A DNA stretch of 64,000 bases from positions 1 through 64,000 of IMG/VR virus record IMGVR_UViG_3300031787_008607, one strand, 5' to 3'. This document shows positions 1-64,000 of the stretch, piece by piece (positions within the stretch are counted from its first letter, which is position 1; the number at the start of each line of letters is the position of its first letter). The translations under genes and the position numbers were made by a program. The notes under the pieces were generated by a model. It was not told the DNA's origin. It did no database searches and saw only the letters and a program-made list of their open reading frames with translations. Source of the stretch: an uncultured virus (IMG/VR IMGVR_UViG_3300031787_008607) (lineage: Duplodnaviria > Heunggongvirae > Uroviricota > Caudoviricetes).

Positions 1-171
1 GTGGGGTTTTTTATTAATATAATATTTATAAAGTATGAAAAAATATATTTGTAAATTAGTTCAAAAGATTACCTTTGGTAAGGTATGTCTTGGTTGGTGT
101 GAATTATAACCGACAATCTTAAACCTCACTCACAAGGTGGGGTTTTTTATTATCTTTATATTTATTGTTAT

Positions 172-879
172 ATGAAAAAGATTATAAGATTAACTGAATC
201 TGATTTGACAAGAATTGTTAAACGTATTATTCGTGAAAACGAGGAACAACAAATAACTGACGAGGTAACTAACATAATTCTTAATAACATATCAAAAGAA
301 GATTTGTTAACTCTTGGTAAAATATACAACTCTATTGGGGAAGATGAATTTAGAGACGTTGCTGAAGATGTTGTTGATAGTGTTATTGAAGGTGATACGG
401 TTAGTGAATCAATAGGTTTTTCTAGAAGGGGTATCACTGTTGATACCGAAGCTGAAAAAGATAAACTTGAGCTTACAAAAATAATCACACGATTTGCAAC
501 TACAGTATTGTCGTTAATGACAGGAGCGGTTACTATTAATACTTTGAATCCACAACACCAAGATATTGATAGTGCAATGGTTGCTGGTATCATTACAGCG
601 GCATTAGTAGGGACAAATTTATTAACAAGAATTCCACATAAGATTGGTACTAAACCACTACCTAAAAAATTAAAAGATTCAAGAATGGCTAAATTGGTTG
701 ACTCTGAATTGAAAAATTTTGATGACCCAAGAAACACATTAATTCAAGACGCAATTAAACATTTAATGGATAAACGAATTCCTGAAACAGTTGCAAGACA
801 ATTTATTGAGAACTGGGAAGAAACAAATAATATTAAATTTAAACGACCTCCTGAAAAAAGGGTTGTAAGAGTCAAATAA
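172..879 (+). CDS. Hypothetical protein with MKKIIRLTESDL leader and two hydrophobic segments
   Basis: ORF track; TATTTAT motif at 159-165 just upstream. Confidence 0.8.
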   Translation: MKKIIRLTESDLTRIVKRIIRENEEQQITDEVTNIILNNISKEDLLTLGKIYNSIGEDEFRDVAEDVVDSVIEGDTVSESIGFSRRGITVDTEAEKDKLELTKIITRFATTVLSLMTGAVTINTLNPQHQDIDSAMVAGIITAALVGTNLLTRIPHKIGTKPLPKKLKDSRMAKLVDSELKNFDDPRNTLIQDAIKHLMDKRIPETVARQFIENWEETNNIKFKRPPEKRVVRVK

Positions 880-892
880 CATTAGGTAGATT

Positions 893-1276
893 ATGAAAAA
901 AGTTATTAAACTTACAGAATCAGATTTAGTTAGAATTGTTAAAAGAGTTATCTCCGAACAAACAAAAGATGGGCCGGTAATCCCTAAAAACGCCAAACTT
1001 GAAATTGATAGTAGTGTTATCAACGATTTTAAAAAAATGGGTATTGAATTCAAAAAGAGTGAGACACCTGATACTTTTTTAAAAAAATTAAATAACAGTA
1101 ACATTGGTATAAATGCTTTTCATATTGAGTCGGATGGATATAAGTTTCCAATCCAACCTGTTTTCATTAAATTTCCTGTTAAAGATTTTAATGTGAGATT
1201 AAGTTTTGAACCTTTCAATAAAGAAAGAGGGGTTTATATGGTTAGGTTGGTTAAACCAATTCCTTATAAAAAATAA
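893..1276 (+). CDS. Hypothetical protein, LTESDL-leader family
   Basis: ORF; shared N-terminal motif. Confidence 0.8.
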   Translation: MKKVIKLTESDLVRIVKRVISEQTKDGPVIPKNAKLEIDSSVINDFKKMGIEFKKSETPDTFLKKLNNSNIGINAFHIESDGYKFPIQPVFIKFPVKDFNVRLSFEPFNKERGVYMVRLVKPIPYKK

Positions 1277-1311
1277 TTGACAATACCAAGTTAATATTCT
1301 ATACTTGGAAT

Positions 1312-1665
1312 ATGAAAAAATATCTTACACTTAAAAATTTGGGATGGTTGTTAACTGCAATCGTTACCTTTATGCTTGGAATGGGTGGATTGTCAAAAAT
1401 CGCCGGCTCAGAAGCAATGACAACAAACTTCACCGCAATGAACATGTTACCGTATATGGCACTTGTTGGTGTGATGGAAGTAGCTGGTGTTATTGCACTT
1501 TGTATCCCAAGAACATCAATCTATGGAGCGTTGGCTTTATCTTCTGTTATGTCAGGAGCAGTTGCCGTTCACATCGCAATGTTCGGAGGAGCTGGAATAT
1601 TTGTACCAATCTTCTTGGGAGCGGCAGCTTGGACTGCACACTGTTTGAGAACTTATACCAAGTAA
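1312..1665 (+). CDS. DoxX-like membrane protein
   Basis: Four hydrophobic helices, GLSK...GVMEV...AVAVH pattern. Confidence 0.7.
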   Translation: MKKYLTLKNLGWLLTAIVTFMLGMGGLSKIAGSEAMTTNFTAMNMLPYMALVGVMEVAGVIALCIPRTSIYGALALSSVMSGAVAVHIAMFGGAGIFVPIFLGAAAWTAHCLRTYTK

Positions 1666-1738
1666 TCTTAAAACAAAAATTATTAAACCCTGTCGTAAGT
1701 GATGGGGTTTTTTGTTTATATTTGTATTTATAAATTAT

Positions 1739-2293
1739 ATGACAAAGAAAGAACAAATATTGAGTAGTTTTTTAAGAACTAAAATGAACATCCCAAAGGA
1801 TGTCAAATATGAGTTTGTTGATTTTGATAATAGACGAGCATTGAAGGTTTATACTGATGTTGCCAAGACTGATAAAAACAGTGGACAATATGATGAAGAA
1901 TACACCAAGTTTTTTAGACCCTCAACAAAAAAAATAACTGGAATCCCAAGGTTTACATATGATTGGTCAAGAAAGTTTGAAGGTGTATTTAATGAGTTTT
2001 TTAATTCAACAGGATTACCAAAAGAATATTATAAAGTTTATGATGAGTTCATTAATTATGATTACTTATCAGATATTAATGATAAAATTGAAGACGCAAT
2101 TAAGAGAACTAACTACCCCAATACAGAATTTAGTTGGGATAGAGACAGCAATCCTGAATTAAAAATCTTATTTACTAATTTAACAAAGGAACAATTCGAC
2201 GATTGGGGGGATTTTAAAAATGAGTTACAAGATGAACTTAGAGGTTCCGTTGATTTAGATGAGTATAATCTTTCATTTAGACAACCAAGATAA
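1739..2293 (+). CDS. Hypothetical protein (start moved to ATG 1739)
   Basis: ORF; TATTTAT upstream of ATG 1739. Confidence 0.7.
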   Translation: MTKKEQILSSFLRTKMNIPKDVKYEFVDFDNRRALKVYTDVAKTDKNSGQYDEEYTKFFRPSTKKITGIPRFTYDWSRKFEGVFNEFFNSTGLPKEYYKVYDEFINYDYLSDINDKIEDAIKRTNYPNTEFSWDRDSNPELKILFTNLTKEQFDDWGDFKNELQDELRGSVDLDEYNLSFRQPR

Positions 2294-2328
2294 TTTGATT
2301 ATCTAAAAGTTTCACCTTATATTTGTTA

Positions 2329-2667
2329 ATGAAATTGATTTTAGGAATGTTAGTGGGGTTACTCGCTCAGGTACTAACCTTCTTACAACTACAAGGAAGA
2401 TGGAAGTATGATTGGATGAAAAACAACCAATGGTTGGTCGTACTAATGGGTATTCCGATATCAATTTTATTTATGACATCAGTTGGTTTGATGGTTGAAC
2501 ACTTCAACGGACAGTTGTGGCCATCAAGATTGATAGGATTTGTGTTGGGAACAATTATGTTTACAATCTTATCTATCACATTGTTTGGTGAACCTATAAC
2601 ACTTAAAACAGGAGTGTGTTTAGGTTTGAGTTTTTTGATACTGATGGTTCAGTTGTTTTGGAAGTGA
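2329..2667 (+). CDS. Small 4-TM membrane protein (SMR/EamA-like)
   Basis: Four TM helices, LFGEPIT motif; TATATTTG at 2318-2325. Confidence 0.6.
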   Translation: MKLILGMLVGLLAQVLTFLQLQGRWKYDWMKNNQWLVVLMGIPISILFMTSVGLMVEHFNGQLWPSRLIGFVLGTIMFTILSITLFGEPITLKTGVCLGLSFLILMVQLFWK

Positions 2668-2741
2668 GCACCCTTATCTCAGTTGGTTAGAGAAGCTCGC
2701 TCATAACGAGAAGGTCGCAGGTTCGAGACCTGCAGGGTGCA
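2668..2741 (+). tRNA. tRNA with CAT anticodon (Met, or lysidine-modified Ile2)
   Basis: Acceptor GCACCCT/AGGGTGC, anticodon arm CTCG-CTCATAA-CGAG, T-loop GTTCGAGA. Confidence 0.92.
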
Positions 2742-2797
2742 CAAAAACGTTCTTTATTTATTGGCTGAGTGATGAAACAGGTATACATGCGAGACTT

Positions 2798-3488
2798 GGA
2801 GATATATTCTAGTTTATTAGATATTTATAAGTATGAATATAAAATATACAAAAGAATTATTAGAAGAGGTAGTTAAAAAATGTGGCTCTTTTAGACAAGT
2901 ATTATTTCAATTAGGGTTGAAAGAAGCGGGTGGGAATTATAAAAATATCCAAACGAGAATAAAACAATTTGAAATTGATACATCACATTTTCACGGACAA
3001 ATATGGGGTAAAGGTAAAACTTGGAGTAAAGTAAAAGATTTATCTGAAATACTTGTTGAAAATTCAACTTATAGTAGTGGACTTCCAAGAAGTTCATATA
3101 AAATAAAAAATCAATTATTTAAATTGAACTATAAAGATAAAGTTTGTGAAATATGTGATAATACAGAATGGATGGGAAACCCAATTCCATTAGAATTACA
3201 CCACATCAATGGTAATAAGTTTGACAACAGGATAGAAAATCTACAAATTTTGTGTCCAAACTGTCACTCGTTTACTGATAACTACCGAGCTAAAAATATG
3301 AGTGCTAGAGGGGAAACTCTTTAAGTAGAACTCCGTAAATTCGGTGAACCCTGTAAAATGGGAATACCGAGCCAAGCCCGAAAGGGAAGGTGTAGAGACT
3401 AGACACGGAGAACCTAAATCAGAAATGATATGGTTAAGGTATAGTCCAGACTACAAACCGAGAGGGTAGTGAAAACTATAGTAGTAAG
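2798..3488 (+). mobile_element. Group I intron in the tRNA-Leu anticodon, carrying an HNH ORF
   Basis: Follows U, ends in G; core-like elements AAATTCGGTGAA (P), AATACCGAGC (Q), GTAGAGACTAGA (R), AAGGTATAGTCC (S) in 3338-3450. Confidence 0.88.
2833..3324 (+). CDS. Intron-encoded HNH homing endonuclease
   Basis: CEIC...LELHHINGNKFDNRIENLQILCPNCHS. Confidence 0.9.
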   Translation: MNIKYTKELLEEVVKKCGSFRQVLFQLGLKEAGGNYKNIQTRIKQFEIDTSHFHGQIWGKGKTWSKVKDLSEILVENSTYSSGLPRSSYKIKNQLFKLNYKDKVCEICDNTEWMGNPIPLELHHINGNKFDNRIENLQILCPNCHSFTDNYRAKNMSARGETL

Positions 3489-3545
3489 AAAATCTCGTGG
3501 ACATTGCGTCCGTGCGGGTTCGAGCCCCGCCTCAGCTACTAAAAA

Positions 3546-3574
3546 GACCCTCTAATTTATTTAGGGGGTTTTTT
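3546..3574 (+). terminator. Intrinsic terminator after tRNA-Leu
   Basis: GACCCTCTAA/TTAGGGGGTT hairpin plus T-run. Confidence 0.7.
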
Positions 3575-3710
3575 GGTTTTATTAATATTTATCATTATAT
3601 TCGTATTATGAAAAATCCATTTGAAGGTTTTACAGAGGAACAGATTAAGAAACTGATGTTTTCTACTGACTTATCTTTATACGAAAGGAATAAAGAATTA
3701 TTTGAGAAAA

Positions 3711-4805
3711 ATGTCCGTATCAAACAAACTGAAAATAAGAAACCTAATCCGTGAGGCGGTAGGTGTTCCATCTGATATTGAAATGATGACTTCGGTGTTC
3801 ACTGAGGTTGTTAAAAAATTGCTCTATTCTTTTAAGTCTGCCAACGAACCTTTAGACGAGGTTGAGATTGATGTTAAAAACATTGGTGAAAGTGTTATGC
3901 GTTCTGGTGTGATAACTATTGGTGGGGAGAAGTCTTGGAATATGGTTAAGCAATCACAAAGCTTTGATGAAAAGGAGTGGAAAAATTTTCCTATGTATAA
4001 AAATCCCATTGGTATTAGGTTTGAAATATTTGAAGAGGGTGTTTTACAGGCGGTTTATAAAAGTAATCTTAATATTGATGCGTCACATAGTTTTGAAGCT
4101 AAAGATTTCAAGAGTGGTGATGTCTTTGATGTTAGTTCGTTAGACTTCCATATTAGAATGGATGAAGAAACGTGGGATAATTTAGAATTATTATCACCCA
4201 AGTTGGATTCGGTAATATCACATGAGTTATTACATGCTTATCAGTTGTATAAGAGATTTATTAATAAAGGTCAGATAGGATTTGGTAAGGGACAAGCGAC
4301 TAATGTTTTGGTTAATGTTATCAACAATCAGTTTTTACCTGAGTGGAATAATTTTTTACATTTAATTTATGTAAGTTTAAAGTTTGAGCAAGATGCTCGT
4401 ATCCCACAGGTTTCACATATCTTAAGACGGACTAAGATAGATAGTTATGAAGATTTTATTGACGCTTTAAAGGATACACAGATTTTTGGTGAGATTGAGT
4501 CATTAAGAAATTTCTCAGCGGAAGAATTACTTAACTCGTTTGGTAAGATTAATAGTATACACGACATGATATTCAAAGTCCCTTCGCTTGAGAAGGCTTA
4601 TGAATGGATTTTTGAATGGAATGATATTTTACAAAAGATTGCAGACCATTTAATTACAACCGGTGTTAGTCCTTCAAAGATTGATGCCGTACCATTAGCC
4701 GTTAGAAAAGACCCAAAGAAGTTTTTTGAATACTTTGAAAGAAAGTTTAAATTCACTGCTAATAATATGTTAAAAAGGGTTTCAAAACTTTATTCTTTAA
4801 GATGA
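3711..4805 (+). CDS. Hypothetical protein with HExxH motif (possible zinc metalloprotease)
   Basis: ISHELLHAYQ; leader-like IRNLIRE N-terminus. Confidence 0.6.
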   Translation: MSVSNKLKIRNLIREAVGVPSDIEMMTSVFTEVVKKLLYSFKSANEPLDEVEIDVKNIGESVMRSGVITIGGEKSWNMVKQSQSFDEKEWKNFPMYKNPIGIRFEIFEEGVLQAVYKSNLNIDASHSFEAKDFKSGDVFDVSSLDFHIRMDEETWDNLELLSPKLDSVISHELLHAYQLYKRFINKGQIGFGKGQATNVLVNVINNQFLPEWNNFLHLIYVSLKFEQDARIPQVSHILRRTKIDSYEDFIDALKDTQIFGEIESLRNFSAEELLNSFGKINSIHDMIFKVPSLEKAYEWIFEWNDILQKIADHLITTGVSPSKIDAVPLAVRKDPKKFFEYFERKFKFTANNMLKRVSKLYSLR

Positions 4806-5188
4806 AATACCAATTAAGTGCTCATCAATATCAGAAACTTCAGAACATGATTTATAATGTAATTGAGGATATTATGCCTGAGTATGTTAATGTTGGATTT
4901 ATTGATGGTTTTGATGACTATAACGATTTGGCGGATGTTCCTGATGTAAATCAAATTGATTCGGTATCGTTTTATGATGCGGAAAGTTACGAGATGCTTT
5001 TTAAGATACGTATAAGAAATCCTTATATGGGTGGAGATGTTCCTATAATAGTTGTTGAGTATTTTATTCAAGAAAAACTTGATGGTTTATTTGGTGAGGG
5101 TAGATGGCATGAACAGTTAATTAAATGGATTGAATATAATCATCCTGAAGTTACTACTTTATATGACAAAATTAAATCTGTAGTATAA
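4802..5188 (+). CDS. Hypothetical protein, distant MKY-leader family
   Basis: ORF coupled to upstream gene. Confidence 0.7.
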   Translation: MKYQLSAHQYQKLQNMIYNVIEDIMPEYVNVGFIDGFDDYNDLADVPDVNQIDSVSFYDAESYEMLFKIRIRNPYMGGDVPIIVVEYFIQEKLDGLFGEGRWHEQLIKWIEYNHPEVTTLYDKIKSVV

Positions 5189-5199
5189 TACTTATTAGT

Positions 5200-6384
5200 A
5201 TGGCAGAGATATACAACAGTATTAATCCAAACAAAATCAAAATAGATTATACCTCAAACGGTAATTCTAATAATCTTCATTATGATTCCAATTTTTTAAA
5301 TATTAATACTTGGTATTTTGGTATAGATGTTAATCGGAATTATGGAACATCATCAAAATCAGGGTGGTATCAAGGGATTGATAATCTTACAATAGATGAT
5401 GCTACCTATACAATATATTATACGGGTACAACAACAGGTAAAACTAATAATCTTAATGATTATTATAGATGTGTTCAATATACTGACACACAAGACGTTA
5501 TTAATTTTGTTAATTCACAGGCGGGTTTTAGTGTTGCAGATTTTGCAGAAGCTTTAAATTGGTTTAAACATGATGCTTCTGCTGGAAACGGAACATCAGG
5601 TAGAGGTGGAGGAGGTTCAAATGTTTGTGTTAATATGAATTATCCAAACATACCAACGAGTGGGTTAACATTTGCTTTGGATGCGGGGCATGCCGCCTCA
5701 TATCCATTTATGAATCCAACTTGGTATGATTTTACCCAATCAGCTATGAGTGGTTTTTCAGGAAGTTCAAGAATTATTAGTCATTTTGATGAGACTAGTT
5801 TCTTTTTTGATTTTATTGATAATGGGGCTATTGAACCTTTAGAGGTTTTTACTAATACGACTTATAATAGAAATCTTGGGAGTGGTTTTACTATAATATT
5901 TTGGGCGAAACCGACATACAATGCTGATGGAGCATCGCAGTATGTTTTTTCTTGTGCTCCAACTATAGGAACTCCTATAAATCAAAGTGTTGGTTTTTAC
6001 AATGAAAAGGGTAATATTAGATTTTATTACGCTATTACAGATTCTGCCGGAGTGTCTAAAACAAGAATTGGAACTGCAAATATTGATACTATAAGCTGGC
6101 ATCAATTTACATATGTTTTTGAACCTAATGGTGGAGGAACTACTACAACTAGTTTTTATCTTGATGGTACATTATCTGAAACTAATACAGAAACCTTTAC
6201 CGCAGCTTCTTGGTCGCCATCATCACCTAATTGGAAAATAGGTCAAAGTACCCCAGGAAATACTGCAGGTAAGACTTATTACGGTGGTCTACAAGTTTTA
6301 TTGGTGTATAACAGAGTATTAAGTGCCACTGAAATTGCTGACATATACCAAAACTATTTTGACACAAGGGCTTTATTTGCGTGA
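5200..6384 (+). CDS. LamG/concanavalin A-like domain protein (possible virion or adsorption protein)
   Basis: LDAG..SYP, FTIIFWAK, WHQFTY, FYLDG, VYNRVLSATEI motifs. Confidence 0.8.
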   Translation: MAEIYNSINPNKIKIDYTSNGNSNNLHYDSNFLNINTWYFGIDVNRNYGTSSKSGWYQGIDNLTIDDATYTIYYTGTTTGKTNNLNDYYRCVQYTDTQDVINFVNSQAGFSVADFAEALNWFKHDASAGNGTSGRGGGGSNVCVNMNYPNIPTSGLTFALDAGHAASYPFMNPTWYDFTQSAMSGFSGSSRIISHFDETSFFFDFIDNGAIEPLEVFTNTTYNRNLGSGFTIIFWAKPTYNADGASQYVFSCAPTIGTPINQSVGFYNEKGNIRFYYAITDSAGVSKTRIGTANIDTISWHQFTYVFEPNGGGTTTTSFYLDGTLSETNTETFTAASWSPSSPNWKIGQSTPGNTAGKTYYGGLQVLLVYNRVLSATEIADIYQNYFDTRALFA

Positions 6385-6486
6385 CAATTTGTCATACTTT
6401 TTTCTTTGGCACATTGTTTAATAATGTGGGTCGGATTTGACTCCATAAAATAAAATTTATATTATTAAACAAAAATTAATTAAGCT

Positions 6487-8358
6487 ATGGGAAAAATAAT
6501 AGGTATTGACCTTGGAACAACTAACTCATGTGTTGCCGTAATGGAAGGTAACGAACCAGTTGTAATTACAAACAGTGAAGGAAAAAGAACCACCCCTTCA
6601 ATTGTGGGTTTCTTAAATGGTGGTGAAAGAAAGGTTGGTGACCCAGCTAAACGTCAGGCGGTTACTAATCCTGATAAGACAATCTCATCTATCAAACGTT
6701 TCATGGGAACAAGTTTTGATGAAAGTAAGGGTGAGGTTAAACGTGTTCCTTATAAAGTAGTTAAAGGTGATGGTGGAACTCCTCGTGTTGAGATTGAGGA
6801 TAGAAAGTATTCACCGCAAGAAATTTCAGCAATGGTTCTTCAAAAGATGAAACAAACTGCTGAGGATTATTTGGGAAGTGAAGTAACTGAAGCGGTTATC
6901 ACCGTACCAGCATACTTCAACGACGCTCAACGTCAAGCTACGAAAGAAGCTGGTGAGATTGCGGGATTAAAGGTAATGAGAATTGTTAACGAACCAACTG
7001 CTGCGGCACTTGCTTACGGATTGGATAAACAATCAAAAGATATGAAGATTGTTGTGTTTGACTGTGGTGGTGGAACACATGACGTATCGGTATTGGAACT
7101 TGGTGATGGTGTATTTGAAGTATTGTCTACTGATGGTGACACACACCTTGGTGGTGATGACTTTGACCAAGCAATCATTGACTGGTTGGTTACCGAGTTC
7201 AAAGATGAAAACGGAATTGACTTGACAAAAGATGCTATGGCTCTTCAACGTCTTCGTGAAGCGGCTGAAAAGGCGAAGATTGAATTATCTTCTTCACCAT
7301 CTACCGAGATTAACTTACCGTATATTATGCCTGTTGATGGTATACCAAAACACTTGGTAAGAAACTTATCTAAGGCAAAGTTTGAACAACTTGTTGATAG
7401 TTTGGTTGAAAGAACTATTGCTCCTTGTAAGTCGGCATTGAAGAACGCAGGTCTTAAAACATCTGATATTGATGAAATCATTTTGGTTGGAGGTACAACA
7501 CGTATTCCGGCAATTCAGGAAGCGGTTAAGAAGTTCTTCGGTAAGGAACCATCAAAGGGTGTTAACCCTGATGAGGTTGTTGCTCTTGGAGCGGCAATTC
7601 AGGCAGGTGTATTGGCGGGTGATGTGAAAGATGTATTGTTATTAGATGTAACACCACTATCACTTGGTATTGAAACTATGGGTGGGGTATTCACAAAGTT
7701 GATTGAAGCCAACACAACAATCCCGACTAAGAAGTCACAGGTATTCTCAACCGCAGTTGATAACCAACCTACCGTTGAAATCCATGTATTACAAGGTGAG
7801 AGAGCAATGGCGAAAGACAACCGAACCATTGGACGTTTCCACTTGGATGGTATCCCACCAGCAATGAGAGGTATTCCACAGGTTGAGGTAACATTTGATA
7901 TTGATGCTAACGGTATCATCAATGTATCGGCTCTTGATAAAGGAACTAACAAACAACAAAATATCCGTATTGAATCATCATCAGGACTTTCGAAAGAAGA
8001 GATTGAAAAGATGAGACAAGAGGCGGAGATGAACGCTGAATCAGATAAGAAAGTAAAAGAAGATGCTGAGGTTATCAACCAAGCTGACTCAACAATCTTC
8101 CAAGTGGAAAAGTCTTTAAAAGATATTGAAGACAAAATCACGGAAGAACAAAAGTCAGAGGTAACTACCGCTCTTGAAGAATTGAAATCCGCTCATTCAT
8201 CAAAGGACATTGAGAAAATTAAAGAAGGAATTGAGAACATTAATAATGTATTTCAAGGTATTACGGCAAATCTTTATAGTCAAGCGTCTGAAATGAATGA
8301 AACTATGACTGATGATTCTGAAGTATCTGATGTAGATTTTGAAGAAGTTGGTAAGTAG
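6487..8358 (+). CDS. dnaK: Hsp70 chaperone DnaK
   Basis: [17 protein letters not shown], full-length 623 aa. Confidence 0.98.
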
Positions 8359-8377
8359 TTCACAACCAACTAATGTT

Positions 8378-8407
8378 AAAACCCCTCAAATTTGAGGGGT
8401 TTTTTTA
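8378..8407 (+). terminator. Intrinsic terminator after dnaK
   Basis: ACCCCTCAAA/TTTGAGGGGT plus T-run. Confidence 0.8.
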
Positions 8408-8430
8408 TTTAATAAAAGTATTTATGAAAT

Positions 8431-10017
8431 ATGACGAAAAATACAAAAATCTATTTACTTTTTGCAATAACCATTATGTCTTTATTCTTTTTTGTTAAAA
8501 CTTCAGTTTTACTTGAGATAACAGACTCGACAAGATTTACAAGAGGTTTGGAATATACTTGTTTCCTATTATTTATTCCTCTTTTTATTTTAATAGTTCG
8601 TGGTATTACTAGTGTTCAGGCTAAAAAACTTGATGAAATGAATAAGTTCATTGATAAGGCGGCTATTATATCGGTTACCGATAGAAAGGGTAGAATAACT
8701 TATGTGAATGAAAAGTTTGAAAAAGTTTCAGGATGGAAACTTAACGAGGTTATTGGTAAAGACCACTCAATAGTTAATTCGGGAACACAACCTGATGGAT
8801 ATTGGGGTAAGATGTATGAAACGGTATTAAAAGGTGAGATATGGAATGACATTGTTTGTAATAAAGCTAAAGATGGTAGTTTATATTATGTTGATACATA
8901 TATAAAGGCAAGATTTGGGACTGATGGTAGATTAGATGGTTTCACCTCTATCAGACAAGATATTACTGATTTAAAGACAAAAGAATTGGATATTAGAAAC
9001 AGAATGAATGCTATTAATCAATCTAATGCGGTGATTGAGTTTGATTTATCAGGGAATATAATTTACGCTAACCAAAACTTTTGTAATGTTATGGGTTATA
9101 CTCTAAAAGAATTAAAGGGAAATCACCACCGTATATTCTGTACGGAAGAATATTCAAAATCAGATGAGTATAAAGAATTTTGGTCTAAGTTAAAAAATGG
9201 AGACTTTGTATCTGCACAATTCAATAGAATTAAAAAAAATGGTGAAGAAATTTGGTTACAGGCAACATATAATCCAATTTTTGACAATAATGGCCAGTCA
9301 GTTAGAGTTATGAAAATTGCGGTAGATATTACCGACAAAGTTTTACAATCAAAAGAGATTGAAAGAAAAAACACTTACTTGGAACATGCTGCTAAGATAC
9401 TAAGACACGACATGCATTCAGGTATTAACACTTACATACCGAGAGGTATTAATTCATTAGAAAGAAGATTAACTCAAGAAGATATCACTAATCTTAAAAT
9501 TGAAGCTCCACTTAAAATGATTAAGGAAGGACTTAAACATTCACAGAAAGTTTACAAAGGTGTTTATGAGTTTACCAATCTTGTTAAGAAAGATGTGGTA
9601 TTAAATAAAGAAGAATGTAACATTAAGGTAATCCTTTCAGATTACTTATCATCAACAGCTTATGTTAGTCAGGTAGTATTAGAAGATAATCTACCTACAA
9701 TTGAAGTTAACGAACCGTTGTTCTGTACTGCGGTAGATAACCTGATTAGAAATGGTTTAAAGTATAACGATTCACCAACAAAGTTTGTTAAGGTATATTC
9801 CGAAGGGGACACCATTTATATTCAAGATAATGGTAGAGGTATTACTCAAGAAGATTTTAATTATTTATCAAAACCTTATACAAGAAAAGAGGGACAGAAA
9901 GAATCAGGAACTGGTTTGGGTCTTAATATCTGTGTTGCTATTTTAGAGGAACATGGGTTTGAGATTACTTGTGAGAAGAATGAAATAGGAACTAAAATGA
10001 AAATTAAATTTAAATGA
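8431..10017 (+). CDS. Membrane PAS-PAS sensor histidine kinase
   Basis: 2 TM, two PAS/PAC domains, H-box LRHDMHS, N-box NLIRNGLKY, DNGRG, GTGLGL. Confidence 0.92.
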   Translation: MTKNTKIYLLFAITIMSLFFFVKTSVLLEITDSTRFTRGLEYTCFLLFIPLFILIVRGITSVQAKKLDEMNKFIDKAAIISVTDRKGRITYVNEKFEKVSGWKLNEVIGKDHSIVNSGTQPDGYWGKMYETVLKGEIWNDIVCNKAKDGSLYYVDTYIKARFGTDGRLDGFTSIRQDITDLKTKELDIRNRMNAINQSNAVIEFDLSGNIIYANQNFCNVMGYTLKELKGNHHRIFCTEEYSKSDEYKEFWSKLKNGDFVSAQFNRIKKNGEEIWLQATYNPIFDNNGQSVRVMKIAVDITDKVLQSKEIERKNTYLEHAAKILRHDMHSGINTYIPRGINSLERRLTQEDITNLKIEAPLKMIKEGLKHSQKVYKGVYEFTNLVKKDVVLNKEECNIKVILSDYLSSTAYVSQVVLEDNLPTIEVNEPLFCTAVDNLIRNGLKYNDSPTKFVKVYSEGDTIYIQDNGRGITQEDFNYLSKPYTRKEGQKESGTGLGLNICVAILEEHGFEITCEKNEIGTKMKIKFK

Positions 10018-10646
10018 AAACACTAATAACCTTAATCTTTTTAATGATTTCTTTTGTTGGTATGGGACAATTAAAATACCCAATTCAAACAATCTATAAG
10101 GGTGACTCTGTTGTTATTTTAACTATTAAACAATCTTTAGATATTAATAAGGCAATTGACACACAAAGAAAAATTATAAGAGAACAGAGTAAGAAAATAG
10201 TAAAACTGAATAAAACAATTGATAGTTTAAGTAGAATAAATGACCGAGTTAATATCGTTATTGATAGTATACAATATATCGCTGATACAACATATAAGTG
10301 GGCGGATGAATTTAATATGGTCATTAGAGAAAGAGCAATAGGGCCATGTTTACTTTATACTATACCTCCTTATAAGAGTGTATTCTTTTTAGACTTAAGT
10401 CGTTATAGAATGTATAGTACAGGATATGGTGAAAAAATTGAGTTAGAATTAATGTCGGATAAACAATATGCCGAGTTTAGAAGATTACAAGATTTATATT
10501 TTGACAGATACTATCCTACTTTAGATTATTATAAAGAGATTGGGTTTAAAGATTTTAACACTGAGATTGAATTATACGAGAAAGCGATTTGGAAGAATAA
10601 AAACATAATGAGGTTAATGATAAAACAAGAAGAAAAGAAAAAATGA
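10014..10646 (+). CDS. Secreted coiled-coil hypothetical protein
   Basis: Signal-peptide-like N-terminus; translationally coupled in the operon. Confidence 0.75.
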   Translation: MKTLITLIFLMISFVGMGQLKYPIQTIYKGDSVVILTIKQSLDINKAIDTQRKIIREQSKKIVKLNKTIDSLSRINDRVNIVIDSIQYIADTTYKWADEFNMVIRERAIGPCLLYTIPPYKSVFFLDLSRYRMYSTGYGEKIELELMSDKQYAEFRRLQDLYFDRYYPTLDYYKEIGFKDFNTEIELYEKAIWKNKNIMRLMIKQEEKKK

Positions 10647-11965
10647 AAAAGATAATATTATTACTTTCAGTTATCCTTGTAACATCAACTTCATATTCAC
10701 AAGAAGTTAATTATGAAGATACTATCGTTGATGGTATAAACACCACATGGACGGATAATGATTTGGATACTTTACAAGTTGCTGCTATGGGTATACAAGA
10801 AATTGTTACCACTTGGATTGCTCCTGAACCTGAACCAGAACCTGTTGATGTTACTAAACTTTCAGAGGGAGATTTGGCAAGTATTGCTGAGGACGTTAAG
10901 TTCTTGGACGACTTACCAAAGTCATATAATGATTTACCTAAGGAAGATTTAAAAAATGTATTGATTCAAATTGATAACAAGATTGCTAAACTTACTGCTG
11001 AACGAGATTCATTATTGGCTCAAGCGGTTAGAAATGAAGAACTTATTAAATCCAAAGAAAATACAATCGGTTCATTAGGTAAAGAAAAGAATATCATTGG
11101 TTTAACCTTGGAGACAGATAACTTAACAGATGAGAACGGAAACTTAATACATGAGAAAACTGATTTAGAAAAAGAAAGAGAAACCTTAAAGAAATATCTT
11201 TATAGTGCTTTAGTTGTGTTAGCGATAATCGGTTTAATATTGGCAATCGTCCTACAAAGAAAGAGAATACAAGTACAAGATGTTGAGATTGAACAACAAC
11301 TTACTGACATTGCTAAGAAAAATAGTTACTTGGAACATGCTGCAAGAATTATCCGTCACGATATGCACTCTGGTATTAACACATATATGCCGAGAGGTAT
11401 TACTTCATTAGAGAAGAGATTAACGACTGAAGACATCCAAAGATTAAAGATTGAAGGAGCATTGAAGATGGTTAAGGAAGGATTAAGTCATACACAAAGA
11501 GTTTATAAAAGTGTTTATGAGTTTACCAATCTTGTTAAACAAAATGTTGTATTAAATAAATCTGTGGTTAACGCTAAAGATTTGATTTGGAAATACATAT
11601 CACCAAATTCGTATAGTGTTCAAGTTGAAATTTCTGAGTTGGGTGATATGGAAGTTAACGAGACATTATTCTGTAATGCTATTGAAAACTTAATCAAGAA
11701 TGGTTTATCGTATAACGATAGTGAGGTTAAAAAGGTTAAAATATATAACGAAGAAGAATATTTAATTGTTGAGGACAACGGAAGAGGGTTCACACAAAAA
11801 CAATTTGAAAAACATTTAACAAAGTATTCAAAGAAAGCAGATGTTACTGGTGACGAGAAGGGTCTTGGATTGAATATCTGTGTTGCGATATTGGAAGAGC
11901 ATGGTTTTAAATTGAGTTGTGAAAAAATTGAAGGTGGAACCAAAATGAAAATAAAAATAAAATAA
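10643..11965 (+). CDS. Sensor histidine kinase with extracytoplasmic coiled coil
   Basis: Signal peptide, TM, IRHDMHS, NLIKNGL, DNGRG, KGLGL. Confidence 0.9.
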   Translation: MKKIILLLSVILVTSTSYSQEVNYEDTIVDGINTTWTDNDLDTLQVAAMGIQEIVTTWIAPEPEPEPVDVTKLSEGDLASIAEDVKFLDDLPKSYNDLPKEDLKNVLIQIDNKIAKLTAERDSLLAQAVRNEELIKSKENTIGSLGKEKNIIGLTLETDNLTDENGNLIHEKTDLEKERETLKKYLYSALVVLAIIGLILAIVLQRKRIQVQDVEIEQQLTDIAKKNSYLEHAARIIRHDMHSGINTYMPRGITSLEKRLTTEDIQRLKIEGALKMVKEGLSHTQRVYKSVYEFTNLVKQNVVLNKSVVNAKDLIWKYISPNSYSVQVEISELGDMEVNETLFCNAIENLIKNGLSYNDSEVKKVKIYNEEEYLIVEDNGRGFTQKQFEKHLTKYSKKADVTGDEKGLGLNICVAILEEHGFKLSCEKIEGGTKMKIKIK

Positions 11966-11981
11966 AGAAAAAGAAAAAAAC

Positions 11982-12413
11982 ATGATTGATTCAATTTTGT
12001 TAGTGGATGATGAGGATTTGTTCCACTTGGTATTTGAGGACAGTTGTTCCTTGTTAGACATCACATTGTCATTAAAGAGTTTGAATAGTTCTGATGAGGC
12101 GGCTAAATTATTTGCTGATTGGCAAAAAAATTCAGATGGACGACCTGAGTGTGTGTTCGTTGATTTGAACATTATCGGTTCATCCTTTGATGGTATTGAA
12201 CTTATCCGTAAGGTTAATTTTGAATATGGTAACCATGTGGTTATTGGTATTATATCTTCAAGTAACGAACCTGAAGAACAGGCTAAAGCAATTCAGGCTG
12301 GTGCTCAGTTTTGGATTATCAAGTCAGATGATATTGAACCAAGATTGGAAGATTTCAAAAAAGATTATGAGGGTTACAAAAACAGAACCGCGCCATTCAA
12401 AGTTTATAAATGA
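11982..12413 (+). CDS. Single-domain response regulator (CheY-like receiver)
   Basis: ILLVDD, VFVDLN, ISSS, IIK motifs. Confidence 0.92.
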   Translation: MIDSILLVDDEDLFHLVFEDSCSLLDITLSLKSLNSSDEAAKLFADWQKNSDGRPECVFVDLNIIGSSFDGIELIRKVNFEYGNHVVIGIISSSNEPEEQAKAIQAGAQFWIIKSDDIEPRLEDFKKDYEGYKNRTAPFKVYK

Positions 12414-13096
12414 TAGTATTAGATAAAAATACAAAGAAGTTATTAATAGAAACTTTTAAGACTAAGAACATTGGTCTTGAAGGTAATATTACTAAATTAA
12501 TAGATGCTCAAGACGACGAGGAGTTCAAGGAGTATCTTAAAACTTGTATTGAAAAAGATACTGCATTAAGAAGAAAACGTTTGGAGATGACTAAAAAAGT
12601 TCAGGTTCAAAATAATGATTTGACAACCTTGAATGAAGAAAATCAAAGAATACTTACTGAACTACAAGAAACATTAGATAGTGTTGAGGAACAGAAAAGT
12701 CAGATTGAATGTCAAAACGCCGAATTAATTACTTGGAAAATGGAGAATGAAAAGATTGGGGCAGAGCTTGTTGAGGCGATGAAACAATCTGAAATGGCAA
12801 GAGTCATCGCTGAGAATGCTAAGAACGAAGCGGAGAACAATTTAGATTTAATACAGAAGAAAACTCAATTTGAGTTGATTAATAATATTGTTAGGGTTGC
12901 TCTTTATGTAATCATAGGTGTTGGAGGAATCACGACTGGAATATATGTTTATTCTATGACAATAGGAATGGATACGGACATCATTGGCTCCACTTGGAGT
13001 AATATGTTTGGTATTCTGTTAACAAATAGTTTCAGTATCGTGGGAACAATACTTGGGGTGAAGTATGGTGCTAATCCTGGCAAGGAAGATAAATAA
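12410..13096 (+). CDS. Coiled-coil protein with two C-terminal TM helices
   Basis: ORF coupled to the response regulator gene. Confidence 0.75.
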   Translation: MIVLDKNTKKLLIETFKTKNIGLEGNITKLIDAQDDEEFKEYLKTCIEKDTALRRKRLEMTKKVQVQNNDLTTLNEENQRILTELQETLDSVEEQKSQIECQNAELITWKMENEKIGAELVEAMKQSEMARVIAENAKNEAENNLDLIQKKTQFELINNIVRVALYVIIGVGGITTGIYVYSMTIGMDTDIIGSTWSNMFGILLTNSFSIVGTILGVKYGANPGKEDK

Positions 13097-13113
13097 ACAA
13101 AAAAAATAAAAAA

Positions 13114-13656
13114 ATGAGTAGATTAAAAAAGTTAATTTTCGGTGAAACTCCGTATGTAAAGGTTGAAGATAAAAATAGATTTTATTACATGCTTCAACAG
13201 ATGCAGGCAAACAGATGGAAGATAACAATGATTGTATTGTTCTTATTTTTTTTCATCATTGCTGGTATAAACTCCGCAGTATTTTTCGGTGTATCAATTG
13301 AAGAGAACTGGAAAGAAATGTTATTGATATTGTTCGGAGCATTCGTTGGTAATCTTAACAAGGTTGTTGATTACTGGTTTAACTCTGAGGATAGAGATAA
13401 GATGTTAATCCAAAAGGTTGATGAAGAGGACGGAACAGTATTATCTAATGTTTCAGAATACCCAACAACCCCAAGACCACCACAACCACCAGTTGTTGTA
13501 GTTACACAAGTTAAAGAAGAAACTCCTGTGGTTGTTGAAGAACCAGTTGTTTATGAAGAACCGACAACTTATACTGAACCTGAGGTGTATGAGGAACCAA
13601 TCGTTGAGGAATACCCAACAGAGGAACCTACACAAGAAGGTGAAGAAAACATATAA
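13114..13656 (+). CDS. 2-TM membrane protein with Pro/Glu-rich tail (holin-like motif)
   Basis: LLILFGAFVGNLNKVVDYWF; EEP repeats. Confidence 0.6.
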   Translation: MSRLKKLIFGETPYVKVEDKNRFYYMLQQMQANRWKITMIVLFLFFFIIAGINSAVFFGVSIEENWKEMLLILFGAFVGNLNKVVDYWFNSEDRDKMLIQKVDEEDGTVLSNVSEYPTTPRPPQPPVVVVTQVKEETPVVVEEPVVYEEPTTYTEPEVYEEPIVEEYPTEEPTQEGEENI

Positions 13657-13674
13657 CAAGTTAGCGTATTGTTG

Positions 13675-13703
13675 AAAACCCCACTTGAAAAGGTGGGGTT
13701 TTT
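13675..13703 (+). terminator. Intrinsic terminator ending the two-component operon
   Basis: AAAACCCCAC/GTGGGGTTTT. Confidence 0.8.
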
Positions 13704-13759
13704 GTTTTACATTTGTATCAGTTACAAGAGTTCTTTGAAATAAATAAAGAGATAATATT

Positions 13760-14131
13760 ATGGAAACAACTTATTTTGTTTTAGGTGTGCTCACGGTAGT
13801 TGCGGTAATTGTTGCCGGTGTGATTACTTGGGGTTTGCTTATGATTAATAAACAACAAACAGAAATTGGAAATCTGAAAGAAGATATCCAAGGATTAGTG
13901 AGAACAATTTCACAAGAAATAGAAGATACGACTCGTCGTATTGATAGTGAAAGACAATACATTCAATCTGGGGTTAGAGAACATAACGACAGATTGGAAA
14001 GACAAATTACAGATATTTGGAGAGCTATGAAGGATTCTATTTCTGAATCCAACTCATATACTGACAAACGAATTGATAAATTAATTGATACCTATGATAT
14101 CAAGAAAGAAAAAGACCTGTTAAAAGGATAA
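13760..14131 (+). CDS. TM-anchored coiled-coil hypothetical protein
   Basis: ORF flanked by a 16-bp inverted repeat. Confidence 0.75.
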   Translation: METTYFVLGVLTVVAVIVAGVITWGLLMINKQQTEIGNLKEDIQGLVRTISQEIEDTTRRIDSERQYIQSGVREHNDRLERQITDIWRAMKDSISESNSYTDKRIDKLIDTYDIKKEKDLLKG

Positions 14132-14172
14132 AATAAACATAAAGAACTCTTGTAACTTTTAAAAAAAATATT

Positions 14173-14364
14173 ATGAAAACAATTAGAAAAATTCTTTTAG
14201 TATTACCAATCTTAGTAGCCTTATTACTTTTAGTGACTTTAACCATATCAGCATTTACTGGTAATGATATTGAAAACTACTTGGATGTTAAGTGGTGGGG
14301 TCTCTTCCTTTTGGTTGAGATTTGGGCTGAACAAAAATATCAAAAATTAAATGATGGTGAATAA
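14173..14364 (+). CDS. Small membrane hypothetical protein
   Basis: ORF. Confidence 0.6.
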   Translation: MKTIRKILLVLPILVALLLLVTLTISAFTGNDIENYLDVKWWGLFLLVEIWAEQKYQKLNDGE

Positions 14365-14737
14365 GTTAAGGTTTGCGGTCATTGCTCACGACAATAAGAA
14401 GGCGGACATGGTTGCCTTCATCATGAAGAGGTTGGACTTCTTCAAAGATAACGTTGAAATATTTGCAACAGGAACAACTGGTAAACATATTGAGTTTGCA
14501 GGATTGGATGTTATAAGGTTGAAGTCAGGGCCAATGGGTGGTGATGCTCAGATTGCAGCCATGATTGTAGAAAATAAGATTGATTGTGTTATTTTCTTCA
14601 TTGACCCTTTATCGGCTCACCCACACGAAGTTGATGTTCAGATGTTGGTTCGTATCTGTAATGTAACTGACACACCAATTGCTTGTAATTACGCTACGGC
14701 AAGTATGTTGATTAATTATTTTGAAAATCAAAAATAA
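14351..14737 (+). CDS. mgsA: Methylglyoxal synthase
   Basis: IAHDNKK, ATGTTG, SGPMGGDAQI, DPLSAHPHEVDV. Confidence 0.95.
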   Translation: MMVNKLRFAVIAHDNKKADMVAFIMKRLDFFKDNVEIFATGTTGKHIEFAGLDVIRLKSGPMGGDAQIAAMIVENKIDCVIFFIDPLSAHPHEVDVQMLVRICNVTDTPIACNYATASMLINYFENQK

Positions 14738-14742
14738 CTTAT

Positions 14743-14750
14743 TATCTTTG
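14743..14750 (+). promoter_or_regulatory. Bacteroidota-type -7 promoter element TAnnTTTG (example of many)
   Basis: TATCTTTG 4 nt before ATG 14755; same geometry at 17683, 19249 and others. Confidence 0.7.
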
Positions 14751-14754
14751 TAGT

Positions 14755-15453
14755 ATGATTTTAAGGATTGAACAAGACATAAAAGGAGTATTCCCAAACA
14801 TTTGGATATGTTCTGACCCGCATTACAACCACAAGAACATTTGTAGAGGAACGACTAATTGGAGAACAACGGATAATGAAATTCCTGTTGACCAAACTCG
14901 TGACTTTGATACGATTGAACGAATGAACCAATCAATCGTCGATGGTATCAATTGGAATGTGGGTCAGGATGACGTATTGATTTGTCTTGGTGACTGGTCT
15001 TTTGGTGGGTTTGAGTTCATCAAACAATTCAGAGATAGAATTGTATGTAAAAATGTTCACCTTGTATTGGGTAACCACGACCACCACATTGAGAGAAACA
15101 GGGAGAATGTTAAATCAATATTCAGTTCGGTTTCAGAATACCTACGAATTGTTGTGATGGAACCTGTGAAGAAAAACGAAGCAAAGCGTCATGAGTTCGT
15201 ATGTATGCACTACCCAATCCAAAGTTGGGACGGGATGAATAAAGGTATTATTCACCTTCACGGACACGTTCACCTACCAAACGGAAGAAAGTTCGGTAAT
15301 GGGAAGAAAATGGATGTTGGGTTTGATGGTCACCCTGAGTTCCGACCTTACAACTTGTTGAGGGAAGTATTACCTTTGATGAAAAACCGTGAGATGTTAT
15401 CGGATATGCCGAATGACCACCACCTTGAAAGATTATTAAACGCTGATAAATAA
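14755..15453 (+). CDS. Calcineurin-like metallophosphoesterase
   Basis: SDPH, LGD, GNHD, HGHVH. Confidence 0.9.
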   Translation: MILRIEQDIKGVFPNIWICSDPHYNHKNICRGTTNWRTTDNEIPVDQTRDFDTIERMNQSIVDGINWNVGQDDVLICLGDWSFGGFEFIKQFRDRIVCKNVHLVLGNHDHHIERNRENVKSIFSSVSEYLRIVVMEPVKKNEAKRHEFVCMHYPIQSWDGMNKGIIHLHGHVHLPNGRKFGNGKKMDVGFDGHPEFRPYNLLREVLPLMKNREMLSDMPNDHHLERLLNADK

Positions 15454-15458
15454 AGATT

Positions 15459-15908
15459 ATGAAAATATATTTGGATGATGTAAGAACACCTGTTGAAAGA
15501 GACTGGCAGGTTGTTAGAACTTTTTATGAACTATCTGATTTAATCCAAAAGGTTGGATTGAATGCTGTTGATGTTATATCATTAGACCACGACTTGGGAG
15601 ATAGTGCTATGAATGAATACCACACAAACGTTTCACCTAATTATAAATTGAGTTATGAAAACATTACTGAAAAAACTGGCTACGATGCTGCGAAGTTCTT
15701 GGTTGACGAATTCTATAAACTAAACCCTGAAAGATTGGAGATGGGTTATTCCAACCGAAAGAGAGAACCAATTAAGTTCCCTGATGTTTATACTCACTCT
15801 GCTAATCCTATTGGTAGTGCTAACATTATGGGTTATATCAATAACTTCTTGATGAATGAGGGTAAACCACAAAATTGTATCAGAGTTCAAATACCACATA
15901 CCGTATGA
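15459..15908 (+). CDS. Cyclic-phosphate-processing receiver-like domain protein
   Basis: IYLDDVRTP, ISLDHDLG, TGYD, HSANPIG. Confidence 0.75.
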   Translation: MKIYLDDVRTPVERDWQVVRTFYELSDLIQKVGLNAVDVISLDHDLGDSAMNEYHTNVSPNYKLSYENITEKTGYDAAKFLVDEFYKLNPERLEMGYSNRKREPIKFPDVYTHSANPIGSANIMGYINNFLMNEGKPQNCIRVQIPHTV

Positions 15909-16298
15909 CACTAACAAGTAGAATTGAATTAACTATCAATCTTACGATTGACCAACGTCTTGATATCATTAAAAAGATTGACCAACACTTTGACATTTTG
16001 GATTTTGGAATTGGTCCAATACCTGATGATGTTGATGAACAGGACGAGAACATCCATCGTAGGATTGATAGTTTTTACCCAGGACTTCCAAGAACTACAA
16101 AAGTATATTACACAATTAATTAATATGGGTTATGCAATTTCTATGGTATTTTTTTGGGTATTCCTAATTAGTACTAGTTCACTTTTAGTTATTATTTTTG
16201 GAACTTATTTGTCCAGTAAGACAAAAGGTAGTAGATTTGACAAATGGTGGAGACGCCATATTATTGATGATATACCTGAAGAATTAGAAGATTAAAAT

Positions 16299-16688
16299 AT
16301 GAAAACATTATATATCGTAAGAGGCATACCAGGAAGTGGTAAAAGCACATTTGCACAATCATTGGATTGTCCTGTATTTGAGGCTGACCAATATTTTATT
16401 GACTCTGAAACAGGTGAATACAAATTTGACGGGTCAAAAATAAAACTGGCTCATAACTGGTGTAAATTACGTGTTGAGCAAAGTATGGAAGATGATTTTC
16501 AAAAGATAGCCGTTTCAAACACATTTACTCAAGAATGGGAAATGGACGCTTACTATGAGTTAGCCAAACAATACGGATACAGAGTTTTTTCACTTATCGT
16601 GGAGAACCGACATGGTGGTGTAAATGAACATGGTGTACCTGAAGACAAGTTAGAATTAATGAAAAACCGTTTTGAAGTGAAACTTTAA
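16299..16688 (+). CDS. P-loop kinase (polynucleotide kinase/AAA_33-like)
   Basis: RGIPGSGKST, EADQYF, VSNTF. Confidence 0.85.
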   Translation: MKTLYIVRGIPGSGKSTFAQSLDCPVFEADQYFIDSETGEYKFDGSKIKLAHNWCKLRVEQSMEDDFQKIAVSNTFTQEWEMDAYYELAKQYGYRVFSLIVENRHGGVNEHGVPEDKLELMKNRFEVKL

Positions 16689-16694
16689 CAAACA

Positions 16695-17294
16695 ATGATT
16701 GATAATATTGAATTAATAAAACCATTATTGAACTTTGAAAACGAGGGTGACTTCTATATGCTCTACGTATTCAAACGAAAGAAAGACCAACCTGAAGGTG
16801 AAAGAGACAATCATCAGTCAGTTCGGACTATCAAAACTTATTGTGTTGAAAGTATTGAATACTTGGAGAAACGATACGATGAGATTAAACAACTCTGTGA
16901 GATGTTTAAGGCTCGGGCGTATATCCACGTTCAAAAACAAAACCATAAGGATGTGTCATTGGAAATGATGATTGGACTGGCTGAAAAGATTAAGAACGGA
17001 CAACATAACCAAAAACATTTGTTTGACTCAGTTGTCGGACAGATTAAAACCCATGAGAGTAGATGGATTGTAGATTTGGATACTCAAGATGAAGGTGAAG
17101 TGGTTAGAATAACTAAAGCCATTAATGTTATCAGACCTGAAGGAGATAAGATTAAATGTATCATTCCAACCAAAAATGGTTATCATTTCATTACCGATAG
17201 ATTTGATTCGGAGGTGTTTAAAAAAGTATTTCCTGAAATAGAAATACAAAAAAAGAATCCAACTTTATTATTTTTACCTAATTCATTATGTTAA
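16695..17294 (+). CDS. Hypothetical protein with AEP/primpol-like motifs
   Basis: IVDLD and TKNGYH motifs. Confidence 0.5.
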   Translation: MIDNIELIKPLLNFENEGDFYMLYVFKRKKDQPEGERDNHQSVRTIKTYCVESIEYLEKRYDEIKQLCEMFKARAYIHVQKQNHKDVSLEMMIGLAEKIKNGQHNQKHLFDSVVGQIKTHESRWIVDLDTQDEGEVVRITKAINVIRPEGDKIKCIIPTKNGYHFITDRFDSEVFKKVFPEIEIQKKNPTLLFLPNSLC

Positions 17295-17674
17295 TTTCAT
17301 TTATTATTATCTTCATCCATTGGATTGCCGACTTTGTATTACAAACTGACTGGCAAGCCCAAAACAAAAGTAAGAACAACTTTGCGTTATTAAGTCATAC
17401 GTCAAACTATTCAATGGTGTGGTTGTTACCTATGTGTTTTGTCTTTGGTATGATGAAAGAAGGTGCGACAACTGAATGGATTGTTTGGTCTACATTATAC
17501 TTTTGTATGATTACTCTTATTACTCATACTATTACTGATTACTTTACTAGTCGTTTAAATAGTAAGTTGTGGGCGGGAGGTAAAGTTCATTACTTTTTTG
17601 TCAGTGTTGGTTTTGACCAAGTGTTACATTACGGTCAGTTATTTTTAACGTATCATTATTTGTTTAATCGTTAA
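17288..17674 (+). CDS. DUF3307-like membrane protein
   Basis: HWIADFVLQ...H..TD...GFDQVLH. Confidence 0.75.
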   Translation: MLISFIIIFIHWIADFVLQTDWQAQNKSKNNFALLSHTSNYSMVWLLPMCFVFGMMKEGATTEWIVWSTLYFCMITLITHTITDYFTSRLNSKLWAGGKVHYFFVSVGFDQVLHYGQLFLTYHYLFNR

Positions 17675-17694
17675 TTGTTTTGTATCTTTGTTAA

Positions 17695-18756
17695 ATGAAC
17701 GAAGTGCTAAACAAATATTTTGAGGAAGGGTTGGTGTATAAACAAGTACATCCGACTCTTCCTTTGACTATATGGAACTACACTGAAAAGGTTCAGTACG
17801 AAGGTTTATGGGATGATGTTACTTTACAAACTCGTGGGTTAGTTACTGATGATAAAGGTAATGTTGTTGCCCGTCCATTTAAAAAGTTCTTCAACATAGA
17901 AGAAGAAAGACATACTCCGACTTCTGAGTTTGATGTCTACGAAAAGATGGATGGTTCACTTGGAATATTGTTCAACTATGAGGGACAATGGGTATTGGCC
18001 ACTCGTGGTTCCTTTGCTTCTGACCAATCATTAAAAGGTTTCTTCATGTTACAAAAATATGACTTCAAGAAACTTCACAAAGATTACACTTACCTGTTTG
18101 AAATAATATATGATGATAACCGTATAGTTGTTAAGTATGACTATGAGGACTTGGTATTACTTGGTATGATAAATACTGAAACTGGGTATGAGGTTGATTT
18201 GTATGGTGATGGAGTTGATGTTAGATTTAAGAACATGGTTAACAATCTTGGTTTCAAAGTTGTTAAAAAATACGATGGAATTCGGGATTATACCGAATTG
18301 AAGGATAAAGTTGAACAAAACGCTGAAGGATTTGTTGTTCGTTTTTCTAACGGAGATAGAATGAAAGTTAAGGGTGTGGAGTATCTTCGTCTTCATAAAC
18401 TCATGACTAATGTGTCTACCACTTCTGTTTGGGAAATGTTGAGTGAGGACAAAGATGTGTTGGAGATATTGAAGGATGTCCCTGACGAATTCTATAAGAA
18501 GATAAAGATGTATGTTCAGGAGTTAAGGTATAACCACTATCAGTTTGGAGAACGTGCTGGTAAGATATATCAGTATTTCAGATATGGTAAGTATGGGGAC
18601 AGAGACCCTGAACCATCAAAGAAAGAGTTTGCTTTACACTTACAAGAATGTGATACTCACCCAAAGATAAAGGCGTTATGTTTTATGATGTGGGATGGAA
18701 AGAGTACTGATAAAGTAATATGGAATTATTTAAAACCCGAATATAAAAAGTTATGA
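17695..18756 (+). CDS. T4 Rnl1-like RNA ligase
   Basis: RPFKKFFN, EKMDGSLG, FEII, EGFVV, KVK. Confidence 0.9.
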   Translation: MNEVLNKYFEEGLVYKQVHPTLPLTIWNYTEKVQYEGLWDDVTLQTRGLVTDDKGNVVARPFKKFFNIEEERHTPTSEFDVYEKMDGSLGILFNYEGQWVLATRGSFASDQSLKGFFMLQKYDFKKLHKDYTYLFEIIYDDNRIVVKYDYEDLVLLGMINTETGYEVDLYGDGVDVRFKNMVNNLGFKVVKKYDGIRDYTELKDKVEQNAEGFVVRFSNGDRMKVKGVEYLRLHKLMTNVSTTSVWEMLSEDKDVLEILKDVPDEFYKKIKMYVQELRYNHYQFGERAGKIYQYFRYGKYGDRDPEPSKKEFALHLQECDTHPKIKALCFMMWDGKSTDKVIWNYLKPEYKKL

Positions 18757-18953
18757 AAAAAGAAACATTTGGACAAATAGACCAAACCAATCCTGTTACA
18801 AAAGGTAGTACCGCTTTGGTATATAAAGAAGAAACACTTGAAGATGCTGCACAATCTTACGCTGTAAATCAAAGAAATAGAACTTCTCATTATATGGGGT
18901 TTATTCAAGGTGCTAAATGGATGGAAAGACAAATGAAAAATAAAACTAAATAA
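18753..18953 (+). CDS. Hypothetical protein
   Basis: ORF; ETLEDAA...FIQGAKW motif. Confidence 0.6.
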   Translation: MKKETFGQIDQTNPVTKGSTALVYKEETLEDAAQSYAVNQRNRTSHYMGFIQGAKWMERQMKNKTK

Positions 18954-18957
18954 AACT

Positions 18958-19236
18958 ATGAAAAACATCTTAACATCAGTTTGGACACTTGGAGCTGTGT
19001 TCATTGGAATTGTAATATCGTTAATTGTAATTGCGTCTTATGATAAACAAAATGGTTATCATTATACAGAGGCTCATTACGTTATAAAGGTTGAAAGACA
19101 CCGACCACAGAATGTTCATGAAGAGATGAACTTGTATTATAACATCACACTTGAAAATGGTGTGGAGATGAAGTCGTTGAGACAGGTATCTGTTGGTGAT
19201 ACTATCTATTTTGATATGTATAAAGTTGGAAAGTAA
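18958..19236 (+). CDS. Hypothetical membrane-anchored protein
   Basis: ORF. Confidence 0.65.
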   Translation: MKNILTSVWTLGAVFIGIVISLIVIASYDKQNGYHYTEAHYVIKVERHRPQNVHEEMNLYYNITLENGVEMKSLRQVSVGDTIYFDMYKVGK

Positions 19237-19260
19237 GTAATTTATTCGTATATTTGTTAA

Positions 19261-19941
19261 ATGTTGAAAGTAACCTTAATATCTGACACGCACACTAAAG
19301 AACGAAATGTTCTTGTGAATGGTGGTGACTTGATTTTACATAGCGGTGACGTTATGAACTCAGGTTATAATTGGGAAGATTTGTATGACTTCTTAAATTG
19401 GTTCAGTGAACTACCATATAAGATGAAGGTATTCATTCCTGGTAATCACGACAGATACATTGAGGACAAACCATTTGACGCTTGGAAGATGATTCGTGAG
19501 TTTAACGACAAAGGTGTTGTTTGTTTGATTGATGACTTCGTTGAGTTTGAGGGATTGAAAATCTATGGTAGTCCTTGGCAACCTGAGTTCTACAATTGGG
19601 CATTCAACCTACCACGTAATGGTAAGGAGTTGGAAGAGAAGTGGGCAAACATTCCTGACGATACCGACATCTTGTTAACACACGGACCAGCTTGGGGTAT
19701 CTTGGATACCGTAGTCAATCGTCGTGACGTTAATCTTGGATGTGAGATGTTGGCAAAACGATTGGAGACATTACACCCACTAATCCATAGTTGCGGTCAC
19801 ATCCACACAGGTTATGGGTATGTTGAAAAGAACGGAACACACTTCTTCAACGCATCTATCTTGGATGAGCGTTACAGTCACAACCAAAAACCTTTTGATA
19901 TCACCATTGATGTTGAAAATAAAAAAATAGAAATACTATGA
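19261..19941 (+). CDS. Metallophosphoesterase
   Basis: SDTH, HSGD, GNHD, THGP, GHIH. Confidence 0.9.
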   Translation: MLKVTLISDTHTKERNVLVNGGDLILHSGDVMNSGYNWEDLYDFLNWFSELPYKMKVFIPGNHDRYIEDKPFDAWKMIREFNDKGVVCLIDDFVEFEGLKIYGSPWQPEFYNWAFNLPRNGKELEEKWANIPDDTDILLTHGPAWGILDTVVNRRDVNLGCEMLAKRLETLHPLIHSCGHIHTGYGYVEKNGTHFFNASILDERYSHNQKPFDITIDVENKKIEIL

Positions 19942-20669
19942 TTGAAAAATTAGTTAAAAACAGAACTCCATATCTCGGCAAGATGATATTGAAGTTTGAG
20001 AAACACCCACACTATTCAAGTAGTATGGACGGTAGATTAAATAAAGTTCACCTTAATTTAGGGTTCACCAAATTGGTAACTAGGTTAATACCAAACCAGG
20101 TTATGGAAGGTTACTCAAATATTGACCCCAAGAAGATTGAACTGATTAACAAATACACTGGTGGTGTTATTGGAACTCACAAGTGGGGTGATAATGATAA
20201 TGATGAATTTGTTTTGGAGGATTCCTTCTTAACCAAAGATGGTAAATATATTGGTAACATTGATACCGCTTGGTGGTATTTTCAAAACGCGATGACTGTT
20301 TGTGAAGAATACCCACAAGGAGTTGCTATTGTTTGGAATACTACAAAATGTAATACGTTGGCTAGTGCACAAACGATTAAAGGTTATCGTGGATACTCTC
20401 ATCGTGGAGGTGCAACTTTTAAGATTGGTGACCGATTGTTTGATGAAGAATATAATCCAGTTGTTGAAGATTATGATGAGAACGAATTTAAAAAGTGGTG
20501 GAAAGAATACACCAAGTCATATAAAAACGGTGACGACTTTGACAAAAAATGGATTTATGGTGATGGAATCAAATCGGTAATACCATTCAACAAGAGAGGT
20601 AAAAACATAATTGAAAATTTGGAAGACGCAAGAACTGCGGCAATTAACATGTCAAAATATCTATCATAA
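19938..20669 (+). CDS. Hypothetical protein
   Basis: ORF coupled to upstream gene. Confidence 0.7.
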   Translation: MIEKLVKNRTPYLGKMILKFEKHPHYSSSMDGRLNKVHLNLGFTKLVTRLIPNQVMEGYSNIDPKKIELINKYTGGVIGTHKWGDNDNDEFVLEDSFLTKDGKYIGNIDTAWWYFQNAMTVCEEYPQGVAIVWNTTKCNTLASAQTIKGYRGYSHRGGATFKIGDRLFDEEYNPVVEDYDENEFKKWWKEYTKSYKNGDDFDKKWIYGDGIKSVIPFNKRGKNIIENLEDARTAAINMSKYLS

Positions 20670-20869
20670 TGACAGGTAAAGTATATAAAACAACAAAAGG
20701 TTGGTTCGTTGAAACTAAAAACAATGAAATCATACCAGTACATCCAAAGAGTGAATTGGATGAAATGAATAGTGGTAATAAAGTTAACTTTGATATTGTT
20801 GAAGAGGACAATGGAGGAATTGGTTATACCGAAACATATGAACTAATTAAATACGCAAAAATACTATGA
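20669..20869 (+). CDS. Hypothetical protein
   Basis: ORF. Confidence 0.6.
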   Translation: MTGKVYKTTKGWFVETKNNEIIPVHPKSELDEMNSGNKVNFDIVEEDNGGIGYTETYELIKYAKIL

Positions 20870-21169
20870 AGATAATACCATTTTTTGATATGACTTGGAG
20901 TGAAGACTTTAAACAGGTTGGATTAATCCCGACAATCTTCGTAACTAAAAGCTACGGAAATAGATATAACTTGTGTATAAACTTTTTATGTTTTGATTTT
21001 GGACTATGGGTGATAAAAAGAAAATGACACAACAAGAAATCATTTCAAGGATTATTGTATTAGAATCAATTGTAACAGATGCGGTGTCCAAAGGACACAA
21101 AGCTCATACACACGATGAATTTCAACCATACAGGGAAGAACTTAAAGTATTAAGAAAAAAATTAATTTT

Positions 21170-21445
21170 ATGAGTAAAGTAAGAGTTATTGAAGATTTAA
21201 GTAAATATGAAGATTACCTTACCGTTGGTAAACTTAAAAAGTTTTTAGAGGAACACTCCGAACTACCTGATGATGCTTTGGTTCTAACACAACGAGTGGA
21301 AGACAAGTACTATGAGGAAAATGGTTGGGGTGTTGTATTAAAAGGAAGTGTTTGGTATGAGACGGAACAAGAACAATACCATCCGGCTTGGTGTTGTGTA
21401 AAATATAAGGATGACGATAATCTTTATTTGGATTTACATTATTGA
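21170..21445 (+). CDS. Hypothetical protein
   Basis: ORF. Confidence 0.65.
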   Translation: MSKVRVIEDLSKYEDYLTVGKLKKFLEEHSELPDDALVLTQRVEDKYYEENGWGVVLKGSVWYETEQEQYHPAWCCVKYKDDDNLYLDLHY

Positions 21446-21446
21446 T

Positions 21447-21788
21447 ATGAAAAAGATTAACGGAGAAGTATTATCAGAGCACCCATTTCCAGGTTCTGAG
21501 TTTGTTCAGGATATAATTTATTATGATGGGCCAATCCTATCATTGTATAAGTTTGAAGATAGATTGTTCTTGTGGTATTGGATGGACACCAATGAAATTA
21601 TGAACCGATGGGGTGTTATTGAAACCACAATGGATAGATTACAAACATGGAAAGAGAAAGATTATGTTTGGGAATTTGTTGAAGATTGTGTTTTGAATAA
21701 TGAAGTTTATTTCATAAATTTGGACACTAAAAAGAAGTTTGTTGTTGGGTGGAAGTGTGATGTTAAAGAGTTAGTTAACTACGATTAA
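21447..21788 (+). CDS. Hypothetical protein
   Basis: ORF; YYDGPIL motif; start moved to MKKING. Confidence 0.6.
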   Translation: MKKINGEVLSEHPFPGSEFVQDIIYYDGPILSLYKFEDRLFLWYWMDTNEIMNRWGVIETTMDRLQTWKEKDYVWEFVEDCVLNNEVYFINLDTKKKFVVGWKCDVKELVNYD

Positions 21789-21807
21789 TAATTAAATAAA
21801 TAAATAT

Positions 21808-22206
21808 ATGTTAAAAAAATCAGTTATTTTACCAGTCCTTGCGTCTGTTGTTCTTGTGTTATTCTTAGCGTCATTTGGATTTATGATATCCAAGATGTTG
21901 TATCAAGAAACCCCTGTTAGTAAAGAAACACCTCAGTTTGAAGCACCATCTTGTGAAGATGAATGTGATGAAGATGAGGACAAAATTGAATTTCAAACAT
22001 TGGATACCTGTTTGAGTAGTGAAGAGATGTATCCAGCGGTAGTCGTTGATATTCAAATTGACGAGTATTATGGTAAAGGAAAATACTATGCGGTTACTAC
22101 ACAAAATGGTATTCTTTATTATACTAAAAAGAAACCAAAAATTGGTGATACTGCTATGTTCGTGGATGATAACCACAACATCATCAATTGTGATATGAAT
22201 AAATAA
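21808..22206 (+). CDS. Hypothetical membrane-anchored protein
   Basis: ORF. Confidence 0.65.
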   Translation: MLKKSVILPVLASVVLVLFLASFGFMISKMLYQETPVSKETPQFEAPSCEDECDEDEDKIEFQTLDTCLSSEEMYPAVVVDIQIDEYYGKGKYYAVTTQNGILYYTKKKPKIGDTAMFVDDNHNIINCDMNK

Positions 22207-22214
22207 TAAGGATT

Positions 22215-22421
22215 ATGGATAATTGTTTTGAGGTTAAGAAAATTGCTTACGAAATTACAACGGCTCTAAAATATTTTGAAAAAGAAAGAACTGGATTTGA
22301 AAGTTGTAGTTTAACGGTTCTACCTGAGGTGGAACAATCAAATGATGAAATAATAATCCCTGTTATTACAAAAAATAATAAACAAATAAAAATATCTATA
22401 TCAGTAAATGAAACTGTTTGA
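22215..22421 (+). CDS. Hypothetical protein
   Basis: ORF. Confidence 0.55.
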   Translation: MDNCFEVKKIAYEITTALKYFEKERTGFESCSLTVLPEVEQSNDEIIIPVITKNNKQIKISISVNETV

Positions 22422-22728
22422 TGTAAAATTAGGAAAATGTATTGTGGGGTTTTATTATAAAACTCTATGGACGGATAATACTTTGAAACAAAGTAATTAT
22501 CGTCATGTTGGTGTCTTTACCTCAAGACACTTGGCTTATGTGTGGTATAAAGATGAAAAGACTGGCGAGAAGAAACGAGAGTCAACCTATAACTTTGGTT
22601 TGGACTTGGTTGTGGCTCGTCTTTGGATTTCATTTAACTTCAACAAGAAGAAAGTCAGTAAACCAAAAGAAGACAAACGAAAATTCGTTGAACCACTTTC
22701 AACTGAAGAAGTTGTTTGGGAACAATGA
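22408..22728 (+). CDS. Hypothetical protein
   Basis: ORF. Confidence 0.6.
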   Translation: MKLFDVKLGKCIVGFYYKTLWTDNTLKQSNYRHVGVFTSRHLAYVWYKDEKTGEKKRESTYNFGLDLVVARLWISFNFNKKKVSKPKEDKRKFVEPLSTEEVVWEQ

Positions 22729-22952
22729 AAAAGTATATCCATGTCAATCAACACAAGATAAGGTCCAACAAGAAGAATAACGAGTTAGAACCTGTTATAA
22801 CCATTAAAGAAGGTAGGAAGAATACCTACTGTTCTGAAGTGGAAATCTTGGGACCTAGTCGTGTTGTGTATGGTGGTAATGAAAAGACATTGTTGTCCTG
22901 TGGGGCACGTGTGATAATTGAAACTGAATCGGAGATTAAGATTATAAGATGA
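22725..22952 (+). CDS. Conserved-looking phage hypothetical protein
   Basis: IHVNQHKIRSN...LSCGARV. Confidence 0.7.
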   Translation: MKKYIHVNQHKIRSNKKNNELEPVITIKEGRKNTYCSEVEILGPSRVVYGGNEKTLLSCGARVIIETESEIKIIR

Positions 22953-23311
22953 ATAGAGTTTTTTTAATTGATATTGACGGGACAATATGTGATGATATAA
23001 AAAATGAGGAGTCACATTTATATCCTACGGCAAAGTGTTATCCTGATGCATTAAGGATAATCAATAAGTGGTATGATGAAGGAAACGTCATAACATTTTT
23101 CACCGCACGTGAGAGTAAAGATAGACATGTTACTGAAACTTGGTTGGGTGATAATGGATTTAAATATCACGGATTGGTTATGGATAAACCAAGAATCAAA
23201 GATGGACAGGAATATATTTGGATTGACAATCGTAAGGTAAGAGCGGTTACTTATTTGGGTAACTGGACGGAACTAAAAGAAATTGAAACTAAAATACAAG
23301 TTTTTGAATAA
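22949..23311 (+). CDS. HAD-superfamily phosphatase
   Basis: DIDGT, FTAR, KP, WID. Confidence 0.85.
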   Translation: MNRVFLIDIDGTICDDIKNEESHLYPTAKCYPDALRIINKWYDEGNVITFFTARESKDRHVTETWLGDNGFKYHGLVMDKPRIKDGQEYIWIDNRKVRAVTYLGNWTELKEIETKIQVFE

Positions 23312-23312
23312 T

Positions 23313-23666
23313 ATGGCAACACTTGAATCACAGTATTGGAAGTTTTTGGAGGACAACCCTGGCTCAACTCTTACCTTTGAAGAGTGGAATGTTGAATTGG
23401 TTAAACGAATTAAAATGGGTTTTGAAAACAGGAAAAATAATTTAGATGAACAACTTGAAGAGTTTGAAATGGTTCGTTATAGAATGGAAGCTGAAGGTTT
23501 CCATTATTGTTTCAAACATTATTCATCATTCAAAGAAGTTCAGGATGAAAAGTTCCACGAATTGAGAAGAAAGTATTTGGAGATATCTCACGAGCTTGAG
23601 GAGTATATCCATTCAAAGATTAACGAATTAAGAAATGAAATTGATGGATTGGAAGACATCATTTAA
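23313..23666 (+). CDS. Hypothetical protein
   Basis: ORF (MATLESQ start). Confidence 0.6.
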   Translation: MATLESQYWKFLEDNPGSTLTFEEWNVELVKRIKMGFENRKNNLDEQLEEFEMVRYRMEAEGFHYCFKHYSSFKEVQDEKFHELRRKYLEISHELEEYIHSKINELRNEIDGLEDII

Positions 23667-23681
23667 ATAAGGAAAAATAAT

Positions 23682-23999
23682 ATGAAATTAGGAGAATTTA
23701 TTAAGAACTTTAGTCATAACAACATCATTAGGTTACATTACAAGGAACCTGGTGGTCGTGGACTTGTATTGAGAGATTGGAACGATGTTTCAATGGACCA
23801 CGAAATACTAAAAGGTAAAGGTAAGAATAGGCATTACATCAATAATGAAGTGGTAGGTCTTGCATCAATAAACCTTAAATCTGAGTTAGGACATCATTAT
23901 CCTGAGGCAATCAATATTGTAATTGAACCATTGGAAAATCAACCTTATATTGAGGAAACTCCTGACGATACTGAATTTAATACTGAAAGTTATGAATAA
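23682..23999 (+). CDS. Hypothetical protein
   Basis: ORF. Confidence 0.6.
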   Translation: MKLGEFIKNFSHNNIIRLHYKEPGGRGLVLRDWNDVSMDHEILKGKGKNRHYINNEVVGLASINLKSELGHHYPEAINIVIEPLENQPYIEETPDDTEFNTESYE

Positions 24000-24282
24000 C
24001 GAAATTGAAATAAACCCAGTACCCGAAGTGGTTGCTGACACAAGACGACTTTGTGAAATACGATTTGATTGTATGGTAACAATGCATGATGCTGCGTTTA
24101 GAAAGTATAAGGGAGTATTAGGACATGAACAACAATCCAAAACACCCCAATGGTTTAAGTCCAACACTACACTCACATTAGAGTTTATTAAAGACGCTGA
24201 ACCTCAACTTATAGGTGAACACATCAAACAAATGTTTCATCAATTAGAACAAACAATAGAACAATATGAACAACCTAGATAA
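23992..24282 (+). CDS. Hypothetical protein
   Basis: ORF (MNNEIEI start). Confidence 0.55.
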   Translation: MNNEIEINPVPEVVADTRRLCEIRFDCMVTMHDAAFRKYKGVLGHEQQSKTPQWFKSNTTLTLEFIKDAEPQLIGEHIKQMFHQLEQTIEQYEQPR

Positions 24283-25381
24283 ACAATACCAAACATTACT
24301 CCAAACCATTTTAGATTTTGGGGTGGAGAAGAAAGACCGAACTGGTACAGGAACCAAATCAATTTTTGGTTATACCATTCGTCATAATATGAAAGATGGT
24401 TTTCCACTTCTTACAACCAAGAAGATGGCTTGGAAAACTATGGTAACTGAATTACTGTGGTTTTTAACAGGTGATACCAACATCAAGTACCTTGTTGATA
24501 ACAATTGTCATATTTGGGATGGTGATGCGTATAAGAACTATCTTAAACATACAATAACTGGTGTAGAAAATGGTTTAGATAGAATTAAAGGACATTTAGA
24601 TAATTGTTTGGTTGAATTTGAAGGTTCCTACGAACACTTTACAAATCCATCATTTGCATATGGTTTTAGACCACACACACAAGAAGAATTCATCAACAAA
24701 ATCAAAACAGATGATGCGTTTGCTAAACAATGGGGTGAATTAGGTCCTGTGTATGGTAAGCAATGGAGAAGTTGGAAACAATGGCACGTTAAAGATTACG
24801 TAGGTGGAAATATTCAAATTGACCAAATCTCAATTCTAATCAACGACCTTAAAACAAACCCAGACTCAAGACGATTGATGGTCAATGCTTGGAATGTAGG
24901 TGAAATAGACCAAATGGTTCTTCCACCTTGTCATTATGGATTTCAAGTTTATACGAGAGAGTTGAGTTGGGGTGAAAGAAGTGATATTTATTATAAAAAA
25001 TATCCAGTGGGTACTGATGATATTAAGTCTGATGAATATTATGATGAATTACACATCCCTAGTAGAGCAATCTCTTTAATGTGGAATCAACGTTCAGTAG
25101 ACACATTCTTGGGATTACCATTCAATATTGCAAGTTATGGATTGTTATTGACTATGATTGCTGATGAAGTGAATATGGTTCCTGATGAATTGATTGGTAA
25201 CTTGGGTGATACTCACATTTACCTAAATCATATTGAACAAGCAAAAGAACAGATTGGTAGAGAACCATACGACTTACCAAAGGTTAGTGTTAGAGATGGG
25301 ATATTCTGTAGTTCAATCAATGATGTTATTTTGGAGAACTACCAATCACACCCATCAATTAAAGCACCATTAAGTAATTAA
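24266..25381 (+). CDS. thyA: Thymidylate synthase
   Basis: DRTGTGT, FPLLTTKK, LPPCH, QRSVDTFLGLPFN. Confidence 0.97.
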   Translation: MNNLDKQYQTLLQTILDFGVEKKDRTGTGTKSIFGYTIRHNMKDGFPLLTTKKMAWKTMVTELLWFLTGDTNIKYLVDNNCHIWDGDAYKNYLKHTITGVENGLDRIKGHLDNCLVEFEGSYEHFTNPSFAYGFRPHTQEEFINKIKTDDAFAKQWGELGPVYGKQWRSWKQWHVKDYVGGNIQIDQISILINDLKTNPDSRRLMVNAWNVGEIDQMVLPPCHYGFQVYTRELSWGERSDIYYKKYPVGTDDIKSDEYYDELHIPSRAISLMWNQRSVDTFLGLPFNIASYGLLLTMIADEVNMVPDELIGNLGDTHIYLNHIEQAKEQIGREPYDLPKVSVRDGIFCSSINDVILENYQSHPSIKAPLSN

Positions 25382-25541
25382 CCTATGACCGCAACATTAG
25401 AACCTGTAACTCATATTGACACATCAGATGTGTTATATGATACAAAAATGAAACATCTATGTGTTTATCCACAAGGTGTAGAGACCTTTGACGAGGAGTA
25501 TATTAAGAAGAATTGTTTAAAAATAGTAATTACTGAATAAT

Positions 25542-26084
25542 ATGAAAGAACTAATTAAAAAGATTTTAAAAGAAGAAACAAAGGAAAAGTTTGATTACGG
25601 ATGTGTGATGTTGTATTACGATTTCCCTGAAATGGAAAACATTCATAACATCATTGAACCCAATGACATTTACCACCAAGAAGGTGATAGAAGTTTTGGA
25701 TTGGAAGATGAACCACATACAACATTATTGTTTGGATTACACGATGATGTGACAGATGAAGATGTGTCAAAAGTGTTGAATAAATACAAGTACTCAACTT
25801 GTAAACTATACAATCCGTCTTTATTTGAAAACCCTGATTATGATGTGTTAAAGTTTGATGTTAAGGGTGATAATCTTCATAAGACAAATGCTGATTTAAG
25901 AAGATACCCTCACACCAATTCATTCCCTGATTATCATCCACATACCACAATAGGTTATTTGAAACCTGGTATGGGTAGAAAGTATGTGAATAAACTCAAA
26001 GGTATGAACTATTCATTGTCGCCACAATATGCGGTTTATTCAAAACCAAATGGGGATAAAGTTAGAATGGATATTAATCTTTAA
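25542..26084 (+). CDS. 2H phosphoesterase (Acb1/T4 57B-like) with leader peptide
   Basis: Two HxT motifs (PHTTL, PHTTI); MKELIKKILKEE leader. Confidence 0.75.
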   Translation: MKELIKKILKEETKEKFDYGCVMLYYDFPEMENIHNIIEPNDIYHQEGDRSFGLEDEPHTTLLFGLHDDVTDEDVSKVLNKYKYSTCKLYNPSLFENPDYDVLKFDVKGDNLHKTNADLRRYPHTNSFPDYHPHTTIGYLKPGMGRKYVNKLKGMNYSLSPQYAVYSKPNGDKVRMDINL

Positions 26085-26086
26085 TT

Positions 26087-26281
26087 ATGGACAATTTTAC
26101 ACACATATTAAATCGTATTAAAACTCAATTGGATAATGTTAATTACGACAACGGAGATGTCTCGGATGTTGGAAATGAAATTGGTATTGTGTTGGGTGAG
26201 TTTATAACAACTGAAAGTGAATTACAAGATTTTATTACAGGAATAAGACACGGAATGTCATTAACAAATGGAACACACTAA
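26087..26281 (+). CDS. Hypothetical protein
   Basis: ORF. Confidence 0.6.
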   Translation: MDNFTHILNRIKTQLDNVNYDNGDVSDVGNEIGIVLGEFITTESELQDFITGIRHGMSLTNGTH

Positions 26282-26672
26282 AAGGTATCCCGATAATGTT
26301 GTATGGAGTGAAGAACGTGGATACTACGCTCACCTGTTACCATACGCAACAAATGTCGGAGCACCTGTCATCATACCTGATAATATATCGACATGGAAGA
26401 ACGAAAAAATATTAAAGACAAACCATTACTTCCAAAAGAAATATCAAGAAATCAAAGAACAATACGACGACTTACTCAAAGAGTTTGAATGGAATAGTGT
26501 TGTCTATGGTTCACATTATAACTTTCAACCAATAATTGGTGAAACATATTACTTATATCGTAGACAAGATGGGGAATTATTCTTATCAATTATTAAACCA
26601 ACAGAATGGAAACAAGAATATGTTGGTGAGTTTGAGTTGGACTCAGAAAATAAATGGATTAAAAAAGATTAA
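26268..26672 (+). CDS. DUF2452-like protein
   Basis: LPYATNVGAP...FQPIIGETYYLY...LSII.P.EW. Confidence 0.65.
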   Translation: MEHTKRYPDNVVWSEERGYYAHLLPYATNVGAPVIIPDNISTWKNEKILKTNHYFQKKYQEIKEQYDDLLKEFEWNSVVYGSHYNFQPIIGETYYLYRRQDGELFLSIIKPTEWKQEYVGEFELDSENKWIKKD

Positions 26673-27539
26673 ATGAAAGGAATTATTTTAGCAGCTGGTT
26701 CAGGTACCAGATTACACCCACTAACAATATCGGTGACTAAACAATTAATGCCTGTATACGATAAACCGATGATATATTATCCACTATCAACATTGATGTC
26801 TTTGGGTATCAAAGATATTTTAATTATTGTTCGGTCTGTTGATAAACACTTGTTTGAGGAATTACTTGGAGATGGAAAACAATTTGGTATTAACTTAAGT
26901 TATAGAATACAACCATCACCTGATGGATTAGCACAAGCATTCATTATTGGTGAGGACTTCATTGGTGATGATAGTGTTGCGTTGGTTCTTGGAGATAATA
27001 TATTTTCAGGATTGGATATCAAAAAAATAAAGAAATCGATTAAGAACATATATGGTTCAATGATATTTGCATACCATGTTCACGACCCTGAAAGATACGG
27101 TGTGGTTGAGTTTGATGAGGAATGTAATGTGGTAAGTTTGGATGAGAAACCAACACTTCCAAAATCAAATTATGCTGTTCCAGGTTTATACTTCTACGAT
27201 AATAATGTGATACAGATTGCCAAGAAGATTAAACCATCTTGGAGAGGTGAACTTGAGATTACTGATGTAAATAGAGATTATCTTAATAGAAATATGTTAA
27301 AGGTTCAAGTGTTAGAACGAGGAACTGCGTGGTTAGATACTGGTACGTTTGAATCACTCATTCAAGCGTCTCAATATGTCCAAAGTATTGAAGATAGACA
27401 AGGACTAAAGATTGGATGTATTGAAGAAATCGCGTATCAAAATAAATGGATTAATAAAGGTGAACTTATTTATTTTGCTGAAAAATACCACAAGAATACT
27501 TACGGAAAATATCTTAAAGGATTGATTGATAGATTGTAG
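26673..27539 (+). CDS. rfbA: Glucose-1-phosphate thymidylyltransferase
   Basis: [44 protein letters not shown]. Confidence 0.96.
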
Positions 27540-27550
27540 TATTTATCAAT

Positions 27551-28177
27551 ATGAAAAAAATATTATTAATCTTTTTGACCTTAGTGTCATTTGCTGGGTT
27601 TAGTCAAACCTACGATGTTGTAATCAAAAAACCTAACTACACTTCTTATTTTGAAAATGATTTTAGAAATCCTACTGTGGTTGTCTATAATCTATATCAT
27701 GGTGGTGGTGATTGTAAAAGGGATAAATTTTACTTTAAGAATGACGAACCAAAGGTTGTTACAGCAACTGACGCTGAGTATCTTAAATCAGGATTTGATA
27801 AGGGTCACATGGCAAATGCTGAGGACTTTGCTTATGATTGTACTTTAGATGAACTTACATTTAGATATTACAATTGTGTTCCACAATACCCAAGAATGAA
27901 TAGAGGCCCGTGGAAAAAAATTGAAACATCTGTTAGAGAAATGAGTCAGAAACAATCTTTAAAAATTGTTTGTGTTAATATCTATTCAGATAAGTTTATA
28001 CCGAACACAAAAATAGGTGTCCCAACAGTGTGTTTAAAGTTTGTGTATGATAGTAAAACAAACAAACCAATTATTGCTTATTGGGTTACGAATGAAAACA
28101 ACCATACTTCAGGTTCAGGAACTGTACAAGAAATTGAGAAAAAATACAAACTTAAATTAAATCAATTTTTGAATTAA
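27551..28177 (+). CDS. Secreted DNA/RNA non-specific endonuclease
   Basis: Signal peptide; FDKGHM, PQ..MNRGPW..IE. Confidence 0.88.
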   Translation: MKKILLIFLTLVSFAGFSQTYDVVIKKPNYTSYFENDFRNPTVVVYNLYHGGGDCKRDKFYFKNDEPKVVTATDAEYLKSGFDKGHMANAEDFAYDCTLDELTFRYYNCVPQYPRMNRGPWKKIETSVREMSQKQSLKIVCVNIYSDKFIPNTKIGVPTVCLKFVYDSKTNKPIIAYWVTNENNHTSGSGTVQEIEKKYKLKLNQFLN

Positions 28178-28391
28178 GGTTTGACAAAAATAGTAGTTTA
28201 TTTTATATTTTATCTATGAGTGTTAATAGTTCGGATTTAATAGAAGAAATGATTCATGAGGCATATTCTAAAGATATGTATAATGAATTATTTGATTTAT
28301 CTAAAAAATATAGAGAAGTGGATGGGATGTCATTTCACGAGTCTTTTGAGAAGGCGTATTACGAACTTGGAATTAACGAAATTGATTAAAT

Positions 28392-29411
28392 ATGATATAT
28401 AAATTAGAATACATTTGGTTAGATGGATATACTCCTGAACCAAACTTAAGAAGTAAAACAAAAGTTTTAACACTGGAAAATGAACCTGTTTTAGAATCAC
28501 TTCCGATTTGGAATTTCGATGGTTCATCAACACAACAAGCTGAAGGTAATTTTTCAGACTGTCTCTTAAAACCAGTTAAGATGGTTCGAGACCCACAAAG
28601 AAAGAACGGTTATTTAGTTCTTTGTGAAGTTCTTAATCCTGATATGACTCCACACGTGTCAAATACTCGTTCACACATTAAAGATAATATGAATATGTGG
28701 GTTGGATTTGAACAAGAATATTTCATTTACGAAGGTGAGTTACCATTGGGACATACCAAAGGTAAAATGAAACCACAAGGTGAGTATTACTGTGGTATTG
28801 GAACTGATAATGTATCAGGACGTAATATAGTTGAACATCATTTGGATATTTGTTTATCTGCTGGACTTAATGTTACAGGTATTAACGCTGAAGTTGCTCT
28901 TGGACAATGGGAATTTCAAGTAATGGGTAAAGGAACTTTGGAATCTTGTGACCAACTTATCCTTTGTCGTTATTTACTACAAAGAGTTGCTGAAACTTAT
29001 AATGTTAAAATTGAATATCACCCAAAACCTTTACATGGTGATTGGAACGGTTCAGGATTACATACAAACTTCTCAAATAAAAAGATGAGAGAAGTTGGTG
29101 GAAAAGAATACTTCGACGCTATCTTCAATGTATTTGAATTAAATCATATGAAACATATTGAAAATTATGGAGCATATAATGAAATGAGATTAACTGGTAA
29201 ACATGAAACGCAATCTATTGATAAATTTAGTTATGGTATATCAGATAGAGGTTCATCAATAAGAATACCACAAGCAACGGTTAATAACGGATGGAAAGGT
29301 TATGTTGAAGACAGACGACCAGCATCCAATGGTGACCCATATAAAATTATGAAAGTAATTTCTGAATCGGTAAATCAAGCCGAAGTTAACTTTTCTTTCC
29401 AAACAATTTAA
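28392..29411 (+). CDS. glnA: Glutamine synthetase type II
   Basis: EYIWLDG, WNFDGSST, GQWEFQ, DWNGSGLH, EDRRPASN. Confidence 0.95.
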   Translation: MIYKLEYIWLDGYTPEPNLRSKTKVLTLENEPVLESLPIWNFDGSSTQQAEGNFSDCLLKPVKMVRDPQRKNGYLVLCEVLNPDMTPHVSNTRSHIKDNMNMWVGFEQEYFIYEGELPLGHTKGKMKPQGEYYCGIGTDNVSGRNIVEHHLDICLSAGLNVTGINAEVALGQWEFQVMGKGTLESCDQLILCRYLLQRVAETYNVKIEYHPKPLHGDWNGSGLHTNFSNKKMREVGGKEYFDAIFNVFELNHMKHIENYGAYNEMRLTGKHETQSIDKFSYGISDRGSSIRIPQATVNNGWKGYVEDRRPASNGDPYKIMKVISESVNQAEVNFSFQTI

Positions 29412-29854
29412 TGGAGTTAATTACAACTTATATATGTAAAAAAAGTGATATTGGAGTCCACGACAACATGTTTGGAGGGACAATAATGTCATTAATTGAT
29501 GACTCGGCGGCTTCATACGCAGCACAGATATGTGACACATCAAGAATGGTAACGATTAAGATTGATGAGTTATTATTTAAGAGTCCTGTTAAAGTTGGGA
29601 GTTTATTAAAGATTTATGGTAGGGTTGATAAGTTCGGGACAACATCAATTAAATTATATATTGAAGTTAGAAAACATAATGTCCATACTGGTAAACAAGA
29701 GGCAGTTACTCAAACATATATAACATTTGTAAGAATAGATGGTGATGGTAAAGCAATCCCTATTCACCAATATGTTAAGGATAGATACTACGAAAGATAC
29801 GAAAAATTTGGTAAAGGATTACTTTCTTTAGACGAAAAACAAAGTAATGATTGA
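29411..29854 (+). CDS. Acyl-CoA thioesterase (hotdog fold)
   Basis: NMFGGTIMSLID, VTIKID...F..PV.VG. Confidence 0.88.
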   Translation: MELITTYICKKSDIGVHDNMFGGTIMSLIDDSAASYAAQICDTSRMVTIKIDELLFKSPVKVGSLLKIYGRVDKFGTTSIKLYIEVRKHNVHTGKQEAVTQTYITFVRIDGDGKAIPIHQYVKDRYYERYEKFGKGLLSLDEKQSND

Positions 29855-30155
29855 TTTGTTAAAGAAGAATGATTTGTTCTTTCTTAAACAAGTTAAAGAA
29901 CAAATTCTGACTAGATACAATCTTCCTTTTGACTGTCTATCTATTGAATACATGGATGAGGTTTACTTCAAGATTCACTTCATAATGAAAAAGATTCCGT
30001 TTGAAGTTTATTTTCATAGATATGAAATTTTAGAAGAGGTTGAAAATGATTTGAAAACTTTTTTAAAGATAATTAATCCTGAAAGACAGATTCATCATTT
30101 AAGGGTTTATGTTGACTATAGACCACAAAATAAAAACTTATTAAATTTTGTTTGA
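29847..30155 (+). CDS. Hypothetical protein
   Basis: ORF. Confidence 0.6.
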   Translation: MIDLLKKNDLFFLKQVKEQILTRYNLPFDCLSIEYMDEVYFKIHFIMKKIPFEVYFHRYEILEEVENDLKTFLKIINPERQIHHLRVYVDYRPQNKNLLNFV

Positions 30156-30483
30156 CATGAAGTATGATTACTATGGTTTGAAGTCTAAGTTGGATGATTT
30201 TTTAAATTTATACGATGAGGATATTGTTAAACAAGGTTGGACTATAATATCTAAACCGTGTGACGACTGTAAGGATTACGATATTAATTTAAGATACTCT
30301 GACCCTAAATATTGTTATGAGACAACAACGGGGAGTAAGAAATATAATTTGGATTATCTATTTGTTGAAAAAATAGATAAGAACAAACAAAATAAGACAA
30401 TATTTGCTTCAGCTAAAAAGATGGGTTTAGAGATAAATGATAAAGGTTTAATCTCTAATTTAGGCAATATCAAACTTTCTTGA
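30148..30483 (+). CDS. Hypothetical protein
   Basis: ORF. Confidence 0.55.
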   Translation: MFDMKYDYYGLKSKLDDFLNLYDEDIVKQGWTIISKPCDDCKDYDINLRYSDPKYCYETTTGSKKYNLDYLFVEKIDKNKQNKTIFASAKKMGLEINDKGLISNLGNIKLS

Positions 30484-31371
30484 ATATTTTACAGCATTAT
30501 CTCTGTGACTTGATACTCCACCACCGGCGTTGATATCTGCAAAATATTCTGCGGCTTGTTTCTTTGTTTCAAATTTCGGAAATCCTGACTTTTTTCCTTT
30601 TGTGAAGAACATGATTGCTACTTGAGCGGCGGTTAATGGGTTATTGACTTCATCAGGGTTCCCAACTAAATCTTTACCAATTAGACCACCATATTTTCGA
30701 TAGTTTCCTATACCTGTTAACTGATTAAATCCTCTACCTCTATATTTGTAGCCATCATTGTCATCAGTTCCATTTTTACCATTACCAACAGTATTGGCAT
30801 ATATTAAATTGTAAAACTTTTTATCATCTTGTTTAAGTTGATTGATTTCAGAATCTGAAAGATGAGAAACTCTTTTTCCAAAAAGATGTCTTATTCTACC
30901 AACACCTGTATTAGAATAAGATGTTTCTGATTTTGGTATGTAGTTACTTTCTTTACCAATTACGGATAGTATACCAATTTGAGCCATTGGGTCTGTAATA
31001 CCAAAATCATTCATTGCATCAACCAATAAATCAATGTTTCTCGCTCTTTTTCCTGAAAATTTGTGAATTAATTTACCTGAAAAATTATCCTCATTTCCAT
31101 ATGTTAAATCATTAAGTTTTGCGTCTGTAAATTTATCCTTAAGATATTTTTCTTCCTCACCTGTTAAATCTTCTTTATTATTTGTGATGTTGTTAATAAT
31201 TTTACTTACATCTGTTGTACCAAAAGTTTCTTCCGCAAACTTTTTAACCGCTTGACCTACCTCTGTTTGTTTTAAATAATCAATCGCATCATCTAAAAAA
31301 CCTTCATTTAGATTATATAATTTTTTAATATCTTTTTTTTCGTTTTCAGAAATAATAAGTTTTTTACTCAT
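30460..31371 (-). CDS. GH19-family lysozyme/chitinase-like protein with leader peptide
   Basis: KES, DGYKYRGRGFNQLTG..NY, INAG; MSKKLIISENEK leader. Confidence 0.85.
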   Translation of the reverse strand: MSKKLIISENEKKDIKKLYNLNEGFLDDAIDYLKQTEVGQAVKKFAEETFGTTDVSKIINNITNNKEDLTGEEEKYLKDKFTDAKLNDLTYGNEDNFSGKLIHKFSGKRARNIDLLVDAMNDFGITDPMAQIGILSVIGKESNYIPKSETSYSNTGVGRIRHLFGKRVSHLSDSEINQLKQDDKKFYNLIYANTVGNGKNGTDDNDGYKYRGRGFNQLTGIGNYRKYGGLIGKDLVGNPDEVNNPLTAAQVAIMFFTKGKKSGFPKFETKKQAAEYFADINAGGGVSSHRDNAVKYSRKFDIA

Positions 31372-31559
31372 AACATTGTTTTTATAATAAATATTATCTT
31401 ATATTTGTTTGTAAACAAAACACATGATTTTAGTATTATTTTGGGTAGTTATTGCAAGGTTTGTTAGATTACTAATAACTAAAGAAAAACCAACATTCAA
31501 GGAAGAGTTGGGTGAGTTTGTTTTCCATTACCTTTTCGCTTTGGTAATCTACTTTATTC

Positions 31560-31916
31560 TTATCTCAATTTTCTGAGTTCATTTTTAATTGACTCTTCTA
31601 TCAAATCATCTGATTGTTCTATATCAAGATATATATTGTCGTATTTGTAATTAAGTGAATCCATCGCGTTGGAAATAAGATTGGTCAAGAAAGATTTAAG
31701 TTTACCCATTCTACCATCTTTAATATCAACATTTACATCGACAAAGACACTTCCGAAAACAATATTACCTCTCATCCATTCTTGTTTAGACGGATAAGCA
31801 TCAATACGATTAATCCTAATATTAGGAAGATTAAAACCTTTATCCTGTTCAAACTTTGACAAGGCTTTAGGTAATATCCTTTCAATATGATTTTTTAAGT
31901 GTTCTCCGTATGTCAT
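31560..31916 (-). CDS. Hypothetical protein
   Basis: ORF; TATTTAT upstream. Confidence 0.6.
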   Translation of the reverse strand: MTYGEHLKNHIERILPKALSKFEQDKGFNLPNIRINRIDAYPSKQEWMRGNIVFGSVFVDVNVDIKDGRMGKLKSFLTNLISNAMDSLNYKYDNIYLDIEQSDDLIEESIKNELRKLR

Positions 31917-31956
31917 TTTCTTATTATATAAATACTTATAGTAAAACAAATATACT

Positions 31957-32553
31957 ATGAGTTACACAAAAGAACAAATTGAAACTGCGGTAAAATCAAA
32001 AGGTTATGTATGGTTTGAAGATACTGCTAATAAAGGTTACGATGTTAACATCGTTGGAATCAGAAACACTTCAACTGGACAAAAGGTTACAAATGCTTTT
32101 GATGATTATTTAACTATTTCTTACAAAGAGAATGGACAATGGAAATGTCACGTTTGGCCAGCAACAACTGACCCAGGTAAGAAAGGTGTAATGGAATACC
32201 ACAACAAAGATGGTGTTGCTCGTTTGGTTGAGGGACAATATCGTGGTTCACACATTATCAGATTACACCAAGGTAAGTACGAAGCTTTGGGACAGGACAG
32301 ACCTGTTAAAGTTTATCGTGACTCTAACCGTGATATGACTTATGATGAGAATAAAATCACTGAAGGTGTTTATGGTATTAACATTCACAAGGCAGGTGCT
32401 GATTCAACATATGTTGAGAATTGGTCTGAAGGATGTCAAGTGTTTAAAAAAGCGGCTGACTTTGAAGAGTTCATGAAGATTTGTCGTAAGTCAAAAGACA
32501 TTCACGGAAATCGTTTTACATATACATTAATTGAAACAAAAGACATAGTATAA
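31957..32553 (+). CDS. Putative L,D-transpeptidase-fold (YkuD-like) cell-wall enzyme
   Basis: GINIH...WSEGCQV His/Cys motif. Confidence 0.6.
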   Translation: MSYTKEQIETAVKSKGYVWFEDTANKGYDVNIVGIRNTSTGQKVTNAFDDYLTISYKENGQWKCHVWPATTDPGKKGVMEYHNKDGVARLVEGQYRGSHIIRLHQGKYEALGQDRPVKVYRDSNRDMTYDENKITEGVYGINIHKAGADSTYVENWSEGCQVFKKAADFEEFMKICRKSKDIHGNRFTYTLIETKDIV

Positions 32554-33065
32554 TGGATATTAATCAAATTAAAACAGGTGACGTTCTACATTGTCGTGGA
32601 CGTAAGTTAATTAGTAAATTAATTCGTTGGGCAACCAAATCACAAATTAATCACACTGCATTATTCATATGGTTATGGGATGAACTTTATGTTATTGACG
32701 CTCAGGATAACGGAGTTAACGTAAAACCATACCAAGCTTGGGTAGATGAATACAAGTATGACTATGTTGTTATGAGAACACCAAAGAGAATTGCTGAGAA
32801 GACATTAGCAACTAAAGCAATGAGTAAGGTTGGGTTAACTGCTTATGACTTCGAGGGATTGTTATTTAAACAACCTGTTGAATTATTAACTGGTAAGTGG
32901 AACAAGAAAAAAGAGAAACGAGAAGAAGACAAGATGTATTGTTCGGAGTTTGTTGCTTGGGTTTACGGGTTAGACGATTCATATAGAACATCCCCAAAGG
33001 ATTTTTTAGACTATTGTTTAAAGAACAATTGGGAAGAAATTTACAACACAGGTATTAAATACTGA
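32553..33065 (+). CDS. Permuted papain-like NlpC/P60 (YaeF/YiiX) protein
   Basis: GDVL, NHTAL, YDF, YCSEFVAWVY. Confidence 0.8.
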   Translation: MDINQIKTGDVLHCRGRKLISKLIRWATKSQINHTALFIWLWDELYVIDAQDNGVNVKPYQAWVDEYKYDYVVMRTPKRIAEKTLATKAMSKVGLTAYDFEGLLFKQPVELLTGKWNKKKEKREEDKMYCSEFVAWVYGLDDSYRTSPKDFLDYCLKNNWEEIYNTGIKY

Positions 33066-33113
33066 TTATATAACCAATAATTAAGTTTACAATCTAATTT
33101 ATTGGTTATATAA

Positions 33114-34130
<1,017 letters not shown>

Positions 34131-34157
34131 TTTATAGTCATACTGATATTTATTGGT

Positions 34158-34457
34158 ATGACAAAACTAAACGAACAACTTGGAAAAATTAGACTTATGA
34201 TGGGAGTTATCAGAGAGTCTAAAGATGTGTCAGAACCTTACGATGAGAAGCCTGATACTGATTACAATGACGATGTTCATGGTGACGATATGAAAGACCA
34301 TCCATCTTTCAAACAGAAATTTGATTACATCGATGAGTTGGAACAGATAATGGAGAAATGGACTGATGAATACAAAAGAAGTATTAACTGTAATGCTCCA
34401 AGAGGTTTCAGTCAAAGAGCTCATTGTGATGGAAGAGCTAAGAAGAAAAGAAAATAA
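34158..34457 (+). CDS. Hypothetical protein with leader and C-terminal Cys micro-domain
   Basis: KWTDEYKRSINCNAPRGFSQRAHC. Confidence 0.7.
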   Translation: MTKLNEQLGKIRLMMGVIRESKDVSEPYDEKPDTDYNDDVHGDDMKDHPSFKQKFDYIDELEQIMEKWTDEYKRSINCNAPRGFSQRAHCDGRAKKKRK

Positions 34458-34462
34458 ACATT

Positions 34463-34490
34463 AAAAAACCCCTCATTTGAGGGGTTCTTT
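34463..34490. terminator. Bidirectional terminator between convergent genes
   Basis: AACCCCTCA/TGAGGGGTT. Confidence 0.7.
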
Positions 34491-34897
34491 TATTTATTCA
34501 TTATTGTCGTTTCAGGACGGACACTACCTTTTATTCTTACAACTTTGACAGGTTCGTTTACTGCGTTAGACCAAATAGTTACTGATTTGTTAATTGGGCC
34601 TTCTCTTTTAGTATCGTATTTCACTGTCATGGTATAAGTTCCATTTGGTAATATTGGTATTTGAGAACATACAGGTACTGTACAACCACAAGAACCTTTA
34701 CAAGTTGTTATGTTCAGTGGTTTGGTACCAGTGTTTGTTAATATAAACTCACAAATTGCTGGTGAACCAAACTCAACACTACCGAAGTCATGTACTTCTT
34801 TATCCACCACGATGAATGCTCCGTCTCTCTCAGTTTGTTGAGATAAACCAATAACTGAAACGAGGAATAATGAAAGGGTAATTAAAATGGTTTTCAT
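34490..34897 (-). CDS. DUF1573 Ig-like secreted protein
   Basis: HDFG..., NTG..PL.I, SCGCTVP, PILP. Confidence 0.85.
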   Translation of the reverse strand: MKTILITLSLFLVSVIGLSQQTERDGAFIVVDKEVHDFGSVEFGSPAICEFILTNTGTKPLNITTCKGSCGCTVPVCSQIPILPNGTYTMTVKYDTKREGPINKSVTIWSNAVNEPVKVVRIKGSVRPETTIMNK

Positions 34898-35106
34898 AAA
34901 CCGTATACTGCTCTGTATTTTGTTCCGAGCAATTCTTTTGCTTTGTTTATTGCTTCGTCTTTGGTTTTAATTCCCTTCTGAATTGTTTTCTTTGAGTGGT
35001 AGATAATGAAATCTATTGAACCACCTTTTGGACTTGGTGGAGTTGAATAGATGTCGTAAAAACCTACTTTACATTGGTAAGAACCTTTTGCTGAACCTTT
35101 TGCCAT
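34894..35106 (-). CDS. Hypothetical protein
   Basis: ORF. Confidence 0.6.
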   Translation of the reverse strand: MAKGSAKGSYQCKVGFYDIYSTPPSPKGGSIDFIIYHSKKTIQKGIKTKDEAINKAKELLGTKYRAVYGL

Positions 35107-35159
35107 TTTGTTTTATTTTTTATTTGTTTGTATAAGTTTAATAGTAAAAATTGATATAA

Positions 35160-35477
35160 TCAATTGGGAAATGGTATTTCTAAATTAGCGATGAACTTAT
35201 AAATTGGTGAACCTAAAAATATAACACTCTTCAATTCGTTATTAAATTGTGATTGTACCCATTCATTAAACACTTCAATTACCAATGCTTTTGGGACAGA
35301 GTGTAAGGTTGAAATTGTTTTAATGAATTCTTTATTACCGTAAGCGTATTTAGTTGAGTTTATCACACAAATAGGTAATTCCAAAGATGAAACTTTTAAA
35401 AAATAGTAACTACCATCATTTAATTTTTCAATATTTTGGGATTCAATAAATTTCTTTATCTGTTCTTTTATTAACAT
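35160..35477 (-). CDS. Hypothetical protein
   Basis: ORF. Confidence 0.6.
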   Translation of the reverse strand: MLIKEQIKKFIESQNIEKLNDGSYYFLKVSSLELPICVINSTKYAYGNKEFIKTISTLHSVPKALVIEVFNEWVQSQFNNELKSVIFLGSPIYKFIANLEIPFPN

Positions 35478-35594
35478 CCTATAAAAATCATTGATACAAC
35501 TGCAACCAAGGCAACAAGTGTAAAGATTACGGATTCTATTTTGTCGCTCTTTTTCATTACTACAAATGTAATGATAAAAACTTATACTGACAAA

Positions 35595-36113
35595 TTATTT
35601 TCTCTTATTTGGTGAAAATTCTTTTATAGTTCCCCAAAGTACATTAACTTCTTGAATTTCAGAATCGGTAATAATATCACTAACTTCTTTTCCATAGTAA
35701 TAATCAAAATTACCATCATTTTGTGAAAGTTCTATAATTGGTGTCACAGAATGTTTTGAATAACTGGTTATCGTATTTCTATATACCGTTTCAACATATT
35801 GAACACGATTTTCAGAAACATCATAAGTATATTCTTTAGGTTCAGGTATCGTTAAATCGGCAAATGCTTTATTTGTGGTAATTTTATCAACATTTAATAC
35901 ATAAAGATTAAAAATGAAATCTATATCAATATAATCTAAATTTTTTCTTCCTGTTCCAATAGCAGAATTAATTGCCGACTCAAAAGTTTCTACAATATAT
36001 GAATGCTCTATATCGTTTAATACAATTTTTTCACCATCAAACGATGTTTTAGCAACATATAGGATTGTGTATAATAACTTTTGACTTAATGATTCTAAAT
36101 ATGATTTCTCCAT
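35595..36113 (-). CDS. Hypothetical protein
   Basis: ORF. Confidence 0.65.
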   Translation of the reverse strand: MEKSYLESLSQKLLYTILYVAKTSFDGEKIVLNDIEHSYIVETFESAINSAIGTGRKNLDYIDIDFIFNLYVLNVDKITTNKAFADLTIPEPKEYTYDVSENRVQYVETVYRNTITSYSKHSVTPIIELSQNDGNFDYYYGKEVSDIITDSEIQEVNVLWGTIKEFSPNKRK

Positions 36114-36197
36114 GTGATTAAATATATAACATAAATATATAAAATAAAAGTATTTATATTATAATGAATTTGAAGGACAAATTCTATAAATTTGAAT

Positions 36198-36527
36198 ATG
36201 ATTTTAACTGATAAAGTATTAAATAAACTTTTCAATTCGGAATATATTAAAAATATATATCCGATGATTGATAATATTGATGTTAATGTTGATTGGGATG
36301 GTGACGACGCTTTTCCTTTTTATAGACTTCATGTTACTGTTAAGTTAAATGACCCAACGATTAATGAATATAACATTTATGAAAAAGGATTTGACCCACA
36401 TTATCTTTATAAATATCATTTGAAATACCTTCTTAACTTTTTAAATGTTAATTTAAACACGGCACTTATTGAACAAGTTTTTATTAAAGTCTTAAATCCT
36501 GATGGGGAAGAGATAGTCAAATATTAA
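36198..36527 (+). CDS. Hypothetical protein
   Basis: ORF. Confidence 0.65.
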   Translation: MILTDKVLNKLFNSEYIKNIYPMIDNIDVNVDWDGDDAFPFYRLHVTVKLNDPTINEYNIYEKGFDPHYLYKYHLKYLLNFLNVNLNTALIEQVFIKVLNPDGEEIVKY

Positions 36528-36531
36528 TTAT

Positions 36532-37338
36532 ATGAACCTACAAGAACAAATATCGGGTAATAGAATAATGAACAATACAGGACAATTAAATGAGATACAA
36601 TTAAAAGTATTCAATAAAGTTTTAAATAAACTGTTATCCCAAAATTTCCCTTGGTGGTTTGAAGGTATTGAAATATTTCGTGCTGGATTTAATCATGGTC
36701 AGAAAAACTTGTATATGGATGGAAATATTTATGTTGATGCTGATTGGATAGGTGAGCAGTGGATAAAATATAATGATTATAAACCAGTACCTGAATTTGG
36801 GAATTATTACGATGACTATTCTTTTGGTGATTTGATTGGAATAAATGACGGATGGATTGATATTCTCAAAGAAATATTTCTATCAGTATTTAATTCAATA
36901 CACGGAGGGGATTACCCTAAATACCTATCATTTAGTTGGCTTAATGTTAAACCTGTTGAAACAAAAAAAGAAGAAGATATGAGTGAGAATAATTTCTTAA
37001 AAGAACATATAAAAAAAGTATTAAGGGAGGAGACGGGTGAAAGAACCAAACTTGAAAAGGTTATCACTAATGTTATCAACAGGACATTAGCTGAAAAAGA
37101 ATTACCTGAAAACTTCCATAGTGTTGTTGTTGATGTCTACGGAACAAATTACGGAGATGGTTGTATGATAACTTTATTGATGAAAAGGCCTTATAGTGAA
37201 GAAGAATCTGAAATGTTGTTTGATGTTACTAGAGAAGCTAAAAATTTAATTAAATCGTTCTTCAAAGAACATTTCCTTTATGGTATTAGTATTTCAACAT
37301 CAACTATTGAAAATTACATGAAGATGACAAGTGATTGA
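36532..37338 (+). CDS. MNLQE-leader protein, two fused modules
   Basis: Internal second leader LKEHIKKVLREE. Confidence 0.7.
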   Translation: MNLQEQISGNRIMNNTGQLNEIQLKVFNKVLNKLLSQNFPWWFEGIEIFRAGFNHGQKNLYMDGNIYVDADWIGEQWIKYNDYKPVPEFGNYYDDYSFGDLIGINDGWIDILKEIFLSVFNSIHGGDYPKYLSFSWLNVKPVETKKEEDMSENNFLKEHIKKVLREETGERTKLEKVITNVINRTLAEKELPENFHSVVVDVYGTNYGDGCMITLLMKRPYSEEESEMLFDVTREAKNLIKSFFKEHFLYGISISTSTIENYMKMTSD

Positions 37339-37349
37339 ATATTAATTAT

Positions 37350-37658
37350 ATGAACCTACAAGAACACATAAGAAGAGTATTAAAAGAGGAAACTGAAAAG
37401 TTTGATAAGGTGGAGCATTTTATGAAAACTGCTAATACATTATTCAGCAAACTAAAATTTAAGGCAGTTAAACGTGTTGAGTTTGATTATGACGAAAGGA
37501 TTGAAGGGTTTATTGTTAATGTATTTTATGATAGACAATATGCGATAGATAATCCCAAAGGTTTCAATAAAGTAAAACAAGGATTTATTAAAGAAATTGG
37601 TTCAATCATTACAAAGTTTTTCCCATTCAAATTTTATATTTATTTACATGACGACTAA
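37350..37658 (+). CDS. MNLQE-leader hypothetical protein
   Basis: MNLQEHIRRVLKEE. Confidence 0.75.
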   Translation: MNLQEHIRRVLKEETEKFDKVEHFMKTANTLFSKLKFKAVKRVEFDYDERIEGFIVNVFYDRQYAIDNPKGFNKVKQGFIKEIGSIITKFFPFKFYIYLHDD

Positions 37659-37667
37659 TTATATAAT

Positions 37668-38429
37668 ATGAACTTACACGAACACATAAAAAAAGTATTA
37701 AGAGAAGAGGTTAACAAAAAGTATTTGAAACCGAGTGAAAAATCCGAGAAATTTATTTTGGATAGATTGAATAGTATGGCTTCAGGTGCTGAAATATACC
37801 ACGTTGAAAGTTATAAAACAAGACATGATTTTGAGTTTTGTAAAAATGGGAAACAAATAATGAATCTCGCATTGTTCTTTGAAGAAACTGACGATAATAC
37901 CCCAACGTCTGAAAGACAATTTGAATCTTCAACATTATCAGTACAAGAAGATTTTGTTGGTGGACTATTAGGGGCGTTTCCTGTTAGAAGAAATTATCTT
38001 TATTATATAATTGAAGAATGGTTTGAAGATACTTTTTTAAGTAAAATCTCAGATATGATAGGTAGAAATGATATATCTGTTGAAGAATTATCATTTAATG
38101 ATAGGTCATATACGTGTGTCCCACCAATTAAAGAAGTACCTGAAGGAGTTTCTCAAGACGAGATGATTAAGGTTATTATGAACAATACACTATGGCGTAA
38201 AAAAGATTTATTGGCGTTAGAAGAAAGAGAACCTGGGTCTATAGAATTTATGTATTTACAAAAACTTCGTAATAATGAGGTTAATAGATTAGATGGTGGT
38301 AATCCAATGGGGGAAAGCGAAATAAAAGAAGGTGAATTAACTGAGAAATGTTGGAAAGGATATACTCAAAAAGGAATGAAAACTATGTTTGGTAAGAGAT
38401 ACCCCAACTGTGTTAAAAAGACAAAGTAA
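37668..38429 (+). CDS. MNLQE-leader protein with C-terminal CWKGY...PNCV micro-domain
   Basis: Leader plus Cys motif. Confidence 0.75.
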   Translation: MNLHEHIKKVLREEVNKKYLKPSEKSEKFILDRLNSMASGAEIYHVESYKTRHDFEFCKNGKQIMNLALFFEETDDNTPTSERQFESSTLSVQEDFVGGLLGAFPVRRNYLYYIIEEWFEDTFLSKISDMIGRNDISVEELSFNDRSYTCVPPIKEVPEGVSQDEMIKVIMNNTLWRKKDLLALEEREPGSIEFMYLQKLRNNEVNRLDGGNPMGESEIKEGELTEKCWKGYTQKGMKTMFGKRYPNCVKKTK

Positions 38430-38842
38430 TGAACCTACAAGAACACATAAGAAGAGTATTAAGGGAAGAACTATATTCTCCATCAGGAGATGAATATACA
38501 CCTGGTAAATTTGTTGTTCATAAATCAAATCCTATATGGAGAGAGAACATAGAACTTAAAGGTTTACAAACGTATGTGGGTGATTGTTACCAACAACATG
38601 TTGGAGGTGATGTGGAATGTAAGCCATCAATATTTGCAACAGATTCATTAGATAAGAAACAAATATTTGATTCAACCTATGATGATGACATATGGATTAT
38701 TGATACAGAATGTGCGGGTGTTACTTGGTATAAAGATAGACATTTTGAGGGTGGTGACTACAAACACCATATAGTTACATTTGATAACATATCACCTGAT
38801 TGTTTAAGATTAATACATAAAGGAACAGGGAAAAGTAATTAA
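38429..38842 (+). CDS. MNLQE-leader protein, possible ADP-ribosyltransferase-like fold
   Basis: VHKS...I..KGL...IFAT...WIID pattern. Confidence 0.5.
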   Translation: MNLQEHIRRVLREELYSPSGDEYTPGKFVVHKSNPIWRENIELKGLQTYVGDCYQQHVGGDVECKPSIFATDSLDKKQIFDSTYDDDIWIIDTECAGVTWYKDRHFEGGDYKHHIVTFDNISPDCLRLIHKGTGKSN

Positions 38843-38843
38843 C

Positions 38844-39464
38844 ATGAACCTACAAGAACACATAAGAAGAGTATTAAGGGAAGATAAAAAGAGTAAATTC
38901 ATTATGGATATTGTTGATAAACATGGTGTTTATAAGACGGCAGAAATGATGGGTGTGAGTCTGACCTATTTATACAAAATGTCTGATTTAAAAATTGATG
39001 AATTTGTTGCTAAAGAACTATTAGCTGAAAATATTGTAAATGGTAATTTACCTGCAAAATATAAAGGATTTGAAATTGAAATAAGTAGTGATGATGTGTT
39101 TTATTGGACAAGACAGTTTAAATCGGGACACTATCCACCTAATGTATTAGAAAAAATATGGGTAATGGCAACACCTTTTTTCGCAACTGCTGATTATACA
39201 CCCGTTGAACTTGATTGGTATGGATTAGAAGATGACTCAAATAAACCTAATGTAGGAATATACGATACAAGTGGTGATGGTGATTATTTTGTGGAACTTA
39301 CACATAATACACATAATGGTAACTATTTTTTTAATAGTGTTGATAATTTATTTGATTGGTATAATACGTTTTATTTACCAGGAGTGTATGAAATAATCTT
39401 GGATAGATTCATACCTCAAGTCCAAGAAGACACAGACGAGAGACTTAGAGATAAAAATACTTAA
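38844..39464 (+). CDS. MNLQE-leader hypothetical protein
   Basis: ORF. Confidence 0.75.
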   Translation: MNLQEHIRRVLREDKKSKFIMDIVDKHGVYKTAEMMGVSLTYLYKMSDLKIDEFVAKELLAENIVNGNLPAKYKGFEIEISSDDVFYWTRQFKSGHYPPNVLEKIWVMATPFFATADYTPVELDWYGLEDDSNKPNVGIYDTSGDGDYFVELTHNTHNGNYFFNSVDNLFDWYNTFYLPGVYEIILDRFIPQVQEDTDERLRDKNT

Positions 39465-39517
39465 GATACGGACTTAGGACCGTTGTAGTTTAGGCTACAT
39501 TAACCCCATTGAATTCG

Positions 39518-40252
39518 CTACTCAGTGGGGTTTTCATTTAATATCTCTTCCACCCCTTCAAACACGGGTAGTTCGGTTCCACCAGTTCTGAGTACCTTAT
39601 GATTTAAGACCTCTTCCACCATGCGGAGTGGTTGGGCGATGCAAGAAGATGTTGTGGATACCTTATGATTTAAGACCTCTTCCACCTTGGAATATTGAGT
39701 GTTACATACTCTCAGAGTTGTGGATACCTTACTATTTAATACCTCACCCAACTTAGAGCTTGTCGTGTGGCGAAACGCACAGGTTGTGGATACCTTACTA
39801 TTTAAGACCTCTTCCACCCTTGAAAGAGGATGTAAGAACGTATGCCGCGTTGTGGATATCCTATGATTCAAGACCTCTTCCACCAACAAAATGGAATACC
39901 AACCGTATTCCTTTGTTGTGGATACCCTATGATTTAAGACCTCTTCCACCCTTGAAGTTCTTTTGTTACCTGGGTTCACTGTTGTGGATACCCTATGATT
40001 TAAGACCTCTTCCACCCAAGAAGCGAGTATTGGTTCAAAATCTTCACGTTCCAAAGAAAAAATGGTGAAGAAACTTGGAAAAAAACTATACCTCCAATAC
40101 AATGTACCAGTGTTTTCAAATTCAAAATACCAATACTTTTCTTCTCTATTAATTAACCATATTGAATCTTTATATGGGATTATCTCCGCATTACCTAATT
40201 CTTTGTATAGTTGTTTGAATACAACCTGTTTTAATCTATCAGTTACTTTCAT
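39518..40252 (-). CDS. Array-bearing protein 1: conserved ~80-aa domain plus (VEEVLNHKVSTT + 10 variable aa) units
   Basis: ORF; paralog of three other genes. Confidence 0.8.
   Translation of the reverse strand: MKVTDRLKQVVFKQLYKELGNAEIIPYKDSIWLINREEKYWYFEFENTGTLYWRYSFFPSFFTIFSLEREDFEPILASWVEEVLNHRVSTTVNPGNKRTSRVEEVLNHRVSTTKEYGWYSILLVEEVLNHRISTTRHTFLHPLSRVEEVLNSKVSTTCAFRHTTSSKLGEVLNSKVSTTLRVCNTQYSKVEEVLNHKVSTTSSCIAQPLRMVEEVLNHKVLRTGGTELPVFEGVEEILNENPTE
39519..40016. repeat. CRISPR-like array 1: 36-bp repeat x7 plus partial, 7 unique 30-bp spacers, inside ORF
   Basis: GTTGTGGATACCTTATGATTTAAGACCTCTTCCACC-type units at 39585, 39651, 39717, 39783, 39849, 39915, 39981 (period 66). Confidence 0.9.
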
Positions 40253-40253
40253 A

Positions 40254-40979
40254 TTATTTTTGATTTAATACCTCATCTACCGATTCCGCTCTTCTTGAGA
40301 TGTATTCTTCCGTTTTGGATACCTTACGATTCAATATATCTTCCACCAAAAAGTTTCCTTCACCTACGTCACGGACTGTTTTGGATACCTTAATATCCAA
40401 TACCTCTTCCATCTCAAGATTACCTCTTGGGTGGAGATACTCCGTTGTAGATACCTTACGATTCAATACCTGTTCCACCAAATAGTTGTTAGATAAGGTC
40501 ATGTTTTTTGTTGTGGATACCTTACTATTCAATACCTCTTCCATCATATCATTCGAAGTGAAACTGAATTGCTGAGTTGTAGATACCTTACTATTCAATA
40601 CCTCTTCCACCCCTCGCTTAAAATTTCTGAAACGGCTTGCAGTTGTGGATACCTTACTATTCAATACCTCTTCCACCCCGCCATCCATGACATATTGCGT
40701 GCTGTCAGTTGTGGATACCTTACTATTCAATACCTCTTCCACCCAAGATGAAATAATTGGTTCAAAATCTTTGGACTCCAAAGAGAAAAAAGAAAAGAAA
40801 GATTTGAAATAATCATATCTCCAATATAAACATCCACTTTCAGTTAGTTGGAAATACCAGTATTTTTCTTCTCTATCAATAAACCAATAACTGTATTGGG
40901 TAGGGATAATTTCCACATTACCTAATTCTTTATATAGTTGTTTGAATATGAGTTGTTTTAATCTATCCGTTACTTTCAT
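40254..40979 (-). CDS. Array-bearing protein 2
   Basis: ORF; same architecture. Confidence 0.8.
   Translation of the reverse strand: MKVTDRLKQLIFKQLYKELGNVEIIPTQYSYWFIDREEKYWYFQLTESGCLYWRYDYFKSFFSFFSLESKDFEPIISSWVEEVLNSKVSTTDSTQYVMDGGVEEVLNSKVSTTASRFRNFKRGVEEVLNSKVSTTQQFSFTSNDMMEEVLNSKVSTTKNMTLSNNYLVEQVLNRKVSTTEYLHPRGNLEMEEVLDIKVSKTVRDVGEGNFLVEDILNRKVSKTEEYISRRAESVDEVLNQK
40258..40743. repeat. CRISPR-like array 2: 7 repeats plus partial, 7 spacers
   Basis: Repeat starts 40312, 40378, 40444, 40510, 40576, 40642, 40708. Confidence 0.9.
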
Positions 40980-41733
40980 TTTCTTTTTTGTTGTTTAATG
41001 CCTTTTTCACCCAAACACTATTTAATACTTCTTCCACTGACCTTTCGGAAAATAAGGAATTATTTTTAGTTGTAGATACCCTACTATCTAATACTTTTTT
41101 TACCTTTCTTTTTTGGGTGGCGTCTACTTCAAAAGTTTCGGATACCTTATGATTTAATATTTCTTCCACCCCGCAGCGTTGAAGACCTTCAAAACCGACT
41201 GTTGTGGACACCTTACTATCTAATACCTCTTCCACCTGCTGGTAGTATGCTCCACTCCATGATTCAGTTGTGGACACCTTACTATCTAATACCTCTTCCA
41301 CCGAAGTTTGTTGTCTTCTAGCGGAAAGAGGGGTTGTGGATACCTTATGATTTAATACCTCTTCCACCTCGTGATGTGCTCGGCCAATGGGAAATTCGGT
41401 TGTGGATACCTTATGATTTAAGACCTCTTCCACCTGAAGTAAGCGGTGGGCCAATGTATTACCTGTTGTGGATACCTTATGATTTAATACCTCTTCCACC
41501 CAAGAAGATATTATTGGTTCAAACTCACTCTGTTCCAAAGAGAAAATACTGAAAAACGATGGGAAGAATGAGTATCTCCAAAATAAACATCCCTCTTTAG
41601 ACAACTGAAAATACCAATAACAATTTTCCCTATCAATGAACCATACAGAGTCTTTATATGGGATTATCTCCACATTACCTAACTCTTTGTATAGGTGTTT
41701 GAATATGAGTTGTTTTAGCTTATCTGTAACCAT
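40963..41733 (-). CDS. Array-bearing protein 3
   Basis: ORF; minus-strand TATCTTTG promoter 4-5 nt before ATG. Confidence 0.8.
   Translation of the reverse strand: MVTDKLKQLIFKHLYKELGNVEIIPYKDSVWFIDRENCYWYFQLSKEGCLFWRYSFFPSFFSIFSLEQSEFEPIISSWVEEVLNHKVSTTGNTLAHRLLQVEEVLNHKVSTTEFPIGRAHHEVEEVLNHKVSTTPLSARRQQTSVEEVLDSKVSTTESWSGAYYQQVEEVLDSKVSTTVGFEGLQRCGVEEILNHKVSETFEVDATQKRKVKKVLDSRVSTTKNNSLFSERSVEEVLNSVWVKKALNNKKENESNG
41015..41500. repeat. CRISPR-like array 3: 7 repeats plus partial, 7 spacers
   Basis: Repeat starts 41069, 41135, 41201, 41267, 41333, 41399, 41465. Confidence 0.9.
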
Positions 41734-41769
41734 AAGCACAAAGATACTAAAAAACTTTGAAAATACAAA

Positions 41770-42108
41770 TTAATAATCAGTTGGTATTTTTAACGACCAT
41801 TGACTGTATAATTTATGATTGGTCATATTACCCCCCAAGTTCAGTTTTTTCTTGACCCATTGTCCGATAACTGATTCAGCTTTATACGACTCTATAGAAA
41901 AGAATGAAGATACTTTTTGAATTAATTCAAAATAGATAAAACACAACTCATCATTACGATGTCTACCACCATATTTAATCTGAGCAAACCAATCGTCTGA
42001 ATTTACAAAGTATGTACTGGCACCTTTTTTAAGGATATCAAAATTCTGGCTATCAAGAAACTTGAGTATTGCTTTATCTAATTGTGATTCTGTGATTAAA
42101 TATTTCAT
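41770..42108 (-). CDS. MKYLITES-leader family protein
   Basis: Leader plus shared ~90-aa domain. Confidence 0.75.
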   Translation of the reverse strand: MKYLITESQLDKAILKFLDSQNFDILKKGASTYFVNSDDWFAQIKYGGRHRNDELCFIYFELIQKVSSFFSIESYKAESVIGQWVKKKLNLGGNMTNHKLYSQWSLKIPTDY

Positions 42109-42476
42109 GATAATGTTATACTTCTAACTGATTTAACTTCGTAGTCAGGAAAGAACTCATTAAATACATCTGACATAATGAATTTGCCGTGAACTAACCA
42201 AATAGGATGAGGAAAGGCTGTACCATATACATCGTCAAAGTTCCTATTATAGTATAAATCACCACTTGGTTTATTATAAACCATTACGGCGTTTTGGTCA
42301 CTATCAAATAGGTTAAGTCTTATATCATTTTCAGAATACGAGTCAACCAAATTTTCAAAATAACGAATCATTTTAGGTTTTAGTCTTTCGTATTGTTCCG
42401 TATATTCAAAATCTCTCCAAGTTCTTTCAAGTTCGGATATTAATTTATGTTGTGACTCGGTAATAATATACTTCAT
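42105..42476 (-). CDS. MKYLITES-leader family protein
   Basis: Leader. Confidence 0.75.
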   Translation of the reverse strand: MKYIITESQHKLISELERTWRDFEYTEQYERLKPKMIRYFENLVDSYSENDIRLNLFDSDQNAVMVYNKPSGDLYYNRNFDDVYGTAFPHPIWLVHGKFIMSDVFNEFFPDYEVKSVRSITLS

Positions 42477-42483
42477 GTAATAA

Positions 42484-42503
42484 TAAATATAATTATATTT
42501 ATA
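42484..42503. promoter_or_regulatory. Back-to-back TATTTAT motifs (palindrome TAAATATAATTATATTTA) between divergent genes
   Basis: Between starts 42476(-) and 42509(+). Confidence 0.6.
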
Positions 42504-42508
42504 ATATT

Positions 42509-42832
42509 ATGAACCTACAAGAGAATATAAAAAAAGTATTAAGGGAAGAAACAGATTTTTCACCAAAGTTCAAAAGAAGATTGAATAGATTTAAATCGTT
42601 TGTATGGGATAACAATGTAACTAATTATCCCTGTGATTTTGAAAACTTTGAAGCGTTCATGCGTGGTATACAACATGAAATTATGGACATGATTACAGAT
42701 GGTTCTGATACCGATGGCCCGTTGTCTGATTGGTTAAAATATAAAGATGCTGTTACGTATGTAGAAAACTACATGAGGGATGACTTAGAAAAGTTTTATA
42801 ATAAGCAATGTGTTGATGTCTTATACGTATAA
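42509..42832 (+). CDS. MNLQE-leader hypothetical protein
   Basis: Leader. Confidence 0.75.
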   Translation: MNLQENIKKVLREETDFSPKFKRRLNRFKSFVWDNNVTNYPCDFENFEAFMRGIQHEIMDMITDGSDTDGPLSDWLKYKDAVTYVENYMRDDLEKFYNKQCVDVLYV

Positions 42833-43177
42833 ATTAAGAAATTGTTCCACTGATATTCCAAGACCTGAGATACCAAAAAGTTCCATAAATTCAGACTCAT
42901 CATATCTATCACATCCGTTATTGATAATCCAAGGAATATCTGTAACATAATTCATCTGATAAAGTATATTATAACTATTATCTAATTTTATAAGATACAA
43001 CGGACCATAGTAATCCATACTAAGTCTTCTTCGTAAACCATCATCGGTAATACAGTTATCAAAAGACATCATTACATCAATTAAATCTGGGTCAATCTCC
43101 ACACGACCCGTAAGGTCAATATTAAACTTGTTTTTAATGAATGTTTTTAATTTAGATTCAGTAATTAAGTATTTCAT
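42821..43177 (-). CDS. MKYLITES-leader protein
   Basis: Start moved to leader ATG. Confidence 0.75.
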   Translation of the reverse strand: MKYLITESKLKTFIKNKFNIDLTGRVEIDPDLIDVMMSFDNCITDDGLRRRLSMDYYGPLYLIKLDNSYNILYQMNYVTDIPWIINNGCDRYDESEFMELFGISGLGISVEQFLNLYV

Positions 43178-43193
43178 TATATATAAATATAAG

Positions 43194-43604
43194 TTAACAA
43201 TTTCCTGTATTATAAACCTCAATATTATGACCTCTAATTAGACCGCCACCCAACTGATATAAAGCCTTAGAAATAACATCTCTATACATACTTCTTGTAC
43301 CTTCCTCATAGATATACCTTCCCACATTTGCAGGGGCTGGCTTAGGTATGTAGACAACCAAATTCATAGAGTCACGAGTGGGGATGATATTATAACTACA
43401 ATACATCAAGACGGTTGAGATATCATTTTCAATTATAGTTTTTGTTAGAAAGATAATATCTTCTCTTGTTCCTTTAAGACCAATCTCATCAATAATATCT
43501 TCAGGTTCCTTATCAGTCATTTTACACAGAGTACGCATACCAAATTTCTCTAATAAGGGTTTAAGAGTTTTGTTATATTGATTCTCAGTGATTAAGTATT
43601 TCAT
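43194..43604 (-). CDS. MKYLITE-leader protein
   Basis: Leader. Confidence 0.75.
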   Translation of the reverse strand: MKYLITENQYNKTLKPLLEKFGMRTLCKMTDKEPEDIIDEIGLKGTREDIIFLTKTIIENDISTVLMYCSYNIIPTRDSMNLVVYIPKPAPANVGRYIYEEGTRSMYRDVISKALYQLGGGLIRGHNIEVYNTGNC

Positions 43605-43616
43605 TATATGTAAATA

Positions 43617-43949
43617 TTAGTTATAGTGAACCCTCAAAACTTCGGACTTGCTAAAGACAACCCATTGCGCGTAACTGACTTCCATTTGTAAGGTATCCGC
43701 AACCCAATTACCGATAATGTTTTTAGAGGTGACTTCATTTAAAGAAAATAATACAGAGATGTCCTCAATTAAATTCAACGTTATCTGACCAACACCATTT
43801 TTTTTATTATATCTAATTTGGGCATGTTCATCCTCTTCTGAATTAACAAAGAATATATTACTACTTGTTTCAATCTGAATAAAGTTCTGACTATCCAAAT
43901 ATCTAAAGATTACTCTGTCTAATTGTGATTCGGTGATAAGGTATTTCAT
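43617..43949 (-). CDS. MKYLITES-leader family protein
   Basis: Leader plus shared domain. Confidence 0.75.
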   Translation of the reverse strand: MKYLITESQLDRVIFRYLDSQNFIQIETSSNIFFVNSEEDEHAQIRYNKKNGVGQITLNLIEDISVLFSLNEVTSKNIIGNWVADTLQMEVSYAQWVVFSKSEVLRVHYN

Positions 43950-43952
43950 ATA

Positions 43953-44273
43953 TTAATAATCAAAAAACATAACATCAACATCAAATGCTTTACTAAACCA
44001 ATCAGAAATGAATTTACCTGATTGCTCTTTATCAAGTGGATACATGGATGAAAACTTATCTAAAAAAGATTCATCAATAAATAATCTACCATCGCTGTGG
44101 TCAAACTCCATTAAAATAAAAAAATCAGGGCCTCTTTCAGGGCTATATATATTAATGAAATCACTATCAGATGTTCTATCATAATCTAATAATTTATTTA
44201 ACTCAGATATCATTAAATTATTTATTACCGATTTGACTTTATCTAATTGTGATTCGGTGATGAGGTATTTCAT
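43953..44273 (-). CDS. MKYLITES-leader family protein
   Basis: Start moved to leader ATG. Confidence 0.75.
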   Translation of the reverse strand: MKYLITESQLDKVKSVINNLMISELNKLLDYDRTSDSDFINIYSPERGPDFFILMEFDHSDGRLFIDESFLDKFSSMYPLDKEQSGKFISDWFSKAFDVDVMFFDY

Positions 44274-44306
44274 ATAAAATATAAATATAATCATATTTAT
44301 AATAAT

Positions 44307-44678
44307 ATGAACTTAGAAGGGACAATTAAAAGGATACTCAAAGAAGAATTCAAAAAGGATAAGATAATTGACGGATATATTACGTCATTAATTAAACCTG
44401 TTGGTCGATTTAAAGAGGGGTATAATCATGACGCTGGTAGATTTGACATCACTGACAATAATGATAATTTACGTGCTACCATATTCTATAACAAAAGAAG
44501 AGACGCAATGGAAGTTATGATTGATGAGGATATATGGAATCTTTTGTCTTCAGTGTTCTCAAGGGAAACTTGGGATGAGATAAATGATAGTTTGGTTAAA
44601 TGGTTCCAAGAAAATTACGATGAGTTAGAAGATATCTACGAAGTTAATACGTTTGATAATGCTGAATATGCTTACTAA
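44307..44678 (+). CDS. MNL-leader hypothetical protein
   Basis: MNLEGTIKRILKEE. Confidence 0.75.
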   Translation: MNLEGTIKRILKEEFKKDKIIDGYITSLIKPVGRFKEGYNHDAGRFDITDNNDNLRATIFYNKRRDAMEVMIDEDIWNLLSSVFSRETWDEINDSLVKWFQENYDELEDIYEVNTFDNAEYAY

Positions 44679-44679
44679 T

Positions 44680-45009
44680 ATGAACTTAAAAGAATCTATA
44701 AAAAGAATACTGAGGGAAGAACTATCGGCGAGAATTAAAAGAAGACTTTCTAATGATGAAATGGAAAATGAGTTTCTTGAATCTTTTGAAGATGCTTATC
44801 GTATTACAAAGAACAGAAAGGTTTTAAGTTCACATTTTTTAGATGAGTTAGTCTACACAACAATAACCGTTATGATGGATGGGGTACATTGGAGATTTGT
44901 TAGTACATTACCTGAAGATGAATTTTGGTATGATGATATACACCAAGGGTTAGAAAATCATTATAGAAAAAGAATTACACGGATGTATAATGAAAGAAAA
45001 GGTTTCTAA
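44680..45009 (+). CDS. MNL-leader hypothetical protein
   Basis: MNLKESIKRILREE. Confidence 0.75.
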   Translation: MNLKESIKRILREELSARIKRRLSNDEMENEFLESFEDAYRITKNRKVLSSHFLDELVYTTITVMMDGVHWRFVSTLPEDEFWYDDIHQGLENHYRKRITRMYNERKGF

Positions 45010-45012
45010 AGA

Positions 45013-45291
45013 TTAATTAGAGTTTAAGAATTTAAGTAATGCTCTAATATATTCGGAACGTTTATCATAGAATTCAGTATCATTATCATATTGAAAAAAC
45101 TCTTCACCTCTATGTCTATCAATGAACTTTTCAATTAATTCATAAGCGTAGTCATCTCTGTCTGCAGAATCTTCAAAATCTTCTTCATCCATAATGTAGT
45201 TATAATCATCCCTAAGTGCTTCCAATTCATCCATTGTAAACCTCCTAAGTAAAAATGCTTCTAACTGTGATTCTGTAATTAAGTATTTCAT
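45013..45291 (-). CDS. MKYLITES-leader protein
   Basis: Leader. Confidence 0.75.
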   Translation of the reverse strand: MKYLITESQLEAFLLRRFTMDELEALRDDYNYIMDEEDFEDSADRDDYAYELIEKFIDRHRGEEFFQYDNDTEFYDKRSEYIRALLKFLNSN

Positions 45292-45294
45292 ATA

Positions 45295-45591
45295 TTAAAA
45301 CATCCAGCCTGTACTTTTAACTTCCATATCTAAAGTGTTCTCAACCCATTTACCAATAAGTTCCTCTGAGTAGTTACTATCTAAACTAAATAGACTTGTA
45401 ATCTCACTTATTAAATCATAATAAATGATACACTTATGATTATATATATCATAAACAACATAGGCATAATCATCATGACCTTTTCTAACAAAATAAATGT
45501 GAGTAGTTTTATCAAGTATCTTTAGGTCCAAACCATTCAGATACTTCATAACAACTTTTTCTAATTTTGATTCTGTAATAATATATTTCAT
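45295..45591 (-). CDS. MKYIITES-leader family protein
   Basis: Leader plus shared domain ending WVENTLDMEVKST. Confidence 0.75.
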   Translation of the reverse strand: MKYIITESKLEKVVMKYLNGLDLKILDKTTHIYFVRKGHDDYAYVVYDIYNHKCIIYYDLISEITSLFSLDSNYSEELIGKWVENTLDMEVKSTGWMF

Positions 45592-45905
45592 AATATTAAT
45601 CTTACATCTATTGTTATGCCGTGAACCTCATATGGTGCAAAACCTGTATATGGGTTAAGTCCGCTTGTTTTAATACTCAAAAAATCTTTTATCGACCTTC
45701 TAATCTCACGTTCTAAATTTAATTCCTTTAGTTTATTAAGATTATAATGGTAAGGGTTGGTTATATATGAATCATCAATATGAGAAACGTAAACATCAAT
45801 TAACATCTCATCATCAAACTCACTCTTTCTAACTTTAATCTCGTCAGGAGAGTATAATGTATTAATTAGTTTTACAATTGCTTTAACCTTATGCTCAATC
45901 TTCAT
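45588..45905 (-). CDS. Hypothetical protein
   Basis: ORF; TATTTAT upstream. Confidence 0.65.
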   Translation of the reverse strand: MKIEHKVKAIVKLINTLYSPDEIKVRKSEFDDEMLIDVYVSHIDDSYITNPYHYNLNKLKELNLEREIRRSIKDFLSIKTSGLNPYTGFAPYEVHGITIDVRLIL

Positions 45906-45973
45906 ATTATAATAAATACAAAGATAAGTATAAACTCGTATAGGATTATAATGGGGAGTGGGGGAAATAATTA

Positions 45974-46270
45974 CTATTTAATTATAATTCCTTCAACTCT
46001 TCTATCCAAAGTATTCTCAACCCATCTAGCAATAACATATTTAGCATTATCAAATTCTATAGAGAAGAAATCTTTAATCTCATCAATTAACTCAAAACTT
46101 ATTCCACAGTCACCACTTCTAAAGTATTCGATTAATGTGTCGATATATTCATCATCTTCCGAATTAACAAAGTATATTGCGTTTCCTCTTTTAATCTGAA
46201 TAAAGTTCTTAATATCCAAATATCTAAAGATTACTTTATCTAATTGTGATTCTGTTATGAGGTATTTCAT
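45974..46270 (-). CDS. MKYLITES-leader family protein
   Basis: Leader plus shared domain. Confidence 0.75.
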   Translation of the reverse strand: MKYLITESQLDKVIFRYLDIKNFIQIKRGNAIYFVNSEDDEYIDTLIEYFRSGDCGISFELIDEIKDFFSIEFDNAKYVIARWVENTLDRRVEGIIIK

Positions 46271-46300
46271 TGTATATAAATATCATAAAGATAATAACTA

Positions 46301-47095
46301 TTATTGATTTAATACCTGTTCCATCACATAATTCATAACAGACATTTCTACATCCGTTGTACATTCCTTATGATTTAATACTTCTTCCACCCCTCTTGTG
46401 AAGGGTCCAGAATATGCTTCCAATGTTGATACCTTATGATTTAATACTTCTTCCACCAATGAATGTTCGGGGTATTTGAGAATGGTGGTTGTAGACACTT
46501 TAACATTATGACTTAATACATCTTCCACCCGTGTTCGGATATGAGCATTGTGAGTATTAGTTGTGGATACCTTACTATTTAATACCTCTTCCACCTTCCA
46601 AGGAACACGAACTTTAACATCGCACGTTGTGGATACCTTATGATTTAATACATCTTCCACCATCATGCTTTCAACACCGCTACCTGTCACGGTTGTGGAT
46701 ACCTTATGATTTAAGACCTCTTCCACCTCTCTCCCATTATTATACCTGCTATCATCCGTTGTGGATACCTTATGATTTAAGACCTCTTCCACCTTGTCCG
46801 TTGTAATTGGAAGTGGAATGAAGGTTGTGGATACCTTATGATTTAAGACCTCTTCCACCCAAGAAGATAGAACAGGACAAAAATCATCCGAGCTCATTGA
46901 GAATATTTGAAAAAACGAATTGAAAAAATCGTATCTCCACCATAAAGTACCTGACTCATCAAGTTCAAAGTACCAATATTTATTATCCCTATTAATGAAC
47001 CATGTAGACCCATTATAAGGAATAATCTCACAATCACCCAACTCTTTATATAGGTGTTTAAAAATAAGTTGTTTTAATCTATCTGTAATAACCAT
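46301..47095 (-). CDS. Array-bearing protein 4
   Basis: ORF; minus-strand TATATTTG promoter just upstream. Confidence 0.8.
   Translation of the reverse strand: MVITDRLKQLIFKHLYKELGDCEIIPYNGSTWFINRDNKYWYFELDESGTLWWRYDFFNSFFQIFSMSSDDFCPVLSSWVEEVLNHKVSTTFIPLPITTDKVEEVLNHKVSTTDDSRYNNGREVEEVLNHKVSTTVTGSGVESMMVEDVLNHKVSTTCDVKVRVPWKVEEVLNSKVSTTNTHNAHIRTRVEDVLSHNVKVSTTTILKYPEHSLVEEVLNHKVSTLEAYSGPFTRGVEEVLNHKECTTDVEMSVMNYVMEQVLNQ
46304..46859. repeat. CRISPR-like array 4: 8 repeats plus partial, 8 spacers
   Basis: Repeat starts 46356, 46422, 46488 (6-bp insertion), 46560, 46626, 46692, 46758, 46824. Confidence 0.9.
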
Positions 47096-47130
47096 AGAGC
47101 AAATATAGTAAGAAATTATGAACTAAACAA

Positions 47131-47199
47131 ACTCATTCCCCCATTCCACTATCGTGTCGTTCCATTCCCCTTCGGGTCATTACACTAATGGGTTCATTC
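47131..47199. repeat. Structured ~70-bp element, copy A (left of R-M pair)
   Basis: ACTCATTCC-CCCATT...AATGGG-TTCATTC. Confidence 0.6.
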
Positions 47200-47275
47200 A
47201 TTTGTTTACTTCTTAATTTTCAAAAAAAGTTTGGTTGTTAATGAAAAATTACTATATTAGTATAAAATATCGGTT

Positions 47276-47989
47276 ATGGAACAAAAAGTAATAAATGAGT
47301 TTGTGATGGATTCAATCGATGAATTAAAATCGGTTGACAGAAAGTACAAAAAATTTAGTGAACTTATGTCTAAACATAATCCGTATGAACTCTCGGTATT
47401 TTGTGATACCCCTAAAAAGATTGTTGATTTTGTAATGATTAGTCATAAACAAACATCAAGACAAACCATTATGGGTAATTTATTAGAATCAATTGCGATT
47501 AAAATTAGTTCAGTAATACTAGGAGGGTACAAATCTAAGGAAGAGTGTACCGATTTAGAGTGGGTTAATGATGATTTATTTCACTATAGAGGATGGAAGT
47601 CAAGTCCTAAATGGTGTAACGCTGACCAAAAAAAGAGAGTTAATATTAAGGTGGGGGAACTAAAAGAAAATAATGATTTCGGTAGTTTTAAAGTTCTGAC
47701 TTCTTACGGTAAGACCACCAAAAAAAATACGGAAAAAAACTTTACACAGTTATCGGGGCAAGACTCGTGGTATGAAATCAGTAACGACCCTGAGATGTAT
47801 AATAAAGTTATGATTGCCATTGTTAAACACTCCAAATATCTTAATCAGGTGATAGAGGATATTTACTCATCGAATGTTAAAGAATCGGTAGAATGGGTGG
47901 ATAGAAACTTTACAAATAAGGATAAAACAATTAATTTTATTAAAATAAATGAGTATGTCAGCGGAAGGAATAAAGTTACAGTCAGCTAA
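47276..47989 (+). CDS. Putative type II restriction endonuclease
   Basis: MGNLLE...DLE...KSSPKWCNADQ PD-(D/E)xK-like motif; adjacent to MTase. Confidence 0.6.
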   Translation: MEQKVINEFVMDSIDELKSVDRKYKKFSELMSKHNPYELSVFCDTPKKIVDFVMISHKQTSRQTIMGNLLESIAIKISSVILGGYKSKEECTDLEWVNDDLFHYRGWKSSPKWCNADQKKRVNIKVGELKENNDFGSFKVLTSYGKTTKKNTEKNFTQLSGQDSWYEISNDPEMYNKVMIAIVKHSKYLNQVIEDIYSSNVKESVEWVDRNFTNKDKTINFIKINEYVSGRNKVTVS

Positions 47990-48818
47990 TGGTAATACTA
48001 TTGAGTTATTTCATGGGGATTCGTTAGATATATTAAAATTAATTGATGATAATTCAGTTGATTTAATTGTTACGTCTCCACCATATTCTGACCAAAGAAA
48101 ATCAACATACGGTGGAATACATCCTGACAAATATGTGGAATGGTTTTTACCAATAAGTAAAGAATTACTTAGGGTATTAAAACCAACAGGTTCCTTTGTT
48201 CTTAATATTAAGGAAAAGGTATATAACGGTGAGAGACACACATATGTTTTGGAACTTATTATTGCAATGAGGAACCAAGGTTGGTTGTGGACTGAAGAAT
48301 ATATGTGGCATAAGAAGAATTCATTTCCTGGCAAATGGCCAAACAGATTACGAGATGCGTGGGAGAGATTATTACATTTCAATAAGGAGAAAAAGTTTGA
48401 TATGTATCAAGATAATGTTAAAGTTCCCATAGGTGATTGGTCTACAAAAAGATTGGCCAACCTAAGTGATACAGATAAGAAAAGAGATGTCTCCAAAGTA
48501 GGAAGTGGTTTCGGTAAGAAAATAGAAAATTGGGTAGGTAAAGAAATGGTATTACCTGATAACGTATTATATATGGCAACAGAGTCGTCTAATAAAGGAC
48601 ACTCAGCGGCATACCCTGAATCATTACCTGAATGGTTTATTAAACTCTTTACTAAAGAAGGTGATGTTGTGTTAGACCCATTTTTAGGTAGTGGCACAAC
48701 ATGTAAAGTTGCAACTGACTTAAATAGAAATTCCATAGGTATCGAATTAAATGATGAGTATTTTAATTTAACATTAAATAAGTTAAATGAATATGTGAGT
48801 AATGAAACAATAAATTAA
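47949..48818 (+). CDS. N4-cytosine/N6-adenine DNA methyltransferase (beta class)
   Basis: TSPPY before VLDPFLGSGTT. Confidence 0.93.
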   Translation: MSMSAEGIKLQSANGNTIELFHGDSLDILKLIDDNSVDLIVTSPPYSDQRKSTYGGIHPDKYVEWFLPISKELLRVLKPTGSFVLNIKEKVYNGERHTYVLELIIAMRNQGWLWTEEYMWHKKNSFPGKWPNRLRDAWERLLHFNKEKKFDMYQDNVKVPIGDWSTKRLANLSDTDKKRDVSKVGSGFGKKIENWVGKEMVLPDNVLYMATESSNKGHSAAYPESLPEWFIKLFTKEGDVVLDPFLGSGTTCKVATDLNRNSIGIELNDEYFNLTLNKLNEYVSNETIN

Positions 48819-48887
48819 CTCACTCCGATTCTTCACTGTCGTGACCATTCCACTCCACTTCGTTTTGTTCCATTAGAATCTTCATTC
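48818..48887. repeat. Structured ~70-bp element, copy B (right of R-M pair)
   Basis: ACTCACTCC-GATTCT...AGAATC-TTCATTC. Confidence 0.6.
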
Positions 48888-49536
48888 CTTAATTCATTAT
48901 TTCATCCCCCCACAACATATGATTGTATGTGTGAATCCCCCTAATAAAAGACACACACTATGAAGGGACATTATAATTCCCATATGTGAATAATCATTCT
49001 ATATACTAAAAGGTATTATACCTACAGGTATAAATGAATGTGTATGTGATAGATGATGTTATTAATTCCCCACATATAAATGGTGGATTACTAAGGGGAC
49101 AATTATGGTAAACCTGTAGGTTTATATATTATGTCCCACAATTTACCACCACTATAATTGTCCATAACATGTGTCTATATGGTAAGGGGAAATCTTAAAA
49201 ACCCCGTTGAAGACACTATAAAATACACTTCCGTTGAAGGATTCTAAACAACTAAAGTCTGTCCACGCTCATTTATTCTTACATCCTATTTTTATCTGGA
49301 AAATGTATATAGTTAAAAAAACCCTTCTAACACTATCAGGAAGACCACTTTTTTCACTTTTCATATAACCAAAAACCCCTCTCACATATACGTCAGTGGT
49401 AAAAAGTGGGAACATTTACCTATGGACAATATACATAATATACACTATATTTATAGGTGTGAATATGTCTAAAAGTGGTCAAGGGGATTATCCCCCATCT
49501 GACGTTCCCCTGACATTTTGACAAAATCAAGAAAAA

Positions 49537-49833
49537 ATGAATAATAATTTATCAACAATTCCCCCTGACGATATGTCTAACCCCATTTCAATAACTGACA
49601 TACTGAAAAATTTAAGGGTTATAACTGACCCTTTACGGGATGTTGTTGCTGTGACCCTATATTATAATGGGGAAAAGGTGGGTAAGATGGAGTATAGGAA
49701 GAGTTCACTTCCATACCAAGGGGATTTAAAGATATTAACATTGTATTCACTTACCCCTGAGTTCATGGAGTTATTCAAGGGTCAGGAAAATCCTATACGT
49801 ATTTTGGACAACCATGTTAAGGGGTTTGTTTAA
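49537..49833 (+). CDS. Hypothetical protein
   Basis: ORF. Confidence 0.45.
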   Translation: MNNNLSTIPPDDMSNPISITDILKNLRVITDPLRDVVAVTLYYNGEKVGKMEYRKSSLPYQGDLKILTLYSLTPEFMELFKGQENPIRILDNHVKGFV

Positions 49834-50203
49834 ATTGTTTCCATACAATACTTTTGTACTTTGTTTCATTCCCCCGAGCTTCCACTTCAAAGGGACATTC
49901 CCAATATCCGTTTTTCTTCATGGATGATGCGTAGTTACGTTTGATACCTCTTTGTATGTGGTGGGTGTATTCATGGATGATTGTTTTAACAAACATTTCC
50001 ATTGTCTCACATGCTGAGGGGTTAATCACCAATGCTTCAAAATCGTATTGACCATAGGAACCTGTTAACCCGTTTCTGATTTTCAGTTTGGGGAATGGTT
50101 TGTTTCCATGACCGAGTGTCTGACGTGTGATGGCTATAAGTTTCAACCCCATTCTTCTGAGCTGAGGGGTTGTGTATATATCTAATCTATCTTTGAGTTT
50201 CAT
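49817..50203 (-). CDS. Zincin/SprT-like metallopeptidase domain protein
   Basis: TIIHEYTHHIQ...PFEVEAR. Confidence 0.75.
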   Translation of the reverse strand: MKLKDRLDIYTTPQLRRMGLKLIAITRQTLGHGNKPFPKLKIRNGLTGSYGQYDFEALVINPSACETMEMFVKTIIHEYTHHIQRGIKRNYASSMKKNGYWECPFEVEARGNETKYKSIVWKQFKQTP

Positions 50204-50204
50204 A

Positions 50205-50627
50205 TTAGTCGATGTATTTGAATGTTACGTTACCCATGTATTCGTTGTTGTTGCGTGTTGGTCCTGGGATACAAGCTGCTTTGAAGAACGTGGGGATGAT
50301 TGTGTTCTTAATCAACTTATTAAAACACCAATCAGCGTGTGACTTTCTTCTTTTGAAGAACGACATTCTTGTTTGTGACCAAGAGTACTCAGATGGTATT
50401 CTATCTTCACTGAATGAGAAACCCTTCTTCTTTGCCGTCACTTCAATGTTCAACACACGAGAGTACTTTTGGTCTACCCAATTCCATCTGTCTGACTCAC
50501 CAACTGATACAATACGAATGGTCACATCACCGAAGCCATTCCAATTATCTTGAAAGGTTAAAGAGTTGGTCTTTTGTAAGTACTTCTTAACTAACTTGGT
50601 TGATAATTTGTCTTGGGTGATTTTCAT
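50205..50627 (-). CDS. Hypothetical protein
   Basis: ORF; TATATTTG upstream on minus strand. Confidence 0.65.
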   Translation of the reverse strand: MKITQDKLSTKLVKKYLQKTNSLTFQDNWNGFGDVTIRIVSVGESDRWNWVDQKYSRVLNIEVTAKKKGFSFSEDRIPSEYSWSQTRMSFFKRRKSHADWCFNKLIKNTIIPTFFKAACIPGPTRNNNEYMGNVTFKYID

Positions 50628-50953
50628 ATGGTGGTCGTTTATTGTTCTACAAATATACAACAATTTTCTTCCCCCACAAAAAAATCTTCCTTTTTTTTAA
50701 AGGCAGGGTGGAGTACACACTCCAAGCATTAATCGTGCCAGCCCTTTATCCCCTTATCGTTATAAGGTACATTTACGGGGCTAAGTTACAACGAAAATAA
50801 TTAATAAAAAATTAGGATATTAACTTTCTTCGCCGTATCTTTGTGTTGACGCTCTTCTTATAAAAAAAATATATAAGGCACCAAGCTAAGTTACGGCGAA
50901 TTTTTTAAATAAACAAATATATTATCACATAATAAATTCCTACCTTTGTAGTA

Positions 50954-51256
50954 ATGAGACAGAAGATATATACCATTAAAGATTTTGACTTCAAACCCCA
51001 TGCTGTCATAGAAGGTGCAGTACAAGGATTACTTACACTCCCCAACAATATCACAGTATCTATTGTGGGTGGTGGTCTTCAATCTATTGTCGGTGGGATG
51101 AATAGATTACGTGGTGATGGAGTGGATACCTTTGAAGTAGCAGCTTGGTGGGGTGACCAAGGTGATTGGATTAAACTATCTGACTACGATGATGTGTTAT
51201 CATATGTTGATAAAGATAGACTACCAATCATACTACTTGATTTATCTAAGAAATAA
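50954..51256 (+). CDS. Hypothetical protein
   Basis: ORF; TACCTTTG upstream. Confidence 0.65.
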   Translation: MRQKIYTIKDFDFKPHAVIEGAVQGLLTLPNNITVSIVGGGLQSIVGGMNRLRGDGVDTFEVAAWWGDQGDWIKLSDYDDVLSYVDKDRLPIILLDLSKK

Positions 51257-51301
51257 TTTGTATATAAGAAACCTTTGAACTATATTTGTAGTCTATACAT
51301 T

Positions 51302-51490
51302 ATGAAGAAATACATACTACCCCTAATCATGTTAGTCGTTATACTAACATCTTGTTCTACCCCACAACATGGGTACAACTACAAGAAACATTCTAACACA
51401 CAACAGAAGATGTACAAACAAACTAAACGTGTGAACAAAGGGAAGAACCAACTACAACACCAATGTACTCCTAAGAAACACAGAAGATAA
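51302..51490 (+). CDS. Small putative lipoprotein
   Basis: MKKY...LTSC lipobox. Confidence 0.6.
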   Translation: MKKYILPLIMLVVILTSCSTPQHGYNYKKHSNTQQKMYKQTKRVNKGKNQLQHQCTPKKHRR

Positions 51491-51590
51491 TATGAAACGA
51501 TTTACCATCACACCCAATCAAGCAATCATCCTATACTGCCTACTAATGGTTACCATAGTAGCAGTGGTAAAAGGATGTGACCTAATGTAA

Positions 51591-51730
51591 AGGGGAGGGG
51601 ATACTTATTAAAAGTTATCAACACCCCCTACTACCCCCTCCTATACCCCTACCTATGGGGTACCCCCTCCCGTATCCCCCCTTATATAGGGGGTTTTTTG
51701 GGTCAGAAGGGGGGATAATCCCCTCGAAAA
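51591..51730. other. G/C-run-rich non-coding patch at an apparent strand-skew switch
   Basis: TACCCCC repeats, GGGG runs, palindromes CCCCCTTATATAGGGGG and GGGGTACCCC. Confidence 0.5.
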
Positions 51731-51847
51731 AATCCTGGAAAAATTTTTTAGAAAAGCGACCCTTTGTTTTAAAATGTTCCCTATATGTAAAAAATAAATT
51801 TTGGGAAATTTTTTGGAAAATTGGTATTTATATATAAAATATATACT

Positions 51848-52090
51848 ATGAAAAAGATTAGATTAACAGAAAAAGAATTAACCAATATAATTAAAAGGGT
51901 TATTAATGAAGAAAGAGATGAAGATTCATTTCATGATGATACTGAGTCAGTACATGTCCAAATTATGGATATTTTACAACCTGTTTATAAAACATACGGA
52001 ACGGAAGGTGTCGTAAGAGTTTTAACTGATATTATTGATACTATAGGTGATATTGGGGACGAAGCATTTATGGGTACTGAAGATTATTAA
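51848..52090 (+). CDS. LTE-leader hypothetical protein
   Basis: MKKIRLTEKEL. Confidence 0.7.
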   Translation: MKKIRLTEKELTNIIKRVINEERDEDSFHDDTESVHVQIMDILQPVYKTYGTEGVVRVLTDIIDTIGDIGDEAFMGTEDY

Positions 52091-52173
52091 CCTCTCCAAT
52101 GATAGTATTGTTGGACTGACCCTTCCTTTAACGGAGGGGTTTTTTATTTCATTTTTTTTCTTATTATTGATAT

Positions 52174-52422
52174 ATGGAAATGGAAGAAGAAAAATTATCA
52201 GTTACTGTGGATGTAACATTAAGGGACAATAAATTTTTTTATGACATAATGGCCAAGAAGGGTATGAATATTAATGATATTATATCTGTATTGTGTGGGG
52301 CTATTTCATTATCTATTCGTAGTAGGGAAACCCCTGAGTTACAGGGTCAGACTCTTAGGGATATCATTGGTCATTTGGAATCTGAGTTTATTAATGTGGA
52401 TTCATTTTCTGATGTTAAATAA
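52174..52422 (+). CDS. Hypothetical protein
   Basis: ORF. Confidence 0.6.
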   Translation: MEMEEEKLSVTVDVTLRDNKFFYDIMAKKGMNINDIISVLCGAISLSIRSRETPELQGQTLRDIIGHLESEFINVDSFSDVK

Positions 52423-52471
52423 TTTTTTGGTAAATTAGTATTATTGTTTTATCTTTGTAAAAAAAATATAT

Positions 52472-52975
52472 ATGGAACCTGAAGAAGAAAATATTGGTAT
52501 GATGAATATTTTAGGAGATAATTTTTTGTTAACAAGAGATTACGGTGAATATCGTGTAACTAATGGAGGAATAACTGTTAACCCGTATGTTGATAATGAT
52601 TATGGTATCCCTTCAACGTGCAACAGAATGTATAATAAGGATGGTGAATTTGTTTTTCCTGAGATGTTATTCAAGGTTCTTAAGAAGAGTTTACCTGGTA
52701 TTCATTCAATTACTGTTAATAAGATTGAAACTAAATATTCATATGCTTTTGTTGATAGTTTAGAATCCACCCCAACGTATTTGGTATATGTTGATGTTAG
52801 ATACAATTGGGATACAAGTGATGTATTATCTCCTGAGAAGTTGGGTGATAAAATCAACATGTCATTTCCTATGATATATACTGACGTTAAGTTTGTTAAG
52901 TTTCATGTAAACACCGTTAAGGTTGAGAGACGTGATTACGAGAAAGAGTTTATGAATATCTTTGGGAAAAAATAA
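52472..52975 (+). CDS. Hypothetical protein
   Basis: ORF. Confidence 0.65.
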   Translation: MEPEEENIGMMNILGDNFLLTRDYGEYRVTNGGITVNPYVDNDYGIPSTCNRMYNKDGEFVFPEMLFKVLKKSLPGIHSITVNKIETKYSYAFVDSLESTPTYLVYVDVRYNWDTSDVLSPEKLGDKINMSFPMIYTDVKFVKFHVNTVKVERRDYEKEFMNIFGKK

Positions 52976-52996
52976 TTTTTTTCTTATATTTGTATT

Positions 52997-53458
52997 ATGA
53001 AACTTACAAATAAACAATTGGTTAAGGTTGAGGAGACATTGAAGGATTTTCTTTGTCTTGTTCCGAGGTATTTGGAAGTTAAGGATAATGATGTATTATA
53101 TGATATGTTTTTATCTAGGAACCGCAACCCTTTGTTTGATTTAACTAACACTAAGTTTTGGCATACGGGTTTATCATCTAATGGAGTTAAGGGTGGTGGT
53201 AAGATTGTTCATGACCACTATGTTCCGAGAAAGATTGCCATGGGATATATCATGGATGAGTTAAGTAAGAATCCTACTATTGGTGTTGATGATTTTGTTT
53301 TATTATGTAAGAAATATGCGTCCACCATTTCTTTGACTGACAAGGAACATTCATTGGTTACTCTTAGAGCTAAGAACACGGGTAAGTGTAACTACGAGTT
53401 TTATTCTGAGTGTGGGATTATCATTGAGGGATTGGATGAACTTGTTGGTAAATTATAA
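52997..53458 (+). CDS. Hypothetical protein (HDHYVP motif, possibly HNH-like)
   Basis: ORF; TATATTTG upstream. Confidence 0.6.
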   Translation: MKLTNKQLVKVEETLKDFLCLVPRYLEVKDNDVLYDMFLSRNRNPLFDLTNTKFWHTGLSSNGVKGGGKIVHDHYVPRKIAMGYIMDELSKNPTIGVDDFVLLCKKYASTISLTDKEHSLVTLRAKNTGKCNYEFYSECGIIIEGLDELVGKL

Positions 53459-53463
53459 AAATA

Positions 53464-53510
53464 TTTTTTTTCCGTTGTTCCAATCCCCCCTACCCCCCTT
53501 TTTTATTTTG
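53464..53510. repeat. Intergenic ~45-bp repeat, copy 1 (others at ~54460-54500 and ~55300-55337)
   Basis: TTTTTTCCGTTGTTCCAATCCCCCCTACCCCCCTTTTT. Confidence 0.8.
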
Positions 53511-53545
53511 TATCTTTAGTTTATATTTATTTAAAAATCAAGTAT

Positions 53546-54121
53546 ATGGATATTAGAAAATTTATTGATAAAGTTAAGAACTTTGATTCGTCAAAAAAGA
53601 CTTACGAGCAGATTGGTGCGAGTAGTTTAATGGAAGGATTAAAATTAAATGGGTTTTCTATTAATATAGACAACGACCCTGATGCTCAAACATTTTATAT
53701 ACAACCAAATGTTGAATCTGAACTTACTGAAGAAATTGATTTTGAGTTTGAAGATAAAGGTGGGGTAATTGTTTTTTCTGTTAATGTTAATGCTGTTGAA
53801 TTATCTAAAAACAAGTTGGTTCGTTTTATTAAAAACAAACTTGAAACCGCAACAAATATTTTGTTTAAATCAAGTAAAATAAATAAGGTGATTAAAAACA
53901 ACCCTGAAATATTTGGTGTGACCATTGGAAATTTTGTTAAGGGTCGATATAAAGCCAAAGATGGTTCGTTGTATGATGAGAGTTCATTATCTGTTGAAAT
54001 CGTTGGAATTACTTCTGACGTATTAAATAAGGTTGCTGAAGAACTTGCTCAAGAATTTAAACAAGAGACTGTCTTGGTTAAGAATTACGATGAAAATAAA
54101 ATCTATTTGGTTAAACCTTAA
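53546..54121 (+). CDS. Hypothetical protein
   Basis: ORF; AEELAQEFKQETVLV motif. Confidence 0.7.
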   Translation: MDIRKFIDKVKNFDSSKKTYEQIGASSLMEGLKLNGFSINIDNDPDAQTFYIQPNVESELTEEIDFEFEDKGGVIVFSVNVNAVELSKNKLVRFIKNKLETATNILFKSSKINKVIKNNPEIFGVTIGNFVKGRYKAKDGSLYDESSLSVEIVGITSDVLNKVAEELAQEFKQETVLVKNYDENKIYLVKP

Positions 54122-54156
54122 TTTCCCCTTTTTTATTTCTGTTATATTTATTACAT

Positions 54157-54459
54157 ATGAAAAAGATAATTAGACTTACAGAATCAGATTTGACTCGTAT
54201 AATTAAACGAGTTATTGCGGAGCAAACATATCCGAAACAGAAGATGGATGCTCTTAAAGAAAGAATAAAAAGATATTACAACTCTGAAGATGTTAGTCGA
54301 TTGTCAATACATGGTAACGAAATGTTAAATACATATAATTTAGAACCAAATATGTTCTGGACCGCCTTTGATGAATATTTTGAATCGACAAGAAATAATC
54401 CCCCGACAAAGGTTTTTATTAATAACGTTGAAGTTAAACGTACAGACAAGAAAAAATAA
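54157..54459 (+). CDS. LTESDL-leader protein
   Basis: Leader. Confidence 0.75.
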   Translation: MKKIIRLTESDLTRIIKRVIAEQTYPKQKMDALKERIKRYYNSEDVSRLSIHGNEMLNTYNLEPNMFWTAFDEYFESTRNNPPTKVFINNVEVKRTDKKK

Positions 54460-54532
54460 TTTTTTTTCCGTTGTCCCAATTCCCCCCTACCCCCTTTTTT
54501 GTTTTGGGGTGTATTTATTATAAAATATTAAT

Positions 54533-54913
54533 ATGAAAAAAGTTATAACATTAACTGAATCAGATTTGGTTAAAATAGTTAAAAGAGTTGTTAAGGAAAA
54601 TAGACATGAAGAAAAGGATATTTTCATATCTGCTGGATTTAAGGGTGTTAGAAATAAAGTTGGTGAAACATCTTCACCACAGAGTATTATTGAGTTATAC
54701 AATGAGTATGTTGAAGGAGGTACCCCGTTGGTGAAATATCTTGGACGTGATATTTTTTTGAATGTTAATGATGAGGAGGTTGATAAGTATACAGTTCTTG
54801 ACGATTTGAATTATGTTCTTCTTGGTAAAGAAGATGAGGAAGATGATGATAATCGTCAAAGCTTTAAGGAAACCGGCAGACATCTTGGATGGTTTAATCC
54901 CAAACGTTGGTGA
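54533..54913 (+). CDS. LTESDL-leader protein
   Basis: Leader. Confidence 0.75.
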   Translation: MKKVITLTESDLVKIVKRVVKENRHEEKDIFISAGFKGVRNKVGETSSPQSIIELYNEYVEGGTPLVKYLGRDIFLNVNDEEVDKYTVLDDLNYVLLGKEDEEDDDNRQSFKETGRHLGWFNPKRW

Positions 54914-54985
54914 TGTAAAACAATATTAAATTATACAACCCCTCCGATGTGAGGGGTTTTTTATTTTTAAGGTATTTATTGTAAT

Positions 54986-55297
54986 ATGAAATATATTATC
55001 ACCGAGTCTCAGAATTTACAAATGAGGAAAGTTAATTTCTTAAAGGATTATGTTGAGAACTTATTATCTGAATACGAATGGTTTAATGGTGATGTTGAGA
55101 TAAAAACAAAAAATTGGAAATTTAGAAATGAGACATATCCTGTATATCAAATTATACTAAATACAGGTGGTCGTAGTTATCATGCTTATGACGAGGGTTC
55201 AGATATTGAAGAAAAGATTGGAACCATGTTTACATTATTATTTCCTAAAGACAAAAACGGAGATTCTACTGCGGTGTGGGATGTTATTTTTGTATAA
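54986..55297 (+). CDS. MKYIITES-leader protein
   Basis: Leader. Confidence 0.75.
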   Translation: MKYIITESQNLQMRKVNFLKDYVENLLSEYEWFNGDVEIKTKNWKFRNETYPVYQIILNTGGRSYHAYDEGSDIEEKIGTMFTLLFPKDKNGDSTAVWDVIFV

Positions 55298-55367
55298 AAT
55301 TTTTTCCCGTTGTTCCAATCCCCCTACCCCCTTTTTAATTTTGTGGTATTTATAATAAAATATTATT

Positions 55368-55739
55368 ATGAAAAAAGTTATAAGATTAACCGAGTCTGAT
55401 TTGGTTAAAATAGTTAAGAAAGTCATCAAAGAAAATGATAGTTGGGAAGATAAGATAAAAGACACATTTTATAGTGGATTTAATTCTAAACCATCAGATA
55501 AAGATATTGAAACACAACCGGTGTTTAACGCTATGGAACCGTATCTTAAAGCGGGTTGTATTACATATAAGTATTTAGCAGATTATTTGGTATTTGATGT
55601 TGGGGCTCCATTAGATTTTGAAGATTGTGGATTTTCAAGAAGTGAGGCAAACAAAGCTAAAGATAAATTAAGAAAACATGGTTTTAATAGTTGGGGTGTA
55701 GGTCAATATGCGAAAAAAGTTAGAACAAGCGAATTTTAA
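55368..55739 (+). CDS. LTESDL-leader protein (paralog of next gene)
   Basis: Shared DVGAPLDF...GVGQ domain. Confidence 0.75.
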   Translation: MKKVIRLTESDLVKIVKKVIKENDSWEDKIKDTFYSGFNSKPSDKDIETQPVFNAMEPYLKAGCITYKYLADYLVFDVGAPLDFEDCGFSRSEANKAKDKLRKHGFNSWGVGQYAKKVRTSEF

Positions 55740-55744
55740 TTAAT

Positions 55745-56128
55745 ATGAAAAAAATTGTAAGATTAACTGAATCTGATTTAACAAGATTGATTAAAAGGGT
55801 TGTTAAATTATCAGAAGCTGAAAAAAAACGTCCAGCCAAACGTATTGTCCCCAAAAATAACCCAACACCTAATGATGACGTTGATTCTAATAATAAAACC
55901 ATATCTAATAATTTTTATGACGAAATCCGTAATTATTTAAGACAATATATTGATACTGATTGTGTTAAATTTGGTATTACTAGTAGATACGTTATAGTTG
56001 ATGTGGGGGCACCTTTAGATTTTGCCGATGCTGGTTTTGAAAGAGAAGATGCGGTTAGAGTTAAAAACAAATTAAGAAGTAAAGGTTTTCGTAGTGTAGG
56101 TGTTGGTCAATTTATAAAAGAAATATAA
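55745..56128 (+). CDS. LTESDL-leader protein (paralog of previous gene)
   Basis: Shared DVGAPLDF...GVGQ domain. Confidence 0.75.
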   Translation: MKKIVRLTESDLTRLIKRVVKLSEAEKKRPAKRIVPKNNPTPNDDVDSNNKTISNNFYDEIRNYLRQYIDTDCVKFGITSRYVIVDVGAPLDFADAGFEREDAVRVKNKLRSKGFRSVGVGQFIKEI

Positions 56129-56180
56129 TTTTTTTTATTTCTCACATTTCCAATACCCCATTTTTCGTTATATTTGGTTT

Positions 56181-57020
56181 ATGGGTCATAGATTGGATGA
56201 ATTAAAAGTTTGTTATGTATGTAAGGAAAGCAAACCTAGGTCAGAATATTATTTTGCTAAAAATAAAGTGTCTTCTAAATGTAAAGAATGTGCTAAAAAA
56301 TCTAGGGTTGAGATTAGAAAGAACCGAAAGTCACTTGAAATACATTATAAAATTTTATTGTCATTAAAATCTCGACTAAAAAATGAATTTAAAAGACGTG
56401 GTTATTCTAAACCTGAAGGAAAAACTTACGAAGATATTATTGGATGTGATGCCATTATGTTAAAAGAACATTTGGAGAAACAATTTGTTGATGGTATGTC
56501 GTGGGATAATTATGGTGATTGGGAAGTTGACCATATATTTCCTTTAAGTAAATCTGAAAATCAAGAGAGTTATGAAAAAAACTCTCATTATACTAATATC
56601 CGACCTCTTTTTACTATTGCTAACAGGTGTAAAAGTGATAAATTGGATTACGATAAAGCGCCACTGTTTAAATATAAACAAAGTATTGGTTCAATACTTT
56701 CATATTCTTTATCAGGATTCCCTGAATATAGAAGTAAATTTTCTCCTGAAGAAATTCTTGGAATTGATTATAGTAGCGGATTAAAGTATTTTGAAAGTTT
56801 ATTCAAGGAGGGTATGTCATGGGACAATCGTAGTGAATGGTGTTTTGACCATATTGTTCCCATTAGTTGTGGAAATACATTTGAAGAAAAAATATATTTA
56901 AATCATCACACTAATCTGCAACCTTTGTGGAAAGATGAAAATGCTAGTAAATCAAATAAAATTAACGAATCAAATATTGATAGATATAATAAATTTTTAA
57001 AAGAAATGAGAGGAGTATAA
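56181..57020 (+). CDS. Zn-finger plus tandem HNH-like endonuclease
   Basis: CYVC/CKEC; two GMSWDN..W..DHI.P...HYTN..PL modules. Confidence 0.8.
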   Translation: MGHRLDELKVCYVCKESKPRSEYYFAKNKVSSKCKECAKKSRVEIRKNRKSLEIHYKILLSLKSRLKNEFKRRGYSKPEGKTYEDIIGCDAIMLKEHLEKQFVDGMSWDNYGDWEVDHIFPLSKSENQESYEKNSHYTNIRPLFTIANRCKSDKLDYDKAPLFKYKQSIGSILSYSLSGFPEYRSKFSPEEILGIDYSSGLKYFESLFKEGMSWDNRSEWCFDHIVPISCGNTFEEKIYLNHHTNLQPLWKDENASKSNKINESNIDRYNKFLKEMRGV

Positions 57021-57025
57021 AAAAT

Positions 57026-57562
57026 ATGGAACGTATTTGTAATTGTTGTAATATTAGTAAGCCCGTTTCCGATTTTAGAGATAACCGAAAGAAGTGTAAA
57101 CTATGTGATAACAAACGTAGGTATATTCAAAAGATGGAACGTAGAAAGAATGACCCTGAATATCATAAGGAGTTGAATGCGTATGATGTTAAGAGAAAAC
57201 GTAGACGAGAAAAAGAAAATCCTATTCATGGTACAACTCAGAGTTTAAGGTCTTTAGTTAGAAGTATTAACAGTAAAAGAGGTTATAAAAAAAATAGTTT
57301 TTTGTCCGAATATCTTGGTATTTCCGTTGAATTGTTTATACCTTATATTGAATCAAGATTTTTAGAAGGTATGACTTGGGGTAATCGTGGTGAATGGGAA
57401 TATGACCATATTATTCCAGTATCTTTGTATAAATCTGAAGAATGGGTTAAAAAATCATGTTATTATAAAAACTTGAGACCTTTATGGAAAGATGATAATC
57501 GAACAAAGGGAAATAATATATTTCCTTTACGGGTATCCAACTTCCACCGTTTTTTACTTTGA
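57026..57562 (+). CDS. Zn-finger HNH-like endonuclease
   Basis: CNCC/CKLC; GMTWGNRGEWEYDHIIP...NLRPLW..DN..K. Confidence 0.8.
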   Translation: MERICNCCNISKPVSDFRDNRKKCKLCDNKRRYIQKMERRKNDPEYHKELNAYDVKRKRRREKENPIHGTTQSLRSLVRSINSKRGYKKNSFLSEYLGISVELFIPYIESRFLEGMTWGNRGEWEYDHIIPVSLYKSEEWVKKSCYYKNLRPLWKDDNRTKGNNIFPLRVSNFHRFLL

Positions 57563-57577
57563 GGTATTTATTGTAAT

Positions 57578-57886
57578 ATGAAATATATTATCACCGAGAG
57601 TAAGTTAAATGAGGTTATTAAGAAGTACATGGACGCCACCTATGGTGATGTTGAAATGGCTGTTGATGAGGATGGGTATATTCATTTCTTTAGTAGGAAA
57701 GATATTGATAGTGATGGTCACCCTGTAAGAATTGCCCACAGAAATCTTAATGGAACATTATGGATTGATTATTCTTTTTTTGAAAAGATGCGTGTTTTAT
57801 TTGGAAATTCGGTAGGTGAAGGTATTGAGAAATATTATACGGATAAGTTTGGAATAGAGATTAAGAGAATTAACATGCAGTTTTAG
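57578..57886 (+). CDS. MKYIITES-leader family protein
   Basis: Leader. Confidence 0.75.
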   Translation: MKYIITESKLNEVIKKYMDATYGDVEMAVDEDGYIHFFSRKDIDSDGHPVRIAHRNLNGTLWIDYSFFEKMRVLFGNSVGEGIEKYYTDKFGIEIKRINMQF

Positions 57887-57919
57887 TGTTTTATCAAAAA
57901 CTTTTTGTATATTTGTTCT

Positions 57920-58420
57920 ATGGATTTATCTAATTACACAATAGAACAACTTGTTGAATTAAAAGACAAGATTAATAGTCAAATTTATTCTTTTGAAGAT
58001 GGATATTTTTATATCTGTAAAATTAATTCCTATGGAAGAAGTTGGGAAGAAAAAGGTATAACAAACCCATATACTCTTCAAGAGTTATGTAATCAGTATG
58101 ATGGTGATGAGGGTATTCTTAATGTTTATACAAACAACCCTGATTTGAATATTTATAACTACGGTGACGTTAAATTCTTTCCTACACGTGAGGACTACGA
58201 GAAGTGGTACAAATATTCATATGTAAAACGACAAATCCCTAATATAGAAAAAGAATTGGAGGAATGGGAAAACCGAGATAACGTTCCATTTAGTCGTCGT
58301 CCATTATTTGCTCCCATCTATTCTGTTGAAACTATTGAGGAGTATAAGAAAGAAATGTCCGAACTTGAGGGGACATTTGTGGAACCTGTTAATCTTGGTA
58401 GATATCTTGACGAGGAATAG
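57920..58420 (+). CDS. Hypothetical protein
   Basis: ORF; TATATTTG 4 nt before ATG. Confidence 0.7.
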   Translation: MDLSNYTIEQLVELKDKINSQIYSFEDGYFYICKINSYGRSWEEKGITNPYTLQELCNQYDGDEGILNVYTNNPDLNIYNYGDVKFFPTREDYEKWYKYSYVKRQIPNIEKELEEWENRDNVPFSRRPLFAPIYSVETIEEYKKEMSELEGTFVEPVNLGRYLDEE

Positions 58421-58484
58421 GAGTAATTTTTAAACCCCCATTCATCTGAGTGGGGTTTTTTGTTTTATAATGTATTTATCTTAT

Positions 58485-58994
58485 ATGTCTGATAATTTTT
58501 CACAAAAAGTAATTGGTTTAATTGATAAAGGGGTTTCTGTTATGGAAATCTCCAAGTTTTTTGGTGGGTTAGAACAATTCATTCAAAAAGTTTCCCAATA
58601 TCCATATCTAAAAGCATTGGTTGATTCAAAGTTAGGGGGTAGTATTGAGTTCTATCTTGACGATTTGTCTAAAAGGTACCGACTTCCTGTTCAAATTACA
58701 GATGTTGAAGAGGCGGACGACTACTTTGGAGAAATGTATGACGTTTATGTTGATGTGATAATACCAGAAGTCACCGATGAAAATGATATATCAATATTGT
58801 ACAATTATTTAAAAATGTATGAAGATGATACTGCGGATGAATGGGCATTATTGAGTGATAAAAAACTTAATTCAGGTATGACGATGGTGCATATATTATC
58901 AATCAATGGTATTAATTGGAGAGATATGAACCAATTGATTAATACAACAGAAGAAGACGTTGATAGAATAATTCCTGACGAATACGAAATATAA
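58485..58994 (+). CDS. Hypothetical protein
   Basis: ORF; TATTTAT upstream. Confidence 0.65.
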   Translation: MSDNFSQKVIGLIDKGVSVMEISKFFGGLEQFIQKVSQYPYLKALVDSKLGGSIEFYLDDLSKRYRLPVQITDVEEADDYFGEMYDVYVDVIIPEVTDENDISILYNYLKMYEDDTADEWALLSDKKLNSGMTMVHILSINGINWRDMNQLINTTEEDVDRIIPDEYEI

Positions 58995-58997
58995 TAC

Positions 58998-59702
58998 ATG
59001 AGTAATTTACGTCCCAAATACAAGGCGTTTTCTAAAGTAATGTCCGTTTATTTTAAATCGAAAGAGATTCACGGATTAATAATTTATCATGATGATGAAT
59101 ATACTGGAGTTTATTTGGATAATGAACTAGTTAAGGTTCCAATCTTAAAGATAAAAAATCCAAATAACATTCCGTTTTCATACAATGCACTCAGCTCTTT
59201 ACTTGATGATGAATTAGATACTGTTGGAAATTTTGCCAATGTATCAATTAAATCATATCAACGTCCATCACTTATAGTATTAAATGATTTCAATAAAGGA
59301 GAGTTTTATATTCCTAAAGAAAATGAAAAAAAATTAAGGAAATGTTTAAATACAGATACCGTTGAGATAAAATACAGAGATAATAACAGCATAATATATA
59401 CAATATATGGAAAATATATTATTGATGATAACTTTGAAATGTATTGGGAAAGTAGTGAATCTTTTAGAATAGACATCACTTTTAAAATTGAAAAAATATT
59501 TGTTGATGACCTTGTTAGAAAGGTTCATCATTTTATGGAAAATTATGATGATATGGTTCATTTGGTTTATGACATAAAGTATGATAATGATGAATTGTTT
59601 GAAAACCCTGTATGGGATTGTATTATAGAAAATTTGAGTCAATATAAAACAATGATAGACAGAAACTGGCAATATGTTGATGTGAATATTATTGTATCTT
59701 AA
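58998..59702 (+). CDS. Hypothetical protein
   Basis: ORF. Confidence 0.65.
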   Translation: MSNLRPKYKAFSKVMSVYFKSKEIHGLIIYHDDEYTGVYLDNELVKVPILKIKNPNNIPFSYNALSSLLDDELDTVGNFANVSIKSYQRPSLIVLNDFNKGEFYIPKENEKKLRKCLNTDTVEIKYRDNNSIIYTIYGKYIIDDNFEMYWESSESFRIDITFKIEKIFVDDLVRKVHHFMENYDDMVHLVYDIKYDNDELFENPVWDCIIENLSQYKTMIDRNWQYVDVNIIVS

Positions 59703-59723
59703 TATATTTATAAATAAAAAACT

Positions 59724-60182
59724 ATGAAACATTTATTAAACGATTTATCGGAAGAAGTAAAAAACTCAATTCGTGAACAACACGAAGGTGGTAAAAAAAT
59801 TGTTATTGAAAATTTTAAAAAATTGATTGAAACAAAATCAGGTGATGTTAAACCATATATTACAGAATCAACTCTTGATAAAAAAAGTTTTGAAGCTAAG
59901 ATGGAAACCGCTCCTGAAGATAATATTGATAACGCAATTAATTCTTTAGTTGGTAAAGATAAAGATGAAGTTAAAGCTTACTTTTTGGAATTGAAACAAA
60001 CCAATCCTAAATGGTTAAAAAAATTACTTAAAAAAGTAAAAAGAAGTTTAAAACAACAAGCTAATGAATTTAAAAAAGACATACCAAAGTTTTTAACTGC
60101 TATTGGAGTTCAAACTTTGGCATATATGATTTTTAAAGATAAAGTGGATAATTTTGTCGAAGACAATACTAACTTGAAGTAA
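59724..60182 (+). CDS. Hypothetical protein with leader-like N-terminus
   Basis: MKHLLNDLSEEVKNSIREQH; TATTTAT upstream. Confidence 0.7.
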   Translation: MKHLLNDLSEEVKNSIREQHEGGKKIVIENFKKLIETKSGDVKPYITESTLDKKSFEAKMETAPEDNIDNAINSLVGKDKDEVKAYFLELKQTNPKWLKKLLKKVKRSLKQQANEFKKDIPKFLTAIGVQTLAYMIFKDKVDNFVEDNTNLK

Positions 60183-60234
60183 TCAAAACCCCACCACAAG
60201 TGGGGTTTTTTATTTTCATTTGTATTTATAATAT

Positions 60235-60582
60235 ATGAAATATATCATAGACCAAAAACAATTAGAAAAAACAAAAAATTTAATTCAGGGATTGATAAAT
60301 TCTAAATTAGATAGTTTAAGGGAAGAATCTGAAGAATGGGGAATGGGTGAGATGGATGAATTACACGAAGTTCAATCTATTGATAAGATTAAAATTAATT
60401 ATATCACACTATCAGATAAAATAAAAGTTTACGTTGATATCTACAAGTCACAAAATAGAAGTGATTTTGATAATATCAGGGCGGAAATTCAATATAGGAT
60501 AGAAGATTTGTTACCCAATATTGAATTATATATAAACGATATTATTGATGAAAGGGAATTTGGGCCTGGAATTGATTGGTAA
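60235..60582 (+). CDS. MKYII-leader protein
   Basis: ORF; TATTTAT upstream. Confidence 0.7.
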   Translation: MKYIIDQKQLEKTKNLIQGLINSKLDSLREESEEWGMGEMDELHEVQSIDKIKINYITLSDKIKVYVDIYKSQNRSDFDNIRAEIQYRIEDLLPNIELYINDIIDEREFGPGIDW

Positions 60583-60620
60583 TCCATTTATTTTTTTAAA
60601 TTTATTTTTATTTTTATTTT

Positions 60621-60809
60621 ATGACACAAGAACAAAAATCACAATTGTATAGTAATTTATTATCACAACACACTCGTTTGGATAATAAAATTAATGAAAT
60701 TAAATCTGAGGATTTTGAATTAAATAATGAACAAATGGGTAGAATTAGAGTACTTCAGATGCAACAGGGACAATTGGTTGCTCAGATGCAACAATTGATG
60801 AATGGATAA
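60621..60809 (+). CDS. Small coiled-coil hypothetical protein
   Basis: ORF. Confidence 0.6.
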   Translation: MTQEQKSQLYSNLLSQHTRLDNKINEIKSEDFELNNEQMGRIRVLQMQQGQLVAQMQQLMNG

Positions 60810-61281
60810 ACCATTCAGGTGTATTTCTATTTTTCCATTTAGCAAAATCTTTTTTAGCTCCATTATAGTAGTTTCTATATGATTCTATAACGTCTGTGAC
60901 TTTATATTCATCAGGCATTGCTTTTGGTGGTTCTGTAAAACCTTTGTCACAAATATTTAACTTATTTGTAACACACCATTCAATTACATCTTGAGATTTA
61001 TGACGTTTCCCATATCTATAAGTGTATTCTTTACACAACTCAAGTCCTAAGTCACAAAGATAAAGATAGTTGGAAAGTGATTCACGAGTCCAAATAGCAC
61101 AAGGATGATTTTTGTGTGATAACTTGTACGGTACTTGGTCGGTACTTGGTCGGTACTTGGTGGGTACTTGGTGGGCACCACACAAAAGTTGGGCAGTTTC
61201 CAATATCATCTTAACTACATGTTTATCACAATGATATTCTGCACATTTTTTAGTATCCCAATCCAAAAAGAAGATATTCAT
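60745..61281 (-). CDS. Pyrimidine-dimer DNA glycosylase-like (DenV-related) protein
   Basis: MNIFFLD...HCDKHVVKMILETAQLL...HKNHPC..W...EYTYRYGKRH. Confidence 0.75.
   Translation of the reverse strand: MNIFFLDWDTKKCAEYHCDKHVVKMILETAQLLCGAHQVPTKYRPSTDQVPYKLSHKNHPCAIWTRESLSNYLYLCDLGLELCKEYTYRYGKRHKSQDVIEWCVTNKLNICDKGFTEPPKAMPDEYKVTDVIESYRNYYNGAKKDFAKWKNRNTPEWFIHSSIVASEQPIVPVASEVL
61130..61173. repeat. 4 x 11-bp tandem repeat GGTACTTGGT(C/G) inside CDS
   Basis: Read directly. Confidence 0.85.
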
Positions 61282-61345
61282 AATGCTAATATAAACAAAA
61301 AATCCCACAATGAGTGGGATGTTTTGAAAAATAAATGAAATTGTA

Positions 61346-61771
61346 TTAATTTACTGACACAACTTCTAAATCAAAGATAAGTTTCTTACCCGCTAATGGA
61401 TGGTTCATATCCAAAACGACTGTTTCTTCTTTAATTTCTTTAACTACAACGTTAACAGGGCCAAATTGGTTTTGTCCTTGTAACATATCCCCAGCTTTAA
61501 CACCTTCAGGGACTTGGGTTAGTAACACTTCACTAACAAGTTGAGGATTAATATCTCCGTAAGCATTTTCTGGCTCAATTTCAATTGTTTTCATTTCGCC
61601 AATAGTCATATCAATTAATCCATTTTCAAAACCTGGAATTAACTGTCCTTGACCTAAAGTTACTGTCAGAGGTTCTCTACCCTCAGCTAAAGATGTGTCG
61701 AATACTGTACCATCTTCTAATTTACCTGTATAATGAACAGATACATTATCACCGTTTTTAATTTTACTCAT
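61346..61771 (-). CDS. FKBP-type peptidyl-prolyl isomerase (SlyD/FkpB-like)
   Basis: VHYTGKLEDGTVFD, LIPGFE, DMNHPLAGKKL.F. Confidence 0.93.
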   Translation of the reverse strand: MSKIKNGDNVSVHYTGKLEDGTVFDTSLAEGREPLTVTLGQGQLIPGFENGLIDMTIGEMKTIEIEPENAYGDINPQLVSEVLLTQVPEGVKAGDMLQGQNQFGPVNVVVKEIKEETVVLDMNHPLAGKKLIFDLEVVSVN

Positions 61772-61855
61772 GTACAATTATATTATTTTTTTTTGATATA
61801 AAAAAGTGTAAAAGTTAATTTTCTTTGTATTTATATAGATAAAAAAGAATTTTTT

Positions 61856-62431
61856 ATGAAAAAAGAAAAAGTTATTAGATTAACAGAAAATGAACTTATT
61901 AATTTAATTAAAAAAGTTATAAAAGAAAACGATGATTTAACTGCAAAAACACCTGAACAATTTCGTAAGGAAGTATCAGGTCTTACAGGTTCTGAAGTTC
62001 TTATGTTTAATGCTTATGGTTTAAACAAATATACAGGTGAAAGTGGGATGTTTAAAGGTAAAAGAACTTCTGAAAACTATAAAATAAAACAAGTTGGAAT
62101 AACAACGATTAATAATTTACCAACAGTTGAATTTACAGTCCAAGATATTACAGGTTCGGACGTTGAGGGTTATACAGGTACTTTTTTAAATAGAGATAAA
62201 AAAAGATATAGTGAACCTATTAAATTCAGATGGAATTGTAACTCGGCATTTGAAAAAGGATTAGGTGCTATTGGTGAACCTTTCAAAAGAAAAGGTGGAA
62301 TTAAAGAAGATTATCTAAATAACGATTTAGCAAAAGTAATTACATCAAGACCGTTTTGTACTTATAAAGGAACCCCTGATTATGTAGTACCAATTAAACC
62401 AAATGCATCATATAGAGGTGCTCCAAGATAA
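61856..62431 (+). CDS. LTE-leader hypothetical protein
   Basis: VIRLTENEL. Confidence 0.75.
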   Translation: MKKEKVIRLTENELINLIKKVIKENDDLTAKTPEQFRKEVSGLTGSEVLMFNAYGLNKYTGESGMFKGKRTSENYKIKQVGITTINNLPTVEFTVQDITGSDVEGYTGTFLNRDKKRYSEPIKFRWNCNSAFEKGLGAIGEPFKRKGGIKEDYLNNDLAKVITSRPFCTYKGTPDYVVPIKPNASYRGAPR

Positions 62432-62449
62432 AATAAAAAAAACAAAAAA

Positions 62450-62866
62450 ATGAAAAAAGTAGTAAGATTGTCAGAATCAGAATTAACTAACTTAATTAAA
62501 ACAGTAGTTAAAGAAACAAAAAGAAATAAAAAAAATGGAGTTAATGAAGCGGTTGAAAACTTCTTTAATCCTGAGGCTATGAGTACAGGTGGGGCGATTG
62601 CTACAATGGTTGGTACAACTATTGCACTTTTAGGTATAGCAGGATGGGATTATCTTAAGGATTTTTATCGTCATTTAAGAAAAACTGAAGGAAAAGAACA
62701 AGAGGCGATGGAACTTAAGTCTATCATCCAAGATTATGAAAGTAATAAAATGAATTCAGGTGAAGAAATGGATTCTGAAGTTGAAGTTGATAATATGGAT
62801 ATTGAAGATGAAGAACCAATGAAGCCAATGGCTGAAAATATCAGAAGAAAAACAAGAAGATATTAA
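62450..62866 (+). CDS. LSESEL-leader protein with TM segment
   Basis: Leader. Confidence 0.75.
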   Translation: MKKVVRLSESELTNLIKTVVKETKRNKKNGVNEAVENFFNPEAMSTGGAIATMVGTTIALLGIAGWDYLKDFYRHLRKTEGKEQEAMELKSIIQDYESNKMNSGEEMDSEVEVDNMDIEDEEPMKPMAENIRRKTRRY

Positions 62867-62884
62867 TTTAAAAAAAAAATAATG

Positions 62885-62910
62885 AAAAACTCCCGATTGG
62901 GAGTTTTTTT
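62885..62910 (+). terminator. Intrinsic terminator
   Basis: AAAAACTCCC/GGGAGTTTTT. Confidence 0.75.
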
Positions 62911-63142
62911 GTTTATATTTGTAGAACAATTAACACCGACACCACTATGAAAAACTTAAAACTAAAATTGACTTCAGCAATGTTCGCTCTTGTATTATCA
63001 GTTGTATTAATGGTTAGCTCACCATCATTACCTGTATTTGTTTTAAGTGTTGGTCTTATCCTATTACAGACAGCTTTGTGGGGTAAGTTGATGAAAGAGA
63101 TTAAAGAATAAAAAAATCCCCTCTAATGAGGGGATTTATGGT

Positions 63143-63967
63143 TTATACTGTTACTTCTTGTTGTAGTAGTTCGTAAGCTCTTGCTAAACGGGTCATCCCA
63201 ATCCCACCACCAAATCTTGGGAAGAAATCATGAGATAAGAATTCTTCTAATTCCTTCTCAACTCTTTCTTTTCCGAATAGTTCAAAAAGTTTTTCAGAAT
63301 ATTTTCCATTTTCTATTGTGTAGAAGTTATTTTTCATTTCTTCTACGTTAGAACTTCTTTCTGCGGAACCAATTGTTTCTTGTCCGTAAAGAATTACATC
63401 AACTTTGTTGAATATTTTGTTTTCACTTTCTCTCATGTTCCAAAATGGGTTTGTTCTGTATGGGAAATTTTGAAGTGAGACGACTGAACCTTTTTCTTCC
63501 CACATTCTTGTTTCGTGTTCGTTTTCTAAAATTGAAACTCCACCGTACTCTTCACATACATCATCGTAGTTAACTTCTACAGGTGAATCAAAACCTAAAT
63601 AATCTAAAAGTTCAGATTCAAGTTTTAACATTTCTTTCATTCCACCTTTTGATTCGAATTCAAACATTGGAAAAATCATTTCGTGACGACCTGGAATTGG
63701 GTCTTTTTCTTGTCTATAAGACGTTGAAATACAATAGACACCGTTCCATTCAGGATTCTTAAGAAGTTCGTATTCTAACCACATTTGACCCGTCTGTGGT
63801 AGTGGCCATACTTCTCCTTGATAATTGAATGTTGTTATTGAGTGTGGATTTTCACACGCCGCCAAGATTGATAATCTTGATTGAGTTGGAACTTCTTTAA
63901 AACCTTTGTTTTGGAAGAATGTTCTCATCTTTTGAACTAACTCGTTGTAAGTTTCTGTGTTTTTCAT
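63143..63967 (-). CDS. Class II Asp/Asn-tRNA-synthetase-like catalytic-domain protein without anticodon-binding domain
   Basis: LPQTGQ, SYRQE...RH...F.MFEFE, ETIGSAER, GGGIGMTRL; only 274 aa. Confidence 0.8.
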   Translation of the reverse strand: MKNTETYNELVQKMRTFFQNKGFKEVPTQSRLSILAACENPHSITTFNYQGEVWPLPQTGQMWLEYELLKNPEWNGVYCISTSYRQEKDPIPGRHEMIFPMFEFESKGGMKEMLKLESELLDYLGFDSPVEVNYDDVCEEYGGVSILENEHETRMWEEKGSVVSLQNFPYRTNPFWNMRESENKIFNKVDVILYGQETIGSAERSSNVEEMKNNFYTIENGKYSEKLFELFGKERVEKELEEFLSHDFFPRFGGGIGMTRLARAYELLQQEVTV

Positions 63968-64000
63968 TTTTTGTTTTTTTTTATTTTATTTATTAAAAGG

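Follow-up and report, generated by a model that had tools for sequence, protein, structure and literature searches.

Among the described systems that come close to the phage genes presented here, three groups deserve attention. In Flavobacterium columnare, type VI-B (Cas13b) CRISPR arrays obtain their spacers from both phage and host DNA through the Cas1-Cas2 of the type II-C system, which acts in trans; they are transcribed from the leader into the array and have a leader-distal GTTGT motif in common (PMC8092290). Viral cas-less mini-arrays and solitary repeat units (RNA anti-CRISPRs, Racr) are thought to work via host Cas proteins; as described in PMC10651486 and PMC11656645, the known ones are non-coding, contain one or two spacers or none, and have spacers that often match related viruses. 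Their repeats are identical or nearly so to those of the host: identical for the mini-arrays (PMC11656645), and sought at ≥90% identity in the Racr survey, which masked open reading frames and gives no type VI example (PMC10651486). In hypervariable cassette proteins and precursors, such as multi-core RiPP precursors and the repeat proteins with hypervariable inserts covered by PMC10392669, constant and hypervariable segments alternate and the diversity resides in short cassettes, which diverge by mutation or duplication along codon boundaries.

The genes described here occur in a 64,000-nucleotide stretch of DNA (the window) from an uncultured virus (IMG/VR IMGVR_UViG_3300031787_008607), a giant T4-like jumbo phage from a lake. 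Like VI-B arrays, their arrays combine 36-nt repeats with 30-nt spacers, vary at the leader end and decay at the opposite one, and display the leader-distal GTTGT as well as a 3' ...GGTA...CAAC end in the sense orientation; as in the chromosomal arrays of F. columnare, in the form presented in PMC8092290, no cas1/cas2 genes lie beside them. Unlike VI-B arrays, they are located inside translated genes, the first repeat contributes residues to a folded domain, their spacers are all stop-free and subject to peptide-level selection, no Cas13b is found nearby, no protospacer was found in the searched sets, and their repeat is identical to no bacterial repeat searched. They share with the Racr and mini-arrays the presence of CRISPR-type repeats without cas genes, but differ, on the published outline of these elements, by the 7-8 translated units per gene, the four genes and the moderate likeness of the repeat. 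Assignment to the viral RNA anti-CRISPRs, which rests on ≥90% identity to a host CRISPR repeat, a non-coding nature and an own promoter, was rejected, since the best identity among the sampled natural repeats is 67% and the units lie inside ORFs. The alternation of constant and hypervariable segments recalls the cassette proteins; in contrast to these, the constant block measures 36 nt, is off the codon register and CRISPR-tuned, and the inserts are unrelated. The family is absent from the five systems in the outline of PMC10392669, and a full-text literature search found no published description of translated or in-frame CRISPR-like arrays.

Array genes, folded domain and stand-alone paralogues

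The four paralogous minus-strand genes (Table 1), each made of a domain followed by 7-8 in-frame units of 66 bp, had been recognized in the sequence-only reading and were confirmed by their ORFs and by Tandem Repeats Finder, which gave a period of 66 in the array region. Each gene encodes a folded domain of ~92 residues, with 79-80 N-terminal residues preceding the units, in which 36 bases are conserved and 30 vary. Genes 1 and 3 contain seven spacers each, followed by a decayed terminal repeat and a decayed tail, respectively; gene 4 contains eight spacers and, in the repeat of its unit 6, the single 6-bp insertion (VEDVLSHNVKVSTT) already noticed. The full spacers amount to 7+7+7+8 = 29, and a decayed partial repeat closes every array. 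Gene 3 starts either with GTG at 41739 (258 aa) or with ATG at 41733, and shares 17 nt with the start of gene 2.

Table 1. Location of the array genes, the folded domain and its stand-alone paralogues in the window.
Feature	Position	Strand	Length	Details
Array gene 1	39518..40252	-	244 aa	N-domain 40016-40252; array 39518-40016; first repeat 39981-40016
Array gene 2	40254..40979	-	241 aa	N-domain 40743-40979; array 40254-40743; 7 spacers
Array gene 3	40963..41739	-		N-domain 41500-41739; array 40963-41500; first repeat 41465-41500
Array gene 4	46301..47095	-	264 aa	N-domain 46859-47095; array 46301-46859; first repeat 46824-46859
Folded alpha/beta domain, first repeat included	46820..47095	-	residues 1-92	AF2 pLDDT 95.6, pTM 0.85
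Stand-alone domain paralogues (MKYLITESQ...WVENTLDMEVKST type)	41770..46270	-		hhalign and BFVD matches
Individual stand-alone paralogues	41770-42108, 43617-43949, 43953-44294, 45295-45591, 45974-46270	-

The geometry is strictly maintained throughout the family, with exactly 22 aa in 445 of the 452 unit intervals of 120 proteins. At the DNA level, 116 of 122 distinct adjacent repeat pairs are spaced by 66 bp and the others by 132 or 138, without any stop. Fixed-length direct repeats separated by unique fixed-length spacers (36+30 nt), as expected for a CRISPR array, are accordingly present, and the CRISPR-like geometry previously proposed holds at single-base resolution. The protein tail, predicted to be disordered, consists of unrelated 10-mers set between copies of a constant 12-mer (VEEVLNHKVSTT).

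What appears as the first "repeat" in fact closes a genuine protein domain at its C-terminal side. In the predicted model, VEEVLNH would make up the last part of helix alpha-3 (residues 69-84), and KVSTT would adopt a short strand; a search for a fold relative of this alpha/beta domain among solved structures found none. The stand-alone paralogues possess a C-terminal segment equivalent to the array repeat (hhalign probability 96.5%, E 9.5e-10, 84 columns), the single-domain matches in BFVD reach TM values of 0.72-0.80, and in each of the distant subfamilies the repeat variant is a distinct one that corresponds to the domain end of that subfamily.

The conserved block as a nucleotide-level element

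The 36 conserved nucleotides form an element that is maintained at the nucleotide level, not only as a peptide, and that is out of step with the codons. Its first base, which is G in 151 of 156 distinct units (1.75 bits), falls on the third position of a codon that is random in other respects. The third position of the codon for the invariant Thr-12 is unconstrained (0.10 bits), while the other third positions in the repeat average 1.38 bits. The codon choice within the repeat departs from that of the genome: GTG at V1 (142/151 vs 10% genome-wide), AAG at K8 (150/152 vs 21%), GAG at E3 (113/123 vs 19%) and TCC at S10 (95/144 vs 5%), whereas none of the three Val positions ever has GTT, the commonest Val codon of the genome (57%). 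An ordinary tandem-repeat protein was rejected on these grounds, namely a conserved block off the codon frame with synonymous sites fixed on rare codons, together with variable parts that are unrelated and a single duplicate in 147 arrays. The hairpin predicted for the repeat is weak (-6.5 kcal/mol, z -1.4, with 21 of 200 shuffles folding equally well), and an Rfam search yielded no match.

In the sense orientation, the element is a statistically supported look-alike of the type VI-B (Cas13b) direct repeats of Bacteroidota. It shares 20-24 of 36 positions (56-67%) with four natural VI-B repeats, which share 22-28/36 among themselves; one of the natural repeats adjoins Cas13b and Csx27, and two more were located via the Cas13b protein alone. 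The likeness extends to the synonymous sites, which are at or near the best possible match to natural VI-B repeats: third codon positions agree at 9-11/12, and among 294,912 synonymous encodings the actual one is within the best 0.01-0.2% for VI-B likeness. Under a recoding null based on the phage's own codon usage, the exact P values were 1.1e-5, 4.2e-7, 1.7e-3 and 1.5e-3, and 1.7e-4 and 2e-5 once the ends fixed by the search pattern were left aside; column permutation gave <5e-6, <5e-6 and 1.3e-4. Jointly defined consensus columns agree at 17/20, including 7/7 third positions, and each of six phage subfamilies falls in the top 0.011-2.3% of its own synonymous encodings. No bacterial repeat with both 12-nt ends was found in 185,579 species genomes, nor any leader motif common to phage and natural VI-B arrays.

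Inserts, unit turnover and the search for a source

As stated in the sequence-only reading, the 29 spacers are mutually unrelated and free of in-frame stops (0/29, against 20, 7, 9, 11 and 9 of 29 in the other five frames), and several, in fact 8/29, reach a GC content of at least 0.50. Stops are similarly absent from all 136 unique spacers of the family, among which pairwise nucleotide identities are bimodal (≤18/30 unless the spacers are orthologous, otherwise ≥24/30), and no out-of-frame array persists. Natural VI-B spacers measure 30 nt in 55 cases, 29 nt in three and 31 nt in one, and since the corresponding frame is interrupted by a stop in 21 of the 55 spacers of 30 nt, the open frame of the phage arrays is far beyond chance. 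The GC content of the 29 spacers is 0.43 vs 0.31 for the genome, and that of the family inserts 0.40-0.42, compared to an expectation of 0.325 for stop-filtered phage DNA and a maximum of 0.364 among 5,000 simulated means. The inserts are near random (0.03-0.17 bits per position), except at position 10, whose codon ends in the fixed G of the repeat, and show no positional residue preference. Their coding periodicity is visible (GC1 0.45, GC2 0.40, GC3 0.35), and in shared inserts pN/pS is 0.26, with 14, 7 and 4 variants at codon positions 3, 2 and 1, which indicates that established inserts are under peptide-level purifying selection. This selection, taken together with the periodicity, points to a role at the protein level that capture alone leaves unexplained.

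The arrays are shown to act as ordered lists that change by whole units and end in decayed repeats; the unit turnover among relatives that the sequence-only reading proposed to look for was seen. Relatives differ by entire 66-bp units, mostly at the domain-proximal ("leader") end, and repeat mismatches increase toward the distal end; polarised leader-end growth, conserved order and a decayed terminal repeat, all expected of a CRISPR array, are found. The order is the same in 202 of 209 co-occurring unit pairs. In 591 array pairs with at least two shared units, the unshared units are proximal in 1782 cases, distal in 722 and internal in 520. The leader-end polarity is a bias and not a rule, and the 41% of unshared units that are distal or internal, together with the 7 pairs in conflicting order, imply that recombination clearly contributes. 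Unit CDVKVRVPWK is found beside 18 different units on its left and 16 on its right, the pool comprises 309 clusters (Chao1 about 745), and contigs from other lake samples carry different inserts between the same flanks. A duplicate within the array occurs in only 1 of 147 arrays, in agreement with the proposal that spacers were added unit by unit and not by tandem duplication.

No protospacer was found for 79 unique spacers (including the 29 of the window) in the phage's own 132.7 kb and related loci, nor for the 29 spacers in four kin genomes (52-82% complete), 50,697 deposited phage genomes, 4 Cas13b-bearing genomes and, with a low sensitivity due to the scoring of 2 candidates per genome, 401 Flavobacteriales genomes. 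The 21 spacers of arrays 1-3 likewise gave none in 5 Bacteroidota genomes, and four spacers searched singly against IMG/VR and one against JGI metagenomes matched orthologous arrays only; the searches of bacteria and metagenomes were limited to few spacers or to a small sample of genomes. The lack of spacers derived from the phage itself or its kin is unexpected, because the VI-B arrays of F. columnare also take spacers from infecting phage. With no protospacer found for any spacer searched, the writing of units by a Cas1-Cas2-like integrase, as proposed earlier, is a candidate mechanism. The absence of cas and reverse transcriptase genes, noted earlier for the window, extends to five phage records of 45-82% completeness, that of the present phage representing 45% of its genome with 55% missing, in which Cas1, Cas2, Cas13b and reverse transcriptase (RVT_1) gave no match.

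Explanations for the translated arrays

The reading we tentatively favour, at somewhat less than an even chance, considers the arrays as translated, dual-coded CRISPR-type arrays in phage genes, extended in trans by the Cas1-Cas2 of the host. The first copy of the element encodes the last helix and strand of the folded head, and the seven or eight copies that follow in frame, split by unique 30-nt inserts, build the tail predicted to be disordered. By analogy with the chromosomal VI-B arrays of F. columnare, new units would be written by the host integrase in trans; about half of random inserts would be stop-free, and selection would remove the others as well as inserts of 29 or 31 nt. The ~30 repeat look-alikes per genome, carried on mRNAs, may also be bound or cut by host Cas13b, as decoys or guides. 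From the initial interpretation as a CRISPR array, the geometry, the unit turnover and the VI-B likeness stand, while protospacers and an identical bacterial repeat were not found in the sets searched. Adaptation and effector genes in the same genome were found in none of the five records, and, where a CRISPR array is expected to yield a non-coding transcript for processing into crRNAs, these arrays are in-frame coding sequence selected as peptides. A pure guide array is disfavoured because the repeat is the C-terminal segment of a protein domain and the inserts are under peptide-level purifying selection.

The main competitor, which we hold to be unlikely, is a fast-evolving modular phage protein devoid of any Cas involvement, whose 36-nt repeats are recombination sites. 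Co-infecting relatives would exchange 66-bp cassettes from a very large population pool, gene conversion would homogenise the repeats, and the likeness to Cas13b repeats would be convergent or purely RNA-level in purpose. The derivation of the repeat from the end of a real domain, the repeat variant proper to each subfamily, the mosaic arrays, the large unit pool, the selection on inserts as peptides, and the failure to find either protospacer or cas gene in the searched sets all agree with such shuffling. It leaves unexplained, however, the source of unrelated inserts of exactly 30 nt, with their bimodal identities and near absence of tandem duplicates, the 36-nt block out of codon register, the tuning of synonymous sites towards VI-B repeats, and an insert GC ~10 points above the genome.

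It is still less probable that the arrays serve mainly at the RNA level, as decoys or guides for Cas13b (an anti-CRISPR RNA or hijacked crRNAs), with translation only shielding the transcript or allowing its expression, and with a peptide tail devoid of any function of its own. Neither the pN/pS value and excess of third-position variants, which reflect selection on peptides, nor the stop-free spacers and lack of persisting out-of-frame arrays fit this proposal; the likeness to natural repeats is moderate, the fold weak, and spacer turnover is needless for a decoy. The sense-oriented mimicry of VI-B repeats and the number of copies per genome are nevertheless in its favour, as are, more weakly, metatranscriptome contigs assembled from one RNA run that cover parts of array genes 2 and 3, where DNA carry-over is possible. 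Inhibition of Cas proteins by viral mimics of their repeats has precedents (PMC10651486).

A multi-peptide precursor, in which the constant 12-mers would be recognition or cleavage sites and the variable 10-mers would be released as a peptide library, appears very improbable. Its parallels are the multi-core RiPP precursors, e.g., cyanobactin PatE, and the protease-processed polyproteins. A constant leader domain followed by alternating constant and hypervariable segments, the predicted disorder of the tail and the purifying selection on the variable peptides would suit a precursor of this kind, but the record has 140 ORFs that reach 120 aa, and among the 70 of them scanned with Pfam no maturation protease or modifying enzyme was identified, the inserts lack positional residue preference, and the 36-nt register and tuning toward a CRISPR repeat are unaccounted for.

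Finally, targeted hypermutation of the 30-nt segments in place, by a diversity-generating retroelement or similar, has an almost negligible probability, in spite of a variability limited to sharply bounded segments of a phage protein, as the changes are all-or-none and not adenine-specific and whole units are gained and lost; a retroelement target in particular is close to excluded by the lack of RVT_1 in the five records, of any template copy for 79 spacers in the phage's own 132.7 kb and related loci, and by the whole-unit replacement.

Under the favoured reading of translated arrays extended by the host, a Cas13b-type array structure that stays readable as protein hints that a gene may be gaining new peptides from captured DNA.

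Array genes and their genomic setting

The source record spans 132.7 kb with a CheckV-estimated completeness of 45%, about 55% of the genome being missing, and belongs to a T4-like jumbo phage encoding a gp23 capsid protein, a gp20 portal, a T4-type terminase and a prohead protease, together with Hsp70, ClpB and numerous metabolic genes (Pfam matches; the scan covered 70 ORFs out of the 140 that reach 120 aa). The four array genes contain 29 full spacers, each array being terminated by a decayed partial repeat, and the repeat of one unit carries a 6-bp insertion. None of the 29 spacers (GC 0.43, against 0.31 for the genome) has an in-frame stop; the remaining five frames have a stop in 7-20 of them, and the equivalent frame is interrupted in 21 of 55 spacers of real VI-B arrays. 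What the sequence-only reading had observed, namely four genes with stop-free arrays of 36 + 30 bp, the 6-bp insertion and the deviating GC content, is correct in every particular.

Features of the window and, in the last three rows, of two Flavobacteriaceae or Cas13b-bearing loci discussed in the text
Feature	Position	Strand	Remarks
Array gene 1	39518-40252	minus	79-80 conserved residues, then 66-bp units
Array gene 2	40254-40979	minus	79-80 conserved residues, then 66-bp units
Array gene 3	40963-41739	minus	79-80 conserved residues, then 66-bp units
Array gene 4	46301-47095	minus	79-80 conserved residues, then 66-bp units
EcoO109I-like endonuclease	47276-47989		Pfam E 6.7e-23; overlaps the methylase
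N6/N4 DNA methylase	47949-48818		Pfam E 3.2e-47
Match to Tad6, type I Thoeris inhibitor (PF25188)	19938-20669		E 6.3e-17
Full-length Hsp70/DnaK (865 bits), then PAS-domain histidine kinase and second HATPase protein	6487-11965
Block of small paralogous genes	37668-46270		two families by shared N-terminus
MKYLITESQ... family	within 37668-46270	mostly minus	at least 10 genes
MNLQEHI(R/K)RVLREE... family	37668-39464, 42509-42832, 44307-45009	plus
Population variants of the arrays	40743-46460		34-38-nt stretches between repeats
L206, genuine Cas13b array (G042:C1:104001-124000)	10931-11795		chance ORFs, 169 and 241 aa long
L207, Flavobacteriaceae mini-arrays (G332:C8:25001-45000)	10604-13402		four mini-arrays of 2-3 repeats
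TnpB-like ORF of L207	L207:11144-12316		50 bits, under the family cut-off

Array gene 4 is directly adjoined by a type II restriction-modification pair, and the match to Tad6 suggests an anti-defence gene elsewhere in the window. The sensory genes that follow Hsp70/DnaK are unusual for a phage.

A single search retrieved 1,083 family proteins at E <= 0.001 among 8,000 candidates scored; their lengths rise in steps of 22 aa. The N-domain of the family, the folded residues 1-92 heading each array gene, groups into 423 clusters when compared at 50% identity. Among public runs, 18 contain half or more of the window's sampled words and 20, from 18 studies, contain some of them; the family is common among lake phages. 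Neither Pfam nor PHROGs assigned a family to the four array genes or to the single-domain paralogues, and array gene 4 gave no tblastn match among deposited phages. Residues 1-92 are modelled by AF2 with a pLDDT of 95.6 (79-sequence alignment) as a helix, four strands and two further helices, the first "repeat", VEEVLNH, being the end of the last helix in the predicted structure. No meaningful solved relative of this model was found by Foldseek (E >=0.2), and the best VIA match (Z 4.7 over 56 aligned residues, rmsd 3.0 A) lies under the tool's stated noise level. The tail that follows is predicted, at low confidence because the full-length model is poor (pLDDT 38.8), to be disordered.

The N-domain, including the first repeat, is homologous to the adjacent stand-alone "MKYLITESQ...WVENTLDMEVKST" proteins (profile-profile comparison, 96.5% probability, E 9.5e-10), in agreement with structural matches in BFVD. 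These proteins belong to a hyperplastic gene block made up of small paralogues, and the N-termini of both its families (MKYLITESQ, MNLQEHI) contain (L/I)-x-E, the motif for prohead protease and capsid targeting in T4; the block could encode internal proteins packaged in the capsid. Some members of the array family (P0121, P0167 and P0238) have a MKYIITE(N/D)Q leader, that of the neighbouring paralogues, fused ahead of the array domain, and one protein of 2,217 aa matches the N-domain in 9 stretches.

The repeat as a nucleotide element

The conserved block begins at the third base of an otherwise random codon preceding the Val codon; of 156 distinct units, 151 have G at this base. It runs up to the second base of the Thr-12 codon and leaves the third free (0.10 bits). 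Each unit is therefore made up of 36 nt and 30 nt, out of step with the codons. Inside the block, the remaining third positions carry 1.38 bits on average, and codons that are otherwise rare are nearly fixed (GTG 142/151, AAG 150/152, GAG 113/123, TCC 95/144); GTT, the favourite Val codon genome-wide, is never used. By its register, its codon use and the direction of its codon choices, the repeat is more than a motif of 12 residues. Its predicted RNA hairpin is weak and no better than those of shuffled sequences (z -1.4), and Rfam gave no match at gathering score and none of relevance up to E 10.

The direction of these choices was read against four natural repeats of type VI-B from Bacteroidota. 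Two Flavobacteriaceae arrays, one directly adjoining Cas13b (837 bits) and Csx27, came from a pattern of the repeat ends only (2 of 401 genomes), and two further genomes from the Cas13b protein model used by itself (2 of 401 Bacteroidota genomes). In sense orientation the phage repeat shares 20-24 of 36 bases with them, compared with 22-28 among the natural repeats themselves and 13-18 for reverse-complement controls. The agreement reaches 9-11 of 12 at third codon positions and 10-15 of 24 at the others. Of the repeat peptide's 294,912 possible synonymous encodings, 0-518 surpass the actual match to a given natural repeat, with exact P values under phage codon usage of 1.1e-5, 4.2e-7, 1.7e-3 and 1.5e-3, and of 1.7e-4 and 2e-5 when the ends forced by the pattern are omitted. 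Scored by likeness to the natural consensus, the repeat of each of six phage subfamilies whose peptides differ (among them VESVLNGGVTTT and VEETLNCKVLST) falls within the best 0.011-2.3% of the synonymous encodings open to its peptide, and 17 of 20 jointly defined columns of the phage and natural consensus agree. As judged from these comparisons, the codon choices of the repeat point to type VI-B direct repeats.

A repeat with both 12-nt ends was found in none of the bacterial genomes among 185,579 species representatives; the looser pattern GTTGG..GGTATCNACAAC yielded chance single matches in genome contigs, among the matches listed, and no motif is common to the leaders of natural and phage arrays. 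The Flavobacteriaceae locus L207 harbours mini-arrays of slightly divergent VI-B-like repeats with ORFs in between, including a TnpB-like one; the Cas13b model matched none of the 7 ORFs tested there.

Coding, turnover and source of the inserts

Inserts shared between arrays differ by 13 synonymous and 12 nonsynonymous variants, with 5.6 synonymous expected under neutrality (pN/pS 0.26); 14, 7 and 4 variants fall at codon positions 3, 2 and 1, and insert GC1, GC2 and GC3 amount to 0.45, 0.40 and 0.35. The established inserts evolve in the manner of coding sequence. The frame stays open, without a stop, across all 122 distinct pairs of adjacent repeats, and no array persists out of frame. A long open frame alone is no proof of coding, since chance ORFs cross up to 11 repeat-spacer units of the genuine Cas13b array L206; the natural repeat of that genome (G042) reads LELLSFWRVIT, stop-free, in the phage-equivalent frame. 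The inserts are unrelated, with bimodal identities and no positional residue preference (0.03-0.17 bits) except at position 10, fixed by the G of the repeat, and the shared ones are under purifying selection.

Orthologous array genes of related phages differ by whole units, the gain and loss for which a comparison of such loci had been proposed. Unit order is kept in 202 of 209 co-occurring pairs (148 arrays, 134 distinct). Across 591 array pairs sharing at least 2 units, which are not independent of one another, 1782 unshared units are proximal, i.e., nearest the N-domain, 722 distal and 520 internal. Most of the common units have a far more variable proximal than distal neighbour, repeat decay increases toward the distal end, and duplication of a unit within an array occurs in 1 of 147 arrays. 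The pool of units is large (309 clusters; Chao1 ~745), and contigs from other lake samples present different inserts between identical flanks. In three lake or freshwater runs from different studies, other stretches lie between repeats flanking known units and represent variants in the population, whose spacers are absent from the window. Logan contigs break at repeats, so that clean joints of gain or loss are not readable in them, and one RNA run, possibly including DNA, gave contigs over parts of array genes 2 and 3 only, uncovered parts being uninformative. The dynamics of the arrays are those of a CRISPR array; recombination also acts, since 41% of the differences lie away from the leader end and 7 conflicts of order occur.

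Recombinational shuffling of cassettes without any Cas protein is the main rival explanation. It accounts for the mosaicism of the arrays and for the selection at the protein level, but leaves unexplained the origin of unrelated 30-nt inserts, the register out of the codon frame and the tuning of synonymous sites, and we consider it unlikely.

With respect to their source, the inserts have a GC content of 0.40-0.42, compared with 0.325 expected for stop-filtered phage-like DNA (maximum simulated mean 0.364), and are not stop-filtered samples of such DNA; a source near 40% GC would fit. Natural VI-B spacers track the GC of their genome. Amelioration, with spacer GC falling along the array, was rejected (Spearman -0.07, p 0.52), and an under-dispersion of spacer GC seen with 79 spacers was gone with 136. 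No protospacer was detected for 79 unique spacers, including the 29 of the window, in the phage's own genome or related loci. Nor was one detected for the spacers of the window in four related phage genomes, 50,697 deposited phage genomes, nine Bacteroidota genomes (five searched with the first three arrays only, the other four being Cas13b-bearing) or 401 Flavobacteriales genomes (a search of low sensitivity). Four spacers searched against IMG/VR, and one against JGI metagenomes, matched orthologous arrays only, and the spacers of the natural Cas13b array of G042 do not match this phage lineage. A match of 21/22 nt in a related genome was judged to be chance because the other 8 nt of the spacer mismatch. 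Models of Cas1, Cas2, RVT_1 and Cas13b found nothing in the source record or in four related records (52-82% complete), which extends to the whole 132.7 kb and its relatives the earlier statement that the window has no cas or RT gene; the same Cas13b model did detect true loci in other genomes.

A translated array resembling type VI-B CRISPR

The data do not fit an ordinary repeat protein, and they do not fit an ordinary CRISPR array either. The reading that we favour, tentatively and at close to an even call, is a composite one, in which a translated gene tail is dual-coded, its constant block being kept as a look-alike of a Cas13b-type repeat, and grows in the CRISPR style by 36 + 30 bp. The sequence-only reading is partly supported: the geometry and the whole-unit dynamics speak for it, the lack of any protospacer or cas gene in the searches speaks against it, and the spacer-integration mechanism that it proposed for protein diversification is putative. 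The results themselves show the geometry, the tuning of the repeat, the dynamics and the regimes of selection; an integrase as writer, the origin of the inserts, any contact with Cas13b and the protein's function are inferred. In the full form of the favoured reading, possible but somewhat doubtful, a host CRISPR integrase would insert captured 30-bp DNA fragments, each accompanied by a new 36-bp repeat, into phage genes that are translated, creating new peptides of 10 residues, and the same mRNA, with about 30 look-alikes of the Cas13b repeat, would serve as decoy or guide for the RNA-targeting CRISPR of the host. The most economical candidate for the writer would be a Cas1-Cas2 of the host, acting in trans. 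Of random inserts, about half would leave the frame open; selection would purge the rest and then conserve those inserts that became useful peptides; binding or cutting of the array mRNA by Cas13b would be a putative added step.

According to the available text of one study (PMC8092290), the VI-B array of Flavobacterium columnare (F. columnare) has no cas1/cas2 and receives its spacers, taken from phage and host DNA, through the II-C integrase, with transcription from the leader end and the acquisition motif TTTANNNNN/NNNNNTAAA; its VI-B and II-C repeats have mainly a leader-distal GTTGT motif in common, and the phage repeat also possesses a leader-distal GTTGT. We class the arrays with the virus-borne cas-less CRISPR arrays or repeat mimics. 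The viral mini-arrays and solitary repeat units described in the accessible portions of two reports (PMC10651486, PMC11656645) are non-coding, none of type VI, with repeats identical or nearly identical to those of the host, whereas the phage arrays are translated and their repeat likeness amounts to 20-24/36. The array-gene family is absent from the five systems of a survey of hypervariable repeat proteins, as far as its available text goes (PMC10392669), and full-text literature searches for CRISPR-like phage arrays that are translated or in frame returned nothing relevant. Since the main survey of viral repeat mimics, in its accessible part, masked ORFs before the search and reports no type VI (PMC10651486), CRISPR look-alikes inside genes may have been overlooked as a class.

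If the integrase step holds, the system would be categorically new: arrays filled by a CRISPR integrase would represent the first spacer acquisition used for protein diversification and also the first mimicry of a type VI repeat by a virus. Even on a conservative reading, a striking case of dual coding is left: a protein repeat whose synonymous sites are tuned to a CRISPR repeat. It becomes testable whether Cas1-Cas2 acts on phage DNA during infection, whether Cas13b can be loaded from an mRNA, and how phages may use cassettes of random-like peptides.

Follow-up and report, generated by a model that had tools for sequence, protein, structure and literature searches.

Diversity-generating retroelements (DGRs) use a reverse transcriptase and a template repeat to change adenines within a variable region of fixed length. 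Off-target ('neo-CRISPR') spacer integration by Cas1-Cas2 was reportedly described by Nivala, Shipman and Church in 2018. For F. columnare, the accessible text of Hoikkala et al. (2021, PMC8092290) gives the II-C and VI-B repeats as both 36 bp, a leader-distal GTTGT as common to the II-C and VI-B repeats of nine species, and the VI-B array as filled in trans by the II-C Cas1; II-C adaptation there has a PAM, unlike in the phage arrays described below. Phages without cas genes also carry CRISPR-like repeats, in the form of mini-arrays, solitary repeat units and RNA anti-CRISPRs, according to the accessible portions of PMC10651486 and PMC11656645. We found no description of translated, in-gene repeat-spacer arrays in the literature, subscription journals aside, nor does the accessible text of a 2024 review (PMC11656645) hold one.

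The arrays reported here lie in genes of a large, uncultured T4-like lake phage, and they share something with each of these systems. Like the F. columnare VI-B and II-C arrays, they combine repeats of 36 nt with spacers of 30 nt that derive from other DNA, have new units at one end and degenerate repeats at the far end, are transcribed from the 'leader' side and carry a leader-distal GTTGT. Unlike those arrays, they sit inside a translated gene with a folded protein domain as the 'leader', in phage records where we detected no cas genes; their spacers, from the presumed host chromosome, show neither a PAM nor a strand bias, their repeat core differs from the VI-B repeat, and their RNA fold is not conserved. 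As in neo-CRISPR, a spacer-sized insert goes with a ruler-length duplication of the local target, and the new repeat arises from non-CRISPR DNA; the phage arrays differ in being no rare accident but conserved in a large gene family, in frame, with 8–9 units at most and with conserved target nucleotides. As with a DGR, a phage-borne process at the nucleic-acid level makes the C-terminal part of a protein hypervariable, but whole 30-bp foreign fragments are inserted. With phage mini-arrays and RNA anti-CRISPRs they share CRISPR-like repeats on phages that lack cas genes; those elements, as portrayed in the accessible parts of the two sources, are non-coding RNA mimics of the host's repeats, whereas the arrays here are coding and carry host-DNA spacers, and we found no matching host repeat. 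We consider it probable that these are repeat-spacer arrays of CRISPR architecture, built in phage protein genes by ruler-type insertion of host DNA and read as protein.

Four arrays in paralogous phage genes

The window, that is, the whole stretch of DNA analyzed, is the first 64 kb of the 132.7-kb IMG/VR virus record IMGVR_UViG_3300031787_008607 (CheckV completeness 45%). Gp23 capsid protein, Gp20 portal and a T4-type terminase mark the record as a T4-like phage; it also has many auxiliary genes, and its GC content is 31–32%. Four arrays were found in the window, all on the minus strand, each inside one of four paralogous ORFs (244, 241, 258 and 264 aa) in which a conserved 79-codon N-terminal part is followed by units reading VEEVLNHKVSTT plus ten variable residues.

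39518..40252, minus strand: gene A1, 244 aa; N-terminal domain, 7 units and a degenerate terminal repeat containing the stop codon
40016..40252, minus strand: A1 N-terminal domain, 79 codons, the last of them Trp; occupies the position of a CRISPR leader
39585..40016, minus strand: A1 array, 7 full units of 36+30 nt
39981-40016, 39915-39950, 39849-39884, 39783-39818, 39717-39752, 39651-39686 and 39585-39620, minus strand: 36-nt repeats of A1, with 30-nt spacers in between
39519..39554, minus strand: degenerate terminal repeat of A1, reading VEEILNENPTE, then stop
40254..40979, minus strand: gene A2, 241 aa; array at 40282-40743
40963..41739, minus strand: gene A3, 258 aa counted from GTG, with an ATG at 41733; array at 41039-41500
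46301..47095, minus strand: gene A4, 264 aa; array at 46361-46859
46488-46529, minus strand: 42-nt repeat of A4, the single long repeat, with an in-frame 6-nt insertion

Several other features of the phage were recorded. A phage-borne restriction-modification pair (47276-48818), made up of a type II endonuclease resembling EcoO109I (E 7e-23) and an N6/N4 DNA methylase (E 3e-47), lies directly upstream of gene A4 on the opposite strand. Consecutive genes at 6487-12413 encode a full-length Hsp70/DnaK (E 2e-260), two PAS/HATPase histidine kinases and a response-regulator receiver, and a ClpB-like AAA+ protein is encoded at another place in the phage record. Two candidate counter-defence genes, at 15459-15908 and 19938-20669, encode a protein with a cyclic-phosphate-processing receiver domain (cREC_REC, E 8e-19) and a Tad6 homologue (E 6e-17), Tad6 being a Thoeris inhibitor. 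An 11-nt unit, CGGTACTTGGT, forms a perfect tandem of 4 copies (96% matches) at 61129-61172, within a minus-strand ORF. At 1-50, 137-186, 3564-3613, 54951-55000 and 60200-60249 (families D12, D14, D16 and D19) there recurs a module of a GC-rich hairpin and T-run (terminator-like) followed immediately by TATTTAT...ATATGAAA, at the starts of genes, which is probably a phage terminator-promoter cassette. A promoter and terminator scan gave a signal no higher than that of shuffles.

Repeat edges are set at the nucleotide level

The original prediction held that the repeat block begins at the third base of the codon preceding Val, ends two bases into a Thr codon and measures exactly 36 nt. A per-position logo, built from the 28 units of 36 nt in the four arrays with the one 42-nt unit left out, bore this out in every part. 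The first base of the block was G in 28/28 units (2.0 bit), against 0.27 bit for the base preceding it (position 0); position 36 was C in 27/28 (1.78 bit), and the Thr wobble at position 37 was free (0.03 bit; A7 G7 C5 T9). On both sides, conservation falls from about 2 bits to <0.3 within one base, and the edges lie off codon boundaries. Across 19 non-redundant related loci G directly follows the spacer in 150/153 cases, where the genome-wide frequency of G at codon position 3 is 11.6%.

Bacterial protospacers (see below) fix the same edges independently. The bacterial match was confined to the 30 nt in 12/12 cases; since the bacterial base after the match was G in 0/12 and the base before it C in only 1/12, the insert measures 30 bp exactly, and the repeat includes the wobble G.

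Codon choice within the repeat was compared among diverged lineages whose N-terminal domains share only 45–60% identity. These had been found through that domain alone, so there was no ascertainment on the repeat. GTG for Val was kept in 10/10 lineages (genome-wide share 8.4%), AAG for Lys in 12/12 (23.6%), ACA for Thr in 9/9 (42.7%) and the wobble G at repeat position 1 in 12/12 (11.6%). Copying by insertion accounts for uniformity inside an array, not for conservation between lineages. With 30-bp bacterial inserts between exact 36-bp duplications, base-sharp edges and rare synonymous codons fixed, the proposal that a nucleic-acid-level process sets the edges holds.

Spacers are captured bacterial DNA

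Spacer GC is 41.7%, compared with 40.5% for the presumed host loci and 31.1% for the phage. Queried against the phage's own 132 kb and related loci, 93 spacers gave array copies and short chance matches only. The arrays gave a single chance-level BLAST match (E 0.2) in 50,697 INPHARED phage records, and the core of spacer A4-0 was found across IMG/VR at 6 loci, all of them array copies.

Among 401 Flavobacterium genomes, spacer A1-0 matched at 27/30 in register (L096), inside a transporter gene. This was the one in-register near match, the other matches in the 401 genomes being low-complexity, and Flavobacterium was rejected as the spacer source. When the 22-nt core of A1-0 was searched in a metagenome collection, a non-array contig (L112) was found with an exact 30/30 match; two further contigs (L110 and L113) had A1-0 at 28/30. 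All three matches lie in one and the same Atg22/MFS gene, and their flanks do not resemble the repeat. The transporter protein reached at best 58% identity in 401 Bacteroidota genomes, which nevertheless indicated the correct family, and 85–99% in a family-level search. The source genus is one of Bacteroidota, with 27 species and small genomes of 1.6–2.8 Mb.

We searched the arrays on five genomes of this genus and added the metagenome match. Twelve of the 41 distinct spacers tested matched at 27–30 of 30 bases, exactly in register, in the five genomes or the metagenome contig of the genus, where we estimate a chance expectation of ∼1e-4; two matches (A1-0 and A4-1) were exact at 30/30. The remaining 29 tested spacers gave no bacterial match. 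Spacers of the window with matches include the following.

39951..39980, minus strand: spacer A1-0, 30/30 copy of part of a bacterial Atg22/MFS transporter gene, antisense
39819..39848, minus strand: spacer A1-2, 29/30 in a TonB-dependent receptor gene of genomes G830 and G837, antisense
40546-40575, minus strand: spacer A2-2, 29/30 to a DUF5916 gene, sense
41303-41332, minus strand: spacer A3-2, 28/30 to a rhodanese-domain gene, sense
46794-46823, minus strand: spacer A4-0, 29/30 bacterial match
46728-46757, minus strand: spacer A4-1, 30/30 in genome G841
46458-46487, minus strand: spacer A4-5, 28/30 bacterial match

In a more distant phage (L029), 2/17 spacers match at 26/30. An L084 spacer shares 16 nt with the same transporter gene, but in register it agrees at only 17/30, and the match was rejected as chance. 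Separately, two bacterial genomes match at 30/34 a 34-nt stretch (40566-40599) that takes in 24 nt from the end of an A2 repeat and 10 nt from the start of spacer A2-2; this match is out of register with the spacer.

The 12 protospacers divide into 6 sense and 6 antisense, with 2 of the 6 sense ones in the bacterial reading frame. Their source genes are ordinary (transporter, TonB-dependent receptor, HtpG, glutamate dehydrogenase, GH92 glycosidase and others), and no PAM or flanking motif was visible in the 12 protospacer flanks. The spacers are captured bacterial chromosomal DNA. Judging only from the spacer matches, the source genus would be the host of the phage.

Inserts are kept open for translation

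Within the window, the 29 spacers contain no stop codon in 319 codons of the coding frame, against 17.75 ± 3.98 expected from shuffling (none of 5000 shuffles reached zero) and 10–27 stops in the other five frames. The 19 non-redundant related loci likewise have 0/869 in-frame spacer stops, compared with 23–72 in other frames. All 36 arrays are in frame with their own ORF (one is cut at its 5' end by the contig end), and each ORF opens with the N-terminal domain unless truncated by a contig end. Of 30-mers drawn from host-like contigs, only 64% are open in the array frame, and yet all 79 independent spacer clusters are open (P ∼5e-16). The only change in repeat length is the in-frame 6-nt insertion.

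Variants of shared spacers carry 13 synonymous and 14 nonsynonymous changes (pN/pS ∼0.3). The synonymous excess, at P 0.004–0.03 according to the transition bias assumed and with 27 changes in all, is no more than suggestive of selection on the translated product. The original prediction had also inferred selection on translation, and the 0/869 stops, the probability attached to the open clusters, the in-frame length change and the synonymous excess agree with it.

Units turn over whole, from one end

Searching IMG/VR with a pattern derived from the repeat ends gave 27 loci on 19 contigs, 18 of which have arrays of the same kind. One lone pattern match (L025) was left out of the locus set, and L013, L019, L023, L024, L026, L033, L036 and L039 were dropped as same-contig duplicates or identical arrays. 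A separate search using the N-terminal domain alignment only found 28 loci, including lineages at 45–59% identity. Lineages found through the domain also have 36+30 units starting with the wobble G; their spacers are unrelated, and their repeats are lineage-specific and identical inside each array. The domain family numbers 389 cluster representatives at E ≤ 1e-3. Among the best 150 of these, 75 have at least 2 units at 22-aa spacing by a motif pattern devised for this analysis, a count that misses decayed arrays. Family members have up to 8–9 units per gene and keep a protein-level motif, V-E-[ED]-x-L-N-x-[KR]-V.

In the 19 non-redundant loci, 176/182 repeat-to-repeat intervals are 66 nt. The remaining 6 are 138 nt, each a 72-nt unit (with the in-frame 6-nt insertion in its repeat) plus a 66-nt unit. 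None of the 182 intervals has a 27- or 33-nt insert, though frame selection alone would permit both. The 93 distinct spacers of these loci form 79 clusters, and pairwise mismatches are bimodal, falling at ≤6 of 30, where two strains have the same spacer, or at ≥12, and never at 7–11. Spacers differ from each other at all bases, and no reverse transcriptase was found in 146 ORFs, which does not fit a DGR.

Orthologous arrays differ in which whole units they contain, the order is always collinear, and the C-terminal units are common to nearly all strains. Polarity was measured on 20 arrays with 125 spacers, after removal of identical arrays. Of 18 singleton spacers, 7 were at the first position, adjoining the domain, and 0 at the last (mean relative rank 0.31; P = 0.004 by within-array shuffling). 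An array with this geometry and polarity, with sharp edges and exact foreign inserts, bears the signature of ruler-type integration like that of CRISPR adaptation. Constant repeat and spacer lengths, spacers copied from foreign DNA and polarized acquisition with a conserved trailer end are CRISPR traits that the phage arrays have; a non-coding array behind a non-coding leader is one that they lack, and no associated cas1/cas2 was found in six phage records (45–82% complete).

The stretch is present in lake and freshwater metagenomes of 17 studies. Metagenome contigs from four runs break at the repeats and carry other spacers, which is population heterogeneity. Three contigs from a single RNA library cover A2 and A3 in part, from which strand and processing are not readable and for which DNA carry-over is possible.

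The repeat is the last helix of the protein domain

An AlphaFold2 model of the A1 protein was built with 122 aligned family members. Residues 1 to ∼108 were modeled as a confident alpha/beta domain (pLDDT 85–97). The last helix of the N-terminal domain continues into the first repeat, the helix at 69–84 including it (VEEVLNH; pLDDT 93–97). Residues 114–244 have pLDDT <50, and the array-encoded tail is accordingly predicted to be disordered. A fold search against solved structures gave no resembling fold (best Z 4.2). Matches in BFVD were uncharacterized proteins of uncultured phages, among them stand-alone proteins of ∼105 aa (TM ∼0.7).

The window also has paralogues without an array.

45295..45591, minus strand: 98-aa small paralogue that has no array; the first repeat aligns with its C-terminal helix, WVENTLDMEVKST
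41770-42108, 43617-43949 and 45974-46270: similar small paralogues

The alignment of this helix with the first repeat is supported at E 5e-4 by BLASTP and E 1.4e-3 by hhalign. Because the C-terminal helix of the small paralogues aligns with the first repeat, the repeat is the family's own last helix rather than an import from a CRISPR locus.

Dozens of small paralogous genes with near-identical first 15–25 codons were seen at 36500-46300, 1-1300 and 51800-62900. Their products start with MKYLITESQLD..., MNLQEHIRRVLRE... or MKKVIRLTESDL..., and DNA-level conservation of these starts (repeat families D6-D11, D13, D15 and D20) is seen on both strands around the arrays. The array genes are members of this wider family; L091 and L092 retain an MKYIITE... 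extension.

A repeat that is the family's own C-terminal helix, with its motif kept at the protein level, is also what an ordinary tandem-repeat protein would have, one in which 22-residue units were duplicated, the loops came under diversifying selection and the repeats were homogenized by gene conversion. Such a protein would not have spacers copied from bacterial genes, and the exact bacterial protospacers already contradict it. Nor would it be expected to lack intermediate similarities among spacers or to have sharp conservation edges off codon boundaries, and the unrelated spacers, edges out of codon phase and predicted disorder of the tail are equally unlike a solenoid-like repeat. We regard this explanation as scarcely credible.

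Comparison with CRISPR-Cas loci

We searched for genes that might write or use the arrays. Cas1 was detected in 0/6 phage records (that of the window and 5 related ones, 45–82% complete). No cas, reverse transcriptase or integrase gene was found in 146 ORFs with Pfam or 38 ORFs with PHROGs, and none of the three was found among 73 ORFs neighboring the arrays in 14 loci. In the source genus, Cas1 was found in 1/27 genomes (G840), in the only CRISPR-Cas locus seen in the genus.

8339-14122 of L143 (G840:C13:260000-279999): cas9 (1184 aa), cas1 and cas2

Its II-C array has ∼11 repeats of 47 nt (GTTGTGAATTGCTG...) and 30-nt spacers.

The repeat-end pattern was run against 185,579 species genomes, one per species. 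Of 25 loci, 2 were arrays, in F. columnare and F. covae only; the other 23 were single matches, about the number expected by chance. The arrays of both species have 36-nt repeats and 29–31-nt spacers and adjoin Cas13b. The VI-B repeat agrees with the phage coding-strand repeat at 24/36 positions, of which 19 are forced by the search pattern, leaving 8/17 of the free ones. The F. covae II-C repeat has GTTGTGG in common with the opposite strand of the phage repeat.

One explanation of this likeness is a working guide-RNA array, in which the mRNA would be cut at Cas13b-like repeats into crRNAs for a host effector that silence host genes or act as a decoy, translation merely protecting the long transcript. 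The coding-strand repeat shares size, spacer length, orientation and ends with the F. columnare VI-B repeat, beside which Cas13b lies; window-type repeat RNAs fold, weakly, as a closing stem plus a small hairpin; and the RNA-library contigs over parts of A2 and A3 point faintly the same way. However, Cas13b was found in 0/27 source-genus genomes, with the positive control detected in G001, and in 0/5 related phage records (52–82% complete), and outside the two Flavobacterium species named no cellular array had the repeat-end pattern among the 185,579 species genomes. The fold is lost in other lineages (L081 and L088 at about 0 kcal), and an Rfam scan of 39000-47500 gave only chance-level matches, with no CRISPR repeat family. 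The even split of protospacers between the strands shows no antisense bias. The absence of a PAM and of strand or frame preference, with no effector found, argues against use as guides, and we judge a guide-RNA array very unlikely.

Alternatively, the arrays might be scars of a host CRISPR integrase, Cas1-Cas2 mistaking the end of the phage gene for a leader-repeat junction as in neo-CRISPR. Degraded host DNA would then be inserted during infection, and the arrays would be purposeless, tolerated when in frame. The geometry is like that of Bacteroidota arrays, F. columnare II-C and VI-B repeats being 36 nt with 29–31-nt spacers, and one source-genus genome has cas9-cas1-cas2 with 30-nt spacers. 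In the accessible text of PMC8092290, moreover, the leader-distal GTTGT that the phage repeat has is common to II-C and VI-B, and one Cas1 fills a second array in trans. Against this, Cas1 was found in that one genome of 27 only, and its repeat there is 47 nt, so that the ruler length does not equal the duplication, and the 12 protospacers show no PAM. A harmful or neutral target would be expected to decay, yet diverged lineages keep both the wobble G and the rare codons, and most family members retain arrays. The ancestral domain-plus-helix protein would be regained through one stop in the first spacer, but spacer stops number 0/869; zero stops hold for A1 too, which has no gene behind it. 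Scars of this kind are an unlikely explanation, though not so remote a one as guide RNAs.

A proposed mechanism and its meaning

Under ruler-type insertion of host DNA, the reading that we prefer, a fixed-ruler process would cut where the N-terminal domain meets the first repeat, which consists of the codons for the domain's final helix, counted from the Trp wobble G. Each event would bring in a 30-bp bacterial (host) chromosomal fragment and duplicate exactly 36 bp; because 36+30 = 66 nt = 22 codons, it would add one helix (VEEVLNHKVSTT) and ten effectively random in-frame residues. Fragments would enter from either strand, in any frame and without a PAM, and only stop-free 30-bp inserts would persist. 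Older units, at the C-terminal end, would decay and then vanish as whole units. The outcome would be a phage protein family in which a folded domain (∼100 residues) carries a hypervariable tail that is predicted to be disordered and that records host DNA.

Beyond the demonstrated geometry, host origin of the spacers, polar turnover, open-frame selection and conservation of repeat nucleotides, we infer that a single integrase-like enzyme of the Cas1-Cas2 kind does the writing. There is an even chance that this writer is an enzyme other than those recognized here, possibly encoded by the phage; host Cas1-Cas2 is a rather less likely candidate, and something else altogether less likely again. The phage would appear to benefit from the arrays, since the target nucleotides are kept; the open frame together with these conserved nucleotides argues that the phage maintains both a translated product and its writability.

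What the arrays offer is the CRISPR manner of DNA writing, with a fixed duplication and a fixed foreign insert at one end, within translated genes of widespread lake phages, where the donor is the host chromosome and no known cas gene is in sight. Three questions become testable: the writing enzyme, adaptation-like integration outside CRISPR-Cas, and the use of a tail of host-derived random decapeptides. In practical terms, the arrays tie uncultured phages to hosts, here to one genus, and can serve as a strain-level clock for phage populations.

More tentatively, and with somewhat less than even confidence, we suggest that this phage lineage runs a spacer-writing system as a protein diversifier rather than as an immune memory, possibly with a phage-encoded integrase of 36/30 ruler that places random host DNA in frame. 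If so, every strain would have its own set of hypervariable protein tails, targeted protein diversification would have a further natural route besides DGRs, and a CRISPR-style adaptation step would be working without Cas1.

Follow-up and report, generated by a model that had tools for sequence, protein, structure and literature searches.

Each of four paralogous genes in an uncultured phage ends in a tandem array of 36-nt repeats separated by 30-nt inserts, which raises the questions of where the inserts come from and why they stay in frame. The DNA analysed here (the window) is the first 64 kb (64,000 nt) of the virus record IMGVR_UViG_3300031787_008607, which is 132,705 bp long, has 31% GC and is estimated to be 45% complete. 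A T4-like terminase, portal and major capsid protein are encoded in the window, and the record is therefore a fragment of a jumbo phage genome. The listed sequencing runs carrying near-identical DNA include lake and freshwater samples and no RNA dataset; the raw-read runs that were checked held 2 and 3 reads, and two contig runs held fragments only. We propose, with a probability of about 0.6, that the arrays are protein-coding, CRISPR-style recorders of host DNA, probably written by a type II-C system of the host, which diversify a host-facing protein.

In-frame arrays and polarised repeat decay

The four ORFs, all on the minus strand, have a common 79-aa N-terminal region followed by 22-aa units, each of which corresponds to one 36-nt repeat and one 30-nt insert, in frame at the end of the gene. 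The features are as follows:

39518..40252, minus strand: array gene 1, 244 aa, with its array at 39519-40016 and the weakest decay gradient (ORF and repeat analysis)
39951..39980, minus strand: newest insert of array 1, a 30/30 antisense copy of a Bacteroidota MFS transporter gene (locus L167)
40254..40979, minus strand: array gene 2, 241 aa, with the conserved 79-aa N-terminal region and an in-frame array (ORF)
40246..40743, minus strand: array 2, with 7 full 36-nt repeats, a terminal half repeat and 7 inserts of 30 nt
40708..40743, minus strand: first (growth-end) repeat of array 2, whose 5' half is predicted from models of paralogues to encode the end of the domain's last helix
40963..41733, minus strand: array gene 3, 256 aa from ATG (ORF)
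41003..41500, minus strand: array 3, with 7 full repeats and a half repeat; inserts 1-3 match host genes and inserts 4-6 do not
41501..41508, minus strand: leader-like junction, Ser-Trp codons giving TTG just before the first repeat, at the same position in the other three genes
43617..43949, minus strand: array-less short paralogue with one repeat-like 36-mer (43668-43703) at the same Trp junction (hhalign 97.7% to the array family)
41770-42108, 45295-45591 and 45974-46270: similar short paralogues
46301..47095, minus strand: array gene 4, 264 aa, with its array at 46290-46859; inserts 1 and 2 match host-genus genes exactly

One repeat of array 4 has a 6-nt insertion, giving a 72-nt step. In the DNA set from related contigs the step is 66 nt in 263 of 272 cases, so that constant-length repeats alternate with unique constant-length spacers as in a CRISPR array. 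The 27 window inserts counted below exclude the distal inserts at 39555-39584 and 41039-41068, which lie before half repeats. No Pfam or NCBIfam family was found for array gene 2, and family and fold searches gave no match in Pfam, NCBIfam, Rfam or Atlas, no clear fold in the PDB (best Z 5.4) and no Foldseek match at E <= 0.001. The viral matches of the array proteins were uncharacterised phage proteins only, and the four window proteins were absent, letter for letter, from the cluster collection. Promoter and terminator scans remained at chance level.

The first-pass annotation, made from the sequence letters, had described repeats that are intact beside the N-terminal domain and degenerate at the distal end of all four arrays. 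The repeats to which it had assigned positions are all found there, and the drifted repeat starts and peptides that it quoted are present, as are the NSK-type sub-variant in array 2 and the NHK-type in array 4. The polarity is clear in arrays 2-4 and weak in array 1. Counted from the domain outwards, mismatches to the array's own consensus are 0,0,1,1,3,4,4,14 in array 2 (40708 to 40246; Spearman 0.98) and 0,1,0,4,4,4,9 in array 3 (41465 to 41069; rho 0.90), and the gradient in array 4 also has a rho of 0.90. Array 1 gave 1,1,3,2,6,0,3 (rho 0.27, not significant); comparison with its first repeat, the terminal half repeat included, raised rho to 0.80, a measure that leans positive by construction. 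The pooled within-array permutation p was 5e-5, or 1.5e-4 without the last repeat of each array. Half repeats end all four arrays, as had been claimed, with 2-3 mismatches in the 5' 18 nt and 11-14 in the 3' 18 nt. Related contigs hold 49 distinct in-frame arrays, 38 of them testable, and rho was positive in 36 of these. Adjacent repeats in the related-contig arrays differ by 2.5 bases at pair 1-2 and by 6-7 at pairs 4-7, as would be expected if copying acts on the first repeat.

Host origin of many inserts

A scan of JGI metagenomes with the newest insert of array 1 found two non-array sites, namely a 30/30 exact antisense match inside an MFS transporter gene (L167) and a partial match in a homologous gene. 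A 95%-identical relative of the L167 transporter is named as coming from a Flavobacteriales MAG, and a Bacteroidota genus of 27 genomes holds the transporter at up to 99%. Ordinary chromosomal genes of this one genus are matched by 14 of the 27 window inserts with 0-4 mismatches, and the matches fall on insert coordinates when the array region is searched against the host genus. This chromosomal origin had escaped the first-pass annotation. In array 2, inserts 1, 2, 3 and 7 match host-genus genes with 4, 2, 1 and 3 mismatches, respectively, insert 2 being exact to the host in a relative's variant. No source was found for the other 13 window inserts, which are soft misses because 11-27 candidates were scored per genome. 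With four related contigs added to the window, 26 distinct inserts were traced at 0-4 mismatches to ordinary genes, among them those for pyruvate kinase, Hsp90, NAD kinase and TonB receptors. Twelve of these inserts are sense and 14 antisense to their source genes, and 6 are in frame; a codon-mixture excess of in-frame sense inserts (0.44-0.50 vs 0.24-0.29) was dropped after tracing gave 6/26.

Host matches are concentrated beside the domain. They were found for 10 of 12 window inserts at positions 1-3 and for 4 of 15 further out (p = 0.006), and among 40 distinct inserts from 9 arrays for 13/18 proximal and 6/22 distal ones (p = 0.01). Within the matched inserts, mismatch to the host does not rise with position (rho 0.17). 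The 30-nt ends are flush, with the host base at -1 equal to the last base of the repeat in 5/26 cases and that at +1 equal to the first in 5/26, both at chance level. Host third codon positions hold 22 of the 30 mismatches (19 inserts), and GC is 43% in the inserts, 42% at the host loci and 31% in the phage.

Inserts of arrays 1-3 had no significant match as a source in 50,697 phage records, one insert scanned against viral contigs matched none, and 197 insert sequences gave 0 matches outside arrays in three phage records (G000, G001 and G313). No self-targets were found in the record's own contig. A search of 301 Bacteroidota genomes across the phylum, with two candidates scored per genome, gave weak matches (27 at E <= 0.01, best 4.9e-4), of which the sole insert-overlapping one was rejected as it needed a gap. 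Breakdown of the host chromosome during infection is established for T4-like phages, and inserts drawn from host rather than phage DNA would fit such a source.

Protein-level selection and turnover of units

In-frame stops are absent from all 87 distinct inserts of DNA-detected arrays on 18 contigs and occur in 22-51 of the 87 in the other five frames. As 65% of random host 30-mers lack an in-frame stop, the chance that all 27 window inserts would do so is 9e-6. Homologous proteins are stop-free by construction and were excluded from the open-frame evidence; a count of 168/169 open inserts in a larger DNA set was also discarded as biased, the reading having reached only 60 nt past a stop. Changes between copies of one insert were synonymous in 19 of 33 cases against 10.9 expected (p about 0.001), an excess drawn from 33 changes in about 14 insert clusters that overlap the larger DNA set used for omega. 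In this larger set omega was 0.32 for inserts, 0.33 for the N-terminal domain and 0.65 for repeats. To judge from these sequence patterns, the arrays appear to be kept as protein and are presumably translated.

AlphaFold predicts a confident domain at residues 1-87, the last helix of which takes in repeat 1 as far as its midpoint. Confidence is lost along the middle of the tail (pLDDT under 50). One model has an ordered last unit (pLDDT about 80), a prediction hinting that repeat strands may be able to dock on the domain. In an alignment, the repeat peptide corresponds to the C-terminal helix-strand of the array-less neighbours (hhalign 97.7%).

Among 8,000 candidates scored, 1,083 homologues were recognised, with lengths that step by 22 aa. 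The best 120 homologous proteins contain 568 inserts in 264 clusters, 178 of which are singletons; as these proteins are related, the insert counts are not independent. The share of singletons among inserts falls from 0.53 at position 1 to 0.10 at the last, and the order of shared inserts is kept in 140 of 146 co-occurring pairs. The same insert was present twice within one protein in a single case among the 568. These values, together with the proximal host matches, bear out growth at the domain-proximal end, as the earlier comparison with leader-end growth of CRISPR arrays had supposed. The singleton gradient in the DNA set is weak (0.59 at position 1 vs 0.47 at the last).

In 486 pairs of close relatives the share of private inserts by relative position is 0.80, 0.70, 0.51 and 0.33, rising to 0.67 at the tip, and 37 of the 264 clusters occur in more than one lineage. 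Gain is therefore polar, yet deletion, exchange and tip turnover are frequent; internal deletions, exchange of cassettes between lineages and turnover of the last unit are common in these arrays. The comparison of related genomes suggested in the first-pass annotation thus agrees in that differences are greatest by the domain and shared inserts are ordered, and departs from it in that the last position varies too. Its statement that the newest peptide "always" lands directly beside the folded domain holds as proximal growth and is overstated in two respects: deletion and recombination reshuffle the units, and the first repeat is itself part of the domain, as the predicted last helix enters VEEVLN.

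Some family members (L128, L118, L129 and L137) have arrays that are decayed, stopped early or frame-shifted, and in some homologues the repeat at the end of the protein is read in a different frame.

Candidate writers, alternatives and genomic context

The repeat may also be constrained as DNA. Its first Val codon is GTG in 33 of 36 distinct first repeats (GTG usage in the phage is 0.10), and positions G25 and A34 are fixed in 34/36 when other third positions vary; this is indicative, the first repeats being related to each other. TTG occurs in 20 of 36 distinct junctions, with ...TG forced by the Trp codon. The codons before the array, which had been likened to a leader, do mimic a leader junction, as TTG/GGTG (the slash marking the junction) is also found in a type II-C array of the host genus. 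The peptide given for them, ...I(I/L)SSW, applies to arrays 2 and 3 (IISSW); array 1 has ILASW and array 4 VLSSW.

This type II-C locus (G909, L218) encodes cas9, cas1 and cas2, and like the phage arrays it has 30-nt spacers and, read from the cas2 side, a TTG/GGTG junction, a CACAAC repeat end and decay at the far end. Its repeat matches that of the phage in the first 4 nt and in 9 of the last 12. Unlike the phage array it is non-coding, has a 47-nt repeat with another core and was found in 1/27 genomes of the genus, all Cas1 searches of which were made on incomplete assemblies. Neither a closer 36-nt repeat in a host array (JGI metagenomes) nor an evident 36/30 array with phage-like ends (236 host-family genomes, 1 single match) was found. 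On the leader side of the 26 source sites no PAM motif survived 320 tests (best single-position p = 0.001); a pyrimidine pair YY at -3/-2 in 15/26 sites was noted post hoc, the flanks being taken from related species and not from the true donor. According to one study, a II-C Cas1 fills a 36-nt type VI-B array in trans, both repeats being 36 nt long and a PAM being present, and such filling is doubted where repeat lengths differ (PMC8092290). In another Bacteroidota, a 47-nt-type II-C system is reported to have a PAM and a second array without growth (PMC6008519). With matching junction ends but a 47-nt repeat, the host II-C enzyme is the best candidate and not a clean fit.

A CRISPR-type integrase seems to be at work here, adding host DNA to a translated gene in the following way. 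The 3' end of a small phage domain would double as an integration site (TTG/GGTG...CACAAC). An integrase of the Cas1-Cas2 type, for which the type II-C enzyme of the host, acting in trans, is the likeliest candidate, would insert a 30-bp piece of the host chromosome at the domain-proximal junction in the course of infection, and the event would copy the first 36-nt repeat. Since 36 + 30 is a multiple of three, each event would add 22 codons, of which 12 encode an unchanging helix-strand motif and 10 are new. Selection would purge phages with a newly acquired stop, older units would mutate, and recombination between repeats would delete or swap units, leaving most arrays with about 3-9. The product would be a folded domain with a tail in which docking motifs recur and random peptides of host origin lie between them; its likeliest role is to generate diversity in a host-facing phage protein. 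This explanation is weakest on which integrase acts and on the role of the tail.

The same recording array could instead be written by an unrecognised phage integrase with its own 36/30 ruler, as a self-contained diversification system, which we regard as possible without favouring it. The 22-aa period is kept across 413 clusters (50% identity) despite a diverging repeat peptide, host Cas1 is rare, the repeat length is unlike that of the host, there is no clear PAM, and Pfam lacks a family for about half of 107 shared phage proteins. Against this, the junction ends match the host II-C array, and the phage records searched yielded no such enzyme: Cas1 was absent from 9 records, 3 of them complete (one sub-threshold match, E 0.005), Cas4, Cas2 and reverse transcriptase (RVT_1) were absent from 5 records, 2 of them complete, and a profile of 7 Bacteroidota Cas1 proteins found nothing in 849 phage ORFs, its best hit being a 5'-3' exonuclease at E 0.11. 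Among the neighbouring genes no enzyme recurred conspicuously. The wider claim that freshwater jumbo phages encode a non-Cas1 machine of their own, which would cut the host chromosome into 30-mers and enter these in time order in translated genes, as an evolving peptide library selected for its action against the host, is doubtful.

It is unlikely that the functional product is RNA, acting as guide or decoy towards a host Cas13b or Cas9, whether for host knock-down or as an anti-CRISPR, and that the frame is open merely because the end of the gene is needed. A loose repeat-end pattern with 36/30 spacing retrieved 24 loci in species genomes, all Bacteroidota, and Cas13b was encoded by the adjoining large ORFs in 10/10 tested; the phage arrays have the orientation of type VI-B arrays, and huge phages with host-matching spacers have been published (PMC7162821). 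However, the identities of the phage repeat to the Cas13b repeats (18-22) are mostly set by the search pattern, which fixes 14 of them, and 35 phage repeats have no consensus hairpin (pair 2-35 in 2/35) and no U-rich VI-B loop. RNA targeting requires antisense inserts, whereas 12 are sense and 14 antisense; the targets are an unselected mix of genes, and insert changes are synonymous in the phage frame. Cas13b was absent from 4/4 host-genus genomes tested (all incomplete, with the positive control found) and from 5/5 phage records (45-82% complete).

Some observations concern the likeness to Cas13b-type repeats. At the same Trp junction, short paralogues of related phages (L127:4690-4840, L123) have another type of array, which starts one base later, has GTTG...CAAC ends and 29- and 30-nt inserts, and is out of frame after the first insert. 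The 36-mer at 43668-43703 resembles the reverse complement of Cas13b-type repeats (24/36, and up to 26 in short paralogues of relatives; the random best-of has a mean of 15 and a maximum of 21), and a Cas13b-type repeat yields a similar V-E/D-x-x-L peptide in either orientation. Split or half repeats were also seen at one end of bacterial type VI-B arrays (L034, L044, L047, L051).

We consider it quite improbable that the arrays are a tolerated by-product, in which host Cas1-Cas2 hits the end of the gene through its chance likeness to an integration site, nothing beyond the first helix and an open frame is of importance, and the inserts serve as neutral linkers or the site as a sink for the host integrase. 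The confident part of the predicted domain stops inside repeat 1, inserts are gained and lost freely, array-less paralogues have one repeat-like element, and two relatives have short out-of-frame arrays at this junction. Stops after repeat 1 should then be harmless, yet none of the 87 inserts carries one; insert omega equals that of the domain, and at the repeat ends the third positions stay conserved in spite of the codon usage. Reshuffling by recombination of the cassettes of an ordinary tandem-repeat protein, with no capture de novo, has very little to commend it as a full account: cassettes are common to lineages and paralogues (37/264 clusters), the order conflicts in 6/146 pairs and the tip is variable, and it holds as a secondary process, but exact repeat-flush 30-nt copies of host genes are concentrated at one end and 178/264 clusters are singletons, so that it is refuted as the origin of the inserts.

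The reading of the arrays as translated recorders of host DNA sets them apart from known systems. In Flavobacterium columnare, type VI-B (Cas13b) arrays are filled in trans by II-C Cas1-Cas2, and they resemble the phage arrays in their 36-nt repeat, 30-nt spacer, ..CACAAC far end, 5'-end growth, lack of an own cas1 and occasional spacers from the host genome (PMC8092290). In contrast, the phage array lies inside a gene, in frame, without an effector or a clear PAM; its repeat starts with GGTG and lacks the VI-B loop and a consensus hairpin, and stops occur in 0/87 of its inserts against about four in ten bacterial VI-B spacers in the equivalent frame. Cas-less phage arrays and mini-arrays are likewise compact and phage-borne, with some spacers matching the host; as described in two papers (PMC7162821, PMC11656645), they borrow host Cas proteins, give guide or decoy RNA, have host-like or host-identical repeats and target mostly viruses. 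The present arrays differ in being coding and under protein-level selection, with a repeat predicted to lie within a folded domain and not identical to that of the host, and in that 26/26 traced inserts are host chromosomal.

In diversity-generating retroelements, shufflons and integron cassettes, dedicated DNA rearrangement diversifies part of a protein or a gene set. Unlike in the retroelements, no reverse transcriptase and no template/variable repeat pair was found, and the inserts are unrelated host sequences, not mutated copies; unlike integron cassettes and shufflons, the arrays hold no whole-gene cassettes and import 30-nt pieces of the host in time order. The arrays work like CRISPR adaptation in their repeat-spacer geometry, their polarised growth with a degenerate far end and their spacers copied from DNA elsewhere, and are not a type VI-B array, an anti-virus mini-array or a diversity-generating retroelement. 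The literature covered, in which subscription journals are mostly absent, yielded no paper describing translated, host-filled phage arrays.

On this reading, CRISPR-style spacer capture would be used for protein instead of guide RNA, and random host DNA from any strand and frame would become selected coding sequence, ten residues per step and in dated order. Such arrays would offer an example, observable in nature, of non-coding frames giving rise to new peptide sequence. The phage genome itself would reveal which host an uncultured jumbo phage infects, together with a record of that host's history. Were the host Cas1-Cas2 the writer, the repeat-length rule for adaptation in trans would be relaxed; a phage-encoded writer would be a new integrase with recording uses.

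The surroundings of the array genes include a dense block of small paralogues (36192-46270), whose genes begin MKYLITESQ or MNLQEHIRRVLREE, and the array-domain profile matches at least 9 ORFs of the virus record. An EcoO109I-like restriction endonuclease and an N6/N4 methylase form a pair directly upstream of array gene 4 (47276-48818). Candidate anti-defence genes encode a Tad6 Thoeris inhibitor (19938-20669, E 6e-17) and, weakly and below the cut-off, an Acb1 anti-CBASS protein (25542-26084, E 5e-4). The window also holds a phage-borne DnaK with two histidine kinases and one response regulator (6487-13096), as well as a stand-alone catalytic domain resembling class II tRNA synthetases (63143-63967).
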